From positions 880,334 through 944,333 of the forward strand of contig JAXLYR010000002.1 of assembly GCA_046351325.1 (NCBI GenBank): DNA of 64,000 nucleotides. Direction: 5' to 3'. The number at the start of each line of letters is the position of its first letter. Position 1 is the first letter of the stretch. Both the position numbers and the translations under genes were made by a program. Positions 1-64,000 of this stretch are shown here, piece after piece. The DNA comes from Polyangiaceae bacterium. Its GTDB lineage: Bacteria; Myxococcota_A; Polyangia; Polyangiales; Polyangiaceae. Below the pieces are notes generated by a model. That model had not been told where the DNA came from. It searched no databases and saw only the letters and a list, made by a program, of their open reading frames with translations.

Positions 1-90
1 TGCACGTCGGCGTCGAGCTCACGTGGGGCTCCGAGGAGCTCGAGCCGCTCGCGGCGCTCACCGTGCGCTTCTCGGGGAGGCTGCATCCCC

Positions 91-2095
91 ATGTCCGCTC
101 TGTCCTGCCCAAAGCCCCCTGACCGTTCGAGGACCCCGGGAGCGACCATGCGATCGACGTATCGTTTGCTTACCAAAGTGTTCGTAACGAGCGCGCTCGC
201 GAGCGCCTGCGGCGGGCCGGCGCCGCTCACGTCGACCCCCGCAGAGTCGCGCGTCGCGCTGGGCGCTGGTGCGTCGCCCGCGCGCGTCGAGCTCGCGCGT
301 CTCGCAGCGGAGCCTTGCTCGCGCGCCACCGCCGCGCCGCCCATCGAGCGCGTGGGAGACGCCGATCGCGGCTCTTCGATGGCGGTCGCGCGCCTCTCGG
401 GCCGGCGCTTCGCGTTCGCCCTCGAGGCTGACGCGGCATCGTCCGCTCGATCGACCTCGAGCGAAGCGCGAGCGGATCGGATCCGGACGGCGCGGCGAGC
501 GCCGGAGATGCGGCTCGTGCCGAGCCTGACCCCGCGGCCGGCGCGCGAAATCCTCATCGGCCCGACGGGCGCCTCTTCGCCACGATCGAGGAGCCCTCGG
601 TCGTCGAGGTCTTGAGATCCCCGGACGACGGCGTCACGCCGGGCTGCGCGCTCCTTGCCCGCCGAGTTTGGGTCGCGCTCGCCCCGAGGGCGATCTCGTT
701 CGCGCGGCGGCGCGGTGCGCTCACGCCCTCGACGCGGCGATCTCGCCAGTCCGGACGGTCTCGCAGCTCGCGCGCTCTGCGCGTGGCGTCCTCGTCGACG
801 CGCCGGCGGGCTCCACGTCGCGCACGCGTCGGGGGCGCGCGTCTCGTCGATCTCGACACGCCGACACCGCGCGCGCACGGTGATCCTCGTCGGCTCGAAG
901 CGCGTGTCCGCCGCCGGTGACGATCCGAGCACCCCGGCCTGGTGCGACGCAGGCTACGCCGCGCTCGCCTTGCCCACCCTCGAGAGCAGGCACGCGCCTT
1001 GATCGCGAGCGCGATCTACCTCGTCCAGGTCCTGCCGATCCGGGGTGCCCTTCTTCTTCTTCGACGAGCCGCGCAGCTACTACGGCACGCCGCGCGACGG
1101 CCAGCCGCGGTTCGTGCCCACGGTCACCGTCCTCGATCCCGCGTCGCAGCGCATGCTCTCGGACACGGTGCTGCTCGCGCGCGCGACGCCGCTCAAGAAT
1201 CGCTGCCTTTTGCCCCGCGCCGTCGCCACCGACAGCGCGAAACGGCGTGCTCTTCGTCGCGTGTTGGGGCATCGACGCCGTGGTCGGGCTCGACGCGTGG
1301 ACCGCCGATCCCTTCCGCGCCGAGCAGGTGCGCGCGAACGTGCCCTCGGGCCCGAGCGGCGTGGTCTTCGACGCGAGCCGCGGCGAGCTCCTCGTGCACT
1401 CGCAGCTCGGCGGCGCGATCAGCGTGCTCGACGGCACCTCGCTCGAGGTTCGCCACGTCGTGCGGCTCGACCGCGTCGCGCCTAGCGCGACGATCGAACG
1501 CGGGCGCGCTGCGTTCTTCAGCACCGGCGACGGCCGCGGTCTCCTGAGGGCTTCGGCTGCGCGAGCTGCCACCCCGATGGCCTCGACGACGGGCTCACGT
1601 GGATCACGCCCGAGGGCCCGCGCCAGACGCTGATGCTCGCAGGGCGTCTCGAGGGGACCGCGCCTTACGGCTGGACCCGTCACCGTGACACGCCGCCCGG
1701 TACATCTCCGACACGATCCGCGTCCCCCGGGGGCGCGGCCCCGGCGACGCGGACACCGAGTCGCCGTCGCGTTCGTGAAGACGATGCGGCCGCCGCCGCG
1801 CCTCGGCGTGAGCAGCGAGGTCGCGCGCGGTCGCCAGCTCTTCGGCGAGGCGGGCTGCGCTGCGTGTCACCTCGAGGGCTCGGGCACCGACGGCGAGATG
1901 CACGCGCTCGGCGCGAGCGCCTCGGTCGACACCCCGACCTTGCGCTTCATCTCGGGGACCGCGCCGTACTTTCACGACGGTCGTTACCTCACGCTCGAGG
2001 ACCTGCTCGCCGATCCCGATTCGAAGATGGGGACCTCGGCTGCGCTGCCCGCCTCCGATCGCGACGCGCTCGCGGCGTACCTCGAGACGCTGTGA
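91..2095 (+). pseudogene. Disrupted gene for a secreted c-type cytochrome / beta-propeller-like protein. The reading frame changes at least three or four times.
   Basis: Lipoprotein-like signal (LTKVFVTSALASACGG) at the 5' end. Protein-like segments continue in three different frames: YYGTPRDGQPRFVPTVTVLDPASQRML; then VLFVACWGIDAVVGLDAWTADPF...FFSTGDGRG; then GFGCASCHPDGLDDGLTWITPEG (CxxCH); then QLFGEAGCAACHLEGSG (second CxxCH)...YFHDGRYLTLEDLLADPD. Frame switches coincide with short homopolymers (e.g. aaa near 1240). Confidence 0.35.
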
Positions 2096-2126
2096 GCCGC
2101 GTCGTCACGCTGCTAACCGAGCGGTC

Positions 2127-2555
2127 ATGCATCGCGCGCTCTCGTCCCTCCTCCTTCTCCTCGTTGCGTCGCTCGGCTGTGGCGCGAAGGTCGTCTTCAC
2201 GAGCGATGGGGGAGGGGGCGCGGGCGGGTCGGACTCGACCGGCGGAGCGGGCGGCGTCGTCTCGTGCGATCTGCTCTCTTTCCAATACGAAGATTCGCTG
2301 CGTGCCGCGGTCGAGTGCGACCCGACGTTGAGCATCCCGCAGTGCGACGGGACCGCCGTCGTCAGCGACACCTGCGGCTGCCCGAGCATCCTCTTGAACG
2401 AGCACAACCCGGAGTACGTCGCGATGGTCCAAGAGGCCTACGCCGATTGGGTGGCCGCGGGCTGCGGCCCCTACGATTGCGGACAGGCCTGTAAGCCTGC
2501 GACGCCCGGCTTCTGCGTGCCCGCTGGCGATGCCGGGACCTGTCAGCCCAACTGA
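2127..2555 (+). CDS. Small secreted Cys-rich lipoprotein (hypothetical)
   Basis: Signal peptide with lipobox LLLLLVASLGC. Gly-rich linker GGGGAGGSDSTGGAGG. Ten Cys in the mature part. G/C-rich third codon positions. Confidence 0.6.
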   Translation: MHRALSSLLLLLVASLGCGAKVVFTSDGGGGAGGSDSTGGAGGVVSCDLLSFQYEDSLRAAVECDPTLSIPQCDGTAVVSDTCGCPSILLNEHNPEYVAMVQEAYADWVAAGCGPYDCGQACKPATPGFCVPAGDAGTCQPN

Positions 2556-2569
2556 AGAGCGCGCCCGAG

Positions 2570-3511
2570 CTACCTGCGAAACACCTTCGCGGGGCTCTGC
2601 TGCATGAGGTCGGCCCAGCGGAGCTCGCCCACGTAGGGCGCGGCGCGTGGGTCCGTGATCGGATATTCGGAGGGCGCGGACTCGCGAGCCTCGAGGTCGA
2701 TCGAGCCCTCCTGCCAGCGGACGTCGAGGTGGTAGCCGCTATTGGCGAGGCGTGGCGGCGGGCAATATTCGTCGCCCTCGTAGACACGCTCGTAAGCGCT
2801 CTCTCCCGAGGGGATGTCGAAGCACTTCAGGTGGAGATCGGCGTCACGGCTGCAGTAGACGATGCGCTCCTCGGTCGAGCCGCGCTCGGTGCAGATCCCC
2901 ATGTCGGAGTCGACCGTCTCGATCGTCACGCGCGCCGCGAGCTCGGTGTTGCGCAGCCCCTCGGCGCCGCTCGCTGGGTACGCCTCGATCGAGTGCGAGA
3001 AGCCGCCGACGCCCGTGCTCATCGCGGCCCCGAGAAACACGGCCTCTCCGCCGCTCGGCAGGTACGCGAACTTGTGCTCCTCGAGCCCGGCGATCTCGGT
3101 CGAGAGCGTGATGATCGCGAGGTCTCGACCACCCCACTCGGGCCCCGCGCGCTCCACGGAGCTCTTGATTTCACCGCAGTCGTCGAGGCGCGGCAGGTCC
3201 GTTTCCGCGCTGCTCTTCTTGCTCGCCGGCGGCGCGAACGTGATCCCGCCCGCGTGGCAGAGCTCCGTCACGAGCCGCTCGGCCATCTCTTCGGCGGTGG
3301 CCGCGCGCGACGCTCGCGCGGCGGTCTCGGGGAGCGGCCGCGGGGCCACGATCGTGTGCGGGGCTGCGGGTTCGCTCGTCTGCGCGGGCGCGGGTGCGCA
3401 GGCCGCGACGGCCATCGAGATCGACAGCCCGGCAAAATGTGAGGCGACCCTCAGCTTCGTGGAGCGCGTGAGCGTGAGCACGCTCTGACAACGCCGTCGC
3501 GCCCCATTCAC
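2570..3511 (-). CDS. Hypothetical secreted lipoprotein
   Basis: N-terminal hydrophobic segment with AVAACAP lipobox-like cysteine. 313 aa ORF with genome-typical codon usage and no recognisable catalytic motif. Confidence 0.55.
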   Translation of the reverse strand: MNGARRRCQSVLTLTRSTKLRVASHFAGLSISMAVAACAPAPAQTSEPAAPHTIVAPRPLPETAARASRAATAEEMAERLVTELCHAGGITFAPPASKKSSAETDLPRLDDCGEIKSSVERAGPEWGGRDLAIITLSTEIAGLEEHKFAYLPSGGEAVFLGAAMSTGVGGFSHSIEAYPASGAEGLRNTELAARVTIETVDSDMGICTERGSTEERIVYCSRDADLHLKCFDIPSGESAYERVYEGDEYCPPPRLANSGYHLDVRWQEGSIDLEARESAPSEYPITDPRAAPYVGELRWADLMQQSPAKVFRR

Positions 3512-4905
3512 ATCCCGCCTGCTGCGTCGGTCGTCGCCGCGCTCGCCGGATCATCCTCGACCTGCGGCTCGATGATCTCGAGCTTGCGCCAGCGCCCGCT
3601 CCTGAAGCGCAGCACCATCACGACCGCGAGCAGCGCGAGGTAGACGATGAGCCAGAGCGCCGCGCCCCGTTCGCGCAGGTGAAAGACACGGGTCGACACC
3701 ACAGCACCCGGAACGAACACGAGCCAGCCGATGCCCGCGCGCGCCCACAAACTGAAGGTCGTGTCGCCCGCGGCGCGCAGCGCCTCGACGTATGCGACCG
3801 CGACGCCGTCGAAGAGCTGCCAGACCGCGCTCAGCATCAGGAGCCCCGCGGCCAAGTCGAGGAACTCGGCGGCGCCGGGTGGCACGAACGGGCCGAGCCA
3901 AACACGCGGCGCGATCACGTAGAGCGCGGCGCAGAGCCCCTGCCAGCCGACCGTCGTGAGCACCGTGAGCCGCACGGTCGCGGGCACGTCGTCGCGTTGG
4001 TTCGCGCCGATCGCCTGGCCGACGAAGATCGAGCCCGCGGTCGCGAGCGCGAAGGCCGGCATGAACGCCACCGAGTTCAGCTGGATGACGGCCATCGTCG
4101 CCGCGAGCTCCGCCGTGCCGAGCCCGCCGACGACGACGTTCACGAACAGCAAGAACGCGAGCATTTCGATAAGGAAATTGAAACCCACCGGCAAGCCGAA
4201 GCGCAGCGTGCGCCCGAGCTCGCGCAGCCTCATCGGGCCGGCCGGTGCCTCGCGGCTCCTGAAGAAACAGAACGCGAGGAAGAGGAACGCGACGGTGGTC
4301 GCGAGCGTCGAGGCGAGCGCCGAACCGCGCACGCCGAGCGCGGGCGCCCCCCAGTGACCGCCGATGAGCACCCAGTTGAGGAGCACGTTGAGCACCATCG
4401 CGAGGACCTGCGCGGTCATCGGTAAGACGGTGTTCTTGATACCGCCGTAGTAGCTGCCGAGCGCCTCGAGGCCGACGGCCGCGCCGACCGACAAAAGCCT
4501 GATGTTCATGTAGCCGCGGATGAGCTCGCGGACCGAGGGCGACACGCCGGTCGCGCCGAGCATCGTCCCGAGGGCGGGCAAGGCCGCGATGGCCATGAGC
4601 TGCGCGCCGAGCGCGATGACGAGCCCGTAGTGCGCGAAGCGACGCGCGCCGGCTGCGTCCCCGCGGCCCGTCATCTGCGCGGCGAACGACCCGACGATGA
4701 ACACCGTACCGAGCGCCAAGCCGAGGAACGCGAAGCTGTTCATCGCGCCCGTCGTCGTGGCCGCGAGCGCGTCCTCACCGAGCGGCGCGACGAGCAGGCT
4801 GTCGGTCACGCCGATCACCACCTGCGCCGAGCGCGCGATCACGATGGGCCAGGCGAGTCGGAGCAGCTGCGAGAGCGAAGGGCGGCTGACGACGACTTCC
4901 TGCAT
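3508..4905 (-). CDS. MATE family multidrug/oligosaccharidyl-lipid efflux transporter (NorM-like)
   Basis: About 12 predicted TM helices. N-terminal LRLAWPIVIARSAQVVIGVTDSLLV is typical of the MATE family. I chose the internal MQEVV start; the ORF extends to 5049 through an Arg-rich leader. Confidence 0.8.
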   Translation of the reverse strand: MQEVVVSRPSLSQLLRLAWPIVIARSAQVVIGVTDSLLVAPLGEDALAATTTGAMNSFAFLGLALGTVFIVGSFAAQMTGRGDAAGARRFAHYGLVIALGAQLMAIAALPALGTMLGATGVSPSVRELIRGYMNIRLLSVGAAVGLEALGSYYGGIKNTVLPMTAQVLAMVLNVLLNWVLIGGHWGAPALGVRGSALASTLATTVAFLFLAFCFFRSREAPAGPMRLRELGRTLRFGLPVGFNFLIEMLAFLLFVNVVVGGLGTAELAATMAVIQLNSVAFMPAFALATAGSIFVGQAIGANQRDDVPATVRLTVLTTVGWQGLCAALYVIAPRVWLGPFVPPGAAEFLDLAAGLLMLSAVWQLFDGVAVAYVEALRAAGDTTFSLWARAGIGWLVFVPGAVVSTRVFHLRERGAALWLIVYLALLAVVMVLRFRSGRWRKLEIIEPQVEDDPASAATTDAAGGM

Positions 4906-5063
4906 CGGGCGGGCTGGACGGACGGTCCACGCGGAGACTGACACAGCGCGGTATCCGGTCGCCCCAAAAAAAGATCGGGACTTCGTAGGGAGCCTCGCCC
5001 GCGCCACGTCGAAAGGTTGTTCGTCAGTCTCTGGCGAACGAAAACGCAAACTCCCCTGTCGAG

Positions 5064-6194
5064 GTGATCATGATCTCCAATCGGGTTCGTTGGCTTTCTC
5101 TCGTTCTTCCCCTGACGCTCTCGCTCGGGGCGTTCGGCTGCGACAACCGCGCGCCGAGCAGTGAGACCGACGAGGCCGACGAGAGCGCCGAGCAAGCGAT
5201 CGAGCAGGGTCAGGGCAGCGAAGTCGCGAGCCCCAACGCTGCCGCGCAGCCCGATCGCGCCGGCCGCGGTGGTCACCGCATGGAGCGCGGCATGCGCCAC
5301 GGCCAGCCCGGGCCCGGCGGTCTCTTGCACGCAGCGCTCATGAACCTCGACCTCGACGAGGCGCGACAGACCGCGATCCGCGCCGAGATTGACGCCCTCG
5401 AGGCCGAGCGCCCGAAGTTCGAAGACAACGCCGAAGCTCGTCAGGCCCTCGCGGACGCCGTCCGCTCCGGCAACGCGAGCGAGGCCGAGCTCGTACGCCT
5501 CGCGGCCGCCGCGCGCCCCGCACCGCCGAGCGAGCCGCCCGCGCGCCTCGCGACCGCGCTGACGAAGCTGCATGACATGCTCTCCGCCGAAGAGCGACAG
5601 GCCCTCGTCGACGCCGTGTCGAAGGAAGGTCCACGCGGCCCCGGTGGTCCGGGCTGCGACGATCCCGCGGGCCCGCCGCCAGGAGCCGACGCGGACGCGC
5701 CCGACGCGCCCGACGCTGCCGACGCGCGCGGCCCGGCGCGCATGGGCCACGGTCCGATGCGTGGCGGCCCGATGGGCGGGCCCGGCATGATGATGCTCGG
5801 CGGGCTCGACCTCAGCGACGCGCAGCACGCGCAAATCAAGGCGATCTTCGAGGAGAACCGACCGAGCGACGCCGAGATGGAGGCGCACCGCGCGCAGCGT
5901 GAGGCCCACCGAGCCGAGCGCGAAGCACGCCTTGCGATGTTCGCGGCCGACTCGTTCGACGCAGCGAAATTCCTCGAGCGCCCTGCGGGATTCGAGCCCT
6001 TCGCGGGCAAGGGTGACGTCATGGCGAAGACGCTCGCGAAGGTCATCCCCATCCTGACCGCGGAGCAGCGCGCGACGCTCGCCGATCGCATCCAGCAGGG
6101 CCCGATGGAGCACGGCCCGGGCAAGGCGAAGCACGCCGGGAAAAACGGGAAGTTCCGCGCCCGCGGTCAGAACGCGCAGGGCACGGCGCTGTAG
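5064..6194 (+). CDS. Periplasmic Spy/CpxP-like (LTXXQ motif) lipoprotein
   Basis: Lipoprotein signal LSLGAFGC. Two LTXXQ-like motifs (LDLDEARQTAIRAEI and LDLSDAQHAQIKAIF). Pro/Gly-rich low-complexity spacer. Lys-rich tail. Confidence 0.65.
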   Translation: MIMISNRVRWLSLVLPLTLSLGAFGCDNRAPSSETDEADESAEQAIEQGQGSEVASPNAAAQPDRAGRGGHRMERGMRHGQPGPGGLLHAALMNLDLDEARQTAIRAEIDALEAERPKFEDNAEARQALADAVRSGNASEAELVRLAAAARPAPPSEPPARLATALTKLHDMLSAEERQALVDAVSKEGPRGPGGPGCDDPAGPPPGADADAPDAPDAADARGPARMGHGPMRGGPMGGPGMMMLGGLDLSDAQHAQIKAIFEENRPSDAEMEAHRAQREAHRAEREARLAMFAADSFDAAKFLERPAGFEPFAGKGDVMAKTLAKVIPILTAEQRATLADRIQQGPMEHGPGKAKHAGKNGKFRARGQNAQGTAL

Positions 6195-6247
6195 ACTGGG
6201 CCCGCGGCGCGTCCTAGGGCGCGCCGCTCCCACGGACGAGAGGCGAT

Positions 6248-6832
6248 GTGTCGGTCGATCTTGGGCTCCTGGCAGCGCGCGTCGAACGCGGGGACACCGC
6301 AGCGTTCCGCGCGATCGTCGACCACACGCGCGCGAAGCTCTTCAGGCTCGCGGCGCGCATCGTCGGTGATCTCGCGGACGCCGAGGACGCGCTGCAAGAC
6401 GGCTACGTCAACGCGTACCGCGCTCTCAGCGGCCGCACTTGGGATCACCGCTCGCGGCTCGAGACCTGGCTCTATCGCATCGTCACGAACGCGTGCATCG
6501 ACCTCCTGCGCAAACGCAAGGAGGGCGCCGCGCCCACCTCGGCGAGCGAGCCTCGGTTCGACGGGATGGTCTCCGCCGAGGCTCGCGTCGCCCTGCGCGA
6601 GCTCGACGCCCAGCTCTCGACCCTCGCGCCGCAGGATCGCGCAGCGCTCGTGCTCGTCGCGGTCGAGGGCCTCTCTGCTCGCGCCGCCGCCGAGGCCCTC
6701 GGTTGCAGCGAGGGCGCCGTCGAGCAGCGCATCGTCCGAGCGCGTGCGACCCTGCGTCAGTTGGGGGGCGCGCCAAGCGCGGGGGGCGCACCGAGCCCCC
6801 CGAAAAATCCGAAGGAAGGAGCAGCCGAGTGA
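6248..6832 (+). CDS. ECF-type RNA polymerase sigma-70 family factor
   Basis: Region-2-like DALQDGYVNAYRAL...WLYRIVTNACIDLLRKR and region-4 HTH LSARAAAEALGCSEGAVEQRIVRARATLRQ. Probable GTG start. Confidence 0.85.
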   Translation: MSVDLGLLAARVERGDTAAFRAIVDHTRAKLFRLAARIVGDLADAEDALQDGYVNAYRALSGRTWDHRSRLETWLYRIVTNACIDLLRKRKEGAAPTSASEPRFDGMVSAEARVALRELDAQLSTLAPQDRAALVLVAVEGLSARAAAEALGCSEGAVEQRIVRARATLRQLGGAPSAGGAPSPPKNPKEGAAE

Positions 6833-7248
6833 GCGCGCACGATGACGAGTCGATCGACGCACTCCTCGACCGCGCGCGCGCGGCCACCGAGGAGCTCGAC
6901 GCACGAGAAGCCCTGACGGGCGCGGTGATGCGGCGGATAAGTGACATCTCTGTAACCGAGGCCGCGGCCGGCAGCGACCCCGACGCGCTCTTCGCTCGCG
7001 CCGCGGCCGCGACCCACTCCATCGAGCCGACCGCGGCCCTCACGGACGCCGTCATGGCGCGCCTCGCGGTCGAGCCTGTGCGCCGCGCGACGGGCTCGGT
7101 GATGGACGGCGTCGTCCGCGCGGGCCCGGTCGCGGTCGTCGCGGCCCTCGCGGCCGTCGCGGCGAGCATGTGGTTCTTCGTCGAGAGCGAGCGCTCGTTC
7201 GACGTCTCGGTGGTGTCCGCGCTCGACACGATGGAGCTCAGCGAGTGA
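6829..7248 (+). CDS. Putative anti-sigma factor (single TM)
   Basis: GTG start overlaps the sigma-factor stop (GTGA). About 139 aa with a C-terminal hydrophobic helix (PVAVVAALAAVAASMWFFV). This genomic position is typical of anti-sigma factors. Confidence 0.55.
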   Translation: MSAHDDESIDALLDRARAATEELDAREALTGAVMRRISDISVTEAAAGSDPDALFARAAAATHSIEPTAALTDAVMARLAVEPVRRATGSVMDGVVRAGPVAVVAALAAVAASMWFFVESERSFDVSVVSALDTMELSE

Positions 7249-7691
7249 GCACCTCGGCGCCCCCCGCCTCTCCGTCGCCTGCTGCGCGCTCCGCGTTTCC
7301 GTGGCGCGCGATCGTGGTGCTCCTCGCGGTGTTCGTGCTCGGGGGCGCGGCGGGTTTCGCGCTCGGTCGCACGTCGGCGATGCGCGAGCTCGATCGCAAG
7401 ATGGGCGGGCCGCCCGCGGAGGCTCGCGCTGCGTTCCGCCTCGAGGCCATGCGCCGCCACCTCGATTTGTCCGACGCGCAGGTCGACCAGCTCAAAACCG
7501 TCCTCGCCGACGCCGAGCGCGAGCGCGACCAGATCATGACGTCGTGTGGCCCCGGGCTCGAGGACCTGCGCGAGCGCACCGACGCGAAGGTCCGCACGAT
7601 CCTCACCGAAGCTCAGCAGAAAAAATTCGACGAGCTCGAGGAGCGCAGGCGAAAACACGGGTTCGGTCCTCACGGGCCGCCGCCCCCCTGA
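7245..7691 (+). CDS. Periplasmic LTXXQ-family (Spy/CpxP/ZraP-like) protein
   Basis: Start overlaps the upstream stop. TM/signal segment WRAIVVLLAVFVLGGAAGFALG. Motif LDLSDAQVDQLKTVLADAE, a charged coiled region and a PPPP tail. Confidence 0.6.
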   Translation: MSTSAPPASPSPAARSAFPWRAIVVLLAVFVLGGAAGFALGRTSAMRELDRKMGGPPAEARAAFRLEAMRRHLDLSDAQVDQLKTVLADAERERDQIMTSCGPGLEDLRERTDAKVRTILTEAQQKKFDELEERRRKHGFGPHGPPPP

Positions 7692-7700
7692 GCACGACCC

Positions 7701-8195
7701 ATGACGACCCTCGAGACCGAGCGCTTGATCCTCCGCCCCTTCACGCTCGACGACGTCGAGGGCTTCTTCGAACTCGGCTCGCGCCCCAACCTCGTGCGCT
7801 ACGTGGGCCGACACACGCTGGGCTCGCTCGACGAGGCGCGCGAGGCGCTCATCGCGCGGCCGCTCCGCGACTATGCGGTATACGGCTACGGGCGAATGGC
7901 CTGTATAGAGCGCGCTACAGGGCGACTCATCGGGTTTTCGGGGCTCAAATACGAGCCCGAGCTCGGCGAGACCGACATCGGCTATCGCTTCCTCGAGGAC
8001 TCTTGGGGCAAGGGGTACGCGACCGAGGCCGCGACCGCGTCGCTGCGTGACGGGCGCGAGCGCCTCAAACTCCAGCGCATCGTCGGCGTCGTCGTCCCCG
8101 AGAACGTCGCGTCCGTCCGCGTCCTGAAGAAGCTGGGGCTCGTCTACGAGCGCTCCTTCGAGTGGGACGGCGACAAGGTCGATCTCTACGCCTGA
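7701..8195 (+). CDS. GNAT family N-acetyltransferase (RimJ/RimL-like)
   Basis: [20 protein letters not shown]-terminus. Acetyl-CoA motif [15 protein letters not shown]. 164 aa. Confidence 0.85.
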
Positions 8196-8340
8196 GTCCA
8201 CGCCGCGCCCCATCAATTCCCTGGACCCTCGCTCGGTCCCTCAGGCACGATCCTGCGATCGTGAGAAGCACGCTTCACCGCAACTTTGCTCCGAAAACCG
8301 GAGCTTCGAGGACGGCCGAGCGCCGCCCGGGGGAAATGGG

Positions 8341-9516
8341 ATGAGGAAGAATCTCTGCGCGCTCATGGCGACCTCGGCGTTCGGCGTCGCGGCGACGTTC
8401 GGCGGCGTGGCCTCGGCGGCCGTACCCAGCCGGCTGAATCACCAAGGCCGACTCTATGACGCCAATCAGCAGCCCATCACGGGCTCGATCGACATGGAGT
8501 TTGCGCTCTACGACGCAGTCGACGCGACGACGCCGATCTGGAGTGAGACCCATACGGTCGTCTTCGACAGCGGCTACTACTCTATCGCGCTCGGCGACGT
8601 GAGCAGCCTCGACGCGGTCGTGGACGGTCGAGAGCTCTTCATGGGCATCACCGTCGGAACCGATCCCGAGATGACGCCGCGCTCCCCCGTGAACAGTGTG
8701 CCTTACGCGCTCGTCTCGAACAACGCAGTGGGCGACATCACGCCGAACAGCATCCAAATCAATGGCGCTACAATCATCGATGACACTGGGCACTGGGTGG
8801 GCCCCGCGACGGGCCTCATCGGGCCCCCGGGGCCTCAGGGCCTGCCTGGGCCCGATGGTCCTGTCGGCCCCGCCGGCCCTGTAGGGCCTCAGGGTTTGCC
8901 GGGCGCGACAGGCCCCGCGGGTCCAGTCGGCCCGATAGGACCAACGGGCGCGACTGGCCCAACGGGCCCAACGGGCCCCATTGGCGTGATCGGACCTACG
9001 GGCCTCATTGGACCTACCGGCCCCATTGGACCTGCGGGCCCCATTGGACCTGCGGGCCCCATTGGACCTATCGGGCCGACTGGACCCACCGGTCCCACGG
9101 GCCCCATTGGACCCGCCGGGCCGCCGGGCCCTATGGTGTTTGCCCAGGGGGCCGCCAATATGCCAATCCCCAGCTCCGTGTCGGGGCAGACCTTCAGTCA
9201 GCTTGGTCCCTTCGCCACGATAACGGTCAATGGCGCCCAGAACGTCCAGGTCGTCGCGACGATCGCGCTCGGCAGCACGGCAGTGGGCGGCGCCGGGGCG
9301 CTCAACCTGACCATCTGCGATTTCACTACGCTTCAAGTGATGGGGCTTCAACTGCAGGGCATGGCGGTGCCGCAGAACTCACGGGTGCCGATGACCGTGA
9401 ACATGGTCATTCCGACCCCGAGCGCCGGCGCGCACAACTTTGCCCTCTGCGGCGCGACGAGCAGCCCCAACTGGAACAGCCAGGGCGGCGTCTATATCAC
9501 CGCCATCGCCTATTGA
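8341..9516 (+). CDS. Secreted bacterial collagen-like (Gly-X-Y triple-helix repeat) protein
   Basis: Signal peptide [27 protein letters not shown]. About 150 aa N-terminal domain. About 37 uninterrupted G-X-Y triplets ([25 protein letters not shown]...GPAGPPGP). About 130 aa C-terminal globular domain. The antisense ORF 8889-9158 is the mirror artefact of the repeat. Confidence 0.8.
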
Positions 9517-9607
9517 TCGGCGCGCGCCGAACGCCGGTTATTGGCTGATTCCGGTTGAACGCGGATAGGCTCGCCCTCGAGATGGGCGACTGTCGTCCGC
9601 GTTCCGT

Positions 9608-11236
9608 ATGACCCCGAGGACCTTGCCCCGCGTCGCGTTGGCCCTCCTCTTGGTCGCGTGTGGCGCGCCCGAGCCTCGCCACGAGGCCTCGCCGCCGCGC
9701 CCGTCGCGTGCCGTCACGATCACCTCGGTGCCGCTCCGCCGCCTCTCGCGCGAGGAGTATCAGCACGCCGTTCGCGACCTGCTCGAAGACGACGGCCACG
9801 TCGCCGACGCCTTCCCGCCCGACGAGACGTTCGGCGGCTTCGAGACCAACTCGGTCGCGCCCGTCACGACCGCGCTCGTCGAGCGTTATATGGACGCAGC
9901 CGAGGGGCTCGCCGAGCACGCTGCGGGGCGCCTCGACAAGCTCGCGCCGTGCCCCGCAGGCCGAGACGCGACCGAGTGCGCTCAGCGCTTCATCACCTCG
10001 TTCGGCCGGCTCGTCTATCGGCGTCCGCTCACAGACTCCGAGCGCGACTTGCTCTTGTCCATCTACTCGCAGAAGGCCCAAAGCTCCGACTACGCGAGCG
10101 GCCTTCGCCTCGTCCTCGAGGCGCTCTTCGAGTCGCCGCAGTTCCTCTATCGCGTGGAATCCGCGCTCCCCGACGGCGAGAAGGCCCGGCCGCTAGGCTC
10201 CTATGAGCTCGCGACGCGGCTCTCTTTCTTCTTGTGGGCGACCACGCCGGACAGCGCGTTGCTCGACGACGCCGCAGCGGGGCGCCTCGACACCCCCGAG
10301 GGTCTCGAAAAGGTCGCGCGCCGGATGGTTGGTGACAAGCGTGTAATCGACGGGGTGACGAGCTTCCACCGACAATGGCTCGACCTGCGCGAGCTCGAGA
10401 CCGCGTCGAAGGACACGCTCGCGTCCGTCTTTACCGACCAGATGAAGGCCGCGATGGTCGAGGAGACACTGCGCTTCACCGCGCGCGCGACGCTCGCTCC
10501 CGGGGACGTCGTCACGGCGCTCCTCACCTCCCACGAGAGCTTCATCAACGCCGATTTGGCGAAGCTCTATGGAGTCCCGGCGCCCGCTCAGTCCGGTTAC
10601 CAGCTTGTCAGCCTTCCCGCCGACCAGCGCGCCGGCGTCCTCACCCAGGCGAGCGTCATGACGGTCCTCGCGAGCGCCGACCAGACCTCGCCCATTCGTC
10701 GCGGCAAGTTCGTCCGCGAGAAGCTCCTCTGTCAGGTCATTCCACCGCCTCCGCCGAACGTCGTCATCATCCCACCCAAGGTCGATCCCACGCTCACGAC
10801 CAAGCAGCGCTTCGCCCAGCACCGCACCGACAAGAGCTGCTCGGGGTGTCATCAAATGATGGACCCCATCGGCTTCGCGTTCGAGCACTACGACGCAGTC
10901 GGCGCCTATCGCACAGTCGACGGAGCCTTCCCCGTGGACGCGATTGGAGAGCTCTCCGGGACGGACGACGTCAATGGCAACTTCGACGGCGCTGTAGAGC
11001 TCAGCGCGCGGCTCGCCAAGAGCAAACAAGTCCGGCGCTGCTTCGCGACCCAGTGGTTCAGGTTCGCGGTGGGGCGCCCCGAGACAGACGGTGACACGCC
11101 TGTCATCGACTCCATTTATCAAGCCTTCGAAGAGGGCCATTTCGACGCGCGGGAGCTCCTGATCGCCATCGTGAAGAGCCCGACCTTCAGGTACGCAGGT
11201 TCGGAGCCCCTCGACGCCGAGGGGGCAACTCCGTGA
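9608..11236 (+). CDS. DUF1592/DUF1588-family protein with a haem-binding CxxCH motif
   Basis: Lipoprotein signal LALLLVACG. Conserved blocks LRRLSREEYQHAVRDLL, FLWATTPD and DKSCSGCHQMMDPIGFAFEHYDAVGAYR (CxxCH). Forms the usual pair with the downstream DUF1552 gene. Family assignment is from recalled motifs. Confidence 0.75.
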   Translation: MTPRTLPRVALALLLVACGAPEPRHEASPPRPSRAVTITSVPLRRLSREEYQHAVRDLLEDDGHVADAFPPDETFGGFETNSVAPVTTALVERYMDAAEGLAEHAAGRLDKLAPCPAGRDATECAQRFITSFGRLVYRRPLTDSERDLLLSIYSQKAQSSDYASGLRLVLEALFESPQFLYRVESALPDGEKARPLGSYELATRLSFFLWATTPDSALLDDAAAGRLDTPEGLEKVARRMVGDKRVIDGVTSFHRQWLDLRELETASKDTLASVFTDQMKAAMVEETLRFTARATLAPGDVVTALLTSHESFINADLAKLYGVPAPAQSGYQLVSLPADQRAGVLTQASVMTVLASADQTSPIRRGKFVREKLLCQVIPPPPPNVVIIPPKVDPTLTTKQRFAQHRTDKSCSGCHQMMDPIGFAFEHYDAVGAYRTVDGAFPVDAIGELSGTDDVNGNFDGAVELSARLAKSKQVRRCFATQWFRFAVGRPETDGDTPVIDSIYQAFEEGHFDARELLIAIVKSPTFRYAGSEPLDAEGATP

Positions 11237-12615
11237 GCGCGCTCGGCAGGCGTCGATTCTTGGCAGGCCTCGGCGGCGGACTGGCGCTCGCGCCGTTCAT
11301 TCCGCTCCTCGACTCGCAGGCCGGGCCGGGGGCGCCGCTGCCCAAGCGGCTCGTCTTCTTCTTCAGCTCGAACGGTACAATCTACGAGAGCTGGCTACCG
11401 ACCATGGAGCGCGGTGAGCTCACCTTGAGCCCCATCCTCGCGCCCCTCGAGAAGTTCAAGTCCAAGCTGCTCGTGGTCGACGGGCTCTGTCACAAGGTCG
11501 TCCTCGACAAAGGACAGAACACCGGCCACGCCGCTGGGATGAACACCGCGCTTACAGGGCGGTACATCAAGGTCGGGGACTTCTCCCACCCGCTCTTGAG
11601 CTTCGCCACCGGGATCTCGCTCGACCAATACCTGGCGCCGAAGATCAGCGGCGACACGAAGCTCAAGTCCCTCGAGTGCGGGGTGAGCGTCGAGCTCTTC
11701 TCCCTCGAGTTCGCTTCGCTGTCTTATGGCGGGCCGCACGCTCCGCGACCGCCCGAGAGCAGCCCCTACGTCGTATTCGATCGACTGTTCCGCAATTTCT
11801 CTGGACCGAAGAGCTCGGGCCCGACGCCCGAGGAACTCGCGCGCCTCTCCGACCGACAGAGCGTGCTCGACTCGGTCTCGAAAAACTTGTCGCTCGTACA
11901 AGCAAACCTGCCGGGAGAAGACCGCGTCAAGCTCGAGGCCCACCTCGACGCAGTCCGCGGGATCGAGCAGAGCCTGACGACCGGCCGCGGCGAGGCCGCC
12001 GCCGACGTGTGTGGCAAGCCGTCGCTCACCCCCAAAGTCGACGTCTGGGTGAACGACCATATCCCCGAGGTCGCGAAGATGCAGATGGACCTCTTGGTCA
12101 TGGCGCTCGCGTGTGATCTCACTCGGGTCGGTACTGTCCAGTTCGGTCACGCTGGCGCCCAGCACCGCTTCAATTGGCTCGGCGCCGAGTTCAAGAAGGA
12201 CCCGGAGCTCTCCGCCGCCGACCAGGCCAAGGGGTTCCACGCGCTCGCGCACAGGGAGGCCGAGGCTACGTCGCGCGCCAAGCTCGTGAGAATCAATGCG
12301 TGGTATGCGCAGCAGCTCGCTTATCTATTGGGCAAACTCGACGCCATCCCCGAGCGCGGCGGCACGATGCTGGACCATACAGTCGTCGTCTGGGTGAACG
12401 AGCTCGGGACAGGCAGCCACAGCCACGAGCGGCTGCCTTGGGTCATCGCCGGCAACAGCGACAAGTACTTCAAGACTGGACAGCTCGTGTCGTTCCCCGG
12501 CGAGCCGCACAATCGCCTCCTGCTCTCGCTCAGCCACGCGATGGGGGTGGAGGACGAGGTCTTCGGCGACCCGGACTATTGCGGCGCCGGCCCCCTCACG
12601 GGGCTCACGGGTTAG
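11233..12615 (+). CDS. DUF1552-family protein with a twin-arginine (Tat) signal
   Basis: RRRFLAGLGGGLALA Tat motif. 460 aa. Start overlaps the upstream stop (ATGA-like coupling). Ends at TAG followed immediately by a T8 run. Confidence 0.75.
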   Translation: MSALGRRRFLAGLGGGLALAPFIPLLDSQAGPGAPLPKRLVFFFSSNGTIYESWLPTMERGELTLSPILAPLEKFKSKLLVVDGLCHKVVLDKGQNTGHAAGMNTALTGRYIKVGDFSHPLLSFATGISLDQYLAPKISGDTKLKSLECGVSVELFSLEFASLSYGGPHAPRPPESSPYVVFDRLFRNFSGPKSSGPTPEELARLSDRQSVLDSVSKNLSLVQANLPGEDRVKLEAHLDAVRGIEQSLTTGRGEAAADVCGKPSLTPKVDVWVNDHIPEVAKMQMDLLVMALACDLTRVGTVQFGHAGAQHRFNWLGAEFKKDPELSAADQAKGFHALAHREAEATSRAKLVRINAWYAQQLAYLLGKLDAIPERGGTMLDHTVVVWVNELGTGSHSHERLPWVIAGNSDKYFKTGQLVSFPGEPHNRLLLSLSHAMGVEDEVFGDPDYCGAGPLTGLTG

Positions 12616-12624
12616 ATTTTTTTT
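12591..12624 (+). terminator. Possible intrinsic terminator (weak hairpin plus T8) at the end of the DUF1552 gene
   Basis: ccccCTCACgggg hairpin overlaps the last codons. tttttttt sits immediately after the TAG stop, which is rare in a 70% GC background. Confidence 0.3.
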
Positions 12625-12667
12625 CGTCCTCGCGAATCCTTTCGCCCAGCTCGGTCGTCTTCGACCC

Positions 12668-13129
12668 ATGAGCGCATCGACCAAGAAGGATTCGACCAAG
12701 ACGAAGGGCGCAAAGCCCGGCACCAAGGACGCGCCGTGGACCCTCAAGACCCCGCCGGGCACGAGCGACTTCGAGGCGTACCTCGACGACGCGGCCGACC
12801 CGCCGGCCCTCGTCGTTCAAGTAGGTAAAACGCAGCTGCGCTATCACGCGCGCTGCGTGGAGGACCTCCACGCGATGCTCGTCGCGCACGGTGATTGGAT
12901 GCTTCTCGGCTCGGCCGATGAACAGAAGCCCGCCGCGGACGGCACTGTGGAGGCTTGGGGTCGATCACCGACGAACCCGGTGAAGGGTTGGTACGGGCTG
13001 AAGAAGGGCGTGCGAGGTCGCTTTGGAATGTACGTTCCGCCAGTGCTCGAGGCCTTGGGGCTGGCAGAGGTCGAGCACGCGGCGAAGAACAACCGCATGC
13101 GGGCGATCCCGAGCAAGGTGGCGCGATGA
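12668..13129 (+). CDS. Hypothetical protein (Lys-rich N-terminus)
   Basis: 153 aa ORF with a good coding-like protein sequence (WTLKTPPGTSDFEAYLDD...WYGLKKGVRGRFGMYVPPVLEALGLAEVEH). No motif recognised. Confidence 0.5.
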   Translation: MSASTKKDSTKTKGAKPGTKDAPWTLKTPPGTSDFEAYLDDAADPPALVVQVGKTQLRYHARCVEDLHAMLVAHGDWMLLGSADEQKPAADGTVEAWGRSPTNPVKGWYGLKKGVRGRFGMYVPPVLEALGLAEVEHAAKNNRMRAIPSKVAR

Positions 13130-13437
13130 AGCGCGTGCTCGTTCGCTACACGGTAAAGCCCGAGGCCCTCGCGGAGAACGAGCGCCTCGTCCAGGCCGTC
13201 TTCGCCGAGCTCGCCGAAAAAAGGCCCGATGGCCTGCGCTACGCGACGTCCAAACAACGCGACGGCTTCACGTTCGTGCACATCGCGACCGTGAGCACAC
13301 TGGACGGTAAAAACCCCCTCGTCGCGCTCGAGGCCTTCAAGGCCTTCACGAGCACCATCCAAGAGCGCTGCGTCGAGCCGCCGGTCACCCTCGAGCTCGA
13401 GCCTATCGCTGCTTATGGCGACCCGCCGTTCGGGTGA
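13126..13437 (+). CDS. Small ABM/Dabb-like (antibiotic biosynthesis monooxygenase fold) protein
   Basis: ATG overlaps the upstream TGA. About 103 aa (MKRVLVRYTVKPEALAENERLVQAVFAEL...). Size and pattern fit a ferredoxin-like ABM domain. Low certainty. Confidence 0.45.
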   Translation: MKRVLVRYTVKPEALAENERLVQAVFAELAEKRPDGLRYATSKQRDGFTFVHIATVSTLDGKNPLVALEAFKAFTSTIQERCVEPPVTLELEPIAAYGDPPFG

Positions 13438-13510
13438 GCCGGCTCAGCGCGGATAGGCCGGTAGGGTCTGCGCGAACATCGGCGGCGGCGCCGGGCTGCG
13501 GCCGCGCAGG

Positions 13511-13858
13511 TCAGCGTTCGCTCGAACCCGCCGGCGGAGGCTCGCGCGGGGGCACGCTGCCCGACGCGCGAGGAGCGCCCGTCGTCGCAGTCGCGCTGAG
13601 ATCTCCGAACGCGTTGAGCTCGACGAAGCCCTCGGGCCACTCGACCTGCGCCGAGCTCGTGGGCGCGGGCTTGGTGAGAATCGGAGTCTTTCTCGGCTTG
13701 ATCGAGAGGTAGGCGAAGAGCGCGGCGCCGAGCGCTGCGGTCGCGAGCAGCACGGCGCGCAGCCGAAACGAAGGCGCCTGCGGTTGCCAGCCCACCTGGA
13801 GCCAGCTGCGTTTCGTCGGAGCTTTCGAGAAGCTCGGCTTCGCCTGGTGCTTTGCCAC
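13511..13858 (-). CDS. Possible small membrane-anchored protein
   Basis: 115 aa ORF with ATG start, one TM (LRAVLLATAALGAALFAYLSI) and high GC3. It lies inside a longer Arg-rich antisense ORF that I judged spurious. Confidence 0.3.
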   Translation of the reverse strand: MAKHQAKPSFSKAPTKRSWLQVGWQPQAPSFRLRAVLLATAALGAALFAYLSIKPRKTPILTKPAPTSSAQVEWPEGFVELNAFGDLSATATTGAPRASGSVPPREPPPAGSSER

Positions 13859-13896
13859 GTCGAACGGCTCTTTCGTAGCATGAGCTCGGGCACGTC

Positions 13897-15360
13897 ATGA
13901 GGTGGAGCCGGCCGAAGATCATCTTCACCTTGGTGATGCTCGCCGCAGCGGCGGGGGCGGGGAGACTCGGGCTCGGGACAAGTCCGCTGCGGGTCGCGGA
14001 CTACACGCCGCTCGAAGCGATCGTCCTCGCGGTGCTCGCGGCGGCGCCGCTGCTCGGAGCGTTGTTCGCCGTGCTCTCGTTCGGTCGGGGCCCGACTCCA
14101 TTCCGGCGCGCGAACCTCGGGCTCGAGGACCGAGGGCGCATGGCCGCGCGCGGCGTCGTGCAAGGCGTCGAGGTCGAGGCCAGCGATCTCGAGCGCCGCA
14201 TGTCGAACGGCAAGCGGCAATATCGGCTCTCGCTGCGCGCGCGTCGCAAGGACTCGGGCGCGGCCGGACTCCCCGTCGCGGTCCTCTCGACCACGAAGAT
14301 CGCGCCGCTCGACGTCGAGGCGATGGTCGAGGCCAAGGTCCCACCAGGGTTCGCCCCGGGCGTGCGCGTCTGGGTCAAACCCGAGGGCGGCTACCGCGAC
14401 GTGCCCGAGGCTCCGGCGTGGCTCGACGCACGCGTCGCGACCGCGCTGCGCGATCCGGGTGGCATCCTCGACATTCGGACCGGTCCCGACGGCGTCGACC
14501 TCGAGACGCCGTTCGACCTCGATCCCATCGACACGCGAGAGCGCATCCTCTTCGCGTGCGAGCTCACGGGCGCCGCGATCGATCGCGAGGCGCTGCCCCG
14601 GGCGCCTGTGAAGCGCACGAGTCGCTCGTGGCGCTCCGCGGTCCCGGTCGTCTCGATGGCGCTCGGGATCATGGGGGTGGTCGCTTACGGATTTGTGAGC
14701 CCGAGCAACCTCGGCACCGAAGCCGACGTCTTCGCGAAGGTCGAGGCCTGTCCACCTGCGATGGAGGCGCTCGGCGGTTCGTACCGCCGCCGGATGCTCG
14801 GCTGGCAGCCCACGTCGACCGTGCGCAAGCGGCGCCCGCGTTGGGAGTCGTACGTGCTCCTGCTCGGCGGCGCCGAGCGCGCCGCGACCATCGACGTCGT
14901 ACAAGGCCAGGTCTTGCTCGAGGGCAGCGCGACCGGCGAGGTGCAGTTGCTCGAGGCGATGATGGAGGTCGACGGGCGAACGATCGACGTCCTCCACTGC
15001 GGTGAGCCTGCACCGACAACTTTGTCAGGCGTGCGAACCTACGAGGCGCGCGTGAAGAGCGTGACGGGAGCGGCGCCCGCGCGCGTCGGGGACGCCTGTC
15101 GGATCGAGGCAAAATCCACGAACAAGTACTTCTGTCGGTTCGTCGTCGAGTGCGCCGGGACGAAGCTCTACGGCGCGACCGACGAGCTCGGCTACGCGGT
15201 GTGCGGCCTGCTCGCGGCGAGGCCCCGCGCCGCGCTCGTCGCGAGCGATCGGATCAGCGTCCGCAGCGAGCCCGAGCTCGAGTTCGACGACCGGCGCGGT
15301 GAGGCGAGCGTCATCGCGCCGAACTACTCCGTCACGATCGCCTTGCCCGCGGGCCGCTGA
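13897..15360 (+). CDS. Hypothetical membrane protein
   Basis: 487 aa. N-terminal TM helices (IIFTLVMLAAAAGAG; LEAIVLAVLAAAPLLGALFAVLSF), a central TM (AVPVVSMALGIMGVVAYGF) and a Cys-containing C-terminal domain. Confidence 0.55.
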   Translation: MRWSRPKIIFTLVMLAAAAGAGRLGLGTSPLRVADYTPLEAIVLAVLAAAPLLGALFAVLSFGRGPTPFRRANLGLEDRGRMAARGVVQGVEVEASDLERRMSNGKRQYRLSLRARRKDSGAAGLPVAVLSTTKIAPLDVEAMVEAKVPPGFAPGVRVWVKPEGGYRDVPEAPAWLDARVATALRDPGGILDIRTGPDGVDLETPFDLDPIDTRERILFACELTGAAIDREALPRAPVKRTSRSWRSAVPVVSMALGIMGVVAYGFVSPSNLGTEADVFAKVEACPPAMEALGGSYRRRMLGWQPTSTVRKRRPRWESYVLLLGGAERAATIDVVQGQVLLEGSATGEVQLLEAMMEVDGRTIDVLHCGEPAPTTLSGVRTYEARVKSVTGAAPARVGDACRIEAKSTNKYFCRFVVECAGTKLYGATDELGYAVCGLLAARPRAALVASDRISVRSEPELEFDDRRGEASVIAPNYSVTIALPAGR

Positions 15361-16152
15361 TCAGCGACCGCGGAAGACGGGCTTGCGCTTCTCGACGTAC
15401 GCGGCGAGCCCCTCGCGCGCGTCGTCCGAGGCGAAGAGCTCCGCCTGGAGCTCGCGCTCGAGCGCGAGGCCCTGCTCGAGACCGACCTCGAGGCCCGTCG
15501 CGACGGCGCGCGTGATCGCTCCGACGGCGAGGCTCGCCTTGCCGGGGTGGGCGAAGCGGCGCGCGTACTCCGTAGCCTTCGCGAGGAAGGGCTCGCCCGC
15601 GGGCACGTCCCACACGGCGTTCACGAGGCCGAGCGCGACGCCGTCCTCGACGGGGAAGGTCGCTCCCTCACACATCAGCTCGAGGGCCTTCGCGCGGCCG
15701 ACGAGTCGCGCGAGGCGCTGCGTGCCGCCCGTGCCCGGCAGGACGCCGAGCGCGACCTCGGGCAGGCCCATCTTGCCGGCGCCCTTGCGAGACACCCGAA
15801 GATCACAAGCGAGCGCGATCTCGAGGCCGCCGCCGACGCAGTGCCCGTTGATCGCCGCGATGACGAGCTTCGGCGTGTGCTCGAGGCGAAGCAGCGTCTC
15901 GTTGGCGTGCAGGCAGAAGTAGTATTTGAACTGGCTGTCGGCCTCTTTCAGCATGTTCACGTTCGCGCCCGAACAGAAGAACCGGTCGCCGTGGCCAGTC
16001 ACCACGATGACGCGGACGTCGGGGTCGAAGCGCGCCTCGAGGATCGCCGCGTCGAGGTCCTTCATCATCTCGAACGTGTAGCCGTTGAACGGCGGATCGT
16101 TGAGCGTGAGGACCGCCACGCCAGCGTTGGTCTGATAGTCGACGAGAGCCAT
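15361..16152 (-). CDS. Enoyl-CoA hydratase/isomerase (crotonase family)
   Basis: VAVLTLNDPPFNGY...VIVVTGHGDRFFCSGANV...INGHCVGGGLEIALACDLRV oxyanion-hole motifs. 263 aa. Confidence 0.9.
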   Translation of the reverse strand: MALVDYQTNAGVAVLTLNDPPFNGYTFEMMKDLDAAILEARFDPDVRVIVVTGHGDRFFCSGANVNMLKEADSQFKYYFCLHANETLLRLEHTPKLVIAAINGHCVGGGLEIALACDLRVSRKGAGKMGLPEVALGVLPGTGGTQRLARLVGRAKALELMCEGATFPVEDGVALGLVNAVWDVPAGEPFLAKATEYARRFAHPGKASLAVGAITRAVATGLEVGLEQGLALERELQAELFASDDAREGLAAYVEKRKPVFRGR

Positions 16153-16458
16153 GGCGAGGGGCTTTAGTACAGCGCGCTCGGCCCTACCAGGGAGCGCGGC
16201 GCCGATCGCTCGCGCGCGGTTGCGCAGACGCTCGCGATGGGGGAAGCTTTAACGTTGTATTGGCGTAGCAGACGCAGTTCGGCAGGGTCGGCGATGATGG
16301 GTGAGGCGCGAACTCGACTATGCACCAAGCGTCGTATTCGAGCCGTGAAGACAAGTTCTTGCCTCGATGGTATGAGACGCCGCCCGCTGCCGTTAAACGA
16401 TGAACGGTGCTGCCCGAGCGACGCTACGTCGCTGGATGCCGGGCGGGGATCTGGAGGG

Positions 16459-16741
16459 TTTCGACGTGAACGCGGATGAAGTTCGACTCGCTCTCAAGGA
16501 GCTCATGATCGCGGAGCTCAACCTCACCGGTAAGACGCCCGGCGACATCGACAACGACGCGCCGATCTTCGGGGCCGGCCTGGGGCTCGACTCGCTCGAT
16601 GCGCTCCAGCTCGCGATGGCGGTGGAGGAGCGCTTCGGCGTCCGCGTTCCGGAGGGTGAGCCCGCGCGCAAGATCTTTGCGTCGGTGAACGCCCTCGTGA
16701 ACCACATCCTGACGGGCGAGCGCGTCGCCGAGAAGGCGTAG
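16459..16741 (+). CDS. Acyl carrier protein
   Basis: GLGLDSLDALQLAMAVEERFGV phosphopantetheine-attachment motif (DSL). About 94 aa from a GTG start. The ORF is also open further upstream. Confidence 0.8.
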
Positions 16742-16745
16742 CGTC

Positions 16746-18971
16746 ATGACGGTCCAGCGTCGCGCGATGCCGCGCGTGGTCGTGACGGGCGTCGGCATGA
16801 TCTCGCCGCTCGGCTCCGACGCACCGTCGAGCTTGGCGCGGCTCTGGGCCGGTGACCGGGGCATCGGTCCGCTCACACTCTTCGAGCTGAAGAACCCGCG
16901 GTCGAAGCTCGCCGCCGAGGCCGTGGGCCTCGACATGGGGACGGTCGCAGCGCGCACCGACGCGATGGCGATTCAAGCCGCGCGCGAGGCGCTGCGCGAC
17001 GCTGGGCTCGACCCCGCCGCGACACCGATTCACCTCGTCGTCGGCGGCACGACGGCGGGCATGTTCGAGACCGAGGAGCTCCTCACGCAGCTCGGCAACA
17101 TCGATTTGACCGAGGCGCTCGAGGTCCGGCTGAAGACGCACCCGCTCTCGTCGACGGTCGATCGCGTGTGCGAGGTCGCAGGGCCGTTCGCGTCGGCGCG
17201 CACCGTGTGCTGCGCGTGCACGAGCGGCGTCGCGGCGATCGCTCTCGGCGCCGCGTGGATCCGCACGGGGCGCGCGCGGCGTGTCCTCGCTGGCGGCGCC
17301 GACGCGCTCTGCAGGCTCACCTTCAGCGGCTTCGGCTGCTTGATGGTGCTCTCTCCCGACACGTGCAAACCCTTCGACGCGAGCCGCTCGGGGCTCAACT
17401 TGGGTGAGGGCGCGGGCTTCGTGATGCTCGAGAGTGAGGACGCTGCCCACGAGCGCGGCGCGAAGCTCATCGCGGAGGTCGCAGGCTTCGGTCTCGGCGG
17501 TGAGGCCCACCACATCACGAACCCCGAGCCCACTGGCAAGGCCGCCGCGCGCATCATGCGCCAGGCGCTCTCGTCCGCCGGGCTCGAGCCGCGCGACGTC
17601 GTCTACATCAACGCGCACGGCACTGCGACGATGCACAACGACGCTGCCGAGTCGACGGCGATCCGTGCGTGCTTCGGTGAGGTCCGCCCCAAGGTTTCGT
17701 CGTCGAAGGGGCAGATCGGTCACACGCTCGGCGCGGCCGGCGCGATCGAAGCGGTCATCTCCGCGAAGGTCGTCGAGACCGGCAAGATCCCCCCGACGAA
17801 AGGGCTCGAGAACCCCGATCCCGCGTGCGACATCGACCACGTCTTCGAGACCACGCAGGTCTCGGTGCCGCCCGTCGTGATGTCGAACTCGTTCGGCTTC
17901 GGCGGTACAGGCGGCGTGCTGGTGCTCGCGCGCCCCGAGCACGCACCCGTGCCCGAGCTCCCTGTCGAGAACGACGTCGTCATCTCGGGCGCCGCTGTCA
18001 TCGCGCGCGGCCGGTTGATCGAGCGCGCCGAAGACATGGCGAAGCTCCTCGCGCCTGTGTCGGCGGACGGGACTGTGCGTCGCGACGCCGACGCTCCCAA
18101 CGCCGAGGGTGATCCGACCGGCTGGCTCGACCAAGGCAAATCCCGACGAATGGATCGATCGGGCAAGCTCAGCGCGGCCGTCATCGGCGGCGCGCTGCGC
18201 GACGCGGATCGCGACGCTTCCGCGCCGCTCGATCGGACCAACGTAGCGGCCATCAGCGGCACAGCGTTCGGGAACGTAGACGGCTCGATGCGCTTCATGA
18301 AGCGGGTGCTCGACAAGGGCGCCAACATGGCGGTCCCCGCCGACTTCCCGAACCTCGTGCCGAGCTCGCCCGTGAGCCACGCTGCGATCTATTGGGGTCT
18401 CGGTGGGCCGGCGTTCGCGACGCCCGATCTCTCGGCCACCGCCGAGGCCGCGACGGCGACGGGGCTCGAGCTCGTCGCGTCCGGCGTGTCGAGCGCGGCC
18501 GCCGTCGGCAGCGTCGAAGAAATCAGCCAACTCGCGGAGAAGGTCCTCGCGCCGCTGCTCGGGGTTCGCACGGTCGCGGCCCACTCCGAGGGCGCGTCCT
18601 GCCTCATCATCGAGCGCGCCGCCGACGCGTTCGCGCGCGGTCGCACGCCGCTCGCCCGCGTTCGCTTCTGGTCGGCCGCGCGCGGCAAGGTCGCCGCCAA
18701 AGACCTGCCGGCTCCGCCCCCCAACGCGAAGGTCGTCGCCGAGCCCGCCGTCGACGTCGCGAGCTTGCTCGGTGACAGCGCGTGGGCCTCCGCTCCGCGG
18801 CTCAGCCTCGGTGGGCTCGCTGGTGAACACGTGGGCCTCGGGGGCGTCGCGCTCGCGGCTGCCGCGGCGCTCGTCCGCGGGGGCGACGCGGGCTCCGTGC
18901 TCGTGCTCGGTGAAGCTCCCGCTCGGTCGTACGCGTTCTTGCTCGAGTCCCCCGCGAAAGTCGCTGGTTAG
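16746..18971 (+). CDS. Beta-ketoacyl synthase fused to a C-terminal truncated, catalytically dead KS-like (CLF-like) domain
   Basis: N-terminal KS with active-site Cys (TVCCACTSGVAAI), His (HGTATMHNDAAE) and Lys/His (KGQIGHTLGAAG). A C-terminal ~330 aa repeats the thiolase N-half fold, but the Cys position reads GPAFATPDLSATAEA and the His-His half is absent. Confidence 0.85.
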   Translation: MTVQRRAMPRVVVTGVGMISPLGSDAPSSLARLWAGDRGIGPLTLFELKNPRSKLAAEAVGLDMGTVAARTDAMAIQAAREALRDAGLDPAATPIHLVVGGTTAGMFETEELLTQLGNIDLTEALEVRLKTHPLSSTVDRVCEVAGPFASARTVCCACTSGVAAIALGAAWIRTGRARRVLAGGADALCRLTFSGFGCLMVLSPDTCKPFDASRSGLNLGEGAGFVMLESEDAAHERGAKLIAEVAGFGLGGEAHHITNPEPTGKAAARIMRQALSSAGLEPRDVVYINAHGTATMHNDAAESTAIRACFGEVRPKVSSSKGQIGHTLGAAGAIEAVISAKVVETGKIPPTKGLENPDPACDIDHVFETTQVSVPPVVMSNSFGFGGTGGVLVLARPEHAPVPELPVENDVVISGAAVIARGRLIERAEDMAKLLAPVSADGTVRRDADAPNAEGDPTGWLDQGKSRRMDRSGKLSAAVIGGALRDADRDASAPLDRTNVAAISGTAFGNVDGSMRFMKRVLDKGANMAVPADFPNLVPSSPVSHAAIYWGLGGPAFATPDLSATAEAATATGLELVASGVSSAAAVGSVEEISQLAEKVLAPLLGVRTVAAHSEGASCLIIERAADAFARGRTPLARVRFWSAARGKVAAKDLPAPPPNAKVVAEPAVDVASLLGDSAWASAPRLSLGGLAGEHVGLGGVALAAAAALVRGGDAGSVLVLGEAPARSYAFLLESPAKVAG

Positions 18972-18979
18972 AGGGTCAA

Positions 18980-19746
18980 GCGTGCGCTCGTTCGGTCGCA
19001 CCCTCGGCTTCGCCTTCGCAGTCGCATCGAGCCTCAGCAGCGTCGCGTGCGCGGCCCGTCAGCCCGCGGCCGCGGCGTACGGCGCCGACGAGGCTCGGGC
19101 CTTCGTGGAGGCTCGTGCGATGCTCGATCGCCTGCGCGCCCCCGCGCTCGTCGGTCGCACGGAGAAGGTCGGCATCACGCTCGACGCACCCTATCTGCCC
19201 TCGCAGGTCTCGGCGCGCGGTGCGATCGCGGCGCGCCCGCCCGATGGGCTCCGCATGATCTTGCTCGGCCCAGGCGGGACGACTGCGATGGATCTCTGGG
19301 TCGGGGGCGAGCGCTTCCGCTTCGCGATCCCCGCGCTCGAGCGCGTGCTCCGCGGCGACGAGAACACCCCGCCGGAGAAGAAGCGCGGCCTCCCTGTCGA
19401 TTTCCTACGTTGGTGGATGTTGAACCCGCTCGGCGGCGAGCTCATCGCCGCGCGCCACGGCGCGAACGGCGCACTCGAGATCCTCCTCCGCGAGGACGCC
19501 CGCATCACCGAGGCCACGCTCGCCTCCGACGGCTCGGTGACGGCGCATCGCACGACGATGCTCGCGCGCCCCGACGGCACCTTCCGCGTCCTCGAGGAGG
19601 AGTGGCTCGAGGCCACGTCGCTCGGCTGCGCGAAGGCCGTCTATAGGCAGAAGACGACGAGCCTCACGGTGACCGCCACGTGCGAGTCGACGCGGCCGTC
19701 CCTCAACGAAGAGGCCCTGAAGGAACCCGAGGATCCAGCGCCATGA
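18980..19746 (+). CDS. Lipoprotein of unknown function (possible lipid-carrier-like role) between the two KS genes
   Basis: GTG start. Signal plus lipobox FAFAVASSLSSVAC. 255 aa. Translationally coupled to the downstream KS (ATGA overlap). Confidence 0.55.
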
Positions 19747-21623
19747 ACGAGCGACGTGCGAGGGCAGCGGTGATCGCGGTCGGGGCTGTCTCGCCCCTCG
19801 GCATCGGACGCGGAGCCTTCCCGCTCACGACCATCGGTGAGCCCGCGCCCGTCGCGATCGAGCGCGACCGCGAGCTCGTGGAGCTCGGTTTTTTGCGACC
19901 GTTCGCGGCGCGCGCTCCGTCGCAGGCCTTCGAGGGCGCACCCGTTGGCGAGGACCGCGCGACGACGCTCCTCCACCTCGCGCTCGATCAAGCGCTGGCC
20001 TCCGTCGCGCCGAGCGACGCGCGCGTCGCGCTCGTCCTCGGCACCTCGAGCGGCGGCATGTGCAGCGCCGAGCAGCTCTTCCGCGAGCGGCTCGCGGGTC
20101 GATCTCCGGAAGCGGCGCTCGCGCGGCGCTCGACCTACTTCGCGCCGTTCGAGGACGCACGCGAGCGCCTCGCGAGCCGCGGCCACCGCGTCGTGCGCTC
20201 GATGCAGATCGCGACGGCCTGCGCGGCCTCCACGTGGTCGCTCGGCGTCGCGCTCCGCTGGCTCGAGCGCGGCGTTTGTGATCTCGTCTTCGCGGGCGGC
20301 TACGACGCCGTCGGGCCCTTCGTCGCGGCGGGGTTCGAATCGCTCCGCGCGACGAGCGCGAGCCGGCCCGCGCCGTTCCGCATCGGTCGCGACGGCATGG
20401 CCCTCGGTGAGGGCGCAGGCATCGCTGTCCTCACGCGCGAGGGCGACGAGCGCGGCGCGCGGCCGCTCTTTTTCGTGAGCGGCTTCGGCGCTTCGACCGA
20501 CGCGGTCCACGTCACCGCGCCCGATCGCACGGGCGGCGGGCTCGCGCGGGCCGCACGCGCGGCGCTCGCCGACGCTGCGGTCGAGGCCTCGGTCTGCCCG
20601 CTCGTCAGCGCGCACGCGACCGCGACCCCCTACAACGACGCGATGGAGTCGCGAGCGATCGACGCACTCTTCGGTGAGAGCCGCCCCATCGTCCACCCCT
20701 TCAAAGCGCAGATCGGTCACACGCTCGGCGCGGCCGGCATCCTCGAGTCGCTCGCGCTCGCCCGCACGATCGAAGACGGCGTCGCGCCCGCAGCGGCCGG
20801 CACAGGGGAGCTCGATCCGGACGCGCCCGCGCGCCTCCTCGCGCGCGCCGAGGCGCTCGAGATCCCGGTCGGTCTCAAGCTCAGCGCGGCCTTCGGTGGC
20901 GCCAACGCGTCGCTCGTGCTCGAGCGCGCCGACCGCCCTGCGCGGTCGGGGCCGCGCGTGCGACGGCCGGTTTATCTCCACGCGGTCGGGCGCGCGACGA
21001 AGGCGGACGCCGCGCGCGTCGCCACGGTGAGTGGCTATGACGCGGATAAAGTATCGCGCGCCGACGCGATCAGCCTCACGCTCGCGACCGCGATCGCCGA
21101 GGTCGCCGCCGTGTCGCCTGCGAGCCGCTCGATGCTCGCTGGCGCGGGGATCATCGTGGGCCACGCGCTCGCGACGATCGACATCAACGAGCGCTTCTAC
21201 GCGCGCATCCTCTCCAAGGGCCCGACCGCCGCGGAGCCTCGGCTCTTCCCACCGACCTCGCCCAACCTGATGCCAGGGCAGGTCGCGATCTACTTCGGGC
21301 TCACGGGGCCGAGCGCCGCGCTCGCGAGCGGGGTAGGGCACGCGATCGATCCGCTCGCGCTCGCCGTCGACATGGTGGCCTTCGGCGACGCCGAGGCGAT
21401 GATCGCGGCCGCGGTCGACGTGCTCGGGCCAGCGTCCAAGTTCGTGCTCGAGAGCGCGTTCGCCGACGCAGATGGCGTCGCCGAGGGCGCGGTCGCAGCG
21501 CTCCTCTCGACCCACGCGGAGGGCGCGATCGCCACGCTCGACGCGGACAGCGTCGAGGCCCTGCGCACCCCTCGCGGCTTCGGGCAGCGCTCGCTCAGCG
21601 ACGCGCTCGACACCTTGCGGTGA
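19743..21623 (+). CDS. Second beta-ketoacyl synthase with a C-terminal CLF-like (Cys-less KS N-half) extension
   Basis: KS motifs IATACAASTWSLG (Cys), HATATPYNDAMES (His) and KAQIGHTLGAAG. A C-terminal ~200 aa has the KS N-half pattern with Cys replaced (GLTGPSAALASGVGHA). Confidence 0.85.
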   Translation: MNERRARAAVIAVGAVSPLGIGRGAFPLTTIGEPAPVAIERDRELVELGFLRPFAARAPSQAFEGAPVGEDRATTLLHLALDQALASVAPSDARVALVLGTSSGGMCSAEQLFRERLAGRSPEAALARRSTYFAPFEDARERLASRGHRVVRSMQIATACAASTWSLGVALRWLERGVCDLVFAGGYDAVGPFVAAGFESLRATSASRPAPFRIGRDGMALGEGAGIAVLTREGDERGARPLFFVSGFGASTDAVHVTAPDRTGGGLARAARAALADAAVEASVCPLVSAHATATPYNDAMESRAIDALFGESRPIVHPFKAQIGHTLGAAGILESLALARTIEDGVAPAAAGTGELDPDAPARLLARAEALEIPVGLKLSAAFGGANASLVLERADRPARSGPRVRRPVYLHAVGRATKADAARVATVSGYDADKVSRADAISLTLATAIAEVAAVSPASRSMLAGAGIIVGHALATIDINERFYARILSKGPTAAEPRLFPPTSPNLMPGQVAIYFGLTGPSAALASGVGHAIDPLALAVDMVAFGDAEAMIAAAVDVLGPASKFVLESAFADADGVAEGAVAALLSTHAEGAIATLDADSVEALRTPRGFGQRSLSDALDTLR

Positions 21624-21670
21624 GGCCAGCTCGAATTGATGCCTAGGCCCTGGAACCAGCATTTCTTGAA

Positions 21671-21712
21671 GAATTCGCGCCGCCCCTGGCGGGGCGAAGG
21701 CGGCGCGAATTC
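21671..21712 (+). terminator. Strong stem-loop: a perfect 14-bp inverted repeat downstream of the KS operon
   Basis: gaattcgcgccgcc / ggcggcgcgaattc around a 14-nt loop. Located 48 nt after the KS stop. No U-tract follows, so it is either a non-canonical terminator or a protein-binding palindrome. Confidence 0.35.
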
Positions 21713-21909
21713 TCCGTCGAAGCCATCGCTTTTGTTCCGCAGGCCCCCCATTGCCTTTTGCGTGGAAACTTCGTTTCCACGGGACTAGTTGTCTTGCCAA
21801 TTTGTCAGCGATGTGCTGCTTGCGAGCGGTCTCGCAGGCGAATAGTGTCCTTCGTAGACGGCCGTCGGGAATCGACGGTCACGCGAGTGGTTCTCGAGCG
21901 AGAGCGGCG

Positions 21910-22419
21910 ATGAAGAAAGCGCGACTGTTAGGGATGGTGTTCGCGTTGGCTGTGGCCGCGCCGCTCGCGGGGTGCGCGCAGTCGTACATCGCCAACACCG
22001 ACGTCGAGGACAGCCCCGCCAACCGCGAGCTCATCGACTTCTGCGAGAACTACCGCCGCGCCGTCGAGCGCAAGGACGTCGCGGCCCTCCTCGAGATGAT
22101 CTCCGAGGACTACTACGAGAACGGTGGCAACTCGGACGCGTCCGACGACATGGACTACGCCCAGTTCAAGGCCTTCCTCACCGGCGAGTCGAAGAACACG
22201 CTCGGCTTCTCGTTCCAGGACGCGACGGGCATCCGCCACGAGATCCGCTACCGCCGCATCACCCGCCAGGACAACCGCATCTACGTCGACTACACGTTCA
22301 GCGCCAGCTTCCGCGTGCCGACGAACACCGGCGACGCGTGGAAGCGCAAGGTCGACGAGAACCGGCTCGAGCTCATCCTCGACGACTCCGGCCACTACAA
22401 GATCGTCGCGGGGATGTGA
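21910..22419 (+). CDS. Hypothetical lipoprotein
   Basis: MKKARLLGMVFALAVAAPLAGCAQ signal plus lipobox. 169 aa acidic domain (SnoaL/NTF2-like size). Confidence 0.6.
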   Translation: MKKARLLGMVFALAVAAPLAGCAQSYIANTDVEDSPANRELIDFCENYRRAVERKDVAALLEMISEDYYENGGNSDASDDMDYAQFKAFLTGESKNTLGFSFQDATGIRHEIRYRRITRQDNRIYVDYTFSASFRVPTNTGDAWKRKVDENRLELILDDSGHYKIVAGM

Positions 22420-22430
22420 CGGCGCGCGGC

Positions 22431-23765
22431 TCAGCCGCGCGTGCGCAGCCCGTGTCGCCAGAGCAGCCGGTAGAAGTGGACACGGTCCACATCGGCGAGC
22501 TGCGCCGCCTGGCTGACGACGCCGTTCGCGCGCGCGAGCACGCGCTCGAGGTACTCGCGTTCGAACGCCGCGACGACGCGCTCGCGCTCCTCGCGGAGGG
22601 TGTTCGACACGTCGATCCCCGTGACCTCGACGCCGTGTGAGTTGCCTGCGGCGTCGCCGTCGACGGGCACCGCGGCCCCGAGCACGAGGGCGCGCTCGAG
22701 GTAGTTGCGGAGCTCGCGCACGTTGCCTGGCCACGCGTGACGAGCGAGCTCGTCGAGGAAAGGCTGCTCGAGCAGCCGATCGGTCGGCAGCTTCACCCGT
22801 TCACGCAGGCTCTCCGAGAGGGCCTCGACGAGCAGACGCAGATCGTCGATGCGCTCGCGCAGCGCCGGCAGACGAACGGGGACGACCGCGAGCCGATAGT
22901 AGAGATCCGAGCGAAATCGCTTCTGGTTGACCTCGGCGCGGAGGTCGCGGTGCGTCGCCGCGACGATGCGAACGTCGACCGGGAGCGGTTTGTTGCCGCC
23001 GACGCGCCGGACCTCGCGACGCTCGAGGACGCGGAGCAGCTTCGGCTGGAGGTCGAGCCCGAGCTCACCGATCTCGTCGATGAAGAGCGTGCCGCCCTGC
23101 GCGAGCTCGAACGCGCCCTCACGCGCGGCGACCGCGCCGGTGAACGAGCCCTTCTCGTGCCCGAAGAGCTCGGCTTCGAAGAGCGTGCTCGGGACGGACG
23201 CGCAGTCGACGACGACGAACGGCCCCGCGCTGCGCTCGCTCGCTGCGTGGACTGCGCGGGCCGCGGCCTCTTTGCCGGTGCCGGTCTCGCCGGTGAGCAG
23301 CACCGTGGCGTCCGTCTTCGCCGCGCGCTCGAGGAGCGCGAACGCGTGGCGCATCGCCGCCGATGCACCGACGAGCTGGCCGAAGCGGGACTCGGGCGAG
23401 AGCGGGAGCTTCGCGACCTCGGACTGCAGGGTGATGTGGATGCGGTCGCGACCGATCGCGAGCGTGCAGCCGAACGGAACGACGGCCTCGCGCACGAGGA
23501 TGCCCGACACGGTGGTCCCGTTGCGGCTGCCGAGATCGCGCACGAGCACGCCGCCGCGCGCGGGCGAGACCTCGCAGTGGAAGCGCGAGACGGCGGTGTC
23601 CGCGAGGCGGAGCTGCGCGCTCTCGGAGGTCCCGATCACCACGCGCTCCTCCGACGACAGGTGAGAGATGCCCTGGTCGGGGCCCTCGGTCACCTGGAGG
23701 ATGAACCGAGGGATCACCCCGGGCTCGTCGACGCTCAGCGTCTCGGTATGGGTCTCTCCAGCCAC
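22431..23765 (-). CDS. Sigma-54-dependent transcriptional activator (EBP) with an N-terminal FHA domain
   Basis: FHA signature (VVIGTSESAQLRLADTAVSRFHCEV...GSRNGTTVSG). AAA+ Walker A GETGTGKE. GAFTGA-like GSFTGA motif. ESELFGHEKGSFTGA. C-terminal Fis-type HTH. Confidence 0.9.
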   Translation of the reverse strand: MAGETHTETLSVDEPGVIPRFILQVTEGPDQGISHLSSEERVVIGTSESAQLRLADTAVSRFHCEVSPARGGVLVRDLGSRNGTTVSGILVREAVVPFGCTLAIGRDRIHITLQSEVAKLPLSPESRFGQLVGASAAMRHAFALLERAAKTDATVLLTGETGTGKEAAARAVHAASERSAGPFVVVDCASVPSTLFEAELFGHEKGSFTGAVAAREGAFELAQGGTLFIDEIGELGLDLQPKLLRVLERREVRRVGGNKPLPVDVRIVAATHRDLRAEVNQKRFRSDLYYRLAVVPVRLPALRERIDDLRLLVEALSESLRERVKLPTDRLLEQPFLDELARHAWPGNVRELRNYLERALVLGAAVPVDGDAAGNSHGVEVTGIDVSNTLREERERVVAAFEREYLERVLARANGVVSQAAQLADVDRVHFYRLLWRHGLRTRG

Positions 23766-23831
23766 GTCGAGACGCTACCACGCGGCGCGCGCAGGGACGC
23801 ATCCGCAAGACGAATCTGCTAGACGGAGTGC

Positions 23832-24923
23832 GTGAGCCGGTCCGACGACGGGCTGACGGGGGAAGAGCCTCTCGCCCCGAACACCGAGACGCTGTCCGGC
23901 TCCGCTTCGGCGCCGGGCGACGAGCTCGCGATCGAGAACATCGACGTCGGCGCCGTCGTGCTCGACAAATACCGCGTCGAGCGACGCATCGGCGGCGGCG
24001 GGATGGCCGACGTCTACGAGGCCACGCACCTCACGCTCGGGACGCGGGTCGCGCTCAAGTTTCCGCTCGGCAGGCTCGCGAGTCCGCGTCGGTTCGCGCG
24101 CATCCTCCGCGAGGCTCAGGTGAGCGCCTCGCTCGATCCCGATCGCGTCGTTCGCGTCCTCGACGTGGCGAGCACCGCGCTCGGAGTCCCCGTCATCGTG
24201 ATGGAGCTGCTCGAGGGCGAGTCGCTCGCCGACAGACTCGCGCGCGAGGGCAAGCTCGCTCCCGCGGTCGCTGCGCGCTGGGTGCGTGAGGCTTGCTTGG
24301 GCCTCGTCGAGGCCCACGCGCGCGGCATCGTGCATCGCGACATCAAGCCGTCGAACCTCTTCGTCGAGCGGCGTCGCGGCGGCGTCGAGCGCCTCAAGCT
24401 CCTCGACTTCGGCGTCGCGAGCATCCGCGCGGCGGCCTCGCAACAAGCGAGCGCGCAGGGCGACTCGGGCGCGGTCGGCTCGCCGCCTTACATGGCGCCC
24501 GAGCAGCTGAACCCCGACGCGCGGTCGCCGCAGGTCGACGCGCGCTGCGATGTATGGGCGCTCGGCGTCACGCTCTTCGAGCTCTGCGCGGGTCGACGCC
24601 CCTTCGTCGGCAAGCCCGTCGCGCTCGTCTCCTCGATCCTGAACGACGCGTCGCCGACGCTCGAGGACGTCGGTGTCTCCGCGCCCGAGCCGTTGAAGCG
24701 CGTGATCGCGCGGTGCCTCGAGAAGGATCGCGAGGAGCGCTTCCGCGACGCGCAGGCGCTCGCAGACGCGCTCGAGGGCTTCGCCGCACCGGCGCCGCTC
24801 TCGTCACGCGTGGCGCCGCCGAGCGCCCGCGTCCCCCGGCGCCGAGCCTTCGCGTGGATCGCGATCGCCGTCGTTGTGACGGCGATCCTCACGACCATCG
24901 TGCTCCTCGGTTGGGCGCGGTAG
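23832..24923 (+). CDS. Ser/Thr protein kinase (Hanks-type) with a C-terminal TM anchor
   Basis: G-loop IGGGGMADVY. VALK lysine. Catalytic loop HRDIKPSNLFV. DFG. APE. C-terminal TM IAIAVVVTAILTTIVLLGW. Divergent from the FHA-EBP gene (66 bp apart). Confidence 0.9.
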   Translation: MSRSDDGLTGEEPLAPNTETLSGSASAPGDELAIENIDVGAVVLDKYRVERRIGGGGMADVYEATHLTLGTRVALKFPLGRLASPRRFARILREAQVSASLDPDRVVRVLDVASTALGVPVIVMELLEGESLADRLAREGKLAPAVAARWVREACLGLVEAHARGIVHRDIKPSNLFVERRRGGVERLKLLDFGVASIRAAASQQASAQGDSGAVGSPPYMAPEQLNPDARSPQVDARCDVWALGVTLFELCAGRRPFVGKPVALVSSILNDASPTLEDVGVSAPEPLKRVIARCLEKDREERFRDAQALADALEGFAAPAPLSSRVAPPSARVPRRRAFAWIAIAVVVTAILTTIVLLGWAR

Positions 24924-24928
24924 CTTAC

Positions 24929-25531
24929 TTACTTGTTAGTCTTTTCGGGCGCCGTGACGGGGACGAAGCTGCCGCTGACGACGCGGTCTTTCCCCTTGGG
25001 GACGGTCGTCGGATACACGGTGACCTTGGCCTCGCCGACGGTCTGTCCGCGGCCCGCGACCCACTCCTGTCGCTCGTGCACCCACGCCATCACGGCCTCG
25101 ATGGCGGGCGCCGTGATCTCGCGATCGTCGTTCTTGTCGGTCTTTTGCAGGTCGGTGCGATCGAAGCGATAGGCGAGCTCCATGGGGCGATCGACGGGCG
25201 CGTTCTTCGCGGCCTCGCGCGCGCGGTTCGCGTCGGCCTCGGCCTCGCGGGCCCGCTCTTCGGCGCGGCGCTGTCGCTCGGCCGCGGCCTTGTCATCGAG
25301 GTTCTTTGCGAGGGCCTTCTCGAGATCATCGAGGGGTCGCATCGCCGCCTTCATGCGGTCGTTGTCTTCGCGGCTCAGGCCCTCGAAGACGACGCCGAGG
25401 ACCTCGACGTTGTTCGGTCGAGCCGACAGCCAGTTGATCGTCGCGTCGATGGAGTCGTGCTCCATCATGCGACCGTTGCCCGTGTCGAGATCGCGGAGCC
25501 GAAGGGTCACCTTGGACATGGGCGGTATCAT
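24929..25531 (-). CDS. Hypothetical protein (charged, coiled-coil-like)
   Basis: About 200 aa from MIPPMSKV. The ORF is open further upstream through an Arg-rich, likely non-coding, stretch. Confidence 0.45.
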   Translation of the reverse strand: MIPPMSKVTLRLRDLDTGNGRMMEHDSIDATINWLSARPNNVEVLGVVFEGLSREDNDRMKAAMRPLDDLEKALAKNLDDKAAAERQRRAEERAREAEADANRAREAAKNAPVDRPMELAYRFDRTDLQKTDKNDDREITAPAIEAVMAWVHERQEWVAGRGQTVGEAKVTVYPTTVPKGKDRVVSGSFVPVTAPEKTNK

Positions 25532-25566
25532 CGCCCGCGATCTGCTCGAAACCAAGCGACACGCGG

Positions 25567-25932
25567 TCAGCGCATCGCGAGGACGGCGAGCGCTGCGGCG
25601 GAGACCGCAGAGGCGAGCGCGAGCTGACCGACGCGCCGGCCTCGCGTACGCAGGGCCTCGAGGTCCGCGCGCTCGGCGATCGTCTCTTCGCCGTCGCCGA
25701 GGTTGCGTGCACCGCGCTTCGCGAGGTAGGGGCAGGTTCGGAAGAGGCCGTGATAGAGCAGGCTGAACGCGAGGAAGAACGGGACGACCGAGAGCGCCGC
25801 CCAAGCCGCGTGCGCGTCGAGCTCGCGCACGAGCGTCACGAGCGCGAGCGCCGCGGCGAACGCGAGCACGCCGAACCGCAGGCGCTTCGCGATGGTCGTG
25901 TCGTCGATGTTCGCGAGCTCGTGAGCGACCAA
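25567..25932 (-). CDS. Small inner-membrane protein (DUF2892/YgaP-like pattern)
   Basis: Two TM helices (LRFGVLAFAAALALVTL; AALSVVPFFLAFSLLYHGLF) followed by CPYLAK. I chose a TTG start; upstream in-frame sequence is highly charged and probably non-coding. Confidence 0.4.
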   Translation of the reverse strand: MVAHELANIDDTTIAKRLRFGVLAFAAALALVTLVRELDAHAAWAALSVVPFFLAFSLLYHGLFRTCPYLAKRGARNLGDGEETIAERADLEALRTRGRRVGQLALASAVSAAALAVLAMR

Positions 25933-26025
25933 GCTAGATTCACTCCGTGTCGAGGCGCAGCGTGCGACGGACTTCCTCGAGTCTACCGCGGCTCCCGCGC
26001 GACGCACGCCTCGGGGTGAGGGGAG

Positions 26026-28450
26026 ATGCTCGAGCGGCTGGTCGATCTTCGGGCCGGTGAGCGGCGACCGCTCACGATGATGGGCGCGCTGCTCGCGCTC
26101 GTCATCGGCGCCCACACGATCGTCGAGACCGCGCGCGACACACTGTTCTTGCGCAAGCTCCCTCCGAATCGGCTCGCTTGGGTGTATGTCGCGCTCGCGG
26201 TCGCGACGCTGCTCGCGGGCCGCGTCGCCTCGTCCATCACCGAGCGCTTCGGGCAGCGCTCGGGCTTCGTGATGACGCTCGTCGCGTGCGCGTACGTCGT
26301 CGTCCTCCTCGGTATCCTGCCGGCGACGCCGCTCTTCGTGTTCACGCTCTACGTCGCTTCGGGCGTGATGGGGACGCTCCTCTTGCTCGCGTTCTGGGTG
26401 TTCGCCGGGCGGCTCTTCACCGTCGCGCAAGGCAAGCGCCTCTTCGGACCGCTGGCTGCGTTCGGCATCGTGGGCGCAACGATCGGCGCGACGGTCGCGT
26501 CGGTGATCTCGCGCTTCTTCTCCGCTTCTGCGCTGCTCGTGCTCGCCGCGGTGCTCTTCCTCTCGGCCGCGGTCGTCGTGACGATGGTCCCCGACTCGGA
26601 GGACTCAGCGCGCGCCGCGCCCACCACCCGAACTGCGCCCGCCGGCGCGCTCCTCGGCGAGCCGTCGCTCGTCGTGCGCGGGCCCTATCTACGGATCGTC
26701 GCTGCGCTCACGTTCGTCTCCAGCATCACGGTGCTCTTCGCGGACTACCTCTTCAAATCGAGCGCCGCCGTCGCGCTCGCTCCCGACGAGCTCGGGCCGT
26801 TCCTCGGTGGGTTCTACGCAGCGCAGAACGCCCTCGCGCTCGTCGTGCAGCTCGGCGTCACGACCCCGCTCGTGCGGCGCGCCGGTGTGCCGAGCGCGCT
26901 CTTGCTGTTCCCGACGTTGCTCCTCTTCGGTGCGCTCGGCGCCATGGTCAGCAACGTCTTCGCGTTCGCTGTCGTCGTGAAGATCATCGACGGCGCGCTC
27001 CGCCACAGCCTTCACCGCGTGACCTCGGAGCTCCTCGTCCTGCCCATCGCGCCACCGATTCGCGACCGCGCGAAGCGCGTCCTCGACGCCGTCGTCGCCC
27101 GCGGCGGTCAAGCGCTCGGCGCAGGTGGGATCGCGCTCCTCGGGGTCCTCGGCGTCGCGTCGATATCGTCGCTCGGGCTCTGCATTGCTGGGCTCGCCGC
27201 GACATGGATCGTGGTCGCCGGGCTCACGCGTCGGCCGTACCTCGACATGTTCCGCCGATCGCTCGCGCGCGGCGACGACCCCGAGGAGTTCATGACCTAC
27301 GATCTGCCAGTCGTGGAGACGCTGCTCGCGTCGCTCGCGTCCGATCAGGACGACCGCGTGCGTGCGGCCATCCAGATGCTCGCGCGCCCGGACAACGGGC
27401 GCCTCGTCCCGGCGCTCATCCTTCATCACGACTCGCCCGCGGTGCTCACGCTCGCGCTCGAGGTCCTCAGCCGAGATCGCGCGCGCCGCGATTTCCTGCC
27501 GCTCACGCGCCGCTTGCTCGGTCATCGGGACGCGAGCGTGCGCGTCGCAGCGGTTCGCGCGCTCGCGGTCGCAGGCGACGCCTCCGTCGCAGGCCTCGCG
27601 CTCGAAGACGGCGATCCGACGGTGCGCGCCTCGGCCCTCTTTTTCCTCGCGTCAGGCGACGACCCCGAGGCCGATCCTCGGGTGAGCGCGCTCCTCGAGC
27701 GTCGCGACGACGACGGCGCGCGCGAGCGTCACGCGCTCGTCAGCGCGATCGCGGCTCACGGCGACGCTCGGTGGGCGCGCGTCGTAAGGCGCATCGCGAC
27801 GACCGATCGCGCGCGCCGCGGCGTCGGTGAGCGCGGCCTCGCACGAGAGATCGCGGTCGCTGCGCGCGTCACCAACGATCCCGAGCACGCGCCGCTGCTC
27901 GTCGCGCTGCTCCTCGATCGCGAGGCGCGCACGGACGCTCGCGCCTCGCTCGTCGCCCTCGGCCCCGCCGCGCAAGCCGTGGTCGAGCGGGCCTTCGCCG
28001 ACCCCAACACGTCGATGCGCCTCCGCCGCCAGCTGCCACGCGCGCTCGCCGCGTTCGGCAACCAGCGCGCCGTCGATTTCCTCGTGCGCGCGCTCGATCG
28101 CGAGCTCGACCTGCGCCTGCGCTACAAGGTCCTGCGCGCGCTCGGTCGGGCGTCCGCCGACGCGAAGCGTGGCGCGCTGAAGTTCGATCGGCGCCGCTTC
28201 GAGCGCGAGGCCACGCTCTGCTTCGCGACCTACCTGCGGCTCTTCGAGGCCGTCGTCGAGCTCGGCCACACACCCTCGCTCGCTCCGACGCACGCCGGGT
28301 CGCTGCTCGAGGTCGATCGGCCCGCGACGCGCCTCTGCGTCGGTCTCATCGAAGAGCGCGCCCGCCTCGCGTTCGAGTCAGGCTTCCGCTTCTTGCAGCT
28401 CGCGCACCGCACCGAAGACCTCGAGGCGTGCACGCGGCGATCGTCAGCAG
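26026..28450 (+). CDS. ATP:ADP-antiporter (TLC)/MFS-like membrane domain fused to a HEAT-repeat domain. Probably the 5' part of a longer gene that continues in 28490-29743.
   Basis: About 11 TM helices in the first ~400 aa. HEAT/PBS-lyase-like repeats follow (DDRVRAAIQMLAR, DASVRVAAVRALAVAGD, DPTVRASALFFLA). The protein-like sequence ends near 28440, where this frame becomes Arg-rich nonsense while the +1 frame reads protein-like. Confidence 0.7.
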
Positions 28451-28489
28451 AACCGCGCCGCGCGCTCGACCGCGCTCGAGTTCCTGGAT

Positions 28490-29743
28490 TTGCTCACGGT
28501 GCGCACGCCTTCGCTCCGCGAGCTCGTCCGCACCGCCGTCGACGATCTCGAGCCTCGAGAGCGCGTGCGCCGCGCACGCGACGCCGCGCCCGACGGTACC
28601 TACCAGAGTGCGGATCTCGTCGCGCTCCTCGATGGAACGGATCGGCTCTTCGCAGAGATCGCGCTCGCGTACGCCGAGGAGTCCTCGCGCGAGGCCGTCG
28701 CGCTCGCGCAAGACAGGTGCTCGCGGGCGAGCGGCGCGGGCTCCATGACCAGCGTCGCACCCACAATCGGCGTCGAAGGCAGCGCCGTCGCGCACGTCGA
28801 GCGCGAGCTCTTCTTGCGGAGCATCCTCGGCGCGACCCCGCCCGCTGGCTTCGTCGAGGCGCTCTCCGCGAGCATGCTCGATCGCGCTGCAGACGTGGGT
28901 GAGGTGCTCTTCGAGCGCGGCGCGCCCGCCGACGCCGTCTACTTCATCGTCGAGGGCGAGCTCGAGATGCAGGCGGCCGACGAGGAAGATCCGCTCGTCT
29001 TCGGACCGAACTCCATCGTGGGCATCCTCGACTGCAACGCGGGCCGGCCGCGCCTGCGCTCGGCCGTCGTGAGCAAGCCGGCGAAGCTCCTCGTCATGCC
29101 GTATCGCGTGTGGCTCGACGCCCTCGAGGACTTCCCGGAGTTCACCTCCACCTCGCGCCGCCTCGTCGCGCGCGGCGTGCACGACATGATGCTCGGGCTC
29201 GACGCTTCGCTCGAGCACGACGGCGGGCTCGGGCTGCTCGATCGGCCGCGACCGCTCGATGCGTCCGTCGCTGCGCGCGTCGCCCGCGGGGATCGCGTCG
29301 CGACGATGTTCGCCCTCGGGCAGAGCCGTCCCTTCGAGGCCTGCACCGTGGACACGCTCGCCGATCTCGCCGAGCGCGTCGCAGTCCTCACGCCCCCTGC
29401 CGGCGAGCTGCTCTTCGGTCCGCAGCTCGGTGGCAACCACCTCTTCATCGTCGTGGCTGGCCGCGTCCACATCGAGCGCCGCTTCGCGCCCATCATCCGC
29501 TTCGAACACCAACCAGGCGACACGCTCCTCGGCGGCGCCGCGCTCTCGGGCGTGCTCTCGGAGTACAGCGCGATCGCCGGCCCGCGCTCTGTCGTGCTCG
29601 CGGTCTCGTTCGCCGACATCGACGACGTGAGCGACGATCACTTCGATCTGTCGCGCTCGCTCTTGCGCTCCACGTCACTCGATCGCGAGCGCCTCATGAC
29701 GAAGGTCGCGGCGCGGCGATCGCGAACGACCGTTACTCCGTGA
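28490..29743 (+). CDS. Tandem cyclic-nucleotide-binding (CAP-effector) domains. Likely the C-terminal continuation of the TLC-HEAT protein.
   Basis: Two cNMP domains (GEVLFERGAPADAVYFIVEGELE...RLRSAVVSKPAKLLV; GELLFGPQLGGNHLFIVVAGRVHIE). The reading frame is open upstream into the HEAT gene. Confidence 0.7.
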   Translation: MLTVRTPSLRELVRTAVDDLEPRERVRRARDAAPDGTYQSADLVALLDGTDRLFAEIALAYAEESSREAVALAQDRCSRASGAGSMTSVAPTIGVEGSAVAHVERELFLRSILGATPPAGFVEALSASMLDRAADVGEVLFERGAPADAVYFIVEGELEMQAADEEDPLVFGPNSIVGILDCNAGRPRLRSAVVSKPAKLLVMPYRVWLDALEDFPEFTSTSRRLVARGVHDMMLGLDASLEHDGGLGLLDRPRPLDASVAARVARGDRVATMFALGQSRPFEACTVDTLADLAERVAVLTPPAGELLFGPQLGGNHLFIVVAGRVHIERRFAPIIRFEHQPGDTLLGGAALSGVLSEYSAIAGPRSVVLAVSFADIDDVSDDHFDLSRSLLRSTSLDRERLMTKVAARRSRTTVTP

Positions 29744-30843
29744 CCTCGACCAGGTTCGACACCGTGGTGCTGCCCCCGCGGTTGTCGCGTACGACGGCCC
29801 AGATCCGGTAGAGCCCGGGCTCGTCGGGTGGCACCCAGACCGTCGACGACGTGACCCGCCCCTTCGCGGAGTCGCTCACGAGCTTGACCTGCGATTGGAA
29901 GTCGCCGCCCGTCGAGAAGTAGCTGACCCACACGGACTCGGAGAGCTGGTTGCCCTGCGTGTCGAACGCGTCGGGGTCGACGCCGGCGACGTCGTCGGGC
30001 ACGTCGACGTCGACATCGAGCGTCGTGCACTCAGCGAACTCGTCCGGTGCGGAGCGGCCGGCCTTCCGGCGATCCTCGACGCTGATGGGGCAGGTGCCGG
30101 CCTCGATGGTCTCGTCGGCGGTGCGGGTCTGACCGTCGAACAGGAGGCCAGCGACGTTCGGGTTACCGTTCTGTCGGCCGCCGTCCTCGAAGACGTAGAC
30201 CTGCGTGTATCCAGGGACGAAGGCATCGGGCCCGAGCTGGCGACCCTCGGCGTCAAGCACCCGGCGGGAAGGGCCTGCGGCGGTGTCCTCTTGCTGGACG
30301 AAGCCGGATCTCACCCGCGCACGCGAGAAAGAAGAAGTACGCGAGGCCGACCTTCTGGGTGCCGTCGTCGGGATCGGGCAGCGAGCTCAGGATGTCTTCG
30401 GGGATCTGCGTCGTGAAGTTGGTGAGCCCCGGGCCCGCGGCGATGAGCCCGTCGGGTGGGATCTGGCCTGTTTGCAGCTGCGCGAAGAGCTCGCCGAGCG
30501 GCCCGTAGCAGCCGTAGTACTGGTCACCTTCAGGGTTGTAACAACCCGCGAGCCAGATGATGGTTACAGGCGTGAAAGTATCGGTCTCGCGCCCGTCGTA
30601 ATAGGTCATCTCGAGCGTGATGTCGTCGCCCGGGGCTGGGTAGGGCTTGTCGATGTCGACCGACAGCACGCGCACGGAGTTGACGAGGCTCTGCGGGTCG
30701 AAGGGCGCCGTGCAACCGCCCGCGCCCGATGCACCGATCACCCCGGCGACGGCCGCCGCGAGCCCGCCGCGCAACCAGAGCGACCGGCGCGAGCGGGCCC
30801 TCGTGGCTACAGGATTGTCAGCAGTCTTGCGGTGGTGTTGCAC
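29733..30843 (-). CDS. Secreted lipoprotein. Two overlapping ORFs (30253-30843 and 29733-30314) that probably form one gene with a frameshift near 30290-30310.
   Basis: N-terminal signal plus lipobox (AGVIGASGAGGCTAPF). The C-terminal part continues in another frame after a ttcttcttt run. Confidence 0.45.
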
Positions 30844-30855
30844 GGTGGCCTCGAC

Positions 30856-33581
30856 TCAGATGTCGGCGCGCAGGCCGAAGCTGGGCAAGATTGGCAGCCC
30901 GCTCACGTAGGAGCGCGACGTGTAGTTGAAGTTGTAGCCGACGCCCTCGGGGTTCTGGTTGTTGTAGACGTTCTGGACGTCGAGGTACGCCGCCATCGAG
31001 AAGTGTTTGAACTGCCACTTCTTGTCGATGCGCAAGGTCGAGCGCGTGGAACGGGGCAACCGCTCGCTGTTGTCGCCGGGGGATGGGCGTGTACGCGCCG
31101 CTCGCCGCGTGGAAGGGCGTTCGTGCGCGTCCGATCAAGTCCGACGCCGTCGGATCGCAAACATTACCGGATCGATCAGGTTGCCCGAGACGGGCCGCAA
31201 AGGCGTGCGCCGACCTCCCAGCCGTGGCCGAGCTGATAGCTGCCGAGGATCGTGAGGATGTGCGTCTGATCGAAGCTCACGAGGTACTCGGGCTCGGACG
31301 GTGAGTTCTGCCGGACGCTGCGCGAGATCGTGTACGCGATCCACCCGAAGAAGCGCTCGTCGGGCTTGTAGCGGAGCAGGAACTCACCGCCGACCGCGTA
31401 GCCGAGGCCTACGTTGTTGTAAGAGAGGCCGGTCGCGGTCGTCTGGCCCGTGACGAGATTGTCAAACTGCTTGACGAAGCCCTCGACCGAGAAGTCGAGG
31501 TTCTGCGTGATCTCCTGCTCGAGGCCGAGGGCGTAGTGGATCGCGCGGTTCGCCTGCGCGGTGCTGGTGCCGAGCGGCTCGACGACCTGCTGGAACTGCG
31601 GCGGCTGGTGGTACATGCCGACGCCGGCCTTCAGCGTGGTGCGCGGGAACTCGTTGTGGAGTCCGAAGCGGCCCGAGATGCGCGGGCTCACGTTGAACTC
31701 GTCGTTCACGCTGAAATAGTCGAGTCGCACGCCGGGGACGATGCGCACCGTGGGCAGCGGCTCGAGCGCGAGCTCGGGGTAGATGGCCGACTGCGTCCCC
31801 GCGACCGACGTCGAGAGCTCGACGAACGGGCGCGTCGAGAACGGCTGGTTCGGTGGCTCGCCGGGGCGCGCGTTCTGCTCGGGCAGGCGCAGGTTGACCT
31901 CGGCCCACGCGCTGAAGATGTCGAAGCCCGCGTTGAGGCGCACGGCCTTGGAGAAGGTGTGCGCGTACTCGAAGCGCGTGTTGAAGCTGAAGACGTTCAG
32001 GTTGAAGAAGAGCGGGCCGAAGCTGAACCCGAGGTCGTCGTGGCCGAACGCCATGACGGCGCGCGCTCGATCGACCGCGGTGATGTCGCGCTCGTAGAGG
32101 ACCTGCAGCCGCTGGAAGGCGGTGTGCAAACCGAGGTTGCCCGAGAGCGCGGGCTCGCCGGGAGAGGGATCCTGGACGAGCAGCTCGAGCGAGTCGTCGC
32201 TGCCGAAGAAGCCGAAGCGGAAGCGCCCTGCCTTCGGTGAGTTGTGCTCGATGAAGAGCTGGTAGTCGTAATAGACGGGGGCTTGCGTGACGCCCGCGCC
32301 TGCGGCCTCGAGGGTGGGGCCGAGCCACGCGTCGACGTAGCTGCGACGACCCGCTGCGAGGAAGGTCCAGCCGTCCTTGATGGGGCCCTCGACCAACGCG
32401 CGGGCGTCGATGAGGTCGGTCTGGATGAGGCCGTGATAGCCGTCGTCCTTGGGGCTCCGCAGGCCGACGTCGACGATGCCGCCCATCACGCGCCCGTACT
32501 CCGCGCCGAAGTTACCGGGGTAAAAGTCGATGCGATCGAGCACCTCGGTCGGCACGACGCTGGAGAGCCCGCCGAAGTGATAGATGAGCGGGACGGGCGT
32601 GCCGTCGATGAACGTCTGCGTGTCCTGCGGACCCGAGCCGCGCACGATGAGCAGGCCCGCGATAGCGGGCGGACGCGCGACGCCGGGCAGGTTCTGCAGC
32701 GAGCGCAGAGCGTCGCCGTTCGTGCCGGGGATGCGATCGATCTCGCGTTTTGATACGGTGCGCTTGACGACTTCGCGCGGGGGGCGCTCGCCGCGCACGA
32801 TGATTTCGACACCACCGCTCGCGATGAAGAGCCTGTATTTCACCTGGTTCGCGACGCCCGCGGTGACCTCCTCGACGAGGTCGCTGTCGCTGTAGCCGGG
32901 CGCGCGGATCGAGACGTCGTAGGTGCCGACCGTCAGCTCACCGAAGTCGAACTCACCAGCCTCACCAGCGACGACGGTGCGCGGCGGCGAGCCGTCGCGC
33001 GGCTTCAGCGTCAGGGTCGCGCCTGCGACGGGGACCTCGGTCGCGGCGCTGTCCTTGGCCTTGCCGGCGTCGTTCGCGGCGGCGACCACGGTGCCGCTCA
33101 ACCCCTGCGTGATCGGCGCTTGCGTGCCCGAGTCCTTCTCCTCGAGGTCGAACGTGAAGCGGTAGAGGATGCGCGCGGGCGTAGCCTTGCCGGACGCGTC
33201 GCGCGCGGGCTCGAACTCGAGCTGCTTGGCGGCAGCGGTCGCGGCCTCCGCGAAGGGATATTGCTTGGGTCCGCCGTCGACGACGGTCACGGTCGAGACC
33301 TTGCCGCGCTCGTCGATCACGAGCTCGAGCACGACCTGAGCCTCGACGCCGGCCTCGACCGCGGCCTGCGGGTGCTCGGGCGGGACGAACTTTACGAGGC
33401 GGGGAGGGACAGGCTGGCCGGGCGGTGGCTGCGTCTCCTCGGCCGGCTTCTTGACCGCGCCGCCCTCTCCGCGCGGCACGCCGTCCTGCGCGTACAGCGC
33501 TCGCGGGAGGGAGAGCGCACCGACGCCGACGAGCGCAACGGTGAGGAGCCTGCGAGCAGGCGAGCTCGGCGAAGACGGCAT
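30856..33581 (-). CDS. Oar-like TonB-dependent outer-membrane receptor with an N-terminal TonB-C-like domain and a CarboxypepD_reg domain. The 3' end appears frameshifted.
   Basis: Signal peptide. TonB C-terminal-like block (VKFVPPEHPQAAVEAGVEAQVVLELVIDERGKVSTVTVV...FEPA). Carboxypeptidase-regulatory-like beta-sandwich (ATLTLKPRDGS...GTYDVSIRAPGY). Plug domain (IPGTNGDALRSLQNLPGV...FIDGTPV) and a long barrel. The typical C-terminal strand (...NFNYTSRSYVSGLPILPSFGLRADI) is in another frame (30856-31059). At least two frame changes between 31060 and 31250. Confidence 0.75.
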
Positions 33582-33594
33582 CGCGCTTCGCTTC

Positions 33595-36500
33595 TTACAC
33601 CGGGTCGCGCCTCTTGAGTATGAGACAGAGCACGATCATCAGAAACAAAGTCGCTCCGCCGAGGACGGCGTAGGGCACCCACTGTTGTTCGTAACTGGTG
33701 AAACCCCAGTTGCCCGAGAACGTATCGCCGGCGATCTGGGCCGTCGCACATTGGAACTTCCCCTTGTGGATGAAGTCCGCTTGTTGTGTCGGCTCGTCCG
33801 GCATTTGGAGGTTGATCGACCAAGCAGGGTCGTTCTCCAGCGCGTTCCGCTCTGGGACGATCGCGGCCTCGAAGCCCCAGCGCGCCGGGATGCCTTGGAA
33901 GAGGTATTTCACCGGGGCGGCGACCGAAGACATGGGCACGATGAGCCCGGCGAGGACGACCTGCGGGATGAGCGCGATCGGCGTGAGCGCCATCGCGGCC
34001 TCGCTCGAGGTCACGACGGTCGAGAGCAAGAGGCCGAGCGCCACGGCGAGGAGCGCTGTCGCGACGAGGGCCGCGAGCATTTGTAAGAAGCCGTTCACCC
34101 CGCCGTGCAGGCCGAGGCCGAAGAACGTGATCCCGAGCAGCATCGTGCACTGGAGCACGCAGAAGACCGCGAGCAGGATGTACTTCGAGAAGACGTAGTT
34201 GAGCAGGCTCAGGTTGACCATGCGCTCGCGCAGGTAGATCGCCCGCTCGGCGACGATCTCGCGCGCGGCGTTCGACGTGCCAAACCACACCGCAGACAGC
34301 ACCAACAAGAAGATCGCCGCCGTCTGATCCGACGTCTGCGTCATCGAGTTGAGGATCTCGCCCGTCTTGTCGGCGGGGAGTCCGTCGCCGCGCTTCGAGA
34401 GCTCCTGCAGCGCGCCGAGGCACCAGCCGGGGACGGACTTCTCCTGCTTGCCGAAGACGGCCCACACGAGCGCGCCGATGATCGGCGCCTGCGCGAGCAT
34501 GATGATGATGCCGCTCCGGTCTCGGACCTTGCACTTGAAGTAGCGCGAGAGGAGAAGTCCGAGCTGCCCGCGGGTCTTCGTGCGGGTCGGCGGGATGCCG
34601 CGGTGGCCCTGGCCGGTGCCGATCTCGCGGCGCCCCGAGTACATGCGGCGATAGGTCGCGTTCGTGTCGGTGAAGAACTCCGCGCGCCACTCGGTCGCAG
34701 CGATCTTGCGGGCCTCTCCGCGCGAGGCGTTGGGGTTCTGCTGTTTGAGCCGCTCGAAGATCGGGCGCTCGCGCAAGGCGAGGCACTCGAACATGTCGCG
34801 CGGGTTGTCGACCGGATCGCCCTTCAGCCCGGCCCGCTCGCGGAACGAACCGAAGAAGCGATAGGCGTCCGTCGTGCCGCCGAAGAACGTGGGCACGCCG
34901 CCGTAGCCCATGATGAGGCAGTGCGAGAACTTCTCGAACTCGTCCTTCGCCGGCTGATGGATCGTCATGATGATCGTCTTGCCGGTGGCCTTCGTCAGGT
35001 TGGCGAGCAGCTCGATGAGCGCCGTCGTGTCGTCGGCCGCGAGGCCCGAGGTGGGCTCGTCGAGGAAGAGGATGACCGGGTCGGTCACGAGCTCGAGCGC
35101 GATGTTCACGCGCTTGCGCTGGCCGCCCGAGAGCACCTTCTTCTCGGGCTTACCAATTTGTAGGTTGCGCACGCCGTCGAGGCCGAGGTCCTTCAGCGTC
35201 TGCTCGACGCGCGCGTCGATCTCGTCGTCCGAGTAGTCGGGCGGGAGGCGGAACTTGGCGCTGTAGCGCACGGCCTCGAACACCGTGAGCTCGGGGTGCA
35301 CGAGGTCGTCCTGCGGGACGTAGCCGATGCTGCCGCGCAGCGTGTCGTAGATGTTGTAGAGGTCCTCGCCGTTGATGCGGACGACGCCGCTCGTCGGCGG
35401 GAGGTAGCCGTTCAGCGCGAGCAAGAGCGTCGTCTTGCCGGCGCCCGACGGGCCCATGAGCGCGATCATGTCGCCGGGCAGGGCCTTGAACGAGACGTTG
35501 TCGAGCAGCGTCTTCATCTGCCCGGTGCGATCGCGATCGGGCACCTCGAGGAAGAGGCTCCAAGCCTCGATCTCGTAGAGAGGTTTGCCGGCCCACTTCT
35601 CCTCGGCGTACTCCTCCTGCACGACCTCGGCGGCGCCCGACGCCGAGATCTCGATCTGCAGGGGCATCGGGCCGACGTAGATCTTCTCGGCGCTCGAGAC
35701 CGCGATCTTCTGTCCGGGCGGCGCGCGGTGTCCGCGCACGTACGTGCCGTTCGCGCTGCCTCGATCCTCGATGTAGAGCTGGCCCCCGATCTGGTGGAGC
35801 AGCGCGTGCCGGCTCGAGACCTGCGGGTGCTGGATGACGATGTCGTTGTCCGGCGTGCGGCCGATCGTTCGGACGGGCTTCTGCCCGCCGCCGAAATCCA
35901 AGTGGCCGAGGATGGTCTTGTTCTTCTTCGCTGCGGCGAGGCCGCCACCCATGCTCGCCGCGATGCTCGCACCGAGCGCTGGCGCTTGTTGTGGAGCAGG
36001 CCCCGCCATCTGCGGCGCCATCTGCGGCGCGGGCCCGCCCGGTCGCATCCCAGCCTGCTGCTGCGCCATGTACGCGTTCGTCTCGAGCACCGCGTTCGGC
36101 TGCGCGGCCGCAGCACCACCGAGCGCGACGGTGCCGACGCCTTGCTGAGCACCCATCACGCCCGGCCCCGGCATGGCTTGCGGTGGGCCAGGTGGGATCG
36201 AGCCCTGCGCGGGCTGCTGCGGGACCATCGAAGCGCTGTGACCGCCGGGCTGGCCGTACGCAGGCGCAGCGGGAACGCCCGCCGCGGCCTGCACGATCTG
36301 ACCGAGCAAGCCGACGGGGATCGGCACGGGACCGAACGCGACGATGCCGTTCGGCTCGAGCGGCGTCGGTTGATTCGGGACGATCTTCGCGCGGCTCGTG
36401 CCGACGAACGTGCCGCTCGTGCTGCCGTGATCGATGACCAGCATCCGGTCGACCATCACCGTCGCGTGCTGGCTCGAGACGCTCGGGTGTTGGATGACGA

Positions 36501-36870
36501 GCGAGGACCGGCCAGGGTCACGCCCGATGAGGAGCTGGCCGCGCTGGGCCTGCTGCTGCCCCACCGCCATGACCTGCATGACGATCGCGGGGTGGCTGAG
36601 CGGGACCGTCGCCCCGGCGATGGTGAACGCCGTGCGGAAGTCGAACGGGATCTGCTCGCCCGGGTTCAGCGGGCGCGCTTGCGGCGGGGCGTTCGGGCCG
36701 CCGGGCACCTGCATCGCGGTGTTGGGCCCTGCGGGGATGAAGAGGAGCTTGCCGCCGCCTTGATGGATGATGCGCGCGTGCTCGCCGAGGATCCCCGGTG
36801 CCTTGAGGACGACGTCGCAGTTCGGCGCGCTCCCGATGGAGACGGCCTGCTTTCCGAAACCAGGGATCAT
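33595..36870 (-). CDS. ABC transporter (ABCG/White-type ATPase plus ABC-2 permease) with three N-terminal FHA domains
   Basis: Three FHA signatures (IGSAPNCDVVL...; LLIGRDPGRSSLVIQHPSVSSQHATV...GSTSGTFV; RTIGRTPDNDIVIQHPQVSSRHALL...GSANGTYV). Walker A GPSGAGKTT. Signature LSGGQRKRV. Walker B ILFLDEPTSGL. Six C-terminal TM helices. 1091 aa. Confidence 0.9.
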   Translation of the reverse strand: MIPGFGKQAVSIGSAPNCDVVLKAPGILGEHARIIHQGGGKLLFIPAGPNTAMQVPGGPNAPPQARPLNPGEQIPFDFRTAFTIAGATVPLSHPAIVMQVMAVGQQQAQRGQLLIGRDPGRSSLVIQHPSVSSQHATVMVDRMLVIDHGSTSGTFVGTSRAKIVPNQPTPLEPNGIVAFGPVPIPVGLLGQIVQAAAGVPAAPAYGQPGGHSASMVPQQPAQGSIPPGPPQAMPGPGVMGAQQGVGTVALGGAAAAQPNAVLETNAYMAQQQAGMRPGGPAPQMAPQMAGPAPQQAPALGASIAASMGGGLAAAKKNKTILGHLDFGGGQKPVRTIGRTPDNDIVIQHPQVSSRHALLHQIGGQLYIEDRGSANGTYVRGHRAPPGQKIAVSSAEKIYVGPMPLQIEISASGAAEVVQEEYAEEKWAGKPLYEIEAWSLFLEVPDRDRTGQMKTLLDNVSFKALPGDMIALMGPSGAGKTTLLLALNGYLPPTSGVVRINGEDLYNIYDTLRGSIGYVPQDDLVHPELTVFEAVRYSAKFRLPPDYSDDEIDARVEQTLKDLGLDGVRNLQIGKPEKKVLSGGQRKRVNIALELVTDPVILFLDEPTSGLAADDTTALIELLANLTKATGKTIIMTIHQPAKDEFEKFSHCLIMGYGGVPTFFGGTTDAYRFFGSFRERAGLKGDPVDNPRDMFECLALRERPIFERLKQQNPNASRGEARKIAATEWRAEFFTDTNATYRRMYSGRREIGTGQGHRGIPPTRTKTRGQLGLLLSRYFKCKVRDRSGIIIMLAQAPIIGALVWAVFGKQEKSVPGWCLGALQELSKRGDGLPADKTGEILNSMTQTSDQTAAIFLLVLSAVWFGTSNAAREIVAERAIYLRERMVNLSLLNYVFSKYILLAVFCVLQCTMLLGITFFGLGLHGGVNGFLQMLAALVATALLAVALGLLLSTVVTSSEAAMALTPIALIPQVVLAGLIVPMSSVAAPVKYLFQGIPARWGFEAAIVPERNALENDPAWSINLQMPDEPTQQADFIHKGKFQCATAQIAGDTFSGNWGFTSYEQQWVPYAVLGGATLFLMIVLCLILKRRDPV

Positions 36871-36877
36871 GTGGTGC

Positions 36878-38365
36878 TCATCGAAGGAACAGGGCCCAGA
36901 CGATTGCCAGCGTCACGACCGCGATGGCGAAGCTGATGGCCAGCGCGAGGAAGAGCACGCTGCCCCCCCGGTTGTCGCCGCTGTTCGGCGCGAGCGCTGG
37001 ATCCCCTGCGTACGAGGCCGGGGCTTGAGGAATCGCTGCGGGGCCAGCGGCTTGCGGCGCGCCGACGACTCCCCCTGGGGGGGATGACCCCCCTCCCGGG
37101 GGGGGAGGGGCCTTCGGCGTGCCGCCGGCGGTCGCACCGAACTGGGGGCTCGGCACGTAGCGCACGGACATCGGAGGCAGAGGGAGCGCGCCGACGCCGT
37201 CCATGCGGTAGAGGCCCTGCTGCCCGGTCGCGGGCTGCGGCTGCATCTGGATTTGCGAGCCCGCCCCGGGCATCGCCGCGTGCGGTTGTGCGCCGCGCGG
37301 CCCACCCGCCATGATGTGCGTCCCGCCGAGGCCCTGAGGCGAAGCTGCGAAGGCGCCCTGCGAGGTGCCATCGTGAACCGTCACCGCGGGCGCGCCACCG
37401 ACCGTCGAGCCTGCAGGATCGACCGCCGTGGGCCCGACCCCCCCGCCGTGGACTCCAGCGCCCTGGCCTCCAGCGCCCTGGCCTCCAGCGCCACGCATCG
37501 CCATCGAAGCAGGCGGTTCGTTGACGGTCGTCGTCATCGCGTGCCCCTGCTGTTGGGGGGCCGCGCCGGGGTTCGTGCGTCGCTGCGCTGTCGCGATGAC
37601 GCGCACCATCTGGACCGTGATGTTGTCGTGGCCGCCGCGATCGTTCGCCATGCGAACGAGCTGCTTGCAGGCATGCTCGACGTTGCCCGACGCGAGGGCC
37701 TGTCGCGTCGCGCCCAAGATGTCGCGAGCGAGCGCGAGGTCGGTGAGGCCATCGCTCGACGTGATGAGCAGGTCGCCGGGGAAGAGCTCCATCGGCTCCG
37801 GACGGAGCTCGACGTCGACCTCGGGCTTCATTCCGAGCGCGCGCGTGATCTTGTTCGCGTCGGGGTGACCGATGGCTTGCTCCTCGGTCAAAAAGCCCGC
37901 GTCGATCATCGCTTGAACCATCGAGTGGTCGCGCGTGAGCGGGTAGATTTGACCCGAGCGGATGACGTACGCGCGGCTGTCGCCGACGTGCGCGACGTCG
38001 ACGCCCGCGTCGTGCAGGATCATCGCGACGACGGTCGAACCCGGGCGGACTTTGTTCTCCGGTGGACCACCGAGCTCGTACACGCGACGCCCTGCGACCT
38101 CGACCGCGTGCTTGAGGGCTTGCGCGGGTGAGAGCGTCGCGGCCGCCTTCTCCATCTCCTCGAAGATGGTGGTGATGGCGCGGCGGCTGGCCTCTTGGCC
38201 GCCGTAGTGCCCACCCATCCCGTCGCAGAGCACGACGAGGTGTCCGAAGCGCGTCTGCGAGTAGCCGCAGGAGTCCTCGTTGATCTGCTTGTTCGGATCC
38301 CGGCCAGGGTCGCTCTGTTGCGCGACTTCGATCTTGAGCTCGAGCGGCTGGGGAGGGGAGCTCAT
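36878..38365 (-). CDS. PP2C-family Ser/Thr phosphatase with a Pro/Gly-rich linker and a C-terminal TM anchor
   Basis: PP2C motifs (VLCDGMGGHYGG; GSTVVAMIL...VAHVGDSRAYV; SSDGLTD; DRGGHDNITV). About 200 aa low-complexity G/P/A region. Terminal TM FLALAISFAIAVVTLAIVWALFL. Confidence 0.9.
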   Translation of the reverse strand: MSSPPQPLELKIEVAQQSDPGRDPNKQINEDSCGYSQTRFGHLVVLCDGMGGHYGGQEASRRAITTIFEEMEKAAATLSPAQALKHAVEVAGRRVYELGGPPENKVRPGSTVVAMILHDAGVDVAHVGDSRAYVIRSGQIYPLTRDHSMVQAMIDAGFLTEEQAIGHPDANKITRALGMKPEVDVELRPEPMELFPGDLLITSSDGLTDLALARDILGATRQALASGNVEHACKQLVRMANDRGGHDNITVQMVRVIATAQRRTNPGAAPQQQGHAMTTTVNEPPASMAMRGAGGQGAGGQGAGVHGGGVGPTAVDPAGSTVGGAPAVTVHDGTSQGAFAASPQGLGGTHIMAGGPRGAQPHAAMPGAGSQIQMQPQPATGQQGLYRMDGVGALPLPPMSVRYVPSPQFGATAGGTPKAPPPPGGGSSPPGGVVGAPQAAGPAAIPQAPASYAGDPALAPNSGDNRGGSVLFLALAISFAIAVVTLAIVWALFLR

Positions 38366-38389
38366 GCGGCGATTTTCCCGTTCGACTCG

Positions 38390-40618
38390 TTACTCGAGAG
38401 TGACGGAGAATTCGATGGGCCCGAAGCGGAGCGCAGCTCCGTTGGGGACGGTCGTCCAGATCCCGGGCGGGATCCTCAGTCCGTTCACCGTCGTGCCGTT
38501 GTTCGAATTGTCGTCGCGCACGAAGAGCTGGCCCGCATCGATCTTCAACGAAGCGTGCGTACCCGAGACGCGCGGCTCGGTCAGCATGATTTGGCAGAGC
38601 TGCCCGTCACGGCCGGCTTTCATCTCGGCGCCTGGCAGGACGGTGAAGATGCCCGCTGCGCCCTGCAACGTCGCGCGTTGCACGAACGCCGGGCCAGGGG
38701 CCGCGGGGGCGGGTGCGGGAACCGGTAGCGGAGCCGGCGGCGGCATCGCGGCGCCGGGGCGCGGCGGGGGCGCGGCCTGGTGCTGCTGACTGCTCCGCTT
38801 GCGAGCGCCACCACCACGGAACGCCGCGATGATGAGCAGGATGAACACGAGCCCGCCGAACGCGATCCCCCCGATGAGCCACAGGTTGCGTGGCTTCTGC
38901 TGGGCCTTCACCGTGAGGATCTTGTCGCGTGTGAACGGGCTCGTTCGCTTGCTGACATTGTCGTAAATGATGACGCGGGCCGTGTACGCGTCCTTCTTGC
39001 CGGCGAGGAACTTGTCCTTGTCCGGCATCTCGAACTCGACCATGTCCTCGGAGGCGTCCACGACGGTGCCGCGCATGCCCTGCTCGATGAGGGTCTTCTG
39101 CGCGTTCTTCGCGTCCTCGAAGGACCCGCCCTCGATCGTGGCGGGGACCTCCTGGTTCTTCGGCAGGACGTAGAGCTCTGCGCGATCCTTCTTGCCGGCC
39201 CAACAGAACGAGCCGTAAACGCGCACGCGGCCGCCGGGGTAGATCGGGTTCTTCTCGGCTTCTTTCTGGGTCTTCTCGACGTCGATATCGAGCGGCCACG
39301 TCGAGGGATCGATGCCGACGGGCACGTTCGAGTAGCTGCCGTCGGGCGCGATCGTGAGCTCGGTGTTCTTGAAGAACAGGTTGAAGGACTGCTGCACCGT
39401 CGGCGCGACGCACGACGCCTGCCACTTCACGAGCCACATGTAATCGAAGCGCTCGCGAACGGCCTTCGCGATGTTCTCACCGCGCGAGGCGCCGCCGGCG
39501 CGCACGATCGAGTAGTAGCCGCCGATCTCGGTGTTCGGCAGGCTCTCCATGAACTGCCGCGCGTTCTCGTAGAGCTCCTCGTACTGCTTCGATGGGAACC
39601 AGATCGAGATGATCGGGGTCGGCATCTTCGGCAGGAGGAGGTTCTCCTCGGGGTAGCGGCCCTTCGTCATGTAGTCGCTGAGCAGCTTCGCCGCGGGGCC
39701 AACGGACGCAGCGTCCGTCCCCGCGGTCCCGCTCGAGAGGACCACCATGGCTTGGTGCATCGGCACCTTCACGTTGCCGCCGACGTTGCCGAGCTCTTTG
39801 AAGCCGTCGGTCGCGCCGTTCTGGATGATCTGCCCGAGGGGCCGCACGCGGCCTGCAGCCGCCGAGGTCTTCGCGATCGTGTCGATGTAGCTGAGCGCCG
39901 CGTCCTTGTTGGCCGTCCAGTTGGTGCCAGGGATGGTGCTCACGTCGTTGAAGAACGCGACGTTGAAGATGTCCTGGTCGCGCATCGACGTGATGAAGGC
40001 GCGCGCCACGGCCTTCGCGTCCTCGAAGCGGTTGCCCATCGAGGCCGACGCGTCGATCAGGATGAGCCACGCGGTGCCGACGCCAGGCTCCTTGGCCGCC
40101 GTCGCGTCCTTCCACCGCATCTTCGATACGAACTTGAGCGGGTACTCGGTCGCGGGGTCGAGCTTCACCGTCATGTAGATGTTCCCGTCGGGGAACTTGA
40201 TCGGTGACCAGAGCGCCTGCGGCTTCTCCATCGCGTCCGCGACGCAGTCGAGCTGAGCGTCGGCGCTCTGCATCGCGCAGGCCCCGATCACCGAGCTCTT
40301 CGGCTTGTTCTGCATGATCTCCATCACGGTCGTGAGGACCGGGGCGCCCTCGGTCTGACTCGCGCGGGGATCGATGCGGAGGATGTGAGCCTCGGGCGCG
40401 GCAGCCGCGGGCGCCGCGAGCCCGATGAGCGTGAGGAGCAGCGCGAGCGACGCGCGCGCGCCGATGCGAAGCGCTTGCTCGACCCGTCTAGAGCGGTCGG
40501 CGGGTGCGGTGCTCAAGGCTCGGCGCGCTGCTGTTTGCGACGGGCGCTGGGGCGACGGGCACTGGGCTTCAGCTCGGGTTTGACGTTCGTTGGAGTGGGT
40601 CGAGCGAGCGCTCTGCAT
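38390..40618 (-). CDS. Membrane protein: secreted von Willebrand factor A (vWA) domain, one TM, cytoplasmic Pro-rich linker and C-terminal FHA domain
   Basis: Signal-like SLALLLTLIGLAAPAAAA. MIDAS motif LILIDASASMG. TM LWLIGGIAFGGLVFILLIIAAF. Pro-rich PPPRPGAAMPPPAPLPVPAP. FHA (FTVLPGAEMKAGRDGQLCQIMLTEPRVSGTHASL...NSNNGTTVNG). True start probably downstream of the annotated M. Confidence 0.85.
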   Translation of the reverse strand: MQSARSTHSNERQTRAEAQCPSPQRPSQTAARRALSTAPADRSRRVEQALRIGARASLALLLTLIGLAAPAAAAPEAHILRIDPRASQTEGAPVLTTVMEIMQNKPKSSVIGACAMQSADAQLDCVADAMEKPQALWSPIKFPDGNIYMTVKLDPATEYPLKFVSKMRWKDATAAKEPGVGTAWLILIDASASMGNRFEDAKAVARAFITSMRDQDIFNVAFFNDVSTIPGTNWTANKDAALSYIDTIAKTSAAAGRVRPLGQIIQNGATDGFKELGNVGGNVKVPMHQAMVVLSSGTAGTDAASVGPAAKLLSDYMTKGRYPEENLLLPKMPTPIISIWFPSKQYEELYENARQFMESLPNTEIGGYYSIVRAGGASRGENIAKAVRERFDYMWLVKWQASCVAPTVQQSFNLFFKNTELTIAPDGSYSNVPVGIDPSTWPLDIDVEKTQKEAEKNPIYPGGRVRVYGSFCWAGKKDRAELYVLPKNQEVPATIEGGSFEDAKNAQKTLIEQGMRGTVVDASEDMVEFEMPDKDKFLAGKKDAYTARVIIYDNVSKRTSPFTRDKILTVKAQQKPRNLWLIGGIAFGGLVFILLIIAAFRGGGARKRSSQQHQAAPPPRPGAAMPPPAPLPVPAPAPAAPGPAFVQRATLQGAAGIFTVLPGAEMKAGRDGQLCQIMLTEPRVSGTHASLKIDAGQLFVRDDNSNNGTTVNGLRIPPGIWTTVPNGAALRFGPIEFSVTLE

Positions 40619-40906
40619 GGTGAGCCTCCGGGGGCGTGCGTGCGCCCTCGCTGGGTGCGGAGCGCAGCGCTACAGCGCCCCACGTTGGTTCGACGGTGTC
40701 GCAGGTGTTGAGGGCTCCATCCTTCGGATCCGCTCGAGGACGTCGAGGGTCGAGGGGCTGTGAGCCCCAAAGGAGGTTTTTGAAGCACGACACGACGCGG
40801 GCGGACGACGCACCCGATCGACCGAGCGCCGCCGAAACTCGGCGACCCAAAGCTCCCGATCGAGGTGCAGCGCCCGTAACCCCCGCGCTTCAAAGCATCC
40901 GGGCCT

Positions 40907-42153
40907 TCATGCGCGTGCGGCCACGTTGATGACGATGACGCTGAACCCGCCGAAGCGAATCTTGTCGCCATCGCGCAGCTCACGTCGACCCTGGAAGCCG
41001 ATGGCCTCTTCGTTGTGGAAGGTGCCGTTCGTGGACCCCAGGTCGCTGAGGGTCAACCGGCCCCCTTCAGCGTCGATCGTAGCGTGGTTCGTCGAGGTGG
41101 TGCCGTGGCCGATCGGGACGTCGACCTCCTGCCCAGTCTCCGCGCGACCGATCAAGTTGCGGCCCTGGTAGAGCGGCCAGAACTTGCCGAGCGGATCGTC
41201 CTGAAAGCTGACGAGGAAACCACTGAGCGATCGACGCGGCTTACCAGTGGTGGAAGAGCTCGAGGACTGCGCCCGCGGAGCGTCGAAGCCCCCGTTTGGC
41301 GGTGGGGGAGCGAACCCCCCCCCGGGGGGGGGCCCACCCATCCCGGGCATCCCCGGCGGCGGCCCCATGCCCATACCCGGCGGTCCACCCATGCCTGGCG
41401 GCCCCATGCCTGGCGGCCCACCCATGCCTGGCGGACCGGCGTTCGGAAACGCGGTCGGCCCGAACTGATCGTGACCACCAGGAGGCGGGAACGGAGGCGG
41501 CCCCATGCCTGGCGGACCCATGCCTGGCGGACCATGCCTGGCGGACCCATGTCCATCCCTGGCGGGCCACCCATGCCTTGCGGACCCATGCCTGGCGGGC
41601 CACCATGCCTTGCGGACCCATGCCTGGCGGGCCACCATCCCGGGCGGCCCCGGCCACACCGGCGGGCCCATGCCTGGAGGCGCCCGGGGTAACCACCCTG
41701 GTCGAAGCCGAAGCCTGGCGGGCCACCCATGCCTTGCGGACCCATGCCTGGTGGGCCCATCCCCGGACCCATGCCCGGCGGACCACCCATGCCTTGCGGC
41801 CCCATGCCTGGCGGACCGCCCATGCCCGGCGGCCCCATGCCTGGCGGCCCCATGCCCGGCGGCCCCATGCCCGGTCCCATCCCCGGACCCATGCCTGGCG
41901 GGCCACCCATCCCGGGCGGGGGACCGAAATTCTGATCGAACCCGGGGGGCCCAAAGCCACCCCCGGGGGGAGGGGGAGGCGGAAAACCTGGAGGACTGCC
42001 ATACCCAGGAGGTCCGAACCCGCCTGGGGGACCAGGAGGAGGCGGCGGGCCCATGCCTGGAGGAGGTGGCGGCCCGCCTTGCAACGGTGAAGCACACACA
42101 GCGCAGAACTTGTCAGTCGGAGCGTTCGGAGCGCCGCAGCGAGGGCAGATCAT
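40907..42153 (-). CDS. Zinc-ribbon / Pro-Gly-Met repeat / C-terminal FHA-domain protein. The repeat region shows inconsistent reading frames.
   Basis: N-terminal MICPRCGAPNAPTDKFCAVCASPL zinc-ribbon. Long GPPGMGP-type low-complexity repeat (41400-41950). C-terminal FHA (NLIGRAETGQEVDVPIGHGTTSTNHATI...GSTNGTF) in the frame of ORF 40907-42097. The N-terminus is in the frame of ORF 41152-42153, with switches inside the repeat. Confidence 0.6.
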
Positions 42154-42302
42154 GTGGAGTCCTTGGTGTGAGAACGGCGCGCGACATCGGCGCGCTGTCT
42201 CCGCGCCAAGGATAACTTGCTCCGTCGCTCTCGGATCAAGACCTTAGCGATGGTTTGCAAAACCAACGTGTGGGCGAAGCGGGGAAAGCACCAAGCACGC
42301 GC

Positions 42303-42327
42303 AAACCCAGCCCGATGCGCTGGGCTT
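42303..42327 (-). terminator. Probable rho-independent terminator downstream of rplS
   Basis: On the minus strand: CCCAGC-gcatcgg-GCTGGG followed by UUU. About 80 nt after the rplS stop. Confidence 0.35.
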
Positions 42328-42403
42328 CGTCTCGACCGCTCGTCGGAGCTCTCTTATCCCAAGACCAAAGAGCGCCCATCGCGGTCGGACACGAGCGTCT
42401 GGA

Positions 42404-42760
42404 TCAGGCGTCCTTCTCGTCGCGAACGCGAGCGGCCTTGCCCTGGAGGCTGCGGAGGTAGAGCAGGCGGCTGCGACGGACGATGCCCTTCGACACGATC
42501 TCGACGCGCTCGATGCGGGGGCTGTGGAGGAGGAAGATGCGCTCCACGCCCACGCCGAAGCTGACCTTGCGGACGGTGAACGTGCTGCGCACGCCCGCAC
42601 GGTGTCGCTTGAGAACGATGCCTTGGAAGATCTGGACGCGTTCCTTCTCGCCCTCGACGATCTTGTAGTGGACCCGCACGGTGTCACCGACCCTGAACGT
42701 CGGGACGTCGGTGCGGACCTGCTGCTGCTCGAATTTGGCGATGATCGGTGACGTCAACAT
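42404..42760 (-). CDS. rplS: 50S ribosomal protein L19
   Basis: [50 protein letters not shown]... is a canonical L19 sequence. 118 aa. Confidence 0.95.
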
Positions 42761-42855
42761 GGCATCCTCAAAAGATCAGGGAAACGGGCGCGGCATTATG
42801 CATGGGCGGAAATGCCTGTCAACGCCTGGGAAAGCTCGGCGTCGACGGGCGGCCC

Positions 42856-43440
42856 TCAGCGCCGAACGGGGATAATCTGAACGCGGCGCTGCTCACCCTC
42901 GCCGTCGCTCTTCGTGACGACGCCGGCGAACTTGGCGAGGGCCAGGTGGACGACGCGTCGGTCCTGCGGGCTCATCGGCTCGAACGTGATGATCTTGCCC
43001 TCGTCGACGGCCTGTTTGCCGAGGCGCCGCGCCATGCTGGCGAGCGCTTCTTCACGACGCGCGCGATAGCCCTCGGCGTCGATGATCACGTGGCGCCGGG
43101 TCTTGCCAGGTCGATTGACGACGCGGTTGGCGAGGAACTGGAGCGCGGCGAGGGTCTGGCCCTTCTTGCCGATGACGCGGCCAGCGTCCTTGCCCTCGAT
43201 CTCGAGGCGGATCTCCTCGGGCGGATCGTCCTCGTCGGGTTCGAGCAGATCGACGGTGCAATCCATCCCCATCGCTGCGAGCACGTCGATGACGAAGTCG
43301 AGCACCATGTCGGCGCGCCCGTCCTCGACGAAGGGTTCAGACGCGGCGCCGTTCTCGGCCGCTGCTTGCGGATCAGCCTCGGCTGCGGGGGGTGGTGCAG
43401 CGGGCGGGGGGGACGGCTCGGAGGTCTCATCCACGGGCAC
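42856..43440 (-). CDS. jag: Jag/KhpB-like RNA-binding protein (KH plus R3H domains)
   Basis: KH motif GRVIGKKGQTLAALQFLANRVV. R3H block FEPMSPQDRRVVHLALAKFAGVVTKSDGEGEQRRVQI. Position directly downstream of yidC. Confidence 0.85.
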   Translation of the reverse strand: MPVDETSEPSPPPAAPPPAAEADPQAAAENGAASEPFVEDGRADMVLDFVIDVLAAMGMDCTVDLLEPDEDDPPEEIRLEIEGKDAGRVIGKKGQTLAALQFLANRVVNRPGKTRRHVIIDAEGYRARREEALASMARRLGKQAVDEGKIITFEPMSPQDRRVVHLALAKFAGVVTKSDGEGEQRRVQIIPVRR

Positions 43441-45232
43441 GGACTTTTCCCTTTCGTAGCGCGGTGTCTTCTTGCTTCGCGTCCTTGGCGTCGGTGACGT
43501 CGCGGACCTGGATGCTGCGACCCTGCTGATCCTTCAGCTGCGAACGGACCCAGCGCTCCACGAGGAACTGCTGTCCGATGCCGAGCCAAGTGTTCGTGAG
43601 CATGTACACGCCGAGGCCGGCAGGCAGGAAGAACATCATCGCGGTGAAGATGCCCGGCATCAGGTAGAGCATCATCTTCGCCTGCGCCGGATCCATCCCT
43701 TGGGCGGGCATCAGCTTCTGCTGAAGGAAGCTCGAGCCGCCGAGCACGATCGGGATGACGTGATACGGGTCGCTGTGGGTGAGGTCCGGGATCAGCGGAC
43801 CGAACGGCGTGTGGAAGAGTTCGACCGATGTGCCGAGCGCTTGGTAGAGCGCGATCCACACGGGCATTTGCAAGAGAACCGGGATGCAGCCGAGCGCGGG
43901 ATTGCGGACTCCCTCGCGCCGGTAGAGCTCCTGCATCGCGAGGTTCTTCTGCATCATGTCGTCTTTGTACTGCTCGTTGATCTTGTCGATGTCGGGCTTG
44001 AGCCGGCGCATCGCCACGCTGGTCTTCAGGCTGGGGAGCTGCAGCGGGAAGACGGCGATCTTCACCGTCATCGTGAGCAAGCAGATCGCCCAGCCCCAGC
44101 TCTTCACCATGCTGAAGAGCCAGGCCACGTAGCCGACGAACATCCGGCCGAGGATGCCGAACATCCCGAGGTCGATGACCTCGGACATCTTGATCTTGTC
44201 GCTGCTCCCACCCACCGCCGCGAGCACGGCGCGCTCCTTCGGGCCCATGAACGCGAGCACGGAGTACGTCGCGGTCTCGCCAGTGCGGAGCGTCTCGGTC
44301 GGGTAGCTGAGCCGCGCCCGATACATGCGCCCGTGGTTCGGGTGCTCTTCGGGGACGTTGTAGTAAGCGCCGTCCTCGATCAGAACCTCGGCCGAGGGGG
44401 CCGGGCCGTCCTGGTGGATGACGCTGGCCGCGAAGTAGTTGGTCGACACCGCAGCCCAGACGCCGGTGCCCTTCGCCTGGAGGAAGTGCTCGTCGGTGTA
44501 GCCGTCCTCGGCCTTGAAATCCTTCGGCTCGAAGTCGCCTTGGAGGTGGCGCTTCGTGTCCTTGTCGGTGTGGGTCACGACCTCGGTCAGCCACTCGGGT
44601 CGGCGGCCGAGATCCCAGAAGCTCGACTTCGTCTCCTTCTCGCTGCGCCACGAGTCCTGCTCGATCGCGAAGCGATGTTTCTTCGGAGTGTCGGCGAGGT
44701 TCGTGATGCTGGTCACGACCGAGAGCTCGAAGGGTCGATCCGTCAGCGAGACGACCTTCTTCACCTTGGCGGTCGCGGTCGAGAGCTCGAACGTGCAGCT
44801 CGTGGCCGTCTGCTCGGTGAGCTTCATGTCGAGGTTGTCGAACTCGACCTGTTGCTCGTCGTCGGCGGTCTTCGGCGCGCGCAGGCTCGCGCGGAGCGGC
44901 ATGCGCTGCTCTTTGGAGGTCGTGACGAGATCGATGCGCGTGTCGGGCTTGTCGACGGACGTCGCGTACTTCGGGTCGGTCATGACAGCGCTCGAGACGG
45001 CGCCGCCCCGCGAGGTGAGCGTCACGCTCGAGCGCGTACCGACGAGCTGGCAAGTCTCGGGATCTGCGCGCTCTCCGTCGAAGACCGTGCCCCAGTCGTC
45101 CTTGGTGAGGGGCTGCTGGGAGGGGCCGCTGCCACCGCCGAAGAAGCGCGGGTAGACGAAGAAGACGATGAGGATCACGACGGCGCCCCCGAAGAGCCAC
45201 CACCTCAGCGATCCAGTACTGCTCTCTTCCAT
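43427..45232 (-). CDS. yidC: Membrane protein insertase YidC
   Basis: N-terminal TM. Large periplasmic domain. Conserved C-terminal core [19 protein letters not shown]...[18 protein letters not shown]...[27 protein letters not shown]. 601 aa. Confidence 0.95.
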   Translation of the reverse strand: [601 protein letters not shown]

Positions 45233-45292
45233 GCGGTTCCTTGAGTGACGAGCGCTCGGCCGCGCAGGCGAACCCGTTATTGAGACACGAAG

Positions 45293-45664
45293 TCAGGTGG
45301 TGTTGTCGCTCGGGCTCAGCCCGTCGCGGTCATCACCTGCGGCCCCCACCGAAGGGGCTGCGATCTGGGGCCTTTCTCGTTGCGGCCTTGCTCGATGCGC
45401 ATCGCCGTGGTCCGAGTCAATACCGACGACTGAACCAGGGCGAGGGGGAGGGGGGTCGAAGCCCCCCGGATGGAACGGGTGACACCTACACAGGCGCTTC
45501 GCCGAAAGCAAGCTCCCCCGCAACACGCCATGGTCTCGCAAACACGCGATGGCGTAGCGAGAGCACGACGGTTGAAACCTGCAAACCGGGCCGAACAACG
45601 CCACCAACAAACGCGAAAGCGTGAGTTGATAGAGGCGAATCAGCGCGATGAGCACCCGCGACAT
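45293..45664 (-). CDS. yidD: Membrane protein insertion efficiency factor YidD
   Basis: [21 protein letters not shown]...[44 protein letters not shown] matches the YidD family. Long Pro-rich tail before the stop. Confidence 0.8.
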
Positions 45665-45695
45665 CAATGCCACTCCTCGAGCCCGAGGAACCCTT

Positions 45696-46103
45696 TCACG
45701 CGGGCGCGGGGCCGGCAACCCGATTGGCTCTTTCGAGCTGCGGGCGGAGCGCAGCGAGGCGTCGCTCGAGGTCACCGAGCGTCGCGCCGATGATCGTCGG
45801 CAGCGCCAAGAGCACCACGTCCACGTCGCTCGGGAAGGCGTCTTTGTGCAGGCGAAAGAGCGCGCGCAAGAGTCGCTTCGCCCGGTTGCGCGCGACGGCG
45901 TTGCCGACCTTGCGCGACGCGACCACGCCCATGCGACGACCCTTGCGCTCGGGTTGCCTGCGTCCGACGAGGACGAGGAAGGTGCCGCCTTGAAGCTTGA
46001 TCGCAGGGCGATCCTGCACGCGCCGAAAGTCGGCGCGCGACCGCAGGCGTTCGCTCTGCGGCAGCGTGTTGGAGCCCCCTGCAGCTGAAGTCACGGAGTT
46101 CAC
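45696..46103 (-). CDS. rnpA: Ribonuclease P protein component
   Basis: [28 protein letters not shown]...[25 protein letters not shown] matches the RnpA family. 135 aa. Confidence 0.85.
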
Positions 46104-46133
46104 GCAGCGCCCCCCGACGCCGACGCTCCGCGA

Positions 46134-46283
46134 CTACTTCTTGAAGACGCCCGGTGCGAGGCGAGCGCGGCCCTTGCGGCGGCGGTTGTTGATGACCTTG
46201 CGCCCGCCCTTCGTGGCCATCCGCGCACGGAAGCCGGACGTGCGAAGACGCGATACTTTGTGGGGCTGGTAGGTTCGCTTCAT
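46134..46283 (-). CDS. rpmH: 50S ribosomal protein L34
   Basis: Reverse-strand translation gives [49 protein letters not shown] (49 aa), a canonical L34. Confidence 0.9.
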
Positions 46284-46479
46284 GACGGTCCTCTTCGTAC
46301 CTCGAAACTAGGTTCACTCGAGCCCGAGCCTCAAAGGCTCATGGGCGGGAGCTCGGGGGCGAGCTCAAGGGCGCGGACGTTTAGCCCACTCGGTGGCCTC
46401 GGTCAACCGTTTCCCACAGCCGCGCGCAGGCCGAGAGAGTTGGGAAGCCCGAAGGAGCGTGGTGTAACCTGCGCGGTCG

Positions 46480-48198
46480 ATGACGACCAGCCCGAGCGCT
46501 CCCGTCTCTCGAACTCTCAGAACGCGCCTCGGGGTGGGGCTCTTGATGAGCGTGGCGACAGTGCTCTTTGCGCCGGAGGCCTCCGCGCAGGACACGACCT
46601 TCAGCTTGGATCGGCTGCGGATCGGCGGCGCTCCAGACGACGGGATCGGCGTCTGGCGACCGGACTTCAGCGATCGGCCACGGCTCTTCGGTCAGTTGGC
46701 GCTCGGCTTTTCGTGGGAGCCGTTCCGTATCGCGCACGAGCGCGAGGACGAGAACGACCAGGCGAAGCTCGCGCAGACGAGCGGCCCGCCCGTGACGGAA
46801 CAGTTCACGGGCTACTTCACGGCCGGCTTCGAGGTCTTCAAGCGCATCGGCGTTCAGGTCATGTTCCCCGCGGTCTTCGTCCAGACGGGCAACCCGACGA
46901 GCACCGCGTCGGTGCCGGGCGACTCGGTGGATCTCTCGATCGCGGCCGCCGGCGACCTGCGCGTCGAGCTGCGTGGCGCCATCATCGCGGACGACTTCTT
47001 CAAGCTCGGCGCCAACGCGAACTTGTTCGCGCCGAGCGGCAACGAGCTCTCCTTCGCTGGTGATCGCAGCGCGAGCGGCGGACTCGGCGTGTCGTTGGAT
47101 CTCAACTGGAAGGAGTTCATCCTCACGTTCGACACGGGCTTTCACTTCCGCCCCGAGTCGGGCGTCAACGACTTCACCGTGAGCCACGAGTGGGAGTACG
47201 CGCTCGCGGGCTTCATCCCCATCCGCGACAACCAGTTCCGGCTCGGCGTCGAGCTCTTCGGCTCGGTGATGATCGCCGGCCCCGACAAGGCCAAGGCCAT
47301 CACGTCGCCGCTCGAGTGGATGGTCGAGGGCAAGTTCGCGCTCGACTCGAAGAAGCAGCTCTACCTGACGCCGTATTTCGGCACGCGGATGACGCCTGGC
47401 TACGCTCCCGATTTCCGCACGGGCATCGGCTTCGGCGGTTGGTTCTACCTCGACAACCCGAACCCCCCGTCTCCGAAGAAAGAGCCGCGCCTCGATCCGT
47501 ACGGTGGCGACGTCGACACGGACAAAGACGGCTATCCCGACAACCAAGACCTCTGTCCGACCGAGCCCGAAGACGGCAAGCCTCCGGCGACAACCGACGG
47601 CTGCCCCGCCGAGAAGGACACGGACGACGACGGCATCCCCGACTCGCGCGACAAGTGCGTGCAGGTCGCCGAGGACAAAGACGGCGTCGACGACAAGGAC
47701 GGCTGCCCCGAGGAGGACGCCGACAAGGACGCGATCCTCGACGTCGAGGACGCCTGCCCGAAGGAGCCGGGCGAGCCGAGCCCCGAGAAGGACAAGAACG
47801 GCTGCCCGCGGTTCATCCGTCGCATCGAGGGCTCGACCGAGATCGAGATCCTGAAGAAGGTCGAGTTCGAGTTCGGCAGCGCGCGCCTGCGCGCGGACAG
47901 CCAGCCCATCCTCGACGAGGTCGTGCGCCTCCTTCAGGCGAACCCCGACATCACGCTCCTCGCGATCGAAGGGCACACCGACAACGTCGGCTCCGATGCT
48001 TTGAACCTCAAACTATCGAAGGATCGCGCCCGGGCTTGCCTCGACTACCTCGTGAAGAAGGGCATCGCCGCGAGCCGCCTCACCAGCGATGGCTTCGGCA
48101 AAGAGAAGCCGCTCGACACGAACGACACGTCGGAGGGGCGAGCCAAGAACCGCCGCGTGGAGTTCCACATCCGCAACCAGGACACCTCGGGCAACTGA
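46480..48198 (+). CDS. OmpA-family outer-membrane protein with thrombospondin type 3 (Ca-binding) repeats
   Basis: Signal peptide. N-terminal beta-barrel region. Repeated DxDxDGxxDxxDxC motifs (DTDKDGYPDNQDLCP; DTDDDGIPDSRDKC; DKDGVDDKDGCP; DKDAILDVEDACP). C-terminal OmpA_C (IEGHTDNVGSDALNLKLSKDRARAC...NRRVEFHI). Confidence 0.9.
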   Translation: MTTSPSAPVSRTLRTRLGVGLLMSVATVLFAPEASAQDTTFSLDRLRIGGAPDDGIGVWRPDFSDRPRLFGQLALGFSWEPFRIAHEREDENDQAKLAQTSGPPVTEQFTGYFTAGFEVFKRIGVQVMFPAVFVQTGNPTSTASVPGDSVDLSIAAAGDLRVELRGAIIADDFFKLGANANLFAPSGNELSFAGDRSASGGLGVSLDLNWKEFILTFDTGFHFRPESGVNDFTVSHEWEYALAGFIPIRDNQFRLGVELFGSVMIAGPDKAKAITSPLEWMVEGKFALDSKKQLYLTPYFGTRMTPGYAPDFRTGIGFGGWFYLDNPNPPSPKKEPRLDPYGGDVDTDKDGYPDNQDLCPTEPEDGKPPATTDGCPAEKDTDDDGIPDSRDKCVQVAEDKDGVDDKDGCPEEDADKDAILDVEDACPKEPGEPSPEKDKNGCPRFIRRIEGSTEIEILKKVEFEFGSARLRADSQPILDEVVRLLQANPDITLLAIEGHTDNVGSDALNLKLSKDRARACLDYLVKKGIAASRLTSDGFGKEKPLDTNDTSEGRAKNRRVEFHIRNQDTSGN

Positions 48199-48199
48199 C

Positions 48200-48535
48200 G
48201 TGACGGCGGTGCGCCGCGGCCGACTTCGACGAGCGACCGCGTGGCTCGGAGCGGCGCTGTGGCTCCTCGGCGCGAGCGCCGCGGCGTGCACCAAATCCGA
48301 GCCGCGCGCCTTCGAGTGTCACTGCAGCTACCTGATGGACACCGACGTCCCGGGGACGATCGACGTCAGCGTCTGCATCGAAGGCGCCGTGATCCCCGAG
48401 ACGAAGGCCGCGGAGTGCGCGCAGGGCCAAGGCGTCGGCCACGTGGAGAAGTGCACATGCACCGAGGACGCGAGCGCTTGCGCGCCGAGCCAGCCGTGCG
48501 CGCAAGCGGCGAAGAAGAGCCCTTCGACGCCGTAG
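48200..48535 (+). CDS. Possible small Cys-rich lipoprotein
   Basis: GTG start. Signal AWLGAALWLLGASAAAC. 10 Cys in about 85 mature residues. Confidence 0.4.
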   Translation: MTAVRRGRLRRATAWLGAALWLLGASAAACTKSEPRAFECHCSYLMDTDVPGTIDVSVCIEGAVIPETKAAECAQGQGVGHVEKCTCTEDASACAPSQPCAQAAKKSPSTP

Positions 48536-48550
48536 AAGCGGGGAGCTCGG

Positions 48551-48931
48551 TCACACGTCGTACGTGCGGATCTCGAGCAGGTGGCGGTTCGGATCGTTGA
48601 AGTAGAGCGTGGGGGCGCGGCCGCGAGCTCCGGACTCTTCGCCGGGGCCGGTGTTGGTCCCCACCTTGTCGAACGCCGGTCCGTAGCCGATGCCTGCGCT
48701 CTTCAGCCTGTCGACGATGGCGTCGAACTCGGCGCGCGTGACGCTGAACGCGTAGTGCTCCATCCCCTGCGTGCCGTACGGCGCGAGCTGGAGCACGAAC
48801 TCGGGGCCCACGCGCAGCACCGTGAACGGGCCGTCTTTCCCTTCGTTTTCGAACCCGAGGATCGTCGAATAGAACGCGACGCTCTCGTCGAGATCGTTCA
48901 CCTTCAGAATGACATGGTCGAGCGCTGCCAC
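48551..48931 (-). CDS. Glyoxalase/bleomycin-resistance/VOC family protein
   Basis: LDHVILKVNDLDESVAFYSTILGFE...HYAFSV...LYFNDPNRHLLEI matches the VOC fold. 126 aa. Confidence 0.85.
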   Translation of the reverse strand: MAALDHVILKVNDLDESVAFYSTILGFENEGKDGPFTVLRVGPEFVLQLAPYGTQGMEHYAFSVTRAEFDAIVDRLKSAGIGYGPAFDKVGTNTGPGEESGARGRAPTLYFNDPNRHLLEIRTYDV

Positions 48932-48948
48932 GACGAGGACGATACGCG

Positions 48949-50991
48949 ATGACCGCGTTCGATGAACCGTCCGACAACCCCATGTCGAGCGGCGAGGCGC
49001 ACGAGCGGATCTGCAGAGGGCTCGACGTGGAGGGGCGTCCTGTCGACGGATCGCTCCTCTTCACCGACGAGTCCATCGTGAGCTTGCCGGTTGGGCTGAC
49101 GCTGTCGGGGCGCCTGTCGATCTCGTTTTGTTCGCGGCTCGAGTCGCTGCCGGTGGGGCTCACAGTCGGTGAGTCGGTGCATCTCCGTGACTGCAAACGC
49201 CTCCGTTTCTTGCCGCCCGACCTTGCCTTGCCGCGCTTGCACATCAGCGGCTGCCGCGGGCTCGATAGGATGCCGCGCGGCCTCCAGGTCGACGTCCTCG
49301 ACGTCGGCGACCAACTCCCGATGCACTACGGGCCGAGCACCCACGTCGGCACTGTCGCGGGCGGCGGCCCGCTGTGCGCCCTGAGTCTCGGGGACGACAG
49401 CGTCATCGGCGGCTCCGTGGTGATCTGCTCCGACGCGCCGCTGCCACGCGGACTCCGCGTGACGGGCGACCTCGATCTCGAGTGGAGTGGCGTTCGCTTC
49501 GTCCCCGACGATCTGCGCGTCGAAGGGACCTTGACGATCCCACCCAGCGCCGCGTCGCTGCCGCGCGTGTTCGCTGGTTCGGTGCGCATCGTCGGGGTCG
49601 TGCACCCCACGCTCGAGGGCCTGCGTGTGGAGGGCGATCTCCAGATCGTCAGGTGCCCTTACCTCCTTCGTGTGGCGGACCTCCGCTGCGGCGGGAGCGT
49701 GCGTCTCCGCGATTTGCCGGCCCTCGTCCAAGTCGAAGATGTCCGTGCTGCAGGCTTCGTCGACGTCCAGGGCTGCGATCGCTTGCGCGACTTCGAGCGC
49801 GTCGCGCACGGTCTCAACGGCGAGCCTCCGCCCGTGTACGCGAGCTCCGTCGATCGCCACGGCGCACCTGTCGCAAAGCGGGCTCGCGCCTCCATCGACG
49901 AGCTTTGGAGGGCGGTCCTCGATCAGCCGGACGACCGCGAGCGGATCCTCGTTTTCGCGGACGCGCTCCTCGATGCTGGCGACCGGCGTGGCGAGCTCAT
50001 CGCCCTCCAATGCAGGTCCGACCCGCCCTCTGCGGACGAGTTCGATCCGACGTTGGGGCCCGACGCGCGGGTCCTGTGCGGCGCCCTGGAGCCCGCGATC
50101 GACATGCCGCAAAGGGCTGCGTTTCGCCTCGGCCTCGTGCGCCGCGCGTGGGTGTCGCTCGAGAGCGAAGAGCGAGCGCGTGCGCTCCTCGATCTCCCTG
50201 ATTGGGCGACCGTCGAGCACGTCGCGTTCTCGTCGCCGATCTGGCGCGTCTCACGGCGTGCGCGGCGCCTCTGCTCCGTGCGGCTTTTGCCTGACATCGG
50301 CGCGACCACCAGGCGCGCGGACTTTCGCTTCGTCGAGCTCAGCCGCGACTTGAACGAGCTCGGACAACCCCTGCCACTGCTCGTCGTGCAGGCCGATTCG
50401 ACCCGCCCGTGGTCCCGCGGGTTGGCGTTGCTCCTCGCGGAGTCGCGCGCGATCGAGGCTCTCGAGCTACGCCTCGCCACGAACGGCGCCTACGCCGACG
50501 CAGAGACGCTCGGGTTCCTGAGGTCGGAGGGAGCCAGCACGCTCCGCGAGATCCGCCTCGCGATCGACGCGATTCACCCTTCGAACGGACTCAACCCCCT
50601 CATCGAAGCAGCCCTCGCCCAACCCTTGCTGCGTAGGCTCACGCTCTCCGAGAGCCCGTGGCATTGCGTGGTGCGGTCTGGCTTCTCGCAACACGAGCAC
50701 TCGAAGGTGAGCTGCCTCGATGACCCTGCGGGGTACCAGCTCGACTACCAGCGGGACGTGGCTCGCCCCGACACGTTCCACGCCATGTTGTCTCGGACTG
50801 GCGAGCCGCGATCGAGCCTCGAGACCATGATGCCCCTCGTCGCCAACACCAAGCGCTTCACGCTCCGATGGACCCCTGATTGGCAGCCGACCGAGTCCGA
50901 AGTGGCCGAGGTCGAACACTTGGTCGCGCGCCACTGCCCCGCGCTCGAGAGCTTCGAGGTGGCGGACCAACCCCTCGGTGGCGAGCGGTGA
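48949..50991 (+). CDS. Protein with LRR-like Cys-containing repeats and a TIGR02996 repeat-companion domain
   Basis: N-terminal ~270 aa of irregular Leu-rich repeats (LPVGLTLSGRLSISFCSRLESLPVGLTV...LRDCKRLRFLPPDL...HISGCRGLDRMP). Central block DQPDDRERILVFADALLDAGDRRGELIALQ resembles the TIGR02996 signature (recalled). More Leu-rich sequence C-terminally. Confidence 0.7.
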   Translation: MTAFDEPSDNPMSSGEAHERICRGLDVEGRPVDGSLLFTDESIVSLPVGLTLSGRLSISFCSRLESLPVGLTVGESVHLRDCKRLRFLPPDLALPRLHISGCRGLDRMPRGLQVDVLDVGDQLPMHYGPSTHVGTVAGGGPLCALSLGDDSVIGGSVVICSDAPLPRGLRVTGDLDLEWSGVRFVPDDLRVEGTLTIPPSAASLPRVFAGSVRIVGVVHPTLEGLRVEGDLQIVRCPYLLRVADLRCGGSVRLRDLPALVQVEDVRAAGFVDVQGCDRLRDFERVAHGLNGEPPPVYASSVDRHGAPVAKRARASIDELWRAVLDQPDDRERILVFADALLDAGDRRGELIALQCRSDPPSADEFDPTLGPDARVLCGALEPAIDMPQRAAFRLGLVRRAWVSLESEERARALLDLPDWATVEHVAFSSPIWRVSRRARRLCSVRLLPDIGATTRRADFRFVELSRDLNELGQPLPLLVVQADSTRPWSRGLALLLAESRAIEALELRLATNGAYADAETLGFLRSEGASTLREIRLAIDAIHPSNGLNPLIEAALAQPLLRRLTLSESPWHCVVRSGFSQHEHSKVSCLDDPAGYQLDYQRDVARPDTFHAMLSRTGEPRSSLETMMPLVANTKRFTLRWTPDWQPTESEVAEVEHLVARHCPALESFEVADQPLGGER

Positions 50992-51010
50992 GTGAGGGCT
51001 TCCGCACGAC

Positions 51011-51915
51011 TTACTGCAGTGGAAGCGTGCCCCCCGCCGACAAGAGACCGTCATACAAGGCGAAGGCCTCGAGCCGCGTGGAGACGGCCCACTCGCCCAC
51101 CATCAAGAGCTCGCTCGCGATCGATTCGATCGCGAACGTCACATTGCCGAGTGGCAGGAGCTGAAGCGCGGCTGCGGGGACGGTCGCGGAGCCGGCCGTG
51201 ATGTCGTAGACGCAGGTGAGGTTGTGCGAGGTGCCGCCGGTGGCGTCGCTCGTGTAGGCCCCGAACATGATTGTAAGTGATCCCTCGGTCGGGCCTGCCG
51301 CCCACGTGACGAGGAGGTCGCTCGTGCTGTCGATCGCGGCCCCGAGCTGGTCCGAGGTCAGGTTGACCACGTCTGGAGCCGTCAGCGTCGACGAGAACGC
51401 CGGCACCGCGTCCCCCGTTGCGGAGATGGTCACCACATCGCCGTCGACGAAGTAGTGCTGTGTGTCGTTGCCGCCGCTGTAGAGGTTCTGCGCGTTCGGG
51501 GTGAGCGCCACCGTCTGCGCGCCCCCGCTGAACTCGATCGTGCCCGCCCCGAACGGCGGGACTACGGGCAGACCCGCAGGCGCGAAGCAGCTCACGAAGG
51601 TGCACGGCCCTTCTTCGACGGTCGTGCACGTGTAGCCGGACCAGTCGAAGAAGCTCGCGGAGAGCACGTGACTCGGCAGGCCGTTGGTCACGGCCTCGAG
51701 CACGACGGCCCGCGCTTGTCGGGCAGCGCAGGGAGCCCGCCGCCTGCTCCGCCACTGGCGGTCCCACCCGAGCCTCCGCCACCCGCGCTCGCGCCGCCGA
51801 TCGCGCCAGCGCCGCCGTCAGGCGAGCCTCCAGCGCCGCCCTGCGCGCCGGACCCCCCGCTGTCGCCACACCCGCCGAGCCCCAACGCGAGCGCGAGCCA
51901 ACAATACCGCATCAT
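51011..51915 (-). CDS. Secreted lipoprotein with Gly-rich linker and Cys/Thr-rich C-terminal domain. Apparent frameshift near 51700.
   Basis: N-terminal MMRYCWLALALGLGGCGDSGG lipoprotein signal plus (GGS/GGA)n linker in the frame of ORF 51688-51963. The globular domain (TCTTVEEGPCTFVSC...) is in the frame of ORF 51011-51703. Confidence 0.45.
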
Positions 51916-52081
51916 CTCTCGAGGCGAGCGGCGTCCTCCTCCCCTGTCAAGCGTGCCCGTCAACGAAGCTGCAACGTTGCGTGGGCTCGACCTGCAACGC
52001 TGGCTCGAACGCGCGCGCTCGCGAATTTTCGAAGAAGACCTCGGATATCAGACGGCACGTCGGTTGCCGTTGCGGCCTGCC

Positions 52082-52558
52082 ATGACGAACGCCGACCCGA
52101 GCTACACCTTCCCCCAGGCGATGAACCCCGCGACGCAGCCCTATGCGGGGTACGCGGCGCCGAGGCCCGCGCCACGACCGAAGCGAACCATCTTCGGCAT
52201 CATCGGCATGTTGCCGGCCCTCGCCGCAGCCGTGTTCGTCGTGCTCGCGGCCCGCCGTCTTTCTCTGCTCCTCGACGTCGGTGACGCCGAGAAGGAGGTC
52301 AAGAACTGGGTGGGCGCGATCGTCTACAACGGCGTTCTGCAGCGTCTGCGCATCTACGGGATCGCGGGTGGCTTCGCCGCGCTCTTGAGCTTGCCGTTCT
52401 CGCTCGTCGGCCTGCGCTCGACCGTCGGAAAGATCGCGCTCTTGCTCGGGCTCGCGTCGCTCGGTAGCGCCATCTACGTCGAGTACGCCTCGAAGGACAT
52501 GAAGTACTTGAACGAGGACAGCTTCCTCGAGAAGAACAAGCGCCGGCACCACGACTGA
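52082..52558 (+). CDS. Small membrane protein (Pro-rich N-terminus, three hydrophobic segments)
   Basis: ATG start. Hydrophobic segments TIFGIIGMLPALAAAVFVVLAA, IAGGFAALLSLPFSLVGL and IALLLGLASLGSAIYV. 158 aa. Confidence 0.45.
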   Translation: MTNADPSYTFPQAMNPATQPYAGYAAPRPAPRPKRTIFGIIGMLPALAAAVFVVLAARRLSLLLDVGDAEKEVKNWVGAIVYNGVLQRLRIYGIAGGFAALLSLPFSLVGLRSTVGKIALLLGLASLGSAIYVEYASKDMKYLNEDSFLEKNKRRHHD

Positions 52559-52597
52559 GCCTGATCGCTGTTCGAGACTCGCGAGGCTCGATGACGA

Positions 52598-53095
52598 TCA
52601 ATCGCAGCCCTTCCCGCACACCATCAAGAACCGGATCGCGCGGACGCGCAGGTCGAGCCTGCCCGGCGGCGGGGGCGGCACCTGCTTCCCCACCTTCGAG
52701 CTGAGCAGCTGGTGCACCGCGTGGTCGAACGTCGTGTTGCCGCTCGCGCTCAAGACTTCGTAGGACACGATGATTTGCTCTTCGTCGAGCGCTACAGAGA
52801 CCTCGGCCTTCAGCTTGGTCATCTCTGCTGCTGGGAGGCCGAGACCATGCACACGGAACCCACGCGCGAAGAAGGATCGAAGCCGGCGTTCGTACTCCTC
52901 GACCTCGGCTCGACTCTCAGCGCTGGGTTGATCGGTGGTCTTCGAGGGCTGGGAGATGGGCCTGCCGCTCTCCGCTGGCGAGGGCGTCGTGTCATTCCCC
53001 CGAACGGGCGGTGGCGGTGTGCATGACAGCAGGAATGCGAGCGCGCCCACCCACTTCGGCCCAACGCCGAGGCCCTGCGTATCGAGCGCTTTCAC
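52598..53095 (-). CDS. Hypothetical lipoprotein
   Basis: Signal plus lipobox ALAFLLSCTPPPP. 165 aa. Directly downstream of the KAS gene on the same strand. Confidence 0.5.
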   Translation of the reverse strand: MKALDTQGLGVGPKWVGALAFLLSCTPPPPVRGNDTTPSPAESGRPISQPSKTTDQPSAESRAEVEEYERRLRSFFARGFRVHGLGLPAAEMTKLKAEVSVALDEEQIIVSYEVLSASGNTTFDHAVHQLLSSKVGKQVPPPPPGRLDLRVRAIRFLMVCGKGCD

Positions 53096-53122
53096 GCTTG
53101 TAAGATACGCTGCCGTGAGCCG

Positions 53123-54406
53123 CTACGCGCGCTGGAACACGATCGCGCAGTTGTGCCCGCCGAACCCTGCCGAGAGCTTCAGCGCGTAGCGCGCGTCGAT
53201 GGGGCGAGCCTCGCGCACGAGGTCGAGGCCGAGCGCGGGGTCGACGTCGTCCGCGTTGATCGACGGGTGCGCGCGTTGCTCGAGGAGGGAGAGCACCGTG
53301 ATCGCGGCCTCGACGCCGCCGGCGCCGCCGAGCAAGTGCCCGAGCATCGACTTGGTCGCGGAGATGGGAATCTTGGACAGCGTCTCACCAAAGACGCTGC
53401 GTAGGACCGCGACCTCAGCGAGATCGCCCTGGGGCGTGCTCGTCGCGTGCGGGTTGATGTAGCCGACGTCGCCGGGCTGGATGCCGGCGCGCGCGAGCGC
53501 CCGCTCCGCCGCGAGGCGCAGACCGCGGCCGTCCTCGTGAGGGCGCGTGAGGTGGTCGCCGTCGCTCGTCATGCCGAAGCCAGCGACGTACCCGAGGATC
53601 GTCGCGCCGCGCGCGCGGGCCGTGTCCTCACCCTCGAGGATGAGCGCGCCCGCGCCCTCACCCATGACGAAGCCATTGCGGCGCTGGTCGAACGGGCGGC
53701 TCGTCTTCGTCGGATCGCCGTCGATGCTGCGGCCGAGCGCGCGCGCGTTGCCGAAGCCTGCGACCGTCGTCACGCGGGTCGCGGCCTCGGAGCCGCCCGC
53801 GATCATCACGTCGGCCTCGCCGGCCTCGATCATCAGCGTGCTCGTCGCGATCGAGTGCATGCCCGTCGCGCAAGCGCTCGCGATGTTGTAGCTCGGCCCC
53901 ATGAAGCCGTAGCGCATGCACAAGAGCGCCGGCACGACGTTGAGCATCACCGCGGGGATGAAGAACGGCGAGACGATGCGCGGGCCGCGCTCGTGCGCCT
54001 TGAGGATGGTCTCCTCGAAGACATCGACGGCGCCCTGGCCCGTCGACATCAGCGAGCCGACGCGCGCCGCGTCGACGGGCAACGACGAGGAGGCCTCGAC
54101 CTGCTCGTCCGGCTTGGGAAAATCCAAGCCCGCGCGCGCGAGCGCCTCGATGGCGGCGCCGAGGGCGAACGGCACGACGCGACCGAAGATCTCGCTCTCC
54201 TTCGGGGAGAGGTGCTTCTTCGCGTCGTAGTCGCGCACCATCGCCGCGACGTCGGTGCGCAGCTTCTCGGTCGGGAACTCGGTGATCTTGGTGACGCCGC
54301 TCTCGCCGCCGAGGAGCCTGCGCCACGTGGTCGGCAGATCGTGCCCGAGCGGCGTGACGGCGCCGACGCCCGTGATCGCGACGCGGCGCCTCACGACGCG
54401 CTCCAC
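53123..54406 (-). CDS. Beta-ketoacyl-ACP synthase (KAS I/II-like)
   Basis: Active-site Cys (NIASACATGMHSIA). His (HATSTPQGDLAE). Lys/His (KSMLGHLLGGAGGVEA). 427 aa. Confidence 0.9.
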   Translation of the reverse strand: MERVVRRRVAITGVGAVTPLGHDLPTTWRRLLGGESGVTKITEFPTEKLRTDVAAMVRDYDAKKHLSPKESEIFGRVVPFALGAAIEALARAGLDFPKPDEQVEASSSLPVDAARVGSLMSTGQGAVDVFEETILKAHERGPRIVSPFFIPAVMLNVVPALLCMRYGFMGPSYNIASACATGMHSIATSTLMIEAGEADVMIAGGSEAATRVTTVAGFGNARALGRSIDGDPTKTSRPFDQRRNGFVMGEGAGALILEGEDTARARGATILGYVAGFGMTSDGDHLTRPHEDGRGLRLAAERALARAGIQPGDVGYINPHATSTPQGDLAEVAVLRSVFGETLSKIPISATKSMLGHLLGGAGGVEAAITVLSLLEQRAHPSINADDVDPALGLDLVREARPIDARYALKLSAGFGGHNCAIVFQRA

Positions 54407-55299
54407 ACCGCGGGCTGCGCGCCGTCGCGGCCGGCGCGCCTCGCGCCCGAAAGCTGGGTGCTCAGCGCGCGCGCCTCGCGGGCGCGGACGCGTGCGGCGG
54501 CGAGCTCTTGTCGGCTCACGCCGAGCCGCTTCATGACGGGGAGGTAGATGCGCTGGATGAACATGTCGCGATCGACGCCTGTCTCCCGAACGTGGGCGAG
54601 GCGCTCGTCATAATCCGGCAGCGATCCGGCGCCAGGGCTTTCGAAGGTCGCGAGCACCTCGGCGAGATCCTCGAGCGCGGCCTCGCGGTTCTCACCGAGG
54701 AGCGCGTGCGTCGCGCGCTCGAAGAACTTGGCGTGCGCGTTCTCGTCCCGCGCGAGAAAATCGAAGATGCTGCGCAGGCACTCGTCGCCCTCGCGCATCG
54801 CGGCCTCACGGTGGCGCGCGTAGGTGAGGAACGTCGCGAGCTCCTGGAGGAGCGCGAAGAAGAGCATGCGTCGCGCTCCGCCGAGCGGCGTGCGCGCGCC
54901 GTCGACCGAGAACGGTGGTCGCCACGGCGCCTCGAGGACGCGAGCCTCGAGCGAGGCGAGCGCTGCGCGATCGCGGGCCCCGGAGGCGACGAGCCAGTCG
55001 CCGAGGGCCTGATGGTGGCGGACCTTCTCGGCCGCCCAGCTCGGCACGTAGCGAGCCGCCGCGGGCGCCGCACGCAGGAGCGTGAGCCCGACGCTGACGT
55101 AGTCGGGCAGGCCGCTCTCGATCGCGAAGAAGGTCTCGACCGCGAGGACGAGGCCCGCGCTCGGGCGCTTCGTCACGCGATGCCACGGGAGATCCTCGAG
55201 GCTCCAACGGCGCTCGACGTCCGCGCGCGCCAGCGCGGCGCGCGTGAGCTCCTCGAGCCGCCCGTGAGCGTCGGTCGATGCGAGCGAGGCAGGAGACAC
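54391..55299 (-). CDS. Ferritin-like di-iron carboxylate protein (acyl-ACP desaturase / R2-like)
   Basis: Two E...(D/E)ExxH-type blocks (LQELATFLTYARHREAAMREGDE and FLARDENAHAKFFERA). About 300 aa. Located between the ACP and KAS genes. Confidence 0.5.
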   Translation of the reverse strand: MSPASLASTDAHGRLEELTRAALARADVERRWSLEDLPWHRVTKRPSAGLVLAVETFFAIESGLPDYVSVGLTLLRAAPAAARYVPSWAAEKVRHHQALGDWLVASGARDRAALASLEARVLEAPWRPPFSVDGARTPLGGARRMLFFALLQELATFLTYARHREAAMREGDECLRSIFDFLARDENAHAKFFERATHALLGENREAALEDLAEVLATFESPGAGSLPDYDERLAHVRETGVDRDMFIQRIYLPVMKRLGVSRQELAAARVRAREARALSTQLSGARRAGRDGAQPAVWSAS

Positions 55300-55327
55300 G
55301 TGGACCTCGGGACCTCGCCGCGTCTTC

Positions 55328-55573
55328 TCAGGCCTGGACGCGCGCTTCGACCTTGCTGACGAGGTCGCCCACGGTCCGGATCTCGACGAGGTCCTCGTCG
55401 GGGATCATCACGCCGAGCTCGCTCTCCATCTCGCCGACGATCTGCATCATCGAGAGCGAGTCGATGCCGAGCTCGGTGATGACCGAAGCCTTCGTCACGT
55501 GGTCGAACCCGCGCTTGTCGACGCGCGCCGCGACCGTCTTGAACACACCCAGCAGATCCTTGTTGTCACTCAT
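55328..55573 (-). CDS. Acyl carrier protein
   Basis: ELGIDSLSMMQIVGEMESELGV is a Ser-containing phosphopantetheine-attachment motif. 81 aa. Confidence 0.85.
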   Translation of the reverse strand: MSDNKDLLGVFKTVAARVDKRGFDHVTKASVITELGIDSLSMMQIVGEMESELGVMIPDEDLVEIRTVGDLVSKVEARVQA

Positions 55574-55600
55574 GGCTGTCGTCTCTGGTCTCTCGAGGGG

Positions 55601-56458
55601 TCAATCGATGCGGCGCAGCTCGTACTGCGCGAGGGAGCTGTAGTGCTTGTCGAACGCGGTCACGCACGTGTCGAGGTAGCGCTCGTAGTCGAGGAAGAGG
55701 CGCTCGCCCCACTTCTCGCGGATCGTCTTCTCGTTGAGGCGCAGGCGGCGCAGCCACTCGCCGGTGGTCTTGCCGTAGTGCTCGCGGCGCGAGTGCACGG
55801 TCATGACCTCCCAGTAGGGGTTCACGGCCTGGATGACGTCCTCGAGCCTGGGGTTGAGGCCGCCCGGGAAGATGTTGTGCGTGACCCAGAAGATGTCCTC
55901 GAGGTCCTTGCCGCGGCGCGGGGTGCGGTTGCGCAGAATGGTTTGTAGGCCAAACCATGAGCCCGGCGTCGTGATCTCCCAGCACTTCTTGAAGTACTGG
56001 CGGTAGATGTCGATGGCCTTGCCCTCGCGAGCCTCTTGGGGCGAGCAGAGGTGATCCATCATGCAGATGGAGATGAGGCCGTCGAACTTCTTCTCCGGTT
56101 GCCACGTGCGGAAGTCGCCCGCGACACACTGGACGCCCGGGATCTTCCGAGCGTTGACCTCGTCGGCCATCGCGCTCGAGAGCGTGATACCGACCGCGTC
56201 CTTCACGTTGCGGGTCGTCGCGAGGTACTCGACGCAAGCGCCCCAGCCGCACCCGATGTCGAGGATGCGCTTGTCGGGCGTGACCTTCGCCATCTCGGAG
56301 AGGATGCGGAGCTTGTTGAGCTGCGCTGCCTCGAGGGGCTGGTCCCAGCTCTCGTAGACGGCGCATGTGTAGTTCATGCGCTCGTCGAGCCAGAGCCGGA
56401 AGAACTCGTTCGAGACGTCGTAGCTGACCTCGACGTCCGCCTTGGTGGATCCCATCAC
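55601..56458 (-). CDS. Cyclopropane-fatty-acyl / mycolic-acid-type SAM-dependent methyltransferase (CMAS family)
   Basis: N-terminal SYDVSNEFFRLWLDERMNYTCAVYE (compare the Cfa HYDLSNDFF block). SAM motif I ILDIGCGWGACVEYLA. 285 aa. Start overlaps the FAAL stop (ATGA). Confidence 0.85.
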   Translation of the reverse strand: MMGSTKADVEVSYDVSNEFFRLWLDERMNYTCAVYESWDQPLEAAQLNKLRILSEMAKVTPDKRILDIGCGWGACVEYLATTRNVKDAVGITLSSAMADEVNARKIPGVQCVAGDFRTWQPEKKFDGLISICMMDHLCSPQEAREGKAIDIYRQYFKKCWEITTPGSWFGLQTILRNRTPRRGKDLEDIFWVTHNIFPGGLNPRLEDVIQAVNPYWEVMTVHSRREHYGKTTGEWLRRLRLNEKTIREKWGERLFLDYERYLDTCVTAFDKHYSSLAQYELRRID

Positions 56459-58251
56459 TCTCCTCCGCTGCGTGCTGCTTCCAACGATGTGGCCTCGGTG
56501 GGCCGTGTGAGTCTTCGTGATCCCGCCGCGCCTGCGTCGGGGGCGGGCGGGGGCGGCAAGCTGTCGAGGTTCTCCTCACCCTCGGTGAGGAACTCGAGCT
56601 CGCCTGCCTCGAGGCGGGCCTTCGCCTCGCGTCGGCGGACCTTGCCGCTCGATGTCTTCGGGAGCGTGCCCCGCTTGATGAGGTGGACCTCGCCGAGCAC
56701 GATGCCGATCTCGGCGCGGACCAGCTGGATCACCTCGGAGATGACGTCGGCCGCGGTGCCGGCGCGCGGGCCGAGCTTGGCCTCGGCGACGAGGACACAG
56801 TGCTCGCCGCCCTTCTCGTCGAGGGTGCTGAACGCGACGCACTGCCCGTCGCGGATGCCGGCCGCGCGCGACGCGACGGCCTCGATGTCCTGCGGGTAGT
56901 AGTTGCGACCGTTCAGGATGATGAGGTCCTTGTGTCGGCCGCAGATGTGGAGCCGGCCGGCCGCGAGGTACCCGAGGTCCCCGGTGCGGAGCCATCCATC
57001 CGGCAGAAAAACCTCGGCGGTGGCTTCAGCGTTGTTGAAGTAACCGCGGGTCACGCTCGGGCCGCGCACCTGGATCTCACCGACCTGCCGATCGCCGAGC
57101 GGCTCGTTGTTCGGGCCGGCGATGCGCAGCTCGTGGTTGGGGAAGGGCTTGCCACACGCGACGAGCTCCATCGCGGCGCGCGCGCCCTCGGCGCGGGTCG
57201 CGCTGCCACGTCGCATCGAGTCGACGTCGACGCTGTCGGTGACGAGCTCTTCGTCGAGGCCCATGAAGGTGATCGCGAGCGTCGACTCGGCCATCCCGTA
57301 GCTCGGGAGGATCGCCTTCGGCGAGAGGCCGTTCTTCTCGAACCGTGCGAGGAACGTCCGCATGACCTCGGCCTGGATGGGCTCGGCGCCACAACCCATG
57401 GCGCGCATGCACGAGAGATCCCAGCCGCGCGACTGCGTCTCGGTGACCGCGCGCGCCGCGAGCGCGTAGGCGAAGTTCGGCGCGAAGGTGATCGTGCCGC
57501 GGAAGCGGTGCACGGTGTCGAGCCAGGTCGACGGCCTGCGGATGAAGGCCATCGTCGGCAGGAATACGACCGGCGTGCTCGTGTAGAGCGGCGCCACCAC
57601 GAAGCCGATGAGGCCCATGTCGTGGTAGAGCGGCAGCCAGCTGATGCCGCGATCTTCGGGCGTCGCGCGCAGACCGTCGACCATGATGGCTTGCGCGTTC
57701 GCCGCGAGGTTCTCGAAGCTCACCATCACGCCCTTCGGCTTGGAGGTGCTGCCGCTCGTGAACTGCAGGAACGCGAGGTCCTGGAGATCGACCGGCGGCG
57801 GGGGCTCGCGGTCGTCTTCGCTGCCGTGGGTCTCGGCCTCGAGCACGACGCGCGTGCCCGTCGCGCCCGCGAGGTGCTCGCTCATCAGATCGCGGAGCGC
57901 TGCGCTCGTGACGAGGAGCTTCGCGCCGCTCGCCTCGAGGATGTGGCGGACGGTGTCGCCGTAGGCCTCCATCTTGGCGAGCGTCTGCGGCGGGTACATC
58001 GGGACTGCGACGATGCCGGCCGTGAGGCACGCCATGAAGGTGAGGACGAACTCGTCGGGCTCGGGCAGGACGAGCGCGACGCGATCGCCCTTCTCGACGC
58101 CGAGCTTGTAGAGCGCCTGGGCGCGCTGGCACGCGGTCGTCCAAAGCTTCGCGAAGGGGACCTGACGCTCCTCGCCGTTGGCGCGGACGAAGGTGACAGA
58201 GCGTGTCTCGACCGTGGCGTTGTCCCGGAGGACTTGGACGAAGGTGCGCAT
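56455..58251 (-). CDS. Fatty acyl-AMP ligase (FAAL) / long-chain acyl-adenylate-forming enzyme
   Basis: A3 motif FLQFTSGSTSKPKGVMVS. A5 YGMAEST. A7/A8 TGDLGY. A10 KTSSGKVRR. I chose the MRTFVQ start. FAAL-type insertion region present. Confidence 0.85.
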   Translation of the reverse strand: MRTFVQVLRDNATVETRSVTFVRANGEERQVPFAKLWTTACQRAQALYKLGVEKGDRVALVLPEPDEFVLTFMACLTAGIVAVPMYPPQTLAKMEAYGDTVRHILEASGAKLLVTSAALRDLMSEHLAGATGTRVVLEAETHGSEDDREPPPPVDLQDLAFLQFTSGSTSKPKGVMVSFENLAANAQAIMVDGLRATPEDRGISWLPLYHDMGLIGFVVAPLYTSTPVVFLPTMAFIRRPSTWLDTVHRFRGTITFAPNFAYALAARAVTETQSRGWDLSCMRAMGCGAEPIQAEVMRTFLARFEKNGLSPKAILPSYGMAESTLAITFMGLDEELVTDSVDVDSMRRGSATRAEGARAAMELVACGKPFPNHELRIAGPNNEPLGDRQVGEIQVRGPSVTRGYFNNAEATAEVFLPDGWLRTGDLGYLAAGRLHICGRHKDLIILNGRNYYPQDIEAVASRAAGIRDGQCVAFSTLDEKGGEHCVLVAEAKLGPRAGTAADVISEVIQLVRAEIGIVLGEVHLIKRGTLPKTSSGKVRRREAKARLEAGELEFLTEGEENLDSLPPPPAPDAGAAGSRRLTRPTEATSLEAARSGGE

Positions 58252-58449
58252 AGGGTGTGGCTGTCGAAGCTTCGACACCCCGGCCTTAAGCGAAGGGTGG
58301 GCCAGCACCAAGAAAAAAGCGGTTCCCCGCGGACTTGCGTGAAGTTAGGTGGGTCTCGCCTCCACGTTACGCAGCGCGCCGCGTCCAAGATTCGTCAGTC
58401 GCATCAGCCGTGCGTAGCGTCGTACGCACTCCGGACGTTCACCCCAGGG

Positions 58450-59016
58450 TTACCCCGAGGCGCTCGATTCCAGGAGGCTCACGCAGTGAACGCGGAGCTT
58501 CTCCACGAGGCTCAGCGCAGCGTCGCTCGCGTCGCCGCGGACGTGCAGCTCGACCCCGGGGAAAAGAACGACCCGATCCCAGCGCTCGGCGCCGATGGGT
58601 GGGCGCGCGACCGCAGGTGCAGGTGGTGCCGCGGCTTGAGTCCGCACGCCGATCGCCGCCGCGAGCGTCGGCTTGTGCGCGACCGCCTCCAACGCGACAG
58701 CCTCGAGCTCGGCTGCGCTCATCGCGCCCATGCGGAGTTTGATGGCGCTGAGCCCGAGGCGCTCTCGCTCTCGAAACGCGCGCGCGACGATCAGCTCGAC
58801 GAGCTGCGCGCGCTCGTAACGCGTGCCGCGCGCGGCGAACTTCGGCGCTTTGACGAGCCCCTCTCGGATGTAGAGGCCTACGAGGCGATGGCTCACGCCC
58901 GCGAGCGACGCGAACTCCGACAGCGTCCAACCCTCACGCGGCTTCGCGCGGCTTGGCCGCCGATAGCTCCGCGAACGCACCAGCTTCCCACCGCGCCTCC
59001 ACCGCCTTTGCGCCAC
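58450..59016 (-). CDS. MerR-family HTH transcriptional regulator
   Basis: WTLSEFASLAGVSHRLVGLYIREGLV helix-turn-helix with a downstream coiled-coil-like region. The Arg-rich N-terminal 25 aa may not be translated, so the start is uncertain. Confidence 0.6.
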   Translation of the reverse strand: MAQRRWRRGGKLVRSRSYRRPSRAKPREGWTLSEFASLAGVSHRLVGLYIREGLVKAPKFAARGTRYERAQLVELIVARAFRERERLGLSAIKLRMGAMSAAELEAVALEAVAHKPTLAAAIGVRTQAAAPPAPAVARPPIGAERWDRVVLFPGVELHVRGDASDAALSLVEKLRVHCVSLLESSASG

Positions 59017-59046
59017 GCGCTCAGCGTAACGCGCGTCGCGTGCTCC

Positions 59047-59202
59047 GCTGACGAGAAAGAGGCTCTCAGAGCCCCAATCAACCGGGTGGATGACCTAATC
59101 GAGGCTCTCAGAGCCCTGAATACACCGGTAGACCACGTAATTGAGGTCGCCAGAGCCCCAATTAACCGGTCTGCCCACCTATTCGAGGTAGCCAGAGCGA
59201 TG
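59047..59202. repeat. Imperfect 42-bp direct tandem repeat (about 3.4 units) in the AT-richer intergenic region upstream of the MerR gene
   Basis: Units at 59059-59100, 59101-59142, 59143-59184 and partial 59185-59202. Each begins GAGG(c/t)(t/c)(c/g)(t/c)CAGAGCCC and contains aAccgg. No interspersed unique spacers. Confidence 0.7.
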
Positions 59203-59401
59203 TTTGTGGTCCTCGATCACGCAATCACCGCTGTGCATGTCGTATTTGCGCGCTCGATGCGTAGATGAATCGCTATCAGTGCGATGATTGCGTGCCGCGT
59301 CCACGTGATAGAGGCAGTAAACGCTGAGATTACGCGCCCTACAGGTGTAATCAGGGTCGGCGATGCCCCAAATGCGTTCGCCGAGCGAGCGCTCGTTGCT
59401 T

Positions 59402-59908
59402 TTACGGCGGATAGGAAGCGCCCGCGCTCACGGGAGTGGTTCCGAGGGCGCGCTGGAGCCGCCCGAGGTCCAGCACGAGCTGCGCTTGCGGTGGTGTCTC
59501 GGGCCCCGCGGCCTCGGCGACGCGGGAGAGGCCCTCCGCTACGGTCGAGGTGACGAAGTGATCGCGCGTGCGCCCGTGCAGGATCGCGAGGCCTCGCATC
59601 ACCGTCCGAACCAGCATGACGCGCAGGTCGTCGCCCACTGGGGTCGTGACGAGGCGACGAAGCTTGTCTCCGATCTTCCGCATGCGCACCGAGTTCTCCT
59701 CGCGCGTCGGAGCGTCGGGCGGGTCGGCCGTGGGGAGGATGAGCATGAAGCCCATCGCGGGCGCGCTGCGACTTGCGAGGAATTCGTCGATGCGGTCGAA
59801 GAGCCAGCGGGTGCGGTGGAGCTTGGCGGGGCTCTTGTAAACGATGAGCAGCACGTCTCCGCGCGTGGTCATTGCGACGCCGTCGAACTGAAGAACCTCT
59901 TCCCCCAT
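59402..59908 (-). CDS. Hypothetical protein
   Basis: 168 aa ORF with balanced composition (MGEEVLQFDGVAMTTRGDVLLIVYKSPAKL...). Not Arg-rich, unlike the spurious frames. No motif recognised. Confidence 0.4.
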   Translation of the reverse strand: MGEEVLQFDGVAMTTRGDVLLIVYKSPAKLHRTRWLFDRIDEFLASRSAPAMGFMLILPTADPPDAPTREENSVRMRKIGDKLRRLVTTPVGDDLRVMLVRTVMRGLAILHGRTRDHFVTSTVAEGLSRVAEAAGPETPPQAQLVLDLGRLQRALGTTPVSAGASYPP

Positions 59909-59955
59909 GATTGAATTATCTCCGTGGAGCGTGCGGATCGAAATCGTCGTCTTTT

Positions 59956-60546
59956 CTAGCGGCCCGAGAGATACCCGCTGAGGAGCCTCGTGAGCTCGGC
60001 CACGAGGAGCGGGTGGTCGAGGAGGTCCGGCCGGTGCGTGGCCGCGTCGTGGATGACTGCGTGCGCGGCCGTGCGTGCGATGAACGTCGCGAGCTCGACG
60101 TCAGGCACGCGGAGCAGGGGCATAACACGCTCGGCCCAGCGCAGTTCGCCCGCGCTCGGCGCGCGACGCACGCGCGTCGAGCGAGGAAGCTCCTCGGCGA
60201 ACACGCGGTGCAGCATGGGGTTCACCCGGTGCTCGCTCACGACGGCGTCGAGCAGAACGTGAAGGTAGTCGGAGAGCGTGAGCTTCGCCGGAGGGTCGGG
60301 CCACCGCTCCTCCATCGAGGCGATGTGCCGCCGCTGGAGCTCCGCGACGATGGCCTCTTTGTTGGGGAAGTACTGGTAGAGCGACGCGATGTTGACGCCG
60401 GCCTTCTTCGCGACCTCGTTCGTCGTGAAGCCCGCCCACCCGCGCCGCTGCAAAATGTAAGTCGCAGCTTGCAAGATGGCCTCGACGGTCGCCTGTGAGC
60501 GCTCTTGGAGCGGCTTCTTTCGTGCGGAGAGCGACCTCTTCGGCAT
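59956..60546 (-). CDS. TetR/AcrR-family transcriptional regulator
   Basis: N-terminal HTH QATVEAILQAATYILQRRGWAGFTTNEVAKKAGVNIASLYQYFPNKEAIV. 196 aa. Divergent from the oxidoreductase gene. Confidence 0.9.
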   Translation of the reverse strand: MPKRSLSARKKPLQERSQATVEAILQAATYILQRRGWAGFTTNEVAKKAGVNIASLYQYFPNKEAIVAELQRRHIASMEERWPDPPAKLTLSDYLHVLLDAVVSEHRVNPMLHRVFAEELPRSTRVRRAPSAGELRWAERVMPLLRVPDVELATFIARTAAHAVIHDAATHRPDLLDHPLLVAELTRLLSGYLSGR

Positions 60547-60608
60547 GGGTGAGGCTCCGGGCAGAACGCAAGTTTCTAAGATGCAAGTCGAAGCTTACAT
60601 TCGTGGGG

Positions 60609-61205
60609 ATGAACGTCGCCATCGTCTTCAACCACCCCTACGAGGGCAGCTACTGCAGCGCGATGCTGGGCGCGGTCACGCGCGGGCTCGGTCGCGCCGG
60701 CCACTCGGTGGACCTCTTGCACCTCGACCGCGACGGCTTCGACCCCGTGATGAAGGCCGCGGACCTCGCGGCCTTCCGCGCCAAAGCTGCGATCGACCCG
60801 CAGGTGCTCGCTTACCAAGAGCGCATCGCGCGCGCGGACCACTTGGTCTTCATCTTCCCGATCTGGTGGGAGCTCATGCCGGCGCTGACCAAGGGCTTCA
60901 TCGACAAGGTGATCTTCCCCGGCGTCGCGTACGACTACACGAACGACAAGAATTCGCTCATGCGCCCGCTGTGGACGAACCTCGGCGGCGTGACGATCCT
61001 CACCACGATGAACACGCCGGGCTGGCTCTACGCGCTCGTGTTCGGCAACGCGATCAAGAAGGCCCTGGTCTGGGGGACCTTCCGAAAGATGGGTTACCGC
61101 AATGTAAGTTGGCTTGGCTTCGACCGCGTGAAGGAGGTCCCGAAGACCAAGCGAGAGCGCTGGCTCCAAGAGGTCGAAGCGCGCTTCGCGAAGCTCGGGG
61201 CGTAG
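60609..61205 (+). CDS. NAD(P)H-dependent FMN/quinone oxidoreductase (flavodoxin-like fold)
   Basis: MNVAIVFNHPYEGSYCSAM...ADHLVFIFPIWWELMPALTKGFIDKV fits the NQO/MdaB/ACP-phosphodiesterase-like family. 198 aa. Confidence 0.8.
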   Translation: MNVAIVFNHPYEGSYCSAMLGAVTRGLGRAGHSVDLLHLDRDGFDPVMKAADLAAFRAKAAIDPQVLAYQERIARADHLVFIFPIWWELMPALTKGFIDKVIFPGVAYDYTNDKNSLMRPLWTNLGGVTILTTMNTPGWLYALVFGNAIKKALVWGTFRKMGYRNVSWLGFDRVKEVPKTKRERWLQEVEARFAKLGA

Positions 61206-61215
61206 CGGTCGAGGG

Positions 61216-63081
61216 CTACTGCTTGTCGAAGCTCGACCCGCCCCACTTGTACTTGAGCGACTTCTGCGAACCCCAAGGCAGGAGGAGTGGCTCGACGCCG
61301 CCGACTGCGCTCGTGTCCTCGGCGAAGGGGTAGCTCTCCTTCGTGAAGCCGGAGGCTTTGCCTGGGGTGAGGGTGATGTTGCCCTTGCCGTCGTAGCTGA
61401 CGTTGCCCGTGACTTTGTTCGAGCCGATCGCGCGCGAGAGCTCGGCGGCGAAGACGCGGCGCACGCCGTCCTTCGTCACGCGGTAGACGAGCTCGACCGT
61501 GCGCTCGACGTCCTCTTTGTTCGGGCCCTTGGCCTTGAGGATGCCGCGGACGAGGATGTCCTGTTTGCCGTCGCCGCTGACGTCTTTGGTGGTGACCGTC
61601 TTCACGTCGCCGGCTGATGCGAATGGCAGCGAGACGTAGCTGTAGCTCGTGCCGCCCTTGTAACCGGTGCCGAGGACTGCGAGCTCGGTGCCGTGGACGA
61701 CGACGCGCTCGGAGGTCCCGTCCTCGGCGACGTCAGCGTTGACGTCGAATGCAGGGCTTCCCTTGATGCTGCGGTCCTTCTTGTAGGCCTCGTAGAGCTT
61801 GCCCGCGTCGACCTTGGGCGCGGTCGTCGTGTTGTTCGTCGTCGCCGTGGTCTTGGGCTCGGGCTTGGTCTCGACCGCGGCCTGCGGCTTCGTCTTCTCC
61901 GACTTGTCGAACGTGCTGCCCTTCAGCTTGTAGGTCTGGCTCTCGACATTGCCCCACGGCAGCACGATGGAGTCGAACGCAGCCTCGGTCGGCTCGGCAT
62001 AGCTCTTGGCGTCGAGCCCTTTGGCGGAGCCGGGCTTCACCGTGATGGTGGGCTTGCCGCCGTCGGAGCCGAAGGTGATCTCGTTCGTGACGGTGCCTTT
62101 CTCGGTCTCGACCGAGGTCTCGTGGATGAAGAGCGTCGTCGGGACCTCGGACGTGCCGAACGACAAGATGTGCATGACCTCGCGCGTGGTCTTCGACTTC
62201 GTGAAGCGCTTCGTGAAGACGAGGTCGTCGCGGCCGTCACCGTCGACGTCGCGCAGGGTCAGGCTCTTCACCGAGAGGGTGAAGCCCGCGGTCGCCATGT
62301 CGTTCCAGTAGTACTCCTTGCCGCTGCGGAAGTTGGGGCCGAGCACGACGAGGAACTTGTCGTTCACGAGGACCCGCTCCTTCATCGAGTCGCCGAAGAC
62401 GTTCGCGAGGAGGTCGGAGCTGGGCGTGCCGAGCTTCTTCTCTTTGATGAGGCCGGCCTCGAGCGATTGCTCGGCGAGCGAGCGGAGCGGCGCGAGTTTG
62501 TCGGTGCTGGAGACCGTGCCGACGACGCCCTCGACCGAGCCATCCCCGTCGACGTCGAAGACGAAGATGCCTGCCTTCATCCCGACGCGCGTGGTGCTCG
62601 CGCCGTCGAGCGCGGACCAGGGAAAGCTCGCTTCGAGCGACCAGCCAGTCTTGTCCGGAGCCTCGACGACCTTCGCGCCGGAGATGGCCTTGCCCCCGAG
62701 GGTTGCTTTGCCGGCGCTCTTGCCGGGGAGGCCTGGGACGAGCGTGACGGTCTGCGCGCTGCCGCCGAGCGACAGGACGACGTCGACGCGATCGCCGCCC
62801 TCACCACCCTTGAAGACGTCGTCTTTGACCTCGACGGCGACGTAGAGGTTCTTGTCGTCGAACGCGACCATCGTCGTCGCGGCGAGGTCGGCGCCGCCTG
62901 TCTTGCCCTTCACCGAGCTCGAGAGCGACACCGACGAGCCCGGCCACTCGCCGGGGATGCCGTCCATGTTCGGCGCCTTCTCCATGCGAGCGAGGTCGAG
63001 CCCCGCAGCGCTCGCTTGAGCGGCAAACAACGAGACGAGGGCGCACGAAGAGACTGCGAGGAAGGTTCGCGACACCGTCAT
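61216..63081 (-). CDS. Secreted FG-GAP/VCBS-like repeat protein with an internal duplication
   Basis: Signal peptide MTVSRTFLAVSSCALVSLFAAQASA. FG-GAP-like Ca-binding motifs (DVDGDGRDDLVF; DVSGDGKQDILV). Two homologous halves, each ending in a ...LPWG...KLKGSTFDK / ...LPWGSQKSLKYKWGGSSFDKQ module. Confidence 0.7.
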   Translation of the reverse strand: MTVSRTFLAVSSCALVSLFAAQASAAGLDLARMEKAPNMDGIPGEWPGSSVSLSSSVKGKTGGADLAATTMVAFDDKNLYVAVEVKDDVFKGGEGGDRVDVVLSLGGSAQTVTLVPGLPGKSAGKATLGGKAISGAKVVEAPDKTGWSLEASFPWSALDGASTTRVGMKAGIFVFDVDGDGSVEGVVGTVSSTDKLAPLRSLAEQSLEAGLIKEKKLGTPSSDLLANVFGDSMKERVLVNDKFLVVLGPNFRSGKEYYWNDMATAGFTLSVKSLTLRDVDGDGRDDLVFTKRFTKSKTTREVMHILSFGTSEVPTTLFIHETSVETEKGTVTNEITFGSDGGKPTITVKPGSAKGLDAKSYAEPTEAAFDSIVLPWGNVESQTYKLKGSTFDKSEKTKPQAAVETKPEPKTTATTNNTTTAPKVDAGKLYEAYKKDRSIKGSPAFDVNADVAEDGTSERVVVHGTELAVLGTGYKGGTSYSYVSLPFASAGDVKTVTTKDVSGDGKQDILVRGILKAKGPNKEDVERTVELVYRVTKDGVRRVFAAELSRAIGSNKVTGNVSYDGKGNITLTPGKASGFTKESYPFAEDTSAVGGVEPLLLPWGSQKSLKYKWGGSSFDKQ

Positions 63082-63329
63082 GGCTGGCGTTGGACGATGC
63101 TGCGCGAGAATTGTTCCACGCCGCAAGCGAGGAGAGCAGGCGCTGAGGCGGTCAGCGCGCGATCGAGCGCCGACGGGTGCACCTCGCATTTCTTTCACGG
63201 GCCAACCTTTTCGCCCTTGGCGAAAAGACATGGCCCGGCGATGGGGCCCCTCCCCATCCAGAGCGAACGGGGCCCCAACCCCGTCGCCCCTGACTTTGGC
63301 CGCCTCGCTGCTGGACTTTGCTGACAGAC

Positions 63330-64000
63330 TTATCGCTTCAGGCGGGCCTGCTCGCGCTGCTCTTCGGCCTCGAGCTCGGCGAGGGCCGCTGCGAGCTCGT
63401 CCTGCTCGGCCTTGGACATGGCCTCGGGGGCGGGGGCGGCGACGGGCGCGGCCTGCGCTTCTTTGTCGACGCGCACCTGCGGGGGCGGGGCCTTCGGCGG
63501 CTCGGGGGGTGCGACGCCCATCTTGCGCTTGAGCGCCATGAGGTCGTCGTCAGCGCCGGCCGTCATCTCGAGGTTCTGGAACTTCTGCGTGAGCGTGTCG
63601 CCGCTGTATTGCTCGTGGAGCTCGGCGGCGGCCTCGGTCTGGGCCTCCTGCTCCTCGATGCGCTTCTCCATTCGGGCGAAGGTGTCGAACGCGCTCGCGT
63701 TGTTGAGGCTGCTCATCGTGTTGGTGATGGCCTCCTGAGCCTTGGCTCGGGCGGCGCGTGCGATGAGCACGTTCTTCTTGCGCTTGGCTTCCTCGATCTT
63801 GTTGTTGAGGACGCGGAGCGCGTTCTTGATCTGATCGACGGCGGCCTTCTGCTTTTGCCACTGCTCTTTGTAGGTGGCCGCGAGGTTCTCGTGCTCCTTC
63901 TTGCGCTGGAGCGCTTCCTTCGCGAGGTTGTCGTCGCCGGCCTTGACCGCGAGCATCGCGCGACGCTCCCACTCGTTTGCGTTGCCCATCTCTTGCTCGG
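63330..64000 (-). CDS. PspA/IM30 (phage-shock protein A / Vipp1) family protein. The 5' end lies beyond the window.
   Basis: Coiled-coil sequence ...RRAMLAVKAGDDNLAKEALQRKKEHENLAATYKEQWQKQKAAVDQIKNALRVL...EKRIEEQEAQ with an Ala/Pro-rich acidic tail. The reading frame is open to the window edge. Confidence 0.75.
   Translation of the reverse strand, partial: EQEMGNANEWERRAMLAVKAGDDNLAKEALQRKKEHENLAATYKEQWQKQKAAVDQIKNALRVLNNKIEEAKRKKNVLIARAARAKAQEAITNTMSSLNNASAFDTFARMEKRIEEQEAQTEAAAELHEQYSGDTLTQKFQNLEMTAGADDDLMALKRKMGVAPPEPPKAPPPQVRVDKEAQAAPVAAPAPEAMSKAEQDELAAALAELEAEEQREQARLKR

Follow-up and report, generated by a model that had tools for sequence, protein, structure and literature searches.

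A conserved module of six genes in Polyangiaceae encodes two discrete ketosynthases (KS1 and KS2), each of which, as judged from profile homology, is fused in cis to an inactive, degenerate partner domain that is derived from a KS and resembles a chain-length factor (CLF). The module is most likely a minimal type II FAS/PKS-like elongation system whose product is sent to the outer membrane. We put the probability of the whole explanation set out below, that the module makes a special acyl chain and delivers it to the cell envelope, at about 50%.

Results

A conserved six-gene module

The window, a stretch of 64,000 nucleotides from a Polyangiaceae bacterium, carries between positions 15361 and 22419 six genes encoding a divergent crotonase (ECH), an acyl carrier protein (ACP), KS1, a 254-aa lipoprotein labeled MID for its place between KS1 and KS2, KS2, and a second small lipoprotein (Table 1). 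All features that an earlier note on this DNA had described for the locus were found where it had placed them. The spacing is tight, with a 4-nt gap from the ACP stop to the KS1 start, a 10-nt gap thereafter, and an ATGA overlap of the MID stop with the KS2 start. The locus is compact, about 6 kb.

Table 1. Features of the six-gene module, with positions in the window.
Feature	Position	Strand	Description
ECH, crotonase	15361..16152	-	PF00378 at 1.2e-54; divergent from ACP gene
Candidate promoter-like element GACAAG-N15-TATGAG	16345..16378	+	Upstream of ACP gene; conserved in closest relatives
ACP, 91 aa	16466..16741	+	PF00550 at 9e-10; phosphopantetheine Ser43 in GLDSL
KS1, 741 aa	16746-18971	+	Catalytic KS domain, then Cys-less KS-like partner domain
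KS1 catalytic domain, aa 1-400	16746..17945	+	Cys158, His291, Lys321, His326; NSFGFGG gating loop
KS1 partner domain, aa 401-741	17946..18971	+	Cys-less, KS-like; complete first thiolase subdomain, reduced second
MID, exported lipoprotein, 254 aa	18982..19746	+	LolB/LolA-superfamily fold (predicted); invariant lipobox Cys23
KS2, 626 aa	19743-21623	+	Catalytic KS domain, then half-size Cys-less partner domain
KS2 catalytic domain, aa 1-400	19743..20942	+	Cys160, His291, Lys321, His326; PF00109 + PF02801
KS2 partner domain, aa 401-626	20943..21623	+	About half-size, Cys-less; essentially only first thiolase subdomain
Small conserved lipoprotein, 169 aa	21910..22419	+	Classical signal peptide, LAGC lipobox; possibly NTF2-like fold

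Among the ~60 related Polyangiaceae loci whose flanking sequence is long enough (Sorangium, Polyangium, Chondromyces, Byssovorax, Minicystis, and MAGs), nearly all retain the order ECH / ACP-KS1-MID-KS2-lipoprotein, a recurrence far beyond chance, and the sequences that flank the module differ between related loci. Usually present in one copy per genome across the Polyangiaceae, the module is a family-wide core set and not a sporadic secondary-metabolite cluster.

Within the conserved unit there is no KR, DH, ER, AT, TE, acyltransferase, or transporter gene, and more specifically no FabZ/FabA-type dehydratase, lipid-attaching acyltransferase, or inner-membrane exporter, so that most steps have to rely on enzymes from elsewhere. 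Tailoring genes for KR, DH, cyclase, and aromatase functions are likewise absent from the window flanks and from the Sorangium locus. The earlier note could not match this gene set to a described pathway, and our search for a curated family or a paper describing the six-gene module also found none.

The catalytic domains of KS1 and KS2

Both ketosynthases contain the complete Cys-His-His domain that had been claimed for them, with the triad of a type II PKS KS subunit. In KS1 the motifs ACTSG (Cys158), AHGTAT (His291), and KGQIGH (Lys321/His326) are invariant in 39 relatives, and the corresponding motifs of KS2 are retained across 64 relatives. By sequence the catalytic domains are closest to FabF, at about 35% identity, and among the NCBIfam models KS1 scores best with fabF. 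For KS2 the best model is PRK09185 (224.7 bits, below the cutoff of 407), and the nearest solved structures to its catalytic domain are T. thermophilus FabF (2.7e-40), Iga11 (1.2e-38), and ApeO (6e-36).

The fused partner domains

A full KS has about 400 aa; the C-terminal half of KS1 has about 340 aa and that of KS2 about 226 aa. The two halves share homology (BLASTP 1e-12), and both match PF00109 (KS1-C 21.6 bits, KS2-C 35.1 bits, gathering score 20.8). The KS1-C profile matches FabF (1.6e-22), the CLF AntE (6.5e-11), and the KS domain of its own family (97.3% probability in hhalign). The KS2-C profile matches FabF residues ~93-197 at 4e-14, and also the CLFs Iga12 (4e-6), the CLF part of PfaC (4e-5), and the actinorhodin CLF (1e-4). 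Both partner-domain profiles match FabF chains from residue ~2. A weak match to PF13723, the ApeC family, was obtained with the Sorangium KS2 orthologue (0.0058) and none with KS2 of the window. This profile homology bears out the earlier proposal of a KS joined in cis to a CLF-like partner. The partner is always fused to the KS in the full-length representatives among 189 library clusters; one ORF, and not a separate full-length KS and CLF, was found in all full-length family members.

Both repeats had previously been described as truncated, without the His-His half and with the active-site Cys replaced. Truncation to the first subdomain holds for KS2, but KS1 keeps a reduced second subdomain with an invariant His695 (GEHVG) adjoining the position of the KS residue His326. 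Regarding the nucleophile, no Cys is conserved in either partner domain among the relatives, but the profile alignment places a 3-residue deletion at this position, not a substitution. The partner domains are under strong constraint, and the invariant motifs of the KS1 partner include RARRxDR, DFPNLVPSSPVxHA, GSVEE, and GxHxGxGG.

The AlphaFold model of KS1 has a pLDDT of 89.4 and a pTM of 0.93, with a pLDDT of about 90 for the partner domain. It superposes over both domains on the KS-CLF didomain of PfaC (6RIW; TMq 0.80, 679 residues at 3.0 Å), the only solved structure to do so. The two domains of KS1 are thus predicted to pack like the KS and CLF of PfaC, and the enzyme would therefore be a single-chain pseudo-heterodimer. 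The alternative that these proteins are FabF paralogues with unstructured tails is excluded by the confidently folded C-terminal half in the KS1 model and by the invariant motifs.

ACP, ECH, and the upstream region

The dedicated ACP and the divergent ECH reported earlier proved to be real and syntenic. The two genes adjoin each other in about 85% of the related loci (in about 9 loci they are not adjacent), and their divergent pairing is retained even in the rearranged locus L042. The GTG start of the ACP gene at 16466 aligns with the start codons of its relatives. Against NCBIfam PRK09184 the ACP scores 68.7 bits (cutoff 70). No other protein of the module is as conserved as ECH, which reaches none of the NCBIfam equivalog cutoffs. 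It resembles an ordinary CoA-type crotonase and could be a housekeeping neighbor. When the intergenic regions between ECH and the ACP gene were aligned for 15 loci, a promoter-like element emerged upstream of the ACP gene; its assignment is tentative because a consensus promoter scan found nothing there.

These data bear on the reading in which KS1 and KS2 would be housekeeping FAS II paralogues, similar to FabF or FabB and serving bulk membrane fatty acid synthesis, with the lipoprotein genes as passengers. The similarity to FabF is in its favor, including catalytic residues as in FabF and a FabF gating motif (NSFGFGG) that is intact in KS1, as are the absence of tailoring enzymes and the distribution as a core gene set, usually single copy, which does not resemble that of a patchy biosynthetic gene cluster. 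We nevertheless consider it rather unlikely, since the FabF/KAS II equivalog TIGR03150 gives 340 bits for KS1 and 206 bits for KS2, far under the cutoff of 493.75, and the separate ACP is not AcpP-like (36.7 bits against TIGR00517, cutoff 70.45). Furthermore, FabF is a 410-aa homodimer using AcpP, whereas in the module an extra, CLF-like domain of 226-340 aa is fused to the KS in place of the second subunit, an arrangement unknown in FAS II, and two lipoprotein genes, one of them translationally coupled, are kept in the operon family-wide. Crotonase-family isomerases are known in unsaturated fatty acid synthesis (FabM), and in one version of this reading ECH would be such a trans-2/cis-3 isomerase for unsaturated chains. 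However, ECH has both catalytic Glu motifs of a hydratase (GGGLE107-111 and GLPE129-132), and there is no FabM model among its best 25 matches.

The two lipoproteins

The earlier note had described an intervening lipoprotein coupled translationally to KS2, and this stands: the lipobox residue Cys23 of MID is invariant in 47 homologues, together with Cys216 and Cys234, and the ATGA overlap with KS2 is real. No match to MID was found in Pfam or NCBIfam, even at E <= 1, nor any relatedness to DUF3261 (ApeN), and all 370 homologues are named 'hypothetical'. The AF2 model (pLDDT 90.1) predicts an open, unclosed beta-barrel, the lipid-carrier fold of the LolA/LolB superfamily. In contrast to LolB and LolA themselves, MID has no sequence-family membership and is encoded inside a ketosynthase operon.

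MID could alternatively be the general outer-membrane lipoprotein receptor of the clade, i.e. a functional LolB, acting in a process unrelated to the KS enzymes. Canonical LolB is not known to occur outside the beta- and gamma-proteobacteria. Structures of non-homologous LolB proteins from Bacteroidota have become available recently (9tpm), which lends this idea some weight. We find it quite improbable, since a sorting factor would be expected throughout the Myxococcota and would not need linkage to ketosynthases, whereas the named matches of MID come only from Polyangiaceae and unclassified Myxococcales MAGs, and its gene invariably sits between KS1 and KS2, where stop and start codons overlap. 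Moreover, aryl-polyene (APE) clusters provide a precedent for Lol-like proteins that serve a particular lipid product (PMC8253772).

The small lipoprotein gene lies 3' of KS2 in nearly all loci, and its product is 57% identical to that of the Sorangium gene in the same position. Sub-threshold matches to SnoaL_2 (8/16 members) and SnoaL_3 (7/16) were obtained, with a best E-value of 6e-4, and no solved structure matched by sequence. A few database homologues carry PF12680 or PF13474, and in one source a homologue is annotated as 'nuclear transport factor 2 family protein'.

This sixth conserved gene, the LolB-like fold of MID, and the family-wide core status of the module had all been missed in the earlier note.

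Discussion

With inactive partner domains in the ketosynthases and two exported lipoproteins encoded beside them, the module probably makes and delivers a cell-envelope lipid. In the mechanism that we propose, the ACP would be loaded with malonate by the housekeeping FabD, and KS1 and KS2 would extend the acyl chain iteratively by decarboxylative condensation. The partner domains may seal the acyl pocket and define two distinct windows of chain length, with the conserved Arg patch (RARRxDR) as a putative docking site for the ACP. Processing of the beta-keto group would take place in trans by FAS II enzymes, perhaps with the divergent crotonase as hydratase/dehydratase. The finished acyl chain, or a lipid carrying it, could then be received in the periplasm by the LolB-like protein and the small lipoprotein and be placed in the outer membrane. 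We infer this link between cytoplasmic KS enzymes and periplasmic lipoproteins from just two observations, synteny and translational coupling.

The Polyangiaceae are rich in natural products, and their best-studied genus, Sorangium, is reported to lack lipopolysaccharide, giving it an unusual outer membrane. A bolder and more doubtful version of our proposal is that the module is the biosynthesis-and-delivery system of an outer-membrane lipid that is a hallmark of the family; KS1 and KS2 would then be the first free-standing type II single-chain KS-CLF pseudo-dimers, and MID would be an insertase of lipids and not of lipoproteins.

KS/CLF pairs decide the length of a polyketide or fatty chain, and the pairs known so far either belong to PUFA megasynthases or consist of two separate proteins. 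The module offers two versions that are small, discrete, and apparently single-chain, one with a three-quarter-size and the other with a half-size partner; these would be compact tools for the study and engineering of chain-length control and may show a step in the decay of CLF-type partners. The strict family-wide linkage to a lipoprotein with a predicted LolB fold points to an undescribed envelope lipid and its transport route.

Comparison with known systems

APE clusters comprise a KS with a half-size CLF, a second KS, ACPs, a lipoprotein, and LolA/LolB-like proteins for outer-membrane localization (PMC8253772). The half-size CLF, ApeC, keeps only the first thiolase subdomain and has conserved Arg residues for the ACP (PMC8358021). 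The likeness to aryl-polyene and PUFA systems drawn in the earlier note was thus apt: the KS2 partner recalls the type II pair ApeO-ApeC, and the second KS, dedicated ACP, lipoprotein, and LolB-like protein have counterparts among ApeR, ApeE/F, ApeA, ApeL, and ApeN. By analogy, the module resembles a stripped-down APE cluster.

It seems very unlikely, however, that the module is a genuine gene cluster for an aryl polyene or other polyene pigment, reduced from the APE, flexirubin, or xanthomonadin type. Besides the ApeC-like, about half-size KS2 partner and the shared LolB-like protein and lipoprotein, such a reading would account for the best or near-best scores of the ACP and KS2 with PRK09184 and PRK09185, for the matches of KS2 to Iga11 and ApeO being almost as good as that to FabF, and for the absence of an enoyl reductase. 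But APE clusters encode a starter-activating enzyme, KR, DHs, TE, acyltransferases, an RND pump, and a LolA-like protein, and the counterparts of these (ApeH, ApeQ, ApeI/P, thioesterase, ApeD/J, RND exporter, and the LolA-like ApeL) are absent from the module and its flanks. Neither PF13723 nor DUF3261 is matched by the window proteins, the CLF is fused where APE clusters have separate KS and CLF proteins, and the uniform, usually single-copy presence in the family is unlike the patchy spread of APE clusters.

The nearest structural parallel to the proposed envelope-lipid enzymes is the PfaC didomain, where an active KS and an inactive CLF-type partner form a pseudo-heterodimer on one polypeptide, as predicted for KS1. 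PfaC has a full-size CLF, belongs to a megasynthase that also has DH domains, and acts together with PfaA, PfaB, and PfaD, whereas KS1 and KS2 are free-standing type II proteins with a reduced (KS1) or half-size (KS2) partner. That the module belongs, as a fragment or a satellite, to a pfa system of the PUFA-synthase type is hardly credible, despite PfaC providing the sole solved structure that matches both KS1 domains and despite some Polyangiaceae being known PUFA producers (PMC13311796), since the identity to PfaC is just 16-20%, the match to the omega_3_PfaA model reaches 72 bits (cutoff 1010), tandem ACPs and AT, KR, FabA-type DH, and PfaD-type ER domains are not nearby, and the proteins are discrete.

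In the KS/CLF heterodimers of actinorhodin (1TQY), AntDE (6SMO), and ishigamide (Iga11-Iga12, 6KXD) the partners are separate and full-length, and type II PKS clusters encode cyclases, KRs, and DHs, which the module does not. In aromatic CLFs a Gln replaces the Cys, whereas the partners in the module, which are fused and shortened, have a deleted or variable Cys region.

The prodiginine proteins RedX/PigJ also combine one active and one inactive KS-like domain in one polypeptide. The inactive domain comes first, opposite to KS1 and KS2, and the pathway context differs. The KS domains of the window match the C-terminal KS of the PigJ model with 70 and 48 bits (cutoff 900).

Gene content and layout of the module

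The module comprises a divergently encoded enoyl-CoA hydratase of the crotonase type (ECH), an acyl carrier protein (ACP), two ketosynthases (KS1 and KS2) with a lipoprotein encoded between them (here labelled MID), and a small lipoprotein.

Genes of the module in window coordinates, all called by a coding-potential filter and translation
Gene	Position	Strand	Product length
ECH	15361-16152	-	263 aa
ACP	16466-16741	+	91 aa
KS1	16746-18971	+	741 aa
MID	18982-19746	+	254 aa
KS2	19743-21623	+	626 aa
Small lipoprotein	21910-22419	+	169 aa

The genes for ACP and KS1 are separated by 4 nt and those for KS1 and MID by 10 nt, and the stop codon of MID shares an ATGA overlap with the start of KS2. One Polyangiaceae MAG has NCBI proteins that match KS1, MID and the small lipoprotein with 100% identity. 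The GC content of the window is ~70%, and the ORFs 16237-16479, 19047-19646 and 16524-19001 (minus strand), together with other overlapping ones, were discarded as Arg/Pro-rich alternative-frame artefacts of such a genome. Likewise, ORF 22737-23822 (plus strand) was dropped in favor of the sigma-54 activator gene at 22431-23765 (minus strand), because the latter is better-coding.

A scan for consensus promoters and terminators gave nothing above shuffled sequences, and Rfam had no match in the entire window. A promoter-like GACAAG-N15-TATGAG is found upstream of the ACP gene (~16345-16378) and is kept in the closest relatives. The genes for KS2 and the small lipoprotein are 286 nt apart, and this gap holds a GC-rich inverted repeat, GCGCCGCC...GGCGGCGC (~21690-21720); the last gene may therefore be transcribed separately.

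Conservation and genomic neighbourhood

Exact peptide patterns were scanned against a single genome for each species, which gave 75 loci. Almost all of them carry the label Polyangiaceae or that of an unclassified Myxococcales, Myxococcota or deltaproteobacterial MAG, and for the metagenomic homologues the taxonomy is known only in part. The genera named among them are Sorangium, Polyangium, Chondromyces, Byssovorax and Minicystis. Since distant relatives would escape such patterns, the confinement of the module to a Polyangiaceae-type clade is an observation of these searches and no proven limit.

When the window proteins were used in tblastn, the order ECH(-) / ACP-KS1-MID-KS2-lipoprotein(+) was recovered in nearly all loci with enough flank, and in one rearranged locus the divergent ACP-ECH pair still adjoined; the gene calls of Sorangium So ce56, whose module is located in AM746676 within 8,307,928-8,330,240, have a matching order. 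The flanks vary between loci and consist of signalling and transport genes in the window. Because the order is kept while the flanking genes differ, the conserved unit is these six genes. In roughly half of the loci, genes for a patatin-like lipase, a GATase-like protein, MATCAP and MoxR adjoin the module; they are absent from the window and do not belong to the unit. Usually present in single copy, the module seems to be a core family trait and not a sporadic secondary-metabolite cluster.

Just 3' of the module, on the opposite strand, a patatin-like lipase, a 250-aa hypothetical protein and a class-II GATase-like gene occur together in the related locus L001 (L001:15804-18323), with equivalents in ~35 loci from Sorangium, Polyangium, Chondromyces and some MAGs, and none in the entire 64-kb window. 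The block may be an ancestral lipid-related neighbour lost in the window genome. A full module with 38-76% protein identity was also found on a 183-kb contig labelled 'uncultured Bifidobacteriaceae bacterium' (locus L058, CAYJPQ010000001.1), which is probably mis-binned.

Two partial loci were also recovered. One is an orphan 764-aa KS1-like didomain paralogue (L076:6561-8855), encoded in the same MAG (STL-MYX13) as a full module, without ACP, MID or KS2, and surrounded by MoxR-system and GGDEF genes. In the other (L077:6430-11872), ACP-KS1-MID is followed by two genes on the other strand, for an ECH and a 3-hydroxyacyl-CoA dehydrogenase, and the rest of the contig (~2.6 kb) gave no match to KS2. 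Neither context held informative enzymes, the L076 neighbours being signalling genes.

Catalytic ketosynthase domains

The N-terminal halves of both KS1 and KS2 match PF00109 and PF02801, and their top NCBIfam models are fabF or PRK09185, with scores well under the curated cutoffs. The catalytic sets are complete in KS1 (Cys158, His291, Lys321/His326) and in KS2 (Cys160, His291, Lys321/His326), the former invariant across 39 relatives and the latter conserved across 64, and both enzymes should therefore be capable of decarboxylative condensation. The two proteins share only 33% identity. The closest solved structures of KS2 are FabF (2.7e-40), the ishigamide KS Iga11 (1.2e-38) and ApeO (6e-36), and its sequence by itself does not discriminate between FAS-like and polyene-like chemistry.

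Partner domains and KS-CLF packing in cis

In both proteins the catalytic domain is followed by a Cys-less KS-like partner domain (residues 401-741 in KS1 and 401-626 in KS2). Each C-terminal half exceeds the Pfam gathering score for the KS N-terminal domain, and the two are mutually homologous (1e-12). A profile of 17 KS1 C-terminal halves matched FabF from the first strand to ~residue 290 (1.6e-22), as well as the chain-length factor (CLF) AntE, and the corresponding KS2 profile matched FabF (4e-14) plus the CLFs Iga12, PfaC-CLF and act-CLF. When the KS1 C-terminal half was aligned with its own N-terminal half by profile-profile comparison (97.3% probability, 316 columns), the nucleophile Cys fell within a short deletion, the HGTxT region was absent, and an invariant His (GEHVG) was placed one residue off the position of the second catalytic His. 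The KS1 partner comprises a full first thiolase subdomain and a reduced second one, and in KS2 the partner, at 226 aa, has little beyond the first subdomain.

The earlier note had read these C-terminal halves as truncated thiolase-fold repeats. They are no loose tails, as judged from their invariant motifs (RARRxDR, FGxVDxS, DFPNLVPSSPVxHAxIYxGLxGP, GSVEE, SEGA and GxHxGxGG) and from a pLDDT of ~90 for the modelled KS1 C-terminal half. An exhaustive HMM search gave 189 cluster representatives at <=1e-30; among the best 150 of these, all full-length representatives are ~660-820 aa long, with the partner nearly always at ~400-730. Library matches of ~340 aa were considered as stand-alone partners and rejected as contig fragments, as they begin within the last part of the KS domain ('GGMD..VL').

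Full-length KS1 was modelled with AlphaFold (pLDDT 89.4, pTM 0.93), and the model was compared with the PDB using Foldseek. The top match was 6RIW, the KS-CLF didomain of the PUFA synthase subunit PfaC (query-normalised TM 0.80 over 891 columns), and all other matches were single KS with TM ~0.50. Because the didomain ranks first and the remaining matches are single KS, the model supports packing of KS1 as a KS-CLF pair in cis. The proposal in the same note of a fusion that imitates a KS/CLF heterodimer is thus supported by modelling for KS1; for KS2 the predicted pairing rests on homology.

Lipoproteins

The small lipoprotein has a textbook signal peptide and a LAGC lipobox. Its 609 homologues are unnamed, matches to an NTF2/SnoaL-like fold were sub-threshold only, and no solved relative was found by profile search. 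For MID, Pfam at E <= 1 across 47 homologues gave only scattered noise. One of the two exported lipoproteins has a predicted lipid-carrier fold, and all of these genes are tightly linked with the ACP and the two KS.

Proposed function and alternatives

The module would work like a KS/CLF system, resembling PfaC in its KS-CLF fusion and ApeO-ApeC in its half-size partner and Lol-like neighbours. Its logic comes closest to that described for the aryl-polyene (APE) cluster, where a KS/half-CLF and a second KS occur along with ACPs, a lipoprotein and, for outer-membrane localisation, LolA- and LolB-like proteins (PMC8253772). Each of the known families has defining features that are missing here: separate subunits, tailoring enzymes, a megasynthase context and scores above the curated cutoffs. 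None of the six proteins has a dedicated NCBIfam or Pfam model, their database names are generic or 'hypothetical', and a full-text literature search found no published description of the module.

We propose that the module performs iterative KS-CLF chain elongation coupled to outer-membrane delivery, a reading to which, as a whole, we assign a probability of about 0.5; the KS-CLF arrangement in cis is its much firmer part. Both KS-CLF enzymes would extend a chain iteratively on the dedicated ACP, with malonate supplied by FabD. The partner domains would furnish an Arg patch for the ACP, and their unequal sizes might set different chain-length windows, as CLFs do. No KR, DH, ER, AT, TE, lipid-attaching acyltransferase or exporter is encoded within the conserved unit, and reduction and dehydration would be borrowed from FAS II, perhaps also from the neighbouring crotonase. 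The latter carries both hydratase Glu residues; it may also be a neighbour with a housekeeping role. Via the LolB-like protein, the product or a lipid carrying it would reach the outer membrane, the cytoplasmic and periplasmic steps being linked by synteny.

Among the alternatives, the one that survives best, albeit as an unlikely one, is that KS1 and KS2 are housekeeping FAS II paralogues, against which speak their scores under the cutoffs, an ACP that is not AcpP, the fused partner domain and the conserved lipoprotein genes. It is less probable still that MID is the general LolB of the clade and unrelated to the KS genes, given its narrow distribution among named matches and its obligatory place inside the operon. 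A true aryl-polyene or other polyene pigment cluster would be expected to contain the APE-specific enzymes and families, almost all of which are missing, and we regard this explanation as improbable. Finally, membership in a PUFA synthase is very improbable, as identity is only 16-20% and the megasynthase context is missing. An ornithine-lipid lead from a weak ACP_for_OlsHI match was dropped, since the OlsHI pathway has no ketosynthase.

The So ce56 strain of Sorangium cellulosum reportedly has no LPS and an unusual range of outer-membrane lipids (Keck et al. 2011, as cited in PMC12971839). Such envelope biology might include a family-wide module that builds lipids and has a LolB-like protein of its own.

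Other features of the window

Adjoining the module are an FHA-sigma54 activator (22431-23765, minus strand) and a Ser/Thr kinase (23832-24923, plus strand). They form part of an FHA-rich signalling block (33595-40618, minus strand, and 22431-24923) that also encodes a PP2C phosphatase, a VWA+FHA protein and a 1091-aa protein in which three FHA domains are joined to an ABC ATPase and an ABC-2 permease. At 9608-12615 (plus strand) an adjacent 'planctomycete-type' gene pair is found, here in a Polyangiaceae MAG, encoding a 542-aa protein with PSD3/PSD5/PSD4/PSCyt3/PSD2 domains (DUF1587/1595/1592/1588/1585) and a 460-aa DUF1552 (HXXSHH) protein. The 801-aa ORF at 31176-33581 (minus strand) combines TonB C-terminal, CarboxypepD_reg and Plug domains with a TonB-dependent receptor barrel, an unusual fusion of an energiser domain to a receptor. 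A 958-aa protein (26026-28902, plus strand) has an N-terminal part that is weakly MFS transporter-like (under the Pfam cutoff), followed by C-terminal HEAT repeats.

Follow-up and report, generated by a model that had tools for sequence, protein, structure and literature searches.

A gene cluster in the window (the whole stretch of Polyangiaceae DNA that was analysed, 64,000 nucleotides) is genuine and conserved across Polyangiaceae, a family of soil myxobacteria, and joins phospho-threonine (pThr) readers and a PP2C eraser to an ABC exporter. Its gene arrangement is new but its parts are known, and it is not a novel kind of system. By analogy with mycobacterial proteins, the cluster would best be read as an Rv1747-like, pThr-gated exporter combined with an FhaA/FhaB/PstP-like triad and served by trans-acting kinases.

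Composition of the cluster

The first-pass annotation had described four consecutive minus-strand genes ending at 33595. Three are intact ORFs (33595-36870, 36878-38365 and 38390-40618; all cluster features below are on the minus strand), while the fourth (40907-42153) is not one ORF. The genes do adjoin with operon-like spacing, although the gaps given earlier as 8 and 25 bp measure 7 nt (ABC/PP2C) and 24 nt (PP2C/vWA). The cluster also extends past 33595: the ABC gene is followed, after 13 nt, by a gene for a TonB-dependent-transporter (TBDT)-like protein and then by a lipoprotein gene, both syntenic in the window's clade, where the unit comprises six genes; elsewhere it is modular. The domain assignments made earlier all hold (three FHA domains with ABC2, PP2C, vWA and zinc ribbon; Pfam and PDB sequence matches), as does the total of five FHA domains in Pfam, three in the ABC protein and one each in the vWA protein and gene 4. 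The pThr pockets are intact in four of the five, as read from the GR/SxxH/NG motifs. No match to anti-phage defence families was found in the cluster.

The ABC protein (33595..36870) is an ABCG-type half-transporter with an N-terminal regulatory region, as shown by Pfam (three FHA stretches, 125 bits; ABC_tran; ABC2_membrane), by PDB sequence matches, the best of which are ABCG/PDR proteins, and by transmembrane (TM) prediction. The nucleotide-binding domain precedes an ABC-2 membrane domain with 6 TM helices, and the Walker A/B, signature and H-loop motifs can all be read in the sequence. The regulatory region (35674..36843) comprises FHA1 (residues ~10-90, 36601-36843), FHA2 (residues ~113-185, 36316-36534) and FHA3 (residues 335-399, 35674-35868), with a low-complexity linker of 130 aa between the second and third. 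FHA2 and FHA3 are canonical. FHA1 has a degenerate pocket, in which GS replaces GR and the Ser of SxxH is absent in 44/44 orthologues. The only conserved Thr in the linker is T319, possibly part of the FHA3 fold.

The second gene (36878..38365) encodes a PP2C Ser/Thr phosphatase, identified by Pfam (PP2C_2/PP2C matches; PP2C_2, 43.5 bits), sequence and TM prediction. Its catalytic domain (residues ~25-255) has all the metal-binding motifs (NED, DGMGG, GDSR, SDGL and DNIT), and it is apparently an active eraser; it scored 188 bits against NCBIfam Stp1/IreP, under the cut-off of 230. A Gly/Ala/Pro/Thr-rich linker of ~210 aa follows. The membrane tether proposed earlier proved to be a tail anchor (residues 470-488, 36902-36958), the sole hydrophobic helix at the C-terminus, shared by 43/52 orthologues. 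In a MAFFT alignment, Thr280 (codon 37526..37528, context TTT*VNE) was invariant in 51/51 orthologues (column 35, 100% Thr) in an otherwise variable linker, making it a candidate phospho-acceptor and FHA docking site.

The third gene (38390..40618) encodes a bitopic vWA-FHA membrane protein, assigned from Pfam, sequence and topology prediction; the NCBI start lies 34 codons further downstream (P0001, 708 aa). A signal peptide is followed by a ~500-aa periplasmic module, one TM helix (residues 581-599, 38822..38878, hydropathy 2.7) with RGGGARKR on its cytoplasmic side, a Pro-rich linker and a cytoplasmic canonical FHA domain (residues 668-733, 38420..38617; Pfam FHA, 44.8 bits) with intact GR, SGTH and SNNGT motifs. 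The module consists of an N-terminal beta domain, a Rossmann-like vWA fold (residues ~178-403, 39410..40087) and C-terminal beta domains, with conserved Cys pairs. This periplasmic-TM-FHA architecture is maintained in relatives down to 30% identity. An extracellular MIDAS had been proposed, and the window protein does have DASAS (residues 189-193), which fits DxSxS. Across the family, however, complete conservation is limited to the first Asp of this motif (consensus DAASx), and LS(S/N)G takes the place of 'TDG' in beta4, so that a functional MIDAS appears doubtful for the family as a whole.

Gene 4 (40907..42153; Pfam, frame path and orthologues) combines a zinc ribbon (CPRCG...CAVC; Zn_Ribbon_1, 27.6 bits, ORF 41152-42153), a Pro/Gly/Met-rich linker of ~265 aa with PPGMG units, and a canonical C-terminal FHA domain (Pfam, 53.8 bits, ORF 40907-42097). 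It had been taken as one intact ORF. Its span of 1247 nt is not divisible by 3, and the zinc ribbon and FHA domain lie in separate frames, joined through four frame switches (0>2>1>0>2; four -1 frameshifts) in the repeat region. The gene reads open (416 codons) only with one G added at each of ~41684, 41638, 41606 and 41535. Docking of FHA domains on pThr in this linker, as had been suggested, is unlikely because its 265 aa hold one Thr and one Ser. All the reader and eraser proteins are, or could be, retained at the inner membrane.

The TBDT-like protein (30859..33581; Pfam, tblastn, NCBIfam) is a putative outer-membrane protein with a signal peptide, a TonB_C-like domain, CarboxypepD_reg (an Oar-class N-terminal extension), a Plug and a 22-strand barrel. 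Its main ORF (31176-33581) is frameshifted near 31200, with the last ~115 residues in another frame to ~30859; in tblastn, the Sorangium orthologue splits at 31200 from frame -3 to -2. The lipoprotein (29733..30855) has ~370 aa, three beta-sandwich domains and a lipobox (...SGC in orthologues), matches no known family, and is encoded by a gene frameshifted between ~30254 and ~30313.

Conservation and genomic context

Conservation was surveyed in 80 Polyangiaceae species genomes, at loci centred on the vWA gene. The gene for the zinc-ribbon FHA protein (ZnR-FHA) lay upstream in 58/71 loci, the PP2C gene downstream in 51/64 and an ABC gene <=7.5 kb away in 44/59; rplS was a neighbour in 56/65. 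The TBDT gene was syntenic in 31/58 loci, and in a more distant clade the TBDT and lipoprotein genes were not found downstream of the ABC gene; the pair may be an independent uptake system. PP2C was missing from 4 loci, and 9 paralogues of the vWA module stood alone. Gene order was identical in Sorangium, Minicystis and Chondromyces, where the cluster adjoins rpmH-rnpA-yidD-yidC-jag-rplS, and was shared by Polyangium, Byssovorax and many MAGs (~50-67% protein identity). Loss of synteny, which had been named as a refuting outcome, is clearly not seen.

As first described, the cassette has no kinase gene. A Hanks kinase was encoded within ±10 kb of the vWA gene in just 7/80 genomes. The nearby kinase reported for the window is real (23823-24923; Pkinase, 150 bits, Pfam). 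This kinase and an FHA-sigma54 activator, which carries a sixth FHA domain, sit 10-15 kb off in the same window.

Comparison with known systems

Rv1747 of M. tuberculosis, which works with PknF and PstP, is regulated by pThr in its linker, FHA-mediated clustering and PstP reset (PMC8339232). Like the cluster transporter, it is a half-transporter of the ABC-2/ABCG type whose tandem FHA domains, at the N-terminus, are separated by some 100-130 aa of disordered linker, and its control by Ser/Thr phosphorylation with PP2C reversal is an established model (PMC8339232). The likeness had been drawn with three FHA domains instead of two, and Pfam bears this out, with three stretches in 6/6 orthologues examined, the distant clade included. 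In contrast to Rv1747, the first pocket is degenerate, a phosphatase gene rather than a kinase gene adjoins the transporter, and the setting is a Gram-negative envelope, with partners in the periplasm and outer membrane encoded alongside. As the linker of the cluster transporter has no conserved phospho-acceptor Thr apart from T319, the self-linker mechanism of Rv1747 is not directly transferable.

The remaining triad resembles the actinobacterial fhaA-fhaB(fipA)-pstP operon (Rv0020c-Rv0018c) in its order of scaffold FHA, membrane FHA and membrane PP2C (PMC11898655). FhaA serves as a scaffold, and its linker spans roughly 300 aa (PMC11898655); gene 4 similarly starts with a small domain, continues into a long disordered linker and ends in an FHA domain. 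The triad could possibly, though we think improbably, be the myxobacterial FhaA-FhaB-PstP counterpart, scaffolding cell-wall or outer-membrane biogenesis with the ABCG protein as one client or a mere neighbour. Gene order and architecture class fit this (PMC11898655; PMC6554272), as do the core-genome site beside yidC/jag/rplS, the 8 loci where the triad has no nearby ABC gene, and weak matches of the TM-FHA part to FhaB/FipA and of the gene 4 FHA to that of Rv0020c. However, these FHA matches, with E-values of 1e-7 to 1e-4, are of a generic kind, the N-terminus of gene 4 is a zinc ribbon and not the FhaA N-terminal domain, the membrane FHA protein bears a 500-aa periplasmic vWA module, and the PP2C has a tail anchor but no extracellular domain. 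Nor are rodA-pbpA-pknA-pknB-type genes linked; the ABC gene is linked in most loci and has three FHA domains of its own.

The window carries six frameshifts in three of its six cluster genes (gene 4, TBDT and lipoprotein), and if they are real the cluster may be non-functional in this organism. That these are true pseudogenes in a decaying remnant, with no complete system at work in this genome, is unlikely. More than 20 other window ORFs did give full-length Pfam domain matches, but the sequence comes from a MAG contig of 1.14 Mb, and the gene 4 lesions are all one-G losses in a repeated ATGGGT context (ATGGGT>ATGGT at three of four sites) typical of long-read consensus error. Once repaired, gene 4 reads through cleanly, free of stops and further damage; the ABC, PP2C and vWA-FHA genes are intact; and dozens of genomes have intact orthologues (gene 4 of Minicystis, for example, has 446 aa).

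The T6SS TagQRST-PpkA-PppA-Fha1 pathway parallels the cluster in its outer-membrane protein or lipoprotein, inner-membrane ABC-type complex, bitopic protein with a periplasmic domain, PP2C and FHA scaffold (PMC12607579); those of its FHA scaffolds that contain disordered regions reportedly form clusters or condensates. The vWA protein had been called a topological inverse of PpkA, which is wrong on sidedness. In PpkA the kinase domain is cytoplasmic and the C-terminal domain periplasmic (PMC12607579), and therefore both proteins place a sensor-like domain in the periplasm, with the differences that an FHA reader takes the kinase's place here and the chain order is reversed. On this parallel, the barrel and lipoprotein, ABC complex and vWA protein would sense an envelope signal, and the output would be pThr-dependent assembly of another machine instead of export. 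We regard this as quite improbable: no T6SS genes were found in any locus or in the scanned window ORFs, the cassette has no kinase domain, no output machine is identifiable nearby, and TagTS is a LolCDE-like complex whereas the cluster has a true, full ABCG exporter with its ATPase intact.

Other systems share parts of the set. The TerY-P triad and Deinococcus DRA0331-0334 (vWA, STPK, FHA, PP2C-FHA) also bring vWA, PP2C, zinc ribbon and FHA readers into one operon (PMC10542128; bioRxiv 10.64898/2026.01.23.701218). In those systems the vWA is cytoplasmic and a kinase defines the triad (in TerY-P, as a fusion with the zinc ribbon), whereas the cluster has a periplasmic vWA, a zinc ribbon fused to FHA, and no kinase. 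Archaeal ArnA (zinc finger-FHA) and ArnB (vWA) are likewise encoded side by side. ArnB is cytoplasmic, and ArnA binds it via ArnB's phosphorylated C-terminal helix bundle. Such contact is impossible here, as the membrane separates the vWA from the ZnR-FHA protein. The TBDT shares CarboxypepD_reg, Plug and barrel with the Oar subclass, and M. xanthus Oar shows that such barrels can serve secretion (PMC6434023). It has in addition a TonB_C-like N-terminus, which matches the N-terminus of MxcH, the myxochelin receptor (NCBIfam), and its linkage to the cassette is seen in only about half of genomes.

Chance adjacency is scarcely credible: FHA and kinase genes are very numerous in Polyangiaceae, with an extra FHA and kinase 10-15 kb away here, but the synteny counts across the 80 genomes, and the order repeated from Sorangium to many MAGs, refute it.

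A proposed model for phosphorylation-controlled export

We give about an even chance to the cluster being a Polyangiaceae-specific core-genome operon for an ABCG-type exporter under Ser/Thr-phosphorylation control, lacking its own kinase; pThr-gated trans-envelope sensing and export can reasonably be inferred. One or more of the many Hanks kinases encoded in trans would phosphorylate Thr sites, the best candidate being T280 in the juxta-catalytic linker of PP2C, with further possible phosphosites in the transporter's own regulatory region. Transporter FHA2 and FHA3, the FHA domain of the vWA protein and that of the zinc-ribbon scaffold with its disordered linker would bind these sites, and could thereby bring the transporter into an active assembly or cluster, as in Rv1747. 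Co-recruited PP2C would then remove the phosphates and reset the system. The periplasmic vWA module may link the cytoplasmic assembly to a periplasmic partner and, in the window's clade, the Oar-class barrel and lipoprotein would probably form the outer-membrane leg for an exported (or sensed) envelope component. The cargo is most likely an envelope lipid, glycolipid or polymer, as for an ABC-2/ABCG exporter.

Domain content of the transporter, phosphatase and vWA-FHA protein

The transporter gene of the cassette (33595–36870, minus strand) is an intact ORF of 1091 aa, in which Pfam identified three FHA stretches, an ABC_tran domain (116 bits) and an ABC2_membrane domain (85 bits). Six hydrophobic helices lie C-terminal to the nucleotide-binding domain (NBD), the layout of an ABC-2/ABCG half-transporter, and an extracellular loop spans residues 979–1066. 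Among solved structures, the best sequence matches are ABCG/PDR proteins (PDB, E 1e-46 to 1e-40). All six orthologues examined have three FHA stretches, not two. The first-pass annotation had likened this protein to Rv1747 with an additional FHA domain, and the likeness is borne out.

Intact GR, SxxH and NG motifs were found in four FHA domains: FHA2 and FHA3 of the transporter, and those of the vWA-FHA and zinc ribbon (ZnR-FHA) proteins. Transporter FHA1 is degenerate, with GS replacing GR and the Ser of SxxH missing, and this state is fixed (44/44 orthologues). The linker between the FHA domains contains three Thr residues in the window protein, of which T319, near FHA3, is the only one conserved across the 44 orthologues.

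The phosphatase gene (36878–38365, minus strand; 495 aa, intact) is separated by 7 nt from the transporter gene and by 24 nt from the vWA-FHA gene. Pfam matches to PP2C_2/PP2C were above cut-off and every catalytic metal-centre motif was found (NED, DGMGG, GDSR, SDGL and DNIT), while the NCBIfam match to Stp1/IreP-like phosphatases scored 188 bits, under the equivalog cut-off of 230. A C-terminal hydrophobic tail anchor is kept in 43 of 52 orthologues. Thus, its description as a membrane-tethered PP2C was correct.

The vWA-FHA protein (38390–40618, minus strand; 742 aa, intact) begins with a signal-peptide-like segment (...LAAPAAAAPEAHIL), followed by a module of ~500 aa with invariant Cys pairs. 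After a single transmembrane (TM) helix (residues 581–599) come basic residues, then a linker rich in Pro and a canonical FHA domain (44.8 bits). Pfam scored VWA_2/VWA slightly below the curated cut-offs; the protein has the vWA (dinucleotide-binding-like) fold. The periplasmic module defines a small family, with 184 representatives at E<=1e-3 when 1.84 billion cluster representatives were searched exhaustively, and the arrangement of periplasmic module, TM helix and FHA domain is kept down to 30% identity.

Two proposals about this protein need revision. It had been said to carry a MIDAS, and the window sequence does have DASAS, which matches DxSxS. However, no conserved MIDAS (DxSxS ... T ... 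D) emerged from 25 diverse and 96 close relatives. In these the first Asp is the sole invariant residue, DAASx is the family consensus, and LS(S/N)G stands at the 'TDG' position of beta4. The metal site is therefore not a conserved feature of the family. The protein had also been called a topological inverse of the type VI secretion (T6SS) kinase PpkA. As the non-kinase domain of PpkA is likewise periplasmic (PMC12607579), the vWA-FHA protein is not its inverse; it has a PpkA-like layout in which a reader takes the place of the writer and the order along the chain is reversed.

Frameshifts in gene 4 and its downstream neighbours

The fourth gene of the cassette, encoding the ZnR-FHA protein, had been described as a single gene, which does not hold for this sequence. 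The region (40907–42153, minus strand), which a gap of 288 nt separates from the vWA-FHA gene, is 1247 nt long and is broken by four frameshifts, so that a single ORF is not possible. One frame (ORF 41152–42153) encodes the zinc ribbon and the first of the PPGMG repeats and a different one (ORF 40907–42097) the FHA domain, and between them the Pro/Gly-coding frame shifts 0>2>1>0>2. A clean protein of 416 aa, with a zinc ribbon, a linker of 265 aa and a canonical FHA domain, is obtained once a G is inserted at each of four sites. Three of the four sites read ATGGT where adjacent repeat units have ATGGGT. Orthologues are intact, for example in Minicystis (446 aa, with an identical MICPRCGAP... 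start).

Two genes just downstream of the interval originally annotated are also frameshifted here and intact in orthologues: the gene for a TonB-dependent barrel (30859–33581, minus strand; lesion near 31200) and that for a lipoprotein of ~370 aa (29733–30855, minus strand; lesion between about 30254 and 30313). A uniformly error-ridden assembly finds no support in the other window ORFs (more than 20; 30 scanned), whose Pfam domains are unsplit. Long-read consensus errors and real decay are both plausible explanations; we lean towards errors, as the four gene 4 lesions occur in a common sequence context and the gene is otherwise undamaged. The source of the window is a metagenome-assembled genome of a Polyangiaceae bacterium, and its G+C content is about 65–73%.

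The linker of the repaired gene 4 protein is 37% Pro, 38% Gly and 12% Met, with one Thr and one Ser. The idea that its PPGMG repeats are ligands for GYF domains (PPG-hydrophobic motif) was dropped, as the motif count ranges from 0 to 17 among orthologues. A mid-linker CxxGH...(S/A)FCxEGGH motif, possibly a second metal-binding knuckle, is conserved in the ZnR-FHA orthologues of Sorangium, Minicystis, Chondromyces and 24 other loci, and is missing from the window protein and its nearest relatives.

A candidate docking site in the phosphatase linker

The first-pass annotation had proposed phosphothreonine (pThr) sites in the Pro/Gly-rich linkers. The gene 4 linker is a poor candidate, being nearly free of Ser and Thr; the inter-FHA linker of the transporter conserves T319 only. 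The phosphatase linker is otherwise hypervariable in sequence and length (roughly 100–600 aa), yet a single Thr in it, 17–30 residues beyond DNIT, is invariant (51/51 orthologues). In the window this is Thr280 (codon 37526–37528, minus strand), in the context TT(T)VNE; elsewhere the contexts include SL(T)IAH, H(T)IPQ and T(T)VPD, with a polar or acidic residue at +3. A second motif, ETxxMT, follows it and is partly conserved (about 60% of orthologues). The invariant Thr is the best candidate phospho-acceptor for FHA docking, which would place the eraser within the complex that it resets.

Synteny and distribution

A genome scan (one genome per species) with a closer alignment of the vWA module as query found the periplasmic module in 254 genomes. 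Synteny was counted by tblastn of cassette parts against the loci of the best 80 of these, all Polyangiaceae or Polyangia, with denominators restricted to loci with enough flank around the vWA gene.

Sorangium So ce26, Minicystis rosea and Chondromyces apiculatus share one gene order: rpmH-rnpA-yidD-yidC-jag-rplS, ZnR/FHA, vWA-FHA, PP2C, 3xFHA-ABC, the TonB_C-CarboxypepD_reg-Plug-barrel gene and a protein of ~370 aa. The window has the same neighbours, and no kinase was found at the locus in any of the three named genomes. In Sorangium cellulosum So ce56 the orthologous locus is at 3.385–3.407 Mb of NC_010162.1. Among the best 80 of 254 genomes, the ZnR-FHA gene lies upstream of the vWA gene at 58/71 loci, PP2C lies downstream at 51/64, rplS is nearby at 56/65, and an ABC gene is within 7.5 kb at 44/59. 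The proposed synteny of the four genes across relatives is thus confirmed. So is the absence of a kinase, since any Hanks kinase occurs within 10 kb on either side of the vWA gene in only 7/80.

The linkage is nevertheless modular. In the same best 80 genomes, PP2C is missing at four loci, the triad of ZnR-FHA, vWA-FHA and PP2C genes occurs without a nearby ABC gene at eight, and orphan paralogues of the vWA module are found at nine. The TonB-dependent barrel is present at 31/58 of these loci, and in a more distant clade unrelated genes follow the ABC gene. The barrel and lipoprotein are therefore a clade-specific extension, in a clade that includes the window, whereas the four genes first described are the widely conserved core. 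One of the nine orphan paralogues of the vWA module, in a Polyangiaceae metagenome-assembled genome, lacks FHA and lies between a flagellin gene (Flagellin_N/C) and nuoA-D (L063:8911-14707); a flagellin there is unexpected for Polyangiaceae.

The barrel protein has CarboxypepD_reg (39.4 bits), Plug (36.0 bits) and TonB_dep_Rec (51.7 bits) domains in Pfam, with an extra TonB_C domain (43.5 bits) that NCBIfam matches most closely to the N-terminus of MxcH, the myxochelin receptor. An N-terminal CarboxypepD_reg extension with a Plug and a TonB_dep_Rec barrel is the hallmark of the Oar subclass (PMC6434023), to which its predicted architecture assigns it.

Promoter and terminator scans gave background levels, apart from one promoter-like site. 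This sigma-70-like match (11/12; 42795–42822, minus strand), the sole strong one in 29–43 kb, lies just upstream of rplS, and suggests that transcription may run from rplS into the cassette.

Elsewhere in the window, a gene for an FHA-sigma54 enhancer-binding protein (FHA, Sigma54_activat and HTH_8; 22431–23774, minus strand) is divergent to a Hanks kinase gene (23823–24923, plus strand), the one that the first-pass annotation had named as nearest to the cassette, and because of this pairing the kinase more likely serves the adjacent regulator. Other genes encode a secreted protein in which collagen-like GPx triplets are repeated over a long tract (8341–9516, plus strand) and a planctomycete-type protein pair (9569–12615, plus strand) with PSD3/PSD5/PSD4/PSCyt3/PSD2 (DUF1587/1595/1592/1588/1585) and then DUF1552 (HXXSHH). 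Lipid-modification genes (beta-ketoacyl synthase (KS), acyl-ACP-type desaturase, cyclopropane-fatty-acid (CMAS) synthase and AMP-binding enzyme; 53123–58344, minus strand) have a second set at 16713–21623 (plus strand), with KS-like ORFs whose long domain-free tails may hide further frameshifts.

Comparison with known systems

Every module of the cluster has a precedent: Rv1747, fhaA-fhaB-pstP, the T6SS TagQRST-PpkA-PppA-Fha1 pathway, TerY-P, the Deinococcus vWA-STPK-FHA-PP2C operon, ArnA/ArnB and Oar. A defence role was rejected, as PADLOC gave zero matches for the cassette. The TerY-P triad (PMC10542128) combines a TerY-like vWA protein, a PP2C and a fusion of Ser/Thr kinase and zinc ribbon; the cassette has the PP2C but no kinase, its zinc ribbon is fused to FHA, and its vWA is periplasmic and below Pfam cut-offs. 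A T6SS role was also rejected. The T6SS threonine phosphorylation pathway (PpkA kinase, PppA and Fha, adjacent to T6SS core genes) shares a PP2C and FHA proteins with the cassette, but neither a kinase domain in the cassette nor T6SS families among the scanned window ORFs and neighbours were found.

The actinobacterial fhaA-fhaB-pstP genes have the same order of scaffold FHA, membrane FHA and membrane PP2C (51–58 of about 64–71 loci here, best 80 of 254 genomes). However, FhaA has a specific N-terminal globular domain where the cassette protein has a zinc ribbon, and the actinobacterial genes are linked to rodA, pbpA, pknA and pknB, whereas the cassette neighbours are rplS/jag/yidC and the ABC and barrel genes. 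Rv1747-type exporters share the ABC-2/ABCG half-transporter with its NBD N-terminal to the 6-TM domain, and an N-terminal tandem FHA module, of two domains in Rv1747 and three (FHA1 degenerate) here. Rv1747 has its cognate Hanks kinase, pknF, in the same operon, whereas the cassette has none. The phospho-acceptor Thr residues of Rv1747 are in a disordered inter-FHA linker, where the cassette transporter has three Thr with T319 conserved.

The cluster misses defining features of every precedent system: a kinase is lacking, the vWA is periplasmic and non-MIDAS, the zinc ribbon is fused to FHA, the transporter has three FHA domains, and neither T6SS nor rodA/pbpA genes are present. Neither PADLOC nor NCBIfam assigned it to a system, and literature searches found no paper on it. 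We conclude that it is a real, lineage-wide, kinase-less operon of readers and an eraser built on an ABCG exporter.

A possible mechanism

Domains, motifs, topology, fold and synteny are the observations from which we infer any interaction, direction of regulation or cargo. In Rv1747, the protein's own FHA domains bind pThr sites in the linker; the transporter clusters and becomes active as a result, with PstP as the proposed resetting phosphatase (PMC8339232). By comparison, kinases encoded in trans would phosphorylate the transporter, the phosphatase linker or both, a multivalent membrane assembly that activates export would then form through the four competent FHA domains, and the tethered PP2C would take it apart. 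FhaA, encoded together with FhaB and PstP, has a long disordered linker and serves as a scaffold (PMC11898655), and the ZnR-FHA protein may by analogy be a scaffold of this kind. The periplasmic vWA module and, in the window's clade, the Oar-class barrel and lipoprotein would join the pump to the outer membrane.

In its fullest form, which we consider improbable, this would be a new Polyangiaceae trans-envelope export route of six genes. The ABCG protein would be its inner-membrane pump, and the periplasmic non-MIDAS vWA module, anchored through its TM-FHA segment, would be an adaptor to an outer-membrane part made up of an Oar-class TonB-dependent barrel with its own TonB_C and a lipoprotein. 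Trans-acting kinases would switch on assembly through multivalent FHA-pThr contacts and the disordered Pro/Gly scaffold (possibly as a membrane condensate). Switching off would fall to the tail-anchored PP2C, recruited through the invariant Thr of its linker. The trans-envelope reading of the cluster is uncertain.

Studies of bacterial Ser/Thr signalling usually start with the kinase. In this conserved operon, the only signalling genes are those for FHA readers and a PP2C eraser, coupled to a transporter, which makes it a clean example of how an organism rich in kinases could direct many of them to a single membrane machine. The invariant linker Thr of the phosphatase provides a concrete, testable candidate docking site and, as Sorangium and Chondromyces are cultivable natural-product producers, the predictions are open to genetic tests. 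The cluster extends the Rv1747 paradigm of an FHA-gated ABC exporter, known so far from work on mycobacteria, to the Gram-negative myxobacteria, and joins it to a triad resembling FhaA/FhaB/PstP.

Follow-up and report, generated by a model that had tools for sequence, protein, structure and literature searches.

Does a run of five lipid-enzyme genes in a Polyangiaceae MAG encode a pathway that tailors fatty acids while they are bound to a carrier protein of its own, in the manner of mycobacterial meromycolate tailoring, and what drives its expression? In the 64-kb stretch of DNA analyzed here (the window), five co-directional ORFs lie on the minus strand between positions 53123 and 58251:

56455–58251, minus strand: fatty acyl-AMP ligase (FAAL), 598 aa; PF00501, 243.7 bits
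55601–56458, minus strand: short-form CMAS-family SAM methyltransferase (MT), 285 aa; PF02353, 180.3 bits
55328–55573, minus strand: dedicated acyl carrier protein (ACP), 81 aa; PF00550, 45.5 bits
54391–55299, minus strand: soluble acyl-ACP-desaturase homologue (DES), 302 aa; PF03405, 55.1 bits (cut-off 22.7)
53123–54406, minus strand: FabF-type beta-ketoacyl-ACP synthase II (KAS), 427 aa; PF00109/PF02801, 143/108 bits

Every ORF matches its Pfam family above the gathering cut-off, so all five family calls of the original prediction stand, as do its coordinates and the overlaps of 4 bp (MT with the FAAL stop) and 16 bp (DES with KAS). The remaining gaps are 27 bp (MT–ACP) and 28 bp (ACP–DES), and GC3 is 0.88–0.91 throughout. 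The flanking genes (PspA, an FG-GAP protein, OmpA, YidC and a GldG-like ABC system) are housekeeping, indicating that the cassette is self-contained, and its five genes include no reductase, dehydratase, thioesterase or acyltransferase.

The ATG start assigned to FAAL agrees with NCBI protein MFO0548905.1 (598 aa); the longest ORF extends to 58311. The protein scores 515 bits against NF006624 ‘fatty acyl-AMP ligase’, under the cut-off of 600, and its best solved relative is the E. coli FAAL 3PBK (340 bits), with a gap-free alignment over residues 330–375. Its inferred role is to charge the neighboring ACP (MFO0548903.1) with an activated free fatty acid; the phosphopantetheine serine of that ACP is S39 within a DSL motif (residues 38–40). 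This ACP falls below the cut-off of every NCBIfam ACP equivalog and is therefore not the housekeeping AcpP or AcpM. The KAS has an intact Cys-His-His triad (C179, H320, H357), passes NF005589 (436.5 bits, cut-off 387), stays under TIGR03150 (453 bits, cut-off 493.75), and matches FabF structures at ~339 bits versus ~206 bits for KasA.

The core order FAAL-MT-ACP-KAS is kept in 43 of 66 Myxococcota loci with enough flank, including those of S. cellulosum So ce56 and So0157-2, Chondromyces apiculatus and Polyangium species, and order and spacing stay identical while the flanking genes differ. An adjacency repeated across dozens of independent genomes goes far past what chance would give; the genes form one unit, as had been proposed, and the compact five-gene operon is real and conserved in Sorangium-type myxobacteria. 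FAAL identity among syntenic loci is 56–74%. DES is an optional, accessory module of the cassette, present in 29 of the 43 complete loci and absent from 14 that come from several separate lineages; the order FAAL-MT-ACP-(DES)-KAS also occurs in loci L001 and L002. In more distant relatives (L057, L064, L066, L072 and L073), FAAL-MT-ACP-(desaturase) is followed by a type I PKS of ~2000–2300 aa in place of KAS, and then by an acyltransferase-like protein or PPTase. The two of these PKSs that were scanned (L057 and L066) contain KS, AT, KR, DH and, at the C terminus, an alpha-oxoamine-synthase domain whose best family matches are BioF, SPT and KBL (300–336 bits). In L066, a membrane desaturase takes the place of the soluble DES, such that the same MT adjoins, depending on the lineage, either a soluble PF03405 desaturase or an unrelated membrane PF00487 one, which supports a desaturate-then-methylate logic.

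On balance, we read the locus as probably a Myxococcota cassette that tailors fatty acids on its own carrier by loading, methylation of a double bond and extension by two carbons, with an accessory desaturase and a sigma-54-like promoter, each step being drawn from family membership and synteny. FAAL would adenylate a free long-chain fatty acid and transfer it to S39 of the dedicated ACP; the short-form MT would transfer a methyl group from SAM to a cis double bond of the ACP-bound chain; and the FabF-type KAS would condense the tailored acyl-ACP with malonyl-ACP to lengthen the chain by two carbons. The placement of MT before KAS is provisional. Because the operon lacks reduction, dehydration and release functions, we guess that the KAS product is handed to general FAS-II and lipid assembly. 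The olefin itself would probably be installed on acyl-ACP by intact DES proteins in Sorangium, Byssovorax and others, and in the genome of the window would most likely be supplied by an already unsaturated fatty acid.

A different destination for the acyl chain, which we regard as unlikely though worth keeping in view, is that the cassette forms the front end of an amino-lipid, sphingoid-base-type or other specialized lipid pathway in which an enzyme encoded elsewhere, such as a serine-palmitoyltransferase-like alpha-oxoamine synthase, uses the acyl-ACP. The PKSs of the distant relatives, with their alpha-oxoamine-synthase domains and the acyltransferase-like or PPTase genes that follow, fit this idea, as does the missing release enzyme in the KAS-type operon. 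Bacterial sphingolipid clusters contain a dedicated ACP and an acyl-ACP synthetase, and the outer membrane of S. cellulosum So ce56 is reportedly rich in sphingolipids and free of LPS. However, no alpha-oxoamine synthase occurs among the scanned ORFs of the window, nor among the conserved neighbor families in the minority of KAS-type loci inspected by reading translations; the domains in L057 and L066 fall below every curated cut-off; and MT residue 135 differs between the KAS-type and PKS-type clusters (D versus E).

Returning to the tailoring reading, no gene of the cassette is more conserved than MT (70–90% identity across Polyangiaceae). MT scores 94–98 bits against CmaA2, UmaA and E. coli CFAS and contains the SAM motif LDIGCGWG (residues 66–73) together with C32 and Y228. 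The bicarbonate pocket had been named beforehand as one place where the prediction could fail, and two canonical residues are indeed missing there: D135 and Q172 stand where solved enzymes conserve Glu and His, the His-to-Gln change being present in 83 of 83 sequences and the Glu-to-Asp change in the MT of the window. Thus, the assignment to the CMAS family holds, but the proposal that the enzyme cyclopropanates is not secure; with this non-canonical pocket, the product could be a cyclopropane, a methylene or methyl branch, or a rearranged chain, and as the pocket departs from those of all characterized CMAS enzymes, even olefin methylation would be an extrapolation. MT shares the PF02353 catalytic domain, SAM motif, Cys and Tyr with E. 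coli-type Cfa, but lacks the N-terminal part of the ~380–400-aa cyclopropane fatty-acyl-phospholipid synthases, aligns with the 383–400-aa solved enzymes solely over their C-terminal catalytic region (from residue ~110–120), and scores 141 bits against NF008686 (cut-off 400). Three pocket positions differ from Cfa, with Gln for His, Asp for Glu and Cys for Gly, at what we take to be H266, E239 and G236 in E. coli numbering. The short form would fit an ACP-tethered substrate.

Literature searches found no described system matching the cassette; nearest to it are FshA/FshF from the fischerazole pathway and the mycolate methyltransferases that act on AcpM. In mycolate synthesis, an olefin on a carrier-bound chain is modified during elongation, and the overall logic of the cassette is alike. 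Like the mycobacterial set (CmaA1/2, PcaA, MmaA1-4 and UmaA; AcpM; KasA/KasB; the FAAL FadD32), the cassette combines a FAAL with an ACP of its own and a KAS for elongation, and its MT is of the same ~285-aa type, missing the N-terminal part found in phospholipid CFA synthases, with scores of 81–98 bits against CmaA2, UmaA and MmaA1-2. Unlike the mycobacterial system, the cassette packs its genes into one compact operon and belongs to a Gram-negative member of the Myxococcota; its KAS is FabF-like rather than KasA-like (339 versus 206 bits); the His and Glu shared by every solved mycolate methyltransferase are Gln and Asp in its MT, which scores 118 bits against the NCBIfam ‘mycolic_MTase’ cut-off of 390; its ACP scores 48.7 bits against the AcpM cut-off of 146; and there is no Pks13-type condensation or evidence of very long chains. 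In fischerazole biosynthesis in Fischerella, a FAAL loads a stand-alone ACP and a CFAS/CMAS-family methyltransferase, FshF, was shown to act on the resulting ACP-tethered unsaturated acyl chain (PMC13548996, 2026), which makes FshF a direct precedent. FshA/FshE/FshF parallel the cassette in FAAL, ACP and CMAS-family methyltransferase, with a desaturase gene in the cluster and KS-containing enzymes next. However, the fsh locus encodes a PKS/NRPS lipopeptide pathway that includes halogenases and a membrane-type desaturase, and FshF forms a vinyl branch by rearrangement (PMC13548996). The cassette has no NRPS, PKS or halogenase and continues with a FabF-type KAS.

The original prediction also had the di-iron protein desaturate acyl-ACP. 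An identity as a haem-oxygenase-like or TenA-like protein is rejected by the PF03405 match and the fold: in an AF2 model (pLDDT 88.9), the best matches are plant acyl-ACP desaturases (TM 0.64–0.72) and DesA2, the castor, ivy and Thunbergia enzymes and DesA2 together spanning TM 0.60–0.72. DES is shorter (~270–300 aa) than the plant stearoyl-ACP delta-9 and M. tuberculosis DesA1/DesA2 type of soluble desaturase, is 18–20% identical to the plant enzymes, and is encoded beside its own ACP and FAAL. The subfamily is rare: 1.84 billion proteins yield 14 representatives at E < 1e-30, and the DES of the window is only 38–50% identical to its orthologues. Of 44 orthologues, 37, including those of Sorangium, have every ligand of the E, ExxH, E, ExxH set. 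The DES of the window keeps five of the six positions (E61, H95, E153, E186 and H189), the sixth being K92 (codon AAG at 55026–55024), which in the alignment takes the place of the bridging Glu in the first ExxH and adjoins E91. The same Lys occurs in six close relatives, members of this clade also show E61H, H95R, E186D or H189I, and sister genomes have lost further ligands or the whole gene. Within the clade, dN is 0.32–0.57 for DES versus 0.05–0.13 for MT, roughly four-fold higher, whereas DES in the canonical-ligand clade (0.07–0.17) is close to MT. A Lys at the bridging-carboxylate position combined with this fast evolution argues that the protein in the window is unlikely to be an ordinary di-iron desaturase that activates O2, which in turn points to an olefin arriving with the fatty acid. 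What stood of the claim is thus the homology; desaturation by this copy, which looks crippled, is doubtful, and DES is missing from about a third of complete cassettes. The gene is not a dead pseudogene: its ORF is intact with normal GC3, and a rough dN/dS of 0.15–0.65 (dS near saturation) is below 1. Conceivably, E91 takes over as a ligand or the protein has acquired a new function, and a canonical paralogue may be encoded beyond the 64 kb of the genome viewed.

Upstream of FAAL lie the following features:

58287–58304, minus strand: sigma-54-like −24/−12 element TGGCCCACCCTTCGCTTA (GG at 58303–58302, GC at 58291–58290), from alignment
58262–58277, minus strand: perfect palindrome TGTCGAA-GC-TTCGACA, downstream of the −24/−12 element and ahead of the FAAL ATG
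58381–58427, minus strand: conserved upstream regulatory block, from alignment of FAAL upstream regions
58450–59016, minus strand: MerR-family ORF, 188 aa; PF13411, 32 bits
59067–59198, no strand assigned: tandem repeat, 42 bp x 3.1, upstream of MerR; TRF score 123

The −24/−12 element, assigned as sigma-54-like by motif only, is 53 nt upstream of the FAAL ATG within a block cTGGCCC-N4-TTCGCTTA that aligns across 11 close loci, and 48 of 61 loci have a loose GG-N10-GC ahead of FAAL (expected 0.14 per 300 nt). Its −12 region (TTCGCT) departs from the sigma-54 consensus TTGCW. No sigma-70-like promoter was found in 52300–59500, and transcription would most likely start from the conserved element directly upstream of FAAL. 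The palindrome, a candidate operator, is conserved in the window and in L010, L011, L014, L016 and L019. A CGAA-N2-TTCG palindrome is found upstream of FAAL in ~36 of 61 loci, among them all Sorangium genomes (core background 0.014 per 300 nt). The regulatory block holds GCGTA-N-CTACGC (58427–58412) and TGACGAAtcTTGGACGC (58397–58381), the latter being the CGAA-N2-TTCG palindrome of the relatives with one mismatch, and its position ~90 nt upstream of the −24 element makes it a candidate activator site. The MerR gene and tandem repeat that had been proposed to govern the operon are present, but their control of it finds no support: the MerR ORF is co-directional, 198 bp upstream and beyond the conserved native block, a MerR homologue occurs within 9 kb of the cassette in none of 80 related loci, and the repeat motif (three copies, 67–75% identity) is absent from all 87 fetched loci and the rest of the window. 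Both are lineage-specific neighbors outside the conserved system.

That the complete scheme first proposed, with an active desaturase, cyclopropanation and KAS extension all under MerR and the repeat, operates here is therefore improbable. The desaturase family and fold, the five retained ligands with E91 beside K92, the intact ORF with its rough dN/dS below 1 and the nearness of MerR speak for it, but are set against K92 in a clade with further ligand and gene losses, the four-fold dN, the missing His and Glu of the MT pocket, the restriction of MerR and the repeat to this lineage, and a promoter region that is sigma-54-like, downstream of MerR and free of any detected sigma-70-type promoter. 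It is very unlikely that DES instead performs another oxidation on acyl-ACP (CylC-type halogenation or hydroxylation), with the ligand change as an open coordination site. CylA/CylB/CylC and NocL/NocM/NocO do combine a FAAL and an ACP with an adjoining ferritin-like di-metal enzyme that modifies the loaded chain at an unactivated carbon (PMC12101540), and K92, shared by seven sequences, is no one-off. Against this, CylC/NocO-type halogenases have AurF-like QExxH and HxxDExxH motifs and a 3-His/3-Glu site, whereas DES has EESKH and RDExAH, acyl-ACP desaturases are its closest matches by both sequence and fold, and members of the Lys clade lose different ligands, which resembles decay rather than a new conserved site. 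A fortuitous adjacency of ordinary housekeeping lipid paralogues without a joint pathway, conceivable in that every gene comes from a large housekeeping-type family, is effectively refuted by the synteny across many genera with differing flanks, by overlaps of the translational-coupling type and by an ACP below all AcpP cut-offs. For the carrier-bound tailoring pathway that we favor, the function of the cassette is directly testable in So ce56.

The FAAL, MT, ACP, DES and KAS genes form a unit of five co-directional minus-strand ORFs at 53123–58251 of the window (G+C ~69%), with GC3 values of 0.88–0.91. The original prediction had described this unit together with a MerR gene and a tandem repeat upstream, and the ORFs, overlaps and coordinates were all confirmed; its gene-family assignments likewise proved sound by Pfam, NCBIfam and solved-structure comparisons. 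NCBI annotation is in agreement, naming a fatty acyl-AMP ligase (MFO0548905.1), a phosphopantetheine-binding protein (MFO0548903.1) and an acyl-ACP desaturase (MFO0548902.1).

Genes of the operon in transcription order, followed by the features upstream (window coordinates).
56455–58251, minus strand: fatty acyl-AMP ligase (FAAL), first gene of the operon
55601–56458, minus strand: short CMAS-family methyltransferase (MT), overlaps the FAAL stop by 4 bp
55328–55573, minus strand: acyl carrier protein (ACP), 27-bp gap after MT
54391–55299, minus strand: di-iron acyl-ACP-desaturase homologue (DES), 28-bp gap after ACP
53123–54406, minus strand: FabF-type ketosynthase (KAS), overlaps DES by 16 bp
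58450–59016: MerR-family ORF, 198 bp upstream of the FAAL ATG
59067–59198: tandem repeat, 42 bp × 3.1, upstream of the MerR ORF

We scanned one genome per GTDB species with MT as the query, chosen because it is the best-conserved gene of the cassette, and found 197 stretches encoding a relative, from which 80 loci were kept, nearly all labelled Myxococcota or deltaproteobacteria and a few labelled only ‘bacterium’. Where enough flank was present, FAAL, MT, ACP and KAS recurred in the window's order in 43 of 66 loci, so that the gene neighborhood is conserved. Complete cassettes were found in Sorangium cellulosum So ce56 (MT at ~3,410,259–3,411,140 of NC_010162.1), So0157-2 and about a dozen other Sorangium strains, as well as in Chondromyces apiculatus DSM 436, Polyangium fumosum and P. 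jinanense, and Byssovorax carries the same cassette genes on short contigs. Every cultured Sorangium genome that we retrieved contains the cassette, and in Polyangiaceae it lies near yidC and ompA.

Protein identity of cassette relatives to the window.
MT: 70–90%
ACP: 64–88%
FAAL: 56–74%
KAS: 57–75%
DES: 38–50%

In the window, the cassette sits within a syntenic block (43427–48198 and 61216–63998) made up of PspA, an FG-GAP/CBM9 protein, the cassette, an OmpA/TSP3 protein, a small ORF and YidC, which is common to the closest Polyangiaceae genomes and partly kept in Sorangium; the retention of this core-genome block in relatives argues against recent horizontal acquisition. The flanking genes vary by genus, from PspA, FG-GAP protein, OmpA and YidC to a GldG-like ABC system and a DUF255 thioredoxin-domain protein in Sorangium, and because these flanks are housekeeping genes that differ among genera, the cassette can be delimited to exactly four or five genes, located in the core genome. 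No additional conserved cassette genes emerged among the neighbor families inspected in Sorangium and Polyangium, whose translations, on inspection, read as housekeeping proteins. A larger PKS/NRPS cluster around the operon was also considered and rejected, as the window flanks encode PspA, the FG-GAP protein, TetR, a TonB_C lipoprotein, OmpA and YidC. The last-named lipoprotein gene (52598–53095, minus strand) starts 27 bp past the KAS stop and encodes a 165-aa putative lipoprotein with an LSC lipobox-like motif, a proline-rich linker and a TonB_C-like domain (PF13103, 30 bits); it lies beside the cassette in no other locus and may be co-transcribed with the operon in the window.

The FAAL protein matches PF00501 (243.7 bits) and carries the PF23024 C-terminal domain, with the motifs TSGSTS (165–170), YGMAE (318–322), GDLG (424–427) and SSGK (534–537). 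Against solved structures, it scores 340 bits with the E. coli FAAL 3PBK, 249 with the Legionella protein 3KXW and 217–225 with FadD32, vs at most 125 with FACLs, and it aligns with 3PBK without a gap across residues 330–375, the region of the FAAL-specific insertion. Its top NCBIfam model, NF006624 ‘fatty acyl-AMP ligase’, reaches 515.3 bits and falls under the 600 cut-off, as a divergent member of the family. The ACP (PF00550) has its DSL motif at residues 38–40 and scores under every AcpP and AcpM cut-off; since this dedicated ACP adjoins the ligase and is kept in synteny, it would be the likely holo-ACP acceptor of the acyl-AMP formed by FAAL. The KAS contains both ketosynthase domains (PF00109, 143 bits; PF02801, 108 bits) and an intact Cys-His-His triad, namely C179 in ACATG, H320 in HATST and H357 in GHLLG. 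It is closer to FabF structures (339 bits) than to KasA (206), and it passes the NF005589 cut-off (436.5 vs 387 bits) while staying under that of the fabF equivalog TIGR03150 (453.2 vs 493.75), so that it is probably a specialised paralogue and not the housekeeping FabF. Two other, divergent FabF-like ketosynthase proteins of 752 and 658 aa are encoded elsewhere in the window (16713–18971 and 19647–21623, plus strand), each with a C-terminal extension of ~250–350 aa that has no Pfam match and each under all NCBIfam cut-offs; near them lie an enoyl-CoA hydratase gene (15361–16248, minus strand) and unannotatable ORFs at 13879–15360 and 21670–22419, and this region may represent a second, unrelated lipid or polyketide module.

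The MT protein is a clear member of the CMAS family (PF02353, 180.3 bits vs a cut-off of 27) with the SAM motif LDIGCGWG at residues 66–73, and its 285 aa match the length of the mycolic-acid methyltransferases, without the N-terminal portion found in phospholipid CFA synthases. Its scores against curated equivalogs are well under their cut-offs (NF008686, 141 of 400 bits; NF040660, 118 of 390; NF040703, 118 of 650). We examined the bicarbonate pocket using its residues C35, E140, H167 and Y232 in CmaA1 numbering. In alignments, CmaA2, UmaA, MmaA2 and the bacterial CFA synthases read S-x-G-x-F-E-H and L-H-T-I, vs S-I-C-M-M-D-H and L-Q-T-I in the MT subfamily; the window MT retains C32 and Y228 and has Asp135 in place of the Glu and Gln172 in place of the His. 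All 83 subfamily sequences share Gln172. Position 135 carries Asp in 69 of them and Glu in 14, with Asp found in KAS-type cassettes and stand-alone genes and Glu in PKS-type clusters, while at position 32 there are 68 sequences with Cys and 15 with Ser. Tyr13, Tyr30 and Tyr228 are retained across the subfamily. The expectation of an intact pocket thus held for the Cys and Tyr and failed for the His and Glu, and with this Gln/Asp pocket the originally predicted cyclopropanation is not secure. We interpret MT as a CMAS-family member that is not a canonical cyclopropane synthase and whose product cannot be named from its sequence.

The subfamily also occurs as a stand-alone gene in unrelated contexts in Myxococcaceae, Sandaracinaceae and other genomes (loci L070, L071, L075–L083, L086 and L087 of our comparison set), with Gln172 invariant there too. 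Position 132, equivalent to E. coli G236 and Hma E146, a product-determining site that separates the hydroxymycolate synthase Hma from cyclopropane synthases, is Cys in the clustered genes and Glu in the stand-alone ones, which hints at a different product chemistry for the latter.

Desaturase-family membership of DES, as originally proposed, is borne out by a PF03405 match (55.1 bits vs a cut-off of 22.7) and by the predicted fold. An AlphaFold (AF2) model built from a 20-sequence alignment has a pLDDT of 88.9, and its top 20 Foldseek matches are acyl-ACP desaturases and DesA2, the best being plant acyl-ACP desaturases (TM 0.64–0.72) and M. tuberculosis DesA2, with R2 and R2lox proteins ranking after them; Pfam and fold together rule out a haem-oxygenase-like or TenA-like identity. 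The family is small: an exhaustive HMMER search of 1.84 billion proteins found 353 representatives at E ≤ 1e-3, of which only 14 reached E < 1e-30, and a word-indexed homologue search recovered no protein other than the query. In two other Myxococcales MAGs, relatives with 41% identity are encoded within an identically ordered set of five genes, and more distant members are stand-alone genes in unrelated contexts. A CylC/AurF-type halogenase is also unlikely, given that the DES motifs differ from the AurF-like QExxH and HxxDExxH motifs of CylC-family halogenases (PMC12101540).

DES is an optional module of the cassette: of the 43 complete cassettes, 29 have it between ACP and KAS and 14 lack it, with no homologue within 9 kb, the absences falling in several separate lineages (four close relatives of the window, a second group of MAGs, Chondromyces and every Polyangium). 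Among 44 DES orthologues, 37, including those of Sorangium, have the canonical ligands E / EExxH / QE / DExxH. The window protein has an incomplete six-ligand set (E61, K92 in place of Glu, H95, E153, E186 and H189), in which the first motif reads E91-K92-V-R-H95 and K92 is encoded by AAG at 55026–55024. This residue aligns with the bridging Glu of the castor desaturase (E143, the numbering offset being checked by alignment). Six related loci (L010, L011, L014, L016, L017 and L019) likewise have Lys in place of the second Glu in the first motif; they and the window DES make up what we call the K-clade, within which further ligand changes occur (E61H, H95R, E186D and H189I). Lys at the bridging-Glu position is also a feature of the metal-free class Ie ribonucleotide-reductase R2 proteins.

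Evolutionary rates set the K-clade apart, with dN of 0.32–0.57 for DES vs 0.05–0.13 for MT and about 0.1–0.25 for FAAL and KAS, while in the canonical-ligand clade DES dN is 0.07–0.17, equal to that of MT. The K-clade ORFs are nevertheless intact and dN/dS is <1. As this ratio is only roughly estimated by the Nei-Gojobori method, with nearly saturated dS and a strong bias in GC3, we rely on relative dN and not on absolute ratios. The window DES is therefore either under relaxed constraint en route to loss or repurposed, and it is unlikely to function as a standard di-iron desaturase. The active desaturase that the original prediction assigned to the window genome is hence disfavored by K92 at the bridging Glu, the ligand losses of the K-clade and the raised dN.

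In five loci (L057, L064, L066, L072 and L073), whose MT is 62–68% identical to that of the window, FAAL-MT-ACP is followed not by KAS but by a type I PKS of 2000–2300 aa.

PKS-type regions (coordinates of each locus).
L057, 8197–14493: PKS-type region
L066, 7073–17047: PKS-type region
L064, L072 and L073: same region, downstream of MT

In the PKSs that we scanned (L057 and L066), KS, AT, KR and DH domains are joined by a C-terminal alpha-oxoamine-synthase domain that scores 300–336 bits with the BioF, SPT and KBL models, in all cases under the cut-offs, and the PKS gene is followed by an acyltransferase-like protein (2-oxoacid_dh-like) or a PPTase. These loci have the look of an uncharacterised route to a methyl-tailored lipid of the amino or sphingoid-like kind. 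The desaturase varies among them: some have the soluble DES, and in L066 MT is instead directly preceded by an SDR and a membrane PF00487 desaturase. The recruitment of two non-homologous desaturases beside the same MT provides good comparative evidence for its action on a freshly made olefin. More generally, its family and the desaturase genes that adjoin it in several lineages suggest that MT methylates a cis-olefin. The proposed logic of desaturation followed by methylation is in this way supported for the system as a whole and not for the window genome.

Regulation of the operon appears to differ from what was first proposed, namely control by the MerR protein with the tandem repeat as promoter region. 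The MerR ORF does carry a MerR-family HTH (Pfam), but across 80 loci no homologue of the MerR, the TetR, the TonB_C lipoprotein or the 168-aa ORF was found within 9 kb of the cassette, and none of the 87 fetched loci contained the 42-bp repeat motif. FAAL comes immediately or almost immediately after the FG-GAP gene in the closest relatives, and the MerR block looks like a lineage-specific insertion. Neither MerR control nor a promoter role for the repeat is supported by these comparisons. The repeat itself lies in an AT-richer intergenic stretch between the 168-aa ORF (59402–59908, minus strand) and MerR; its units are unique within the window and each contains a GGCTCT-N-AGAGCC-type dyad. 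Given the phasing of these dyads (42 bp, about four helical turns), the repeat is a candidate operator with several sites, which MerR or the nearby TetR (59956–60546) may bind.

The region upstream of FAAL is alignable across relatives over the 170 nt before the ATG and contains a T-rich tract followed by cTGGCCC-N4-TTCGCTTA (window 58304–58287), aligned in 11 close loci, with a GG-N10-GC spacing that equals that of sigma-54 −24/−12 promoters. Upstream of FAAL, 48 of 61 loci have the loose GG-N10-GC pattern, vs 0.14 expected per 300 nt. About 90 nt upstream of this promoter-like element, a CGAA-N2-TTCG palindrome is present in about 36 of the 61 loci, all Sorangium included (background 0.014 per 300 nt), the window copy (58397–58381) having one mismatch, and a perfect palindrome, TGTCGAAGCTTCGACA (58277–58262), lies between the element and the FAAL ATG. 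At the level of these motifs, we infer that the operon may be under sigma-54/activator control, the conserved palindromes ~90 nt upstream being the one feature that points to dependence on an enhancer-binding protein and RpoN. A scan of 52300–59500 found no sigma-70-like sites, a weak negative because spacers of 16–18 nt were scanned, which is blind to the 19–20-nt MerR type. The leader had no match to an Rfam element or riboswitch at E ≤ 0.1, and no convincing intrinsic terminators were found between the genes, the terminator-like matches lying inside coding sequence (6 vs 2.5 expected). Two FHA-domain proteins are encoded elsewhere on the minus strand of the window: a sigma-54 enhancer-binding protein at 22431–23774, ~35 kb from the operon, and a 1105-aa ABC transporter fusion at 33595–36912 with two FHA domains, an ABC ATPase and an ABC-2 permease.

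Taken as a pathway, FAAL would load a free long-chain fatty acid onto ACP, MT would methylate a cis double bond of the ACP-bound chain, and KAS would use malonyl-ACP to add two more carbons. We lean slightly towards this scheme of loading, methylation and extension as the function of the operon. As DES is compromised, the olefin in the window genome probably arrives with an incoming unsaturated fatty acid, and since none of KR, DH, ER, thioesterase and acyltransferase is encoded in the operon, KAS would hand the chain to general FAS-II or another lipid-assembly enzyme. A bolder and rather improbable extension is that FAAL-MT-ACP-(DES) is a portable module for tailoring starter units, feeding KAS in Polyangiaceae or a PKS with an SPT-like end elsewhere, whose product, a methyl-tailored chain, would be destined for the sphingoid or amino lipids of the unusual myxobacterial outer membrane and not for ordinary phospholipid fatty acids. 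The Gln/Asp pocket of MT would here give a non-cyclopropane product, and the K92 clade would be a repurposed ferritin-like protein with altered or no metal and not a case of decay.

The closest system in logic is mycobacterial meromycolate tailoring, which uses short CMAS methyltransferases, AcpM, KasA/B and FAAL, and the closest demonstrated precedent is FshA/FshE/FshF, in which the CMAS homologue FshF modifies a FAAL-loaded, ACP-tethered unsaturated acyl chain (PMC13548996), the sole case of CMAS chemistry on an ACP-bound substrate found in our literature search. The cassette differs from both in its operon architecture, FabF-type KAS, Gln/Asp pocket and taxon, and none of its proteins reaches the curated thresholds for mycolate methyltransferases, CFA synthases, AcpM or KasA/B. 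A full-text literature search found no description of the operon, its product or a matching lipid. The cassette is a real, conserved and uncharacterised lipid-tailoring unit built from ordinary components, though not a new category. For the window, the operon is real, and neither MerR control nor the desaturation step should be assumed.

An MT subfamily with an invariant Gln for the pocket His could widen the range of CMAS chemistry on ACP-bound substrates, and the intact, ligand-mutated and deleted forms of DES provide a natural series for the loss or repurposing of di-iron enzymes; this series, together with the alternative KAS and PKS-alpha-oxoamine-synthase back ends, yields clear hypotheses. 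S. cellulosum So ce56 carries the cassette, which makes it directly testable there, and electroporation of this species was described in 2025 (PMC12391302). As a core-genome feature of Polyangiaceae, the cassette suggests that this well-studied group of producers makes a methyl-tailored lipid whose genes have yet to be recognized as such.
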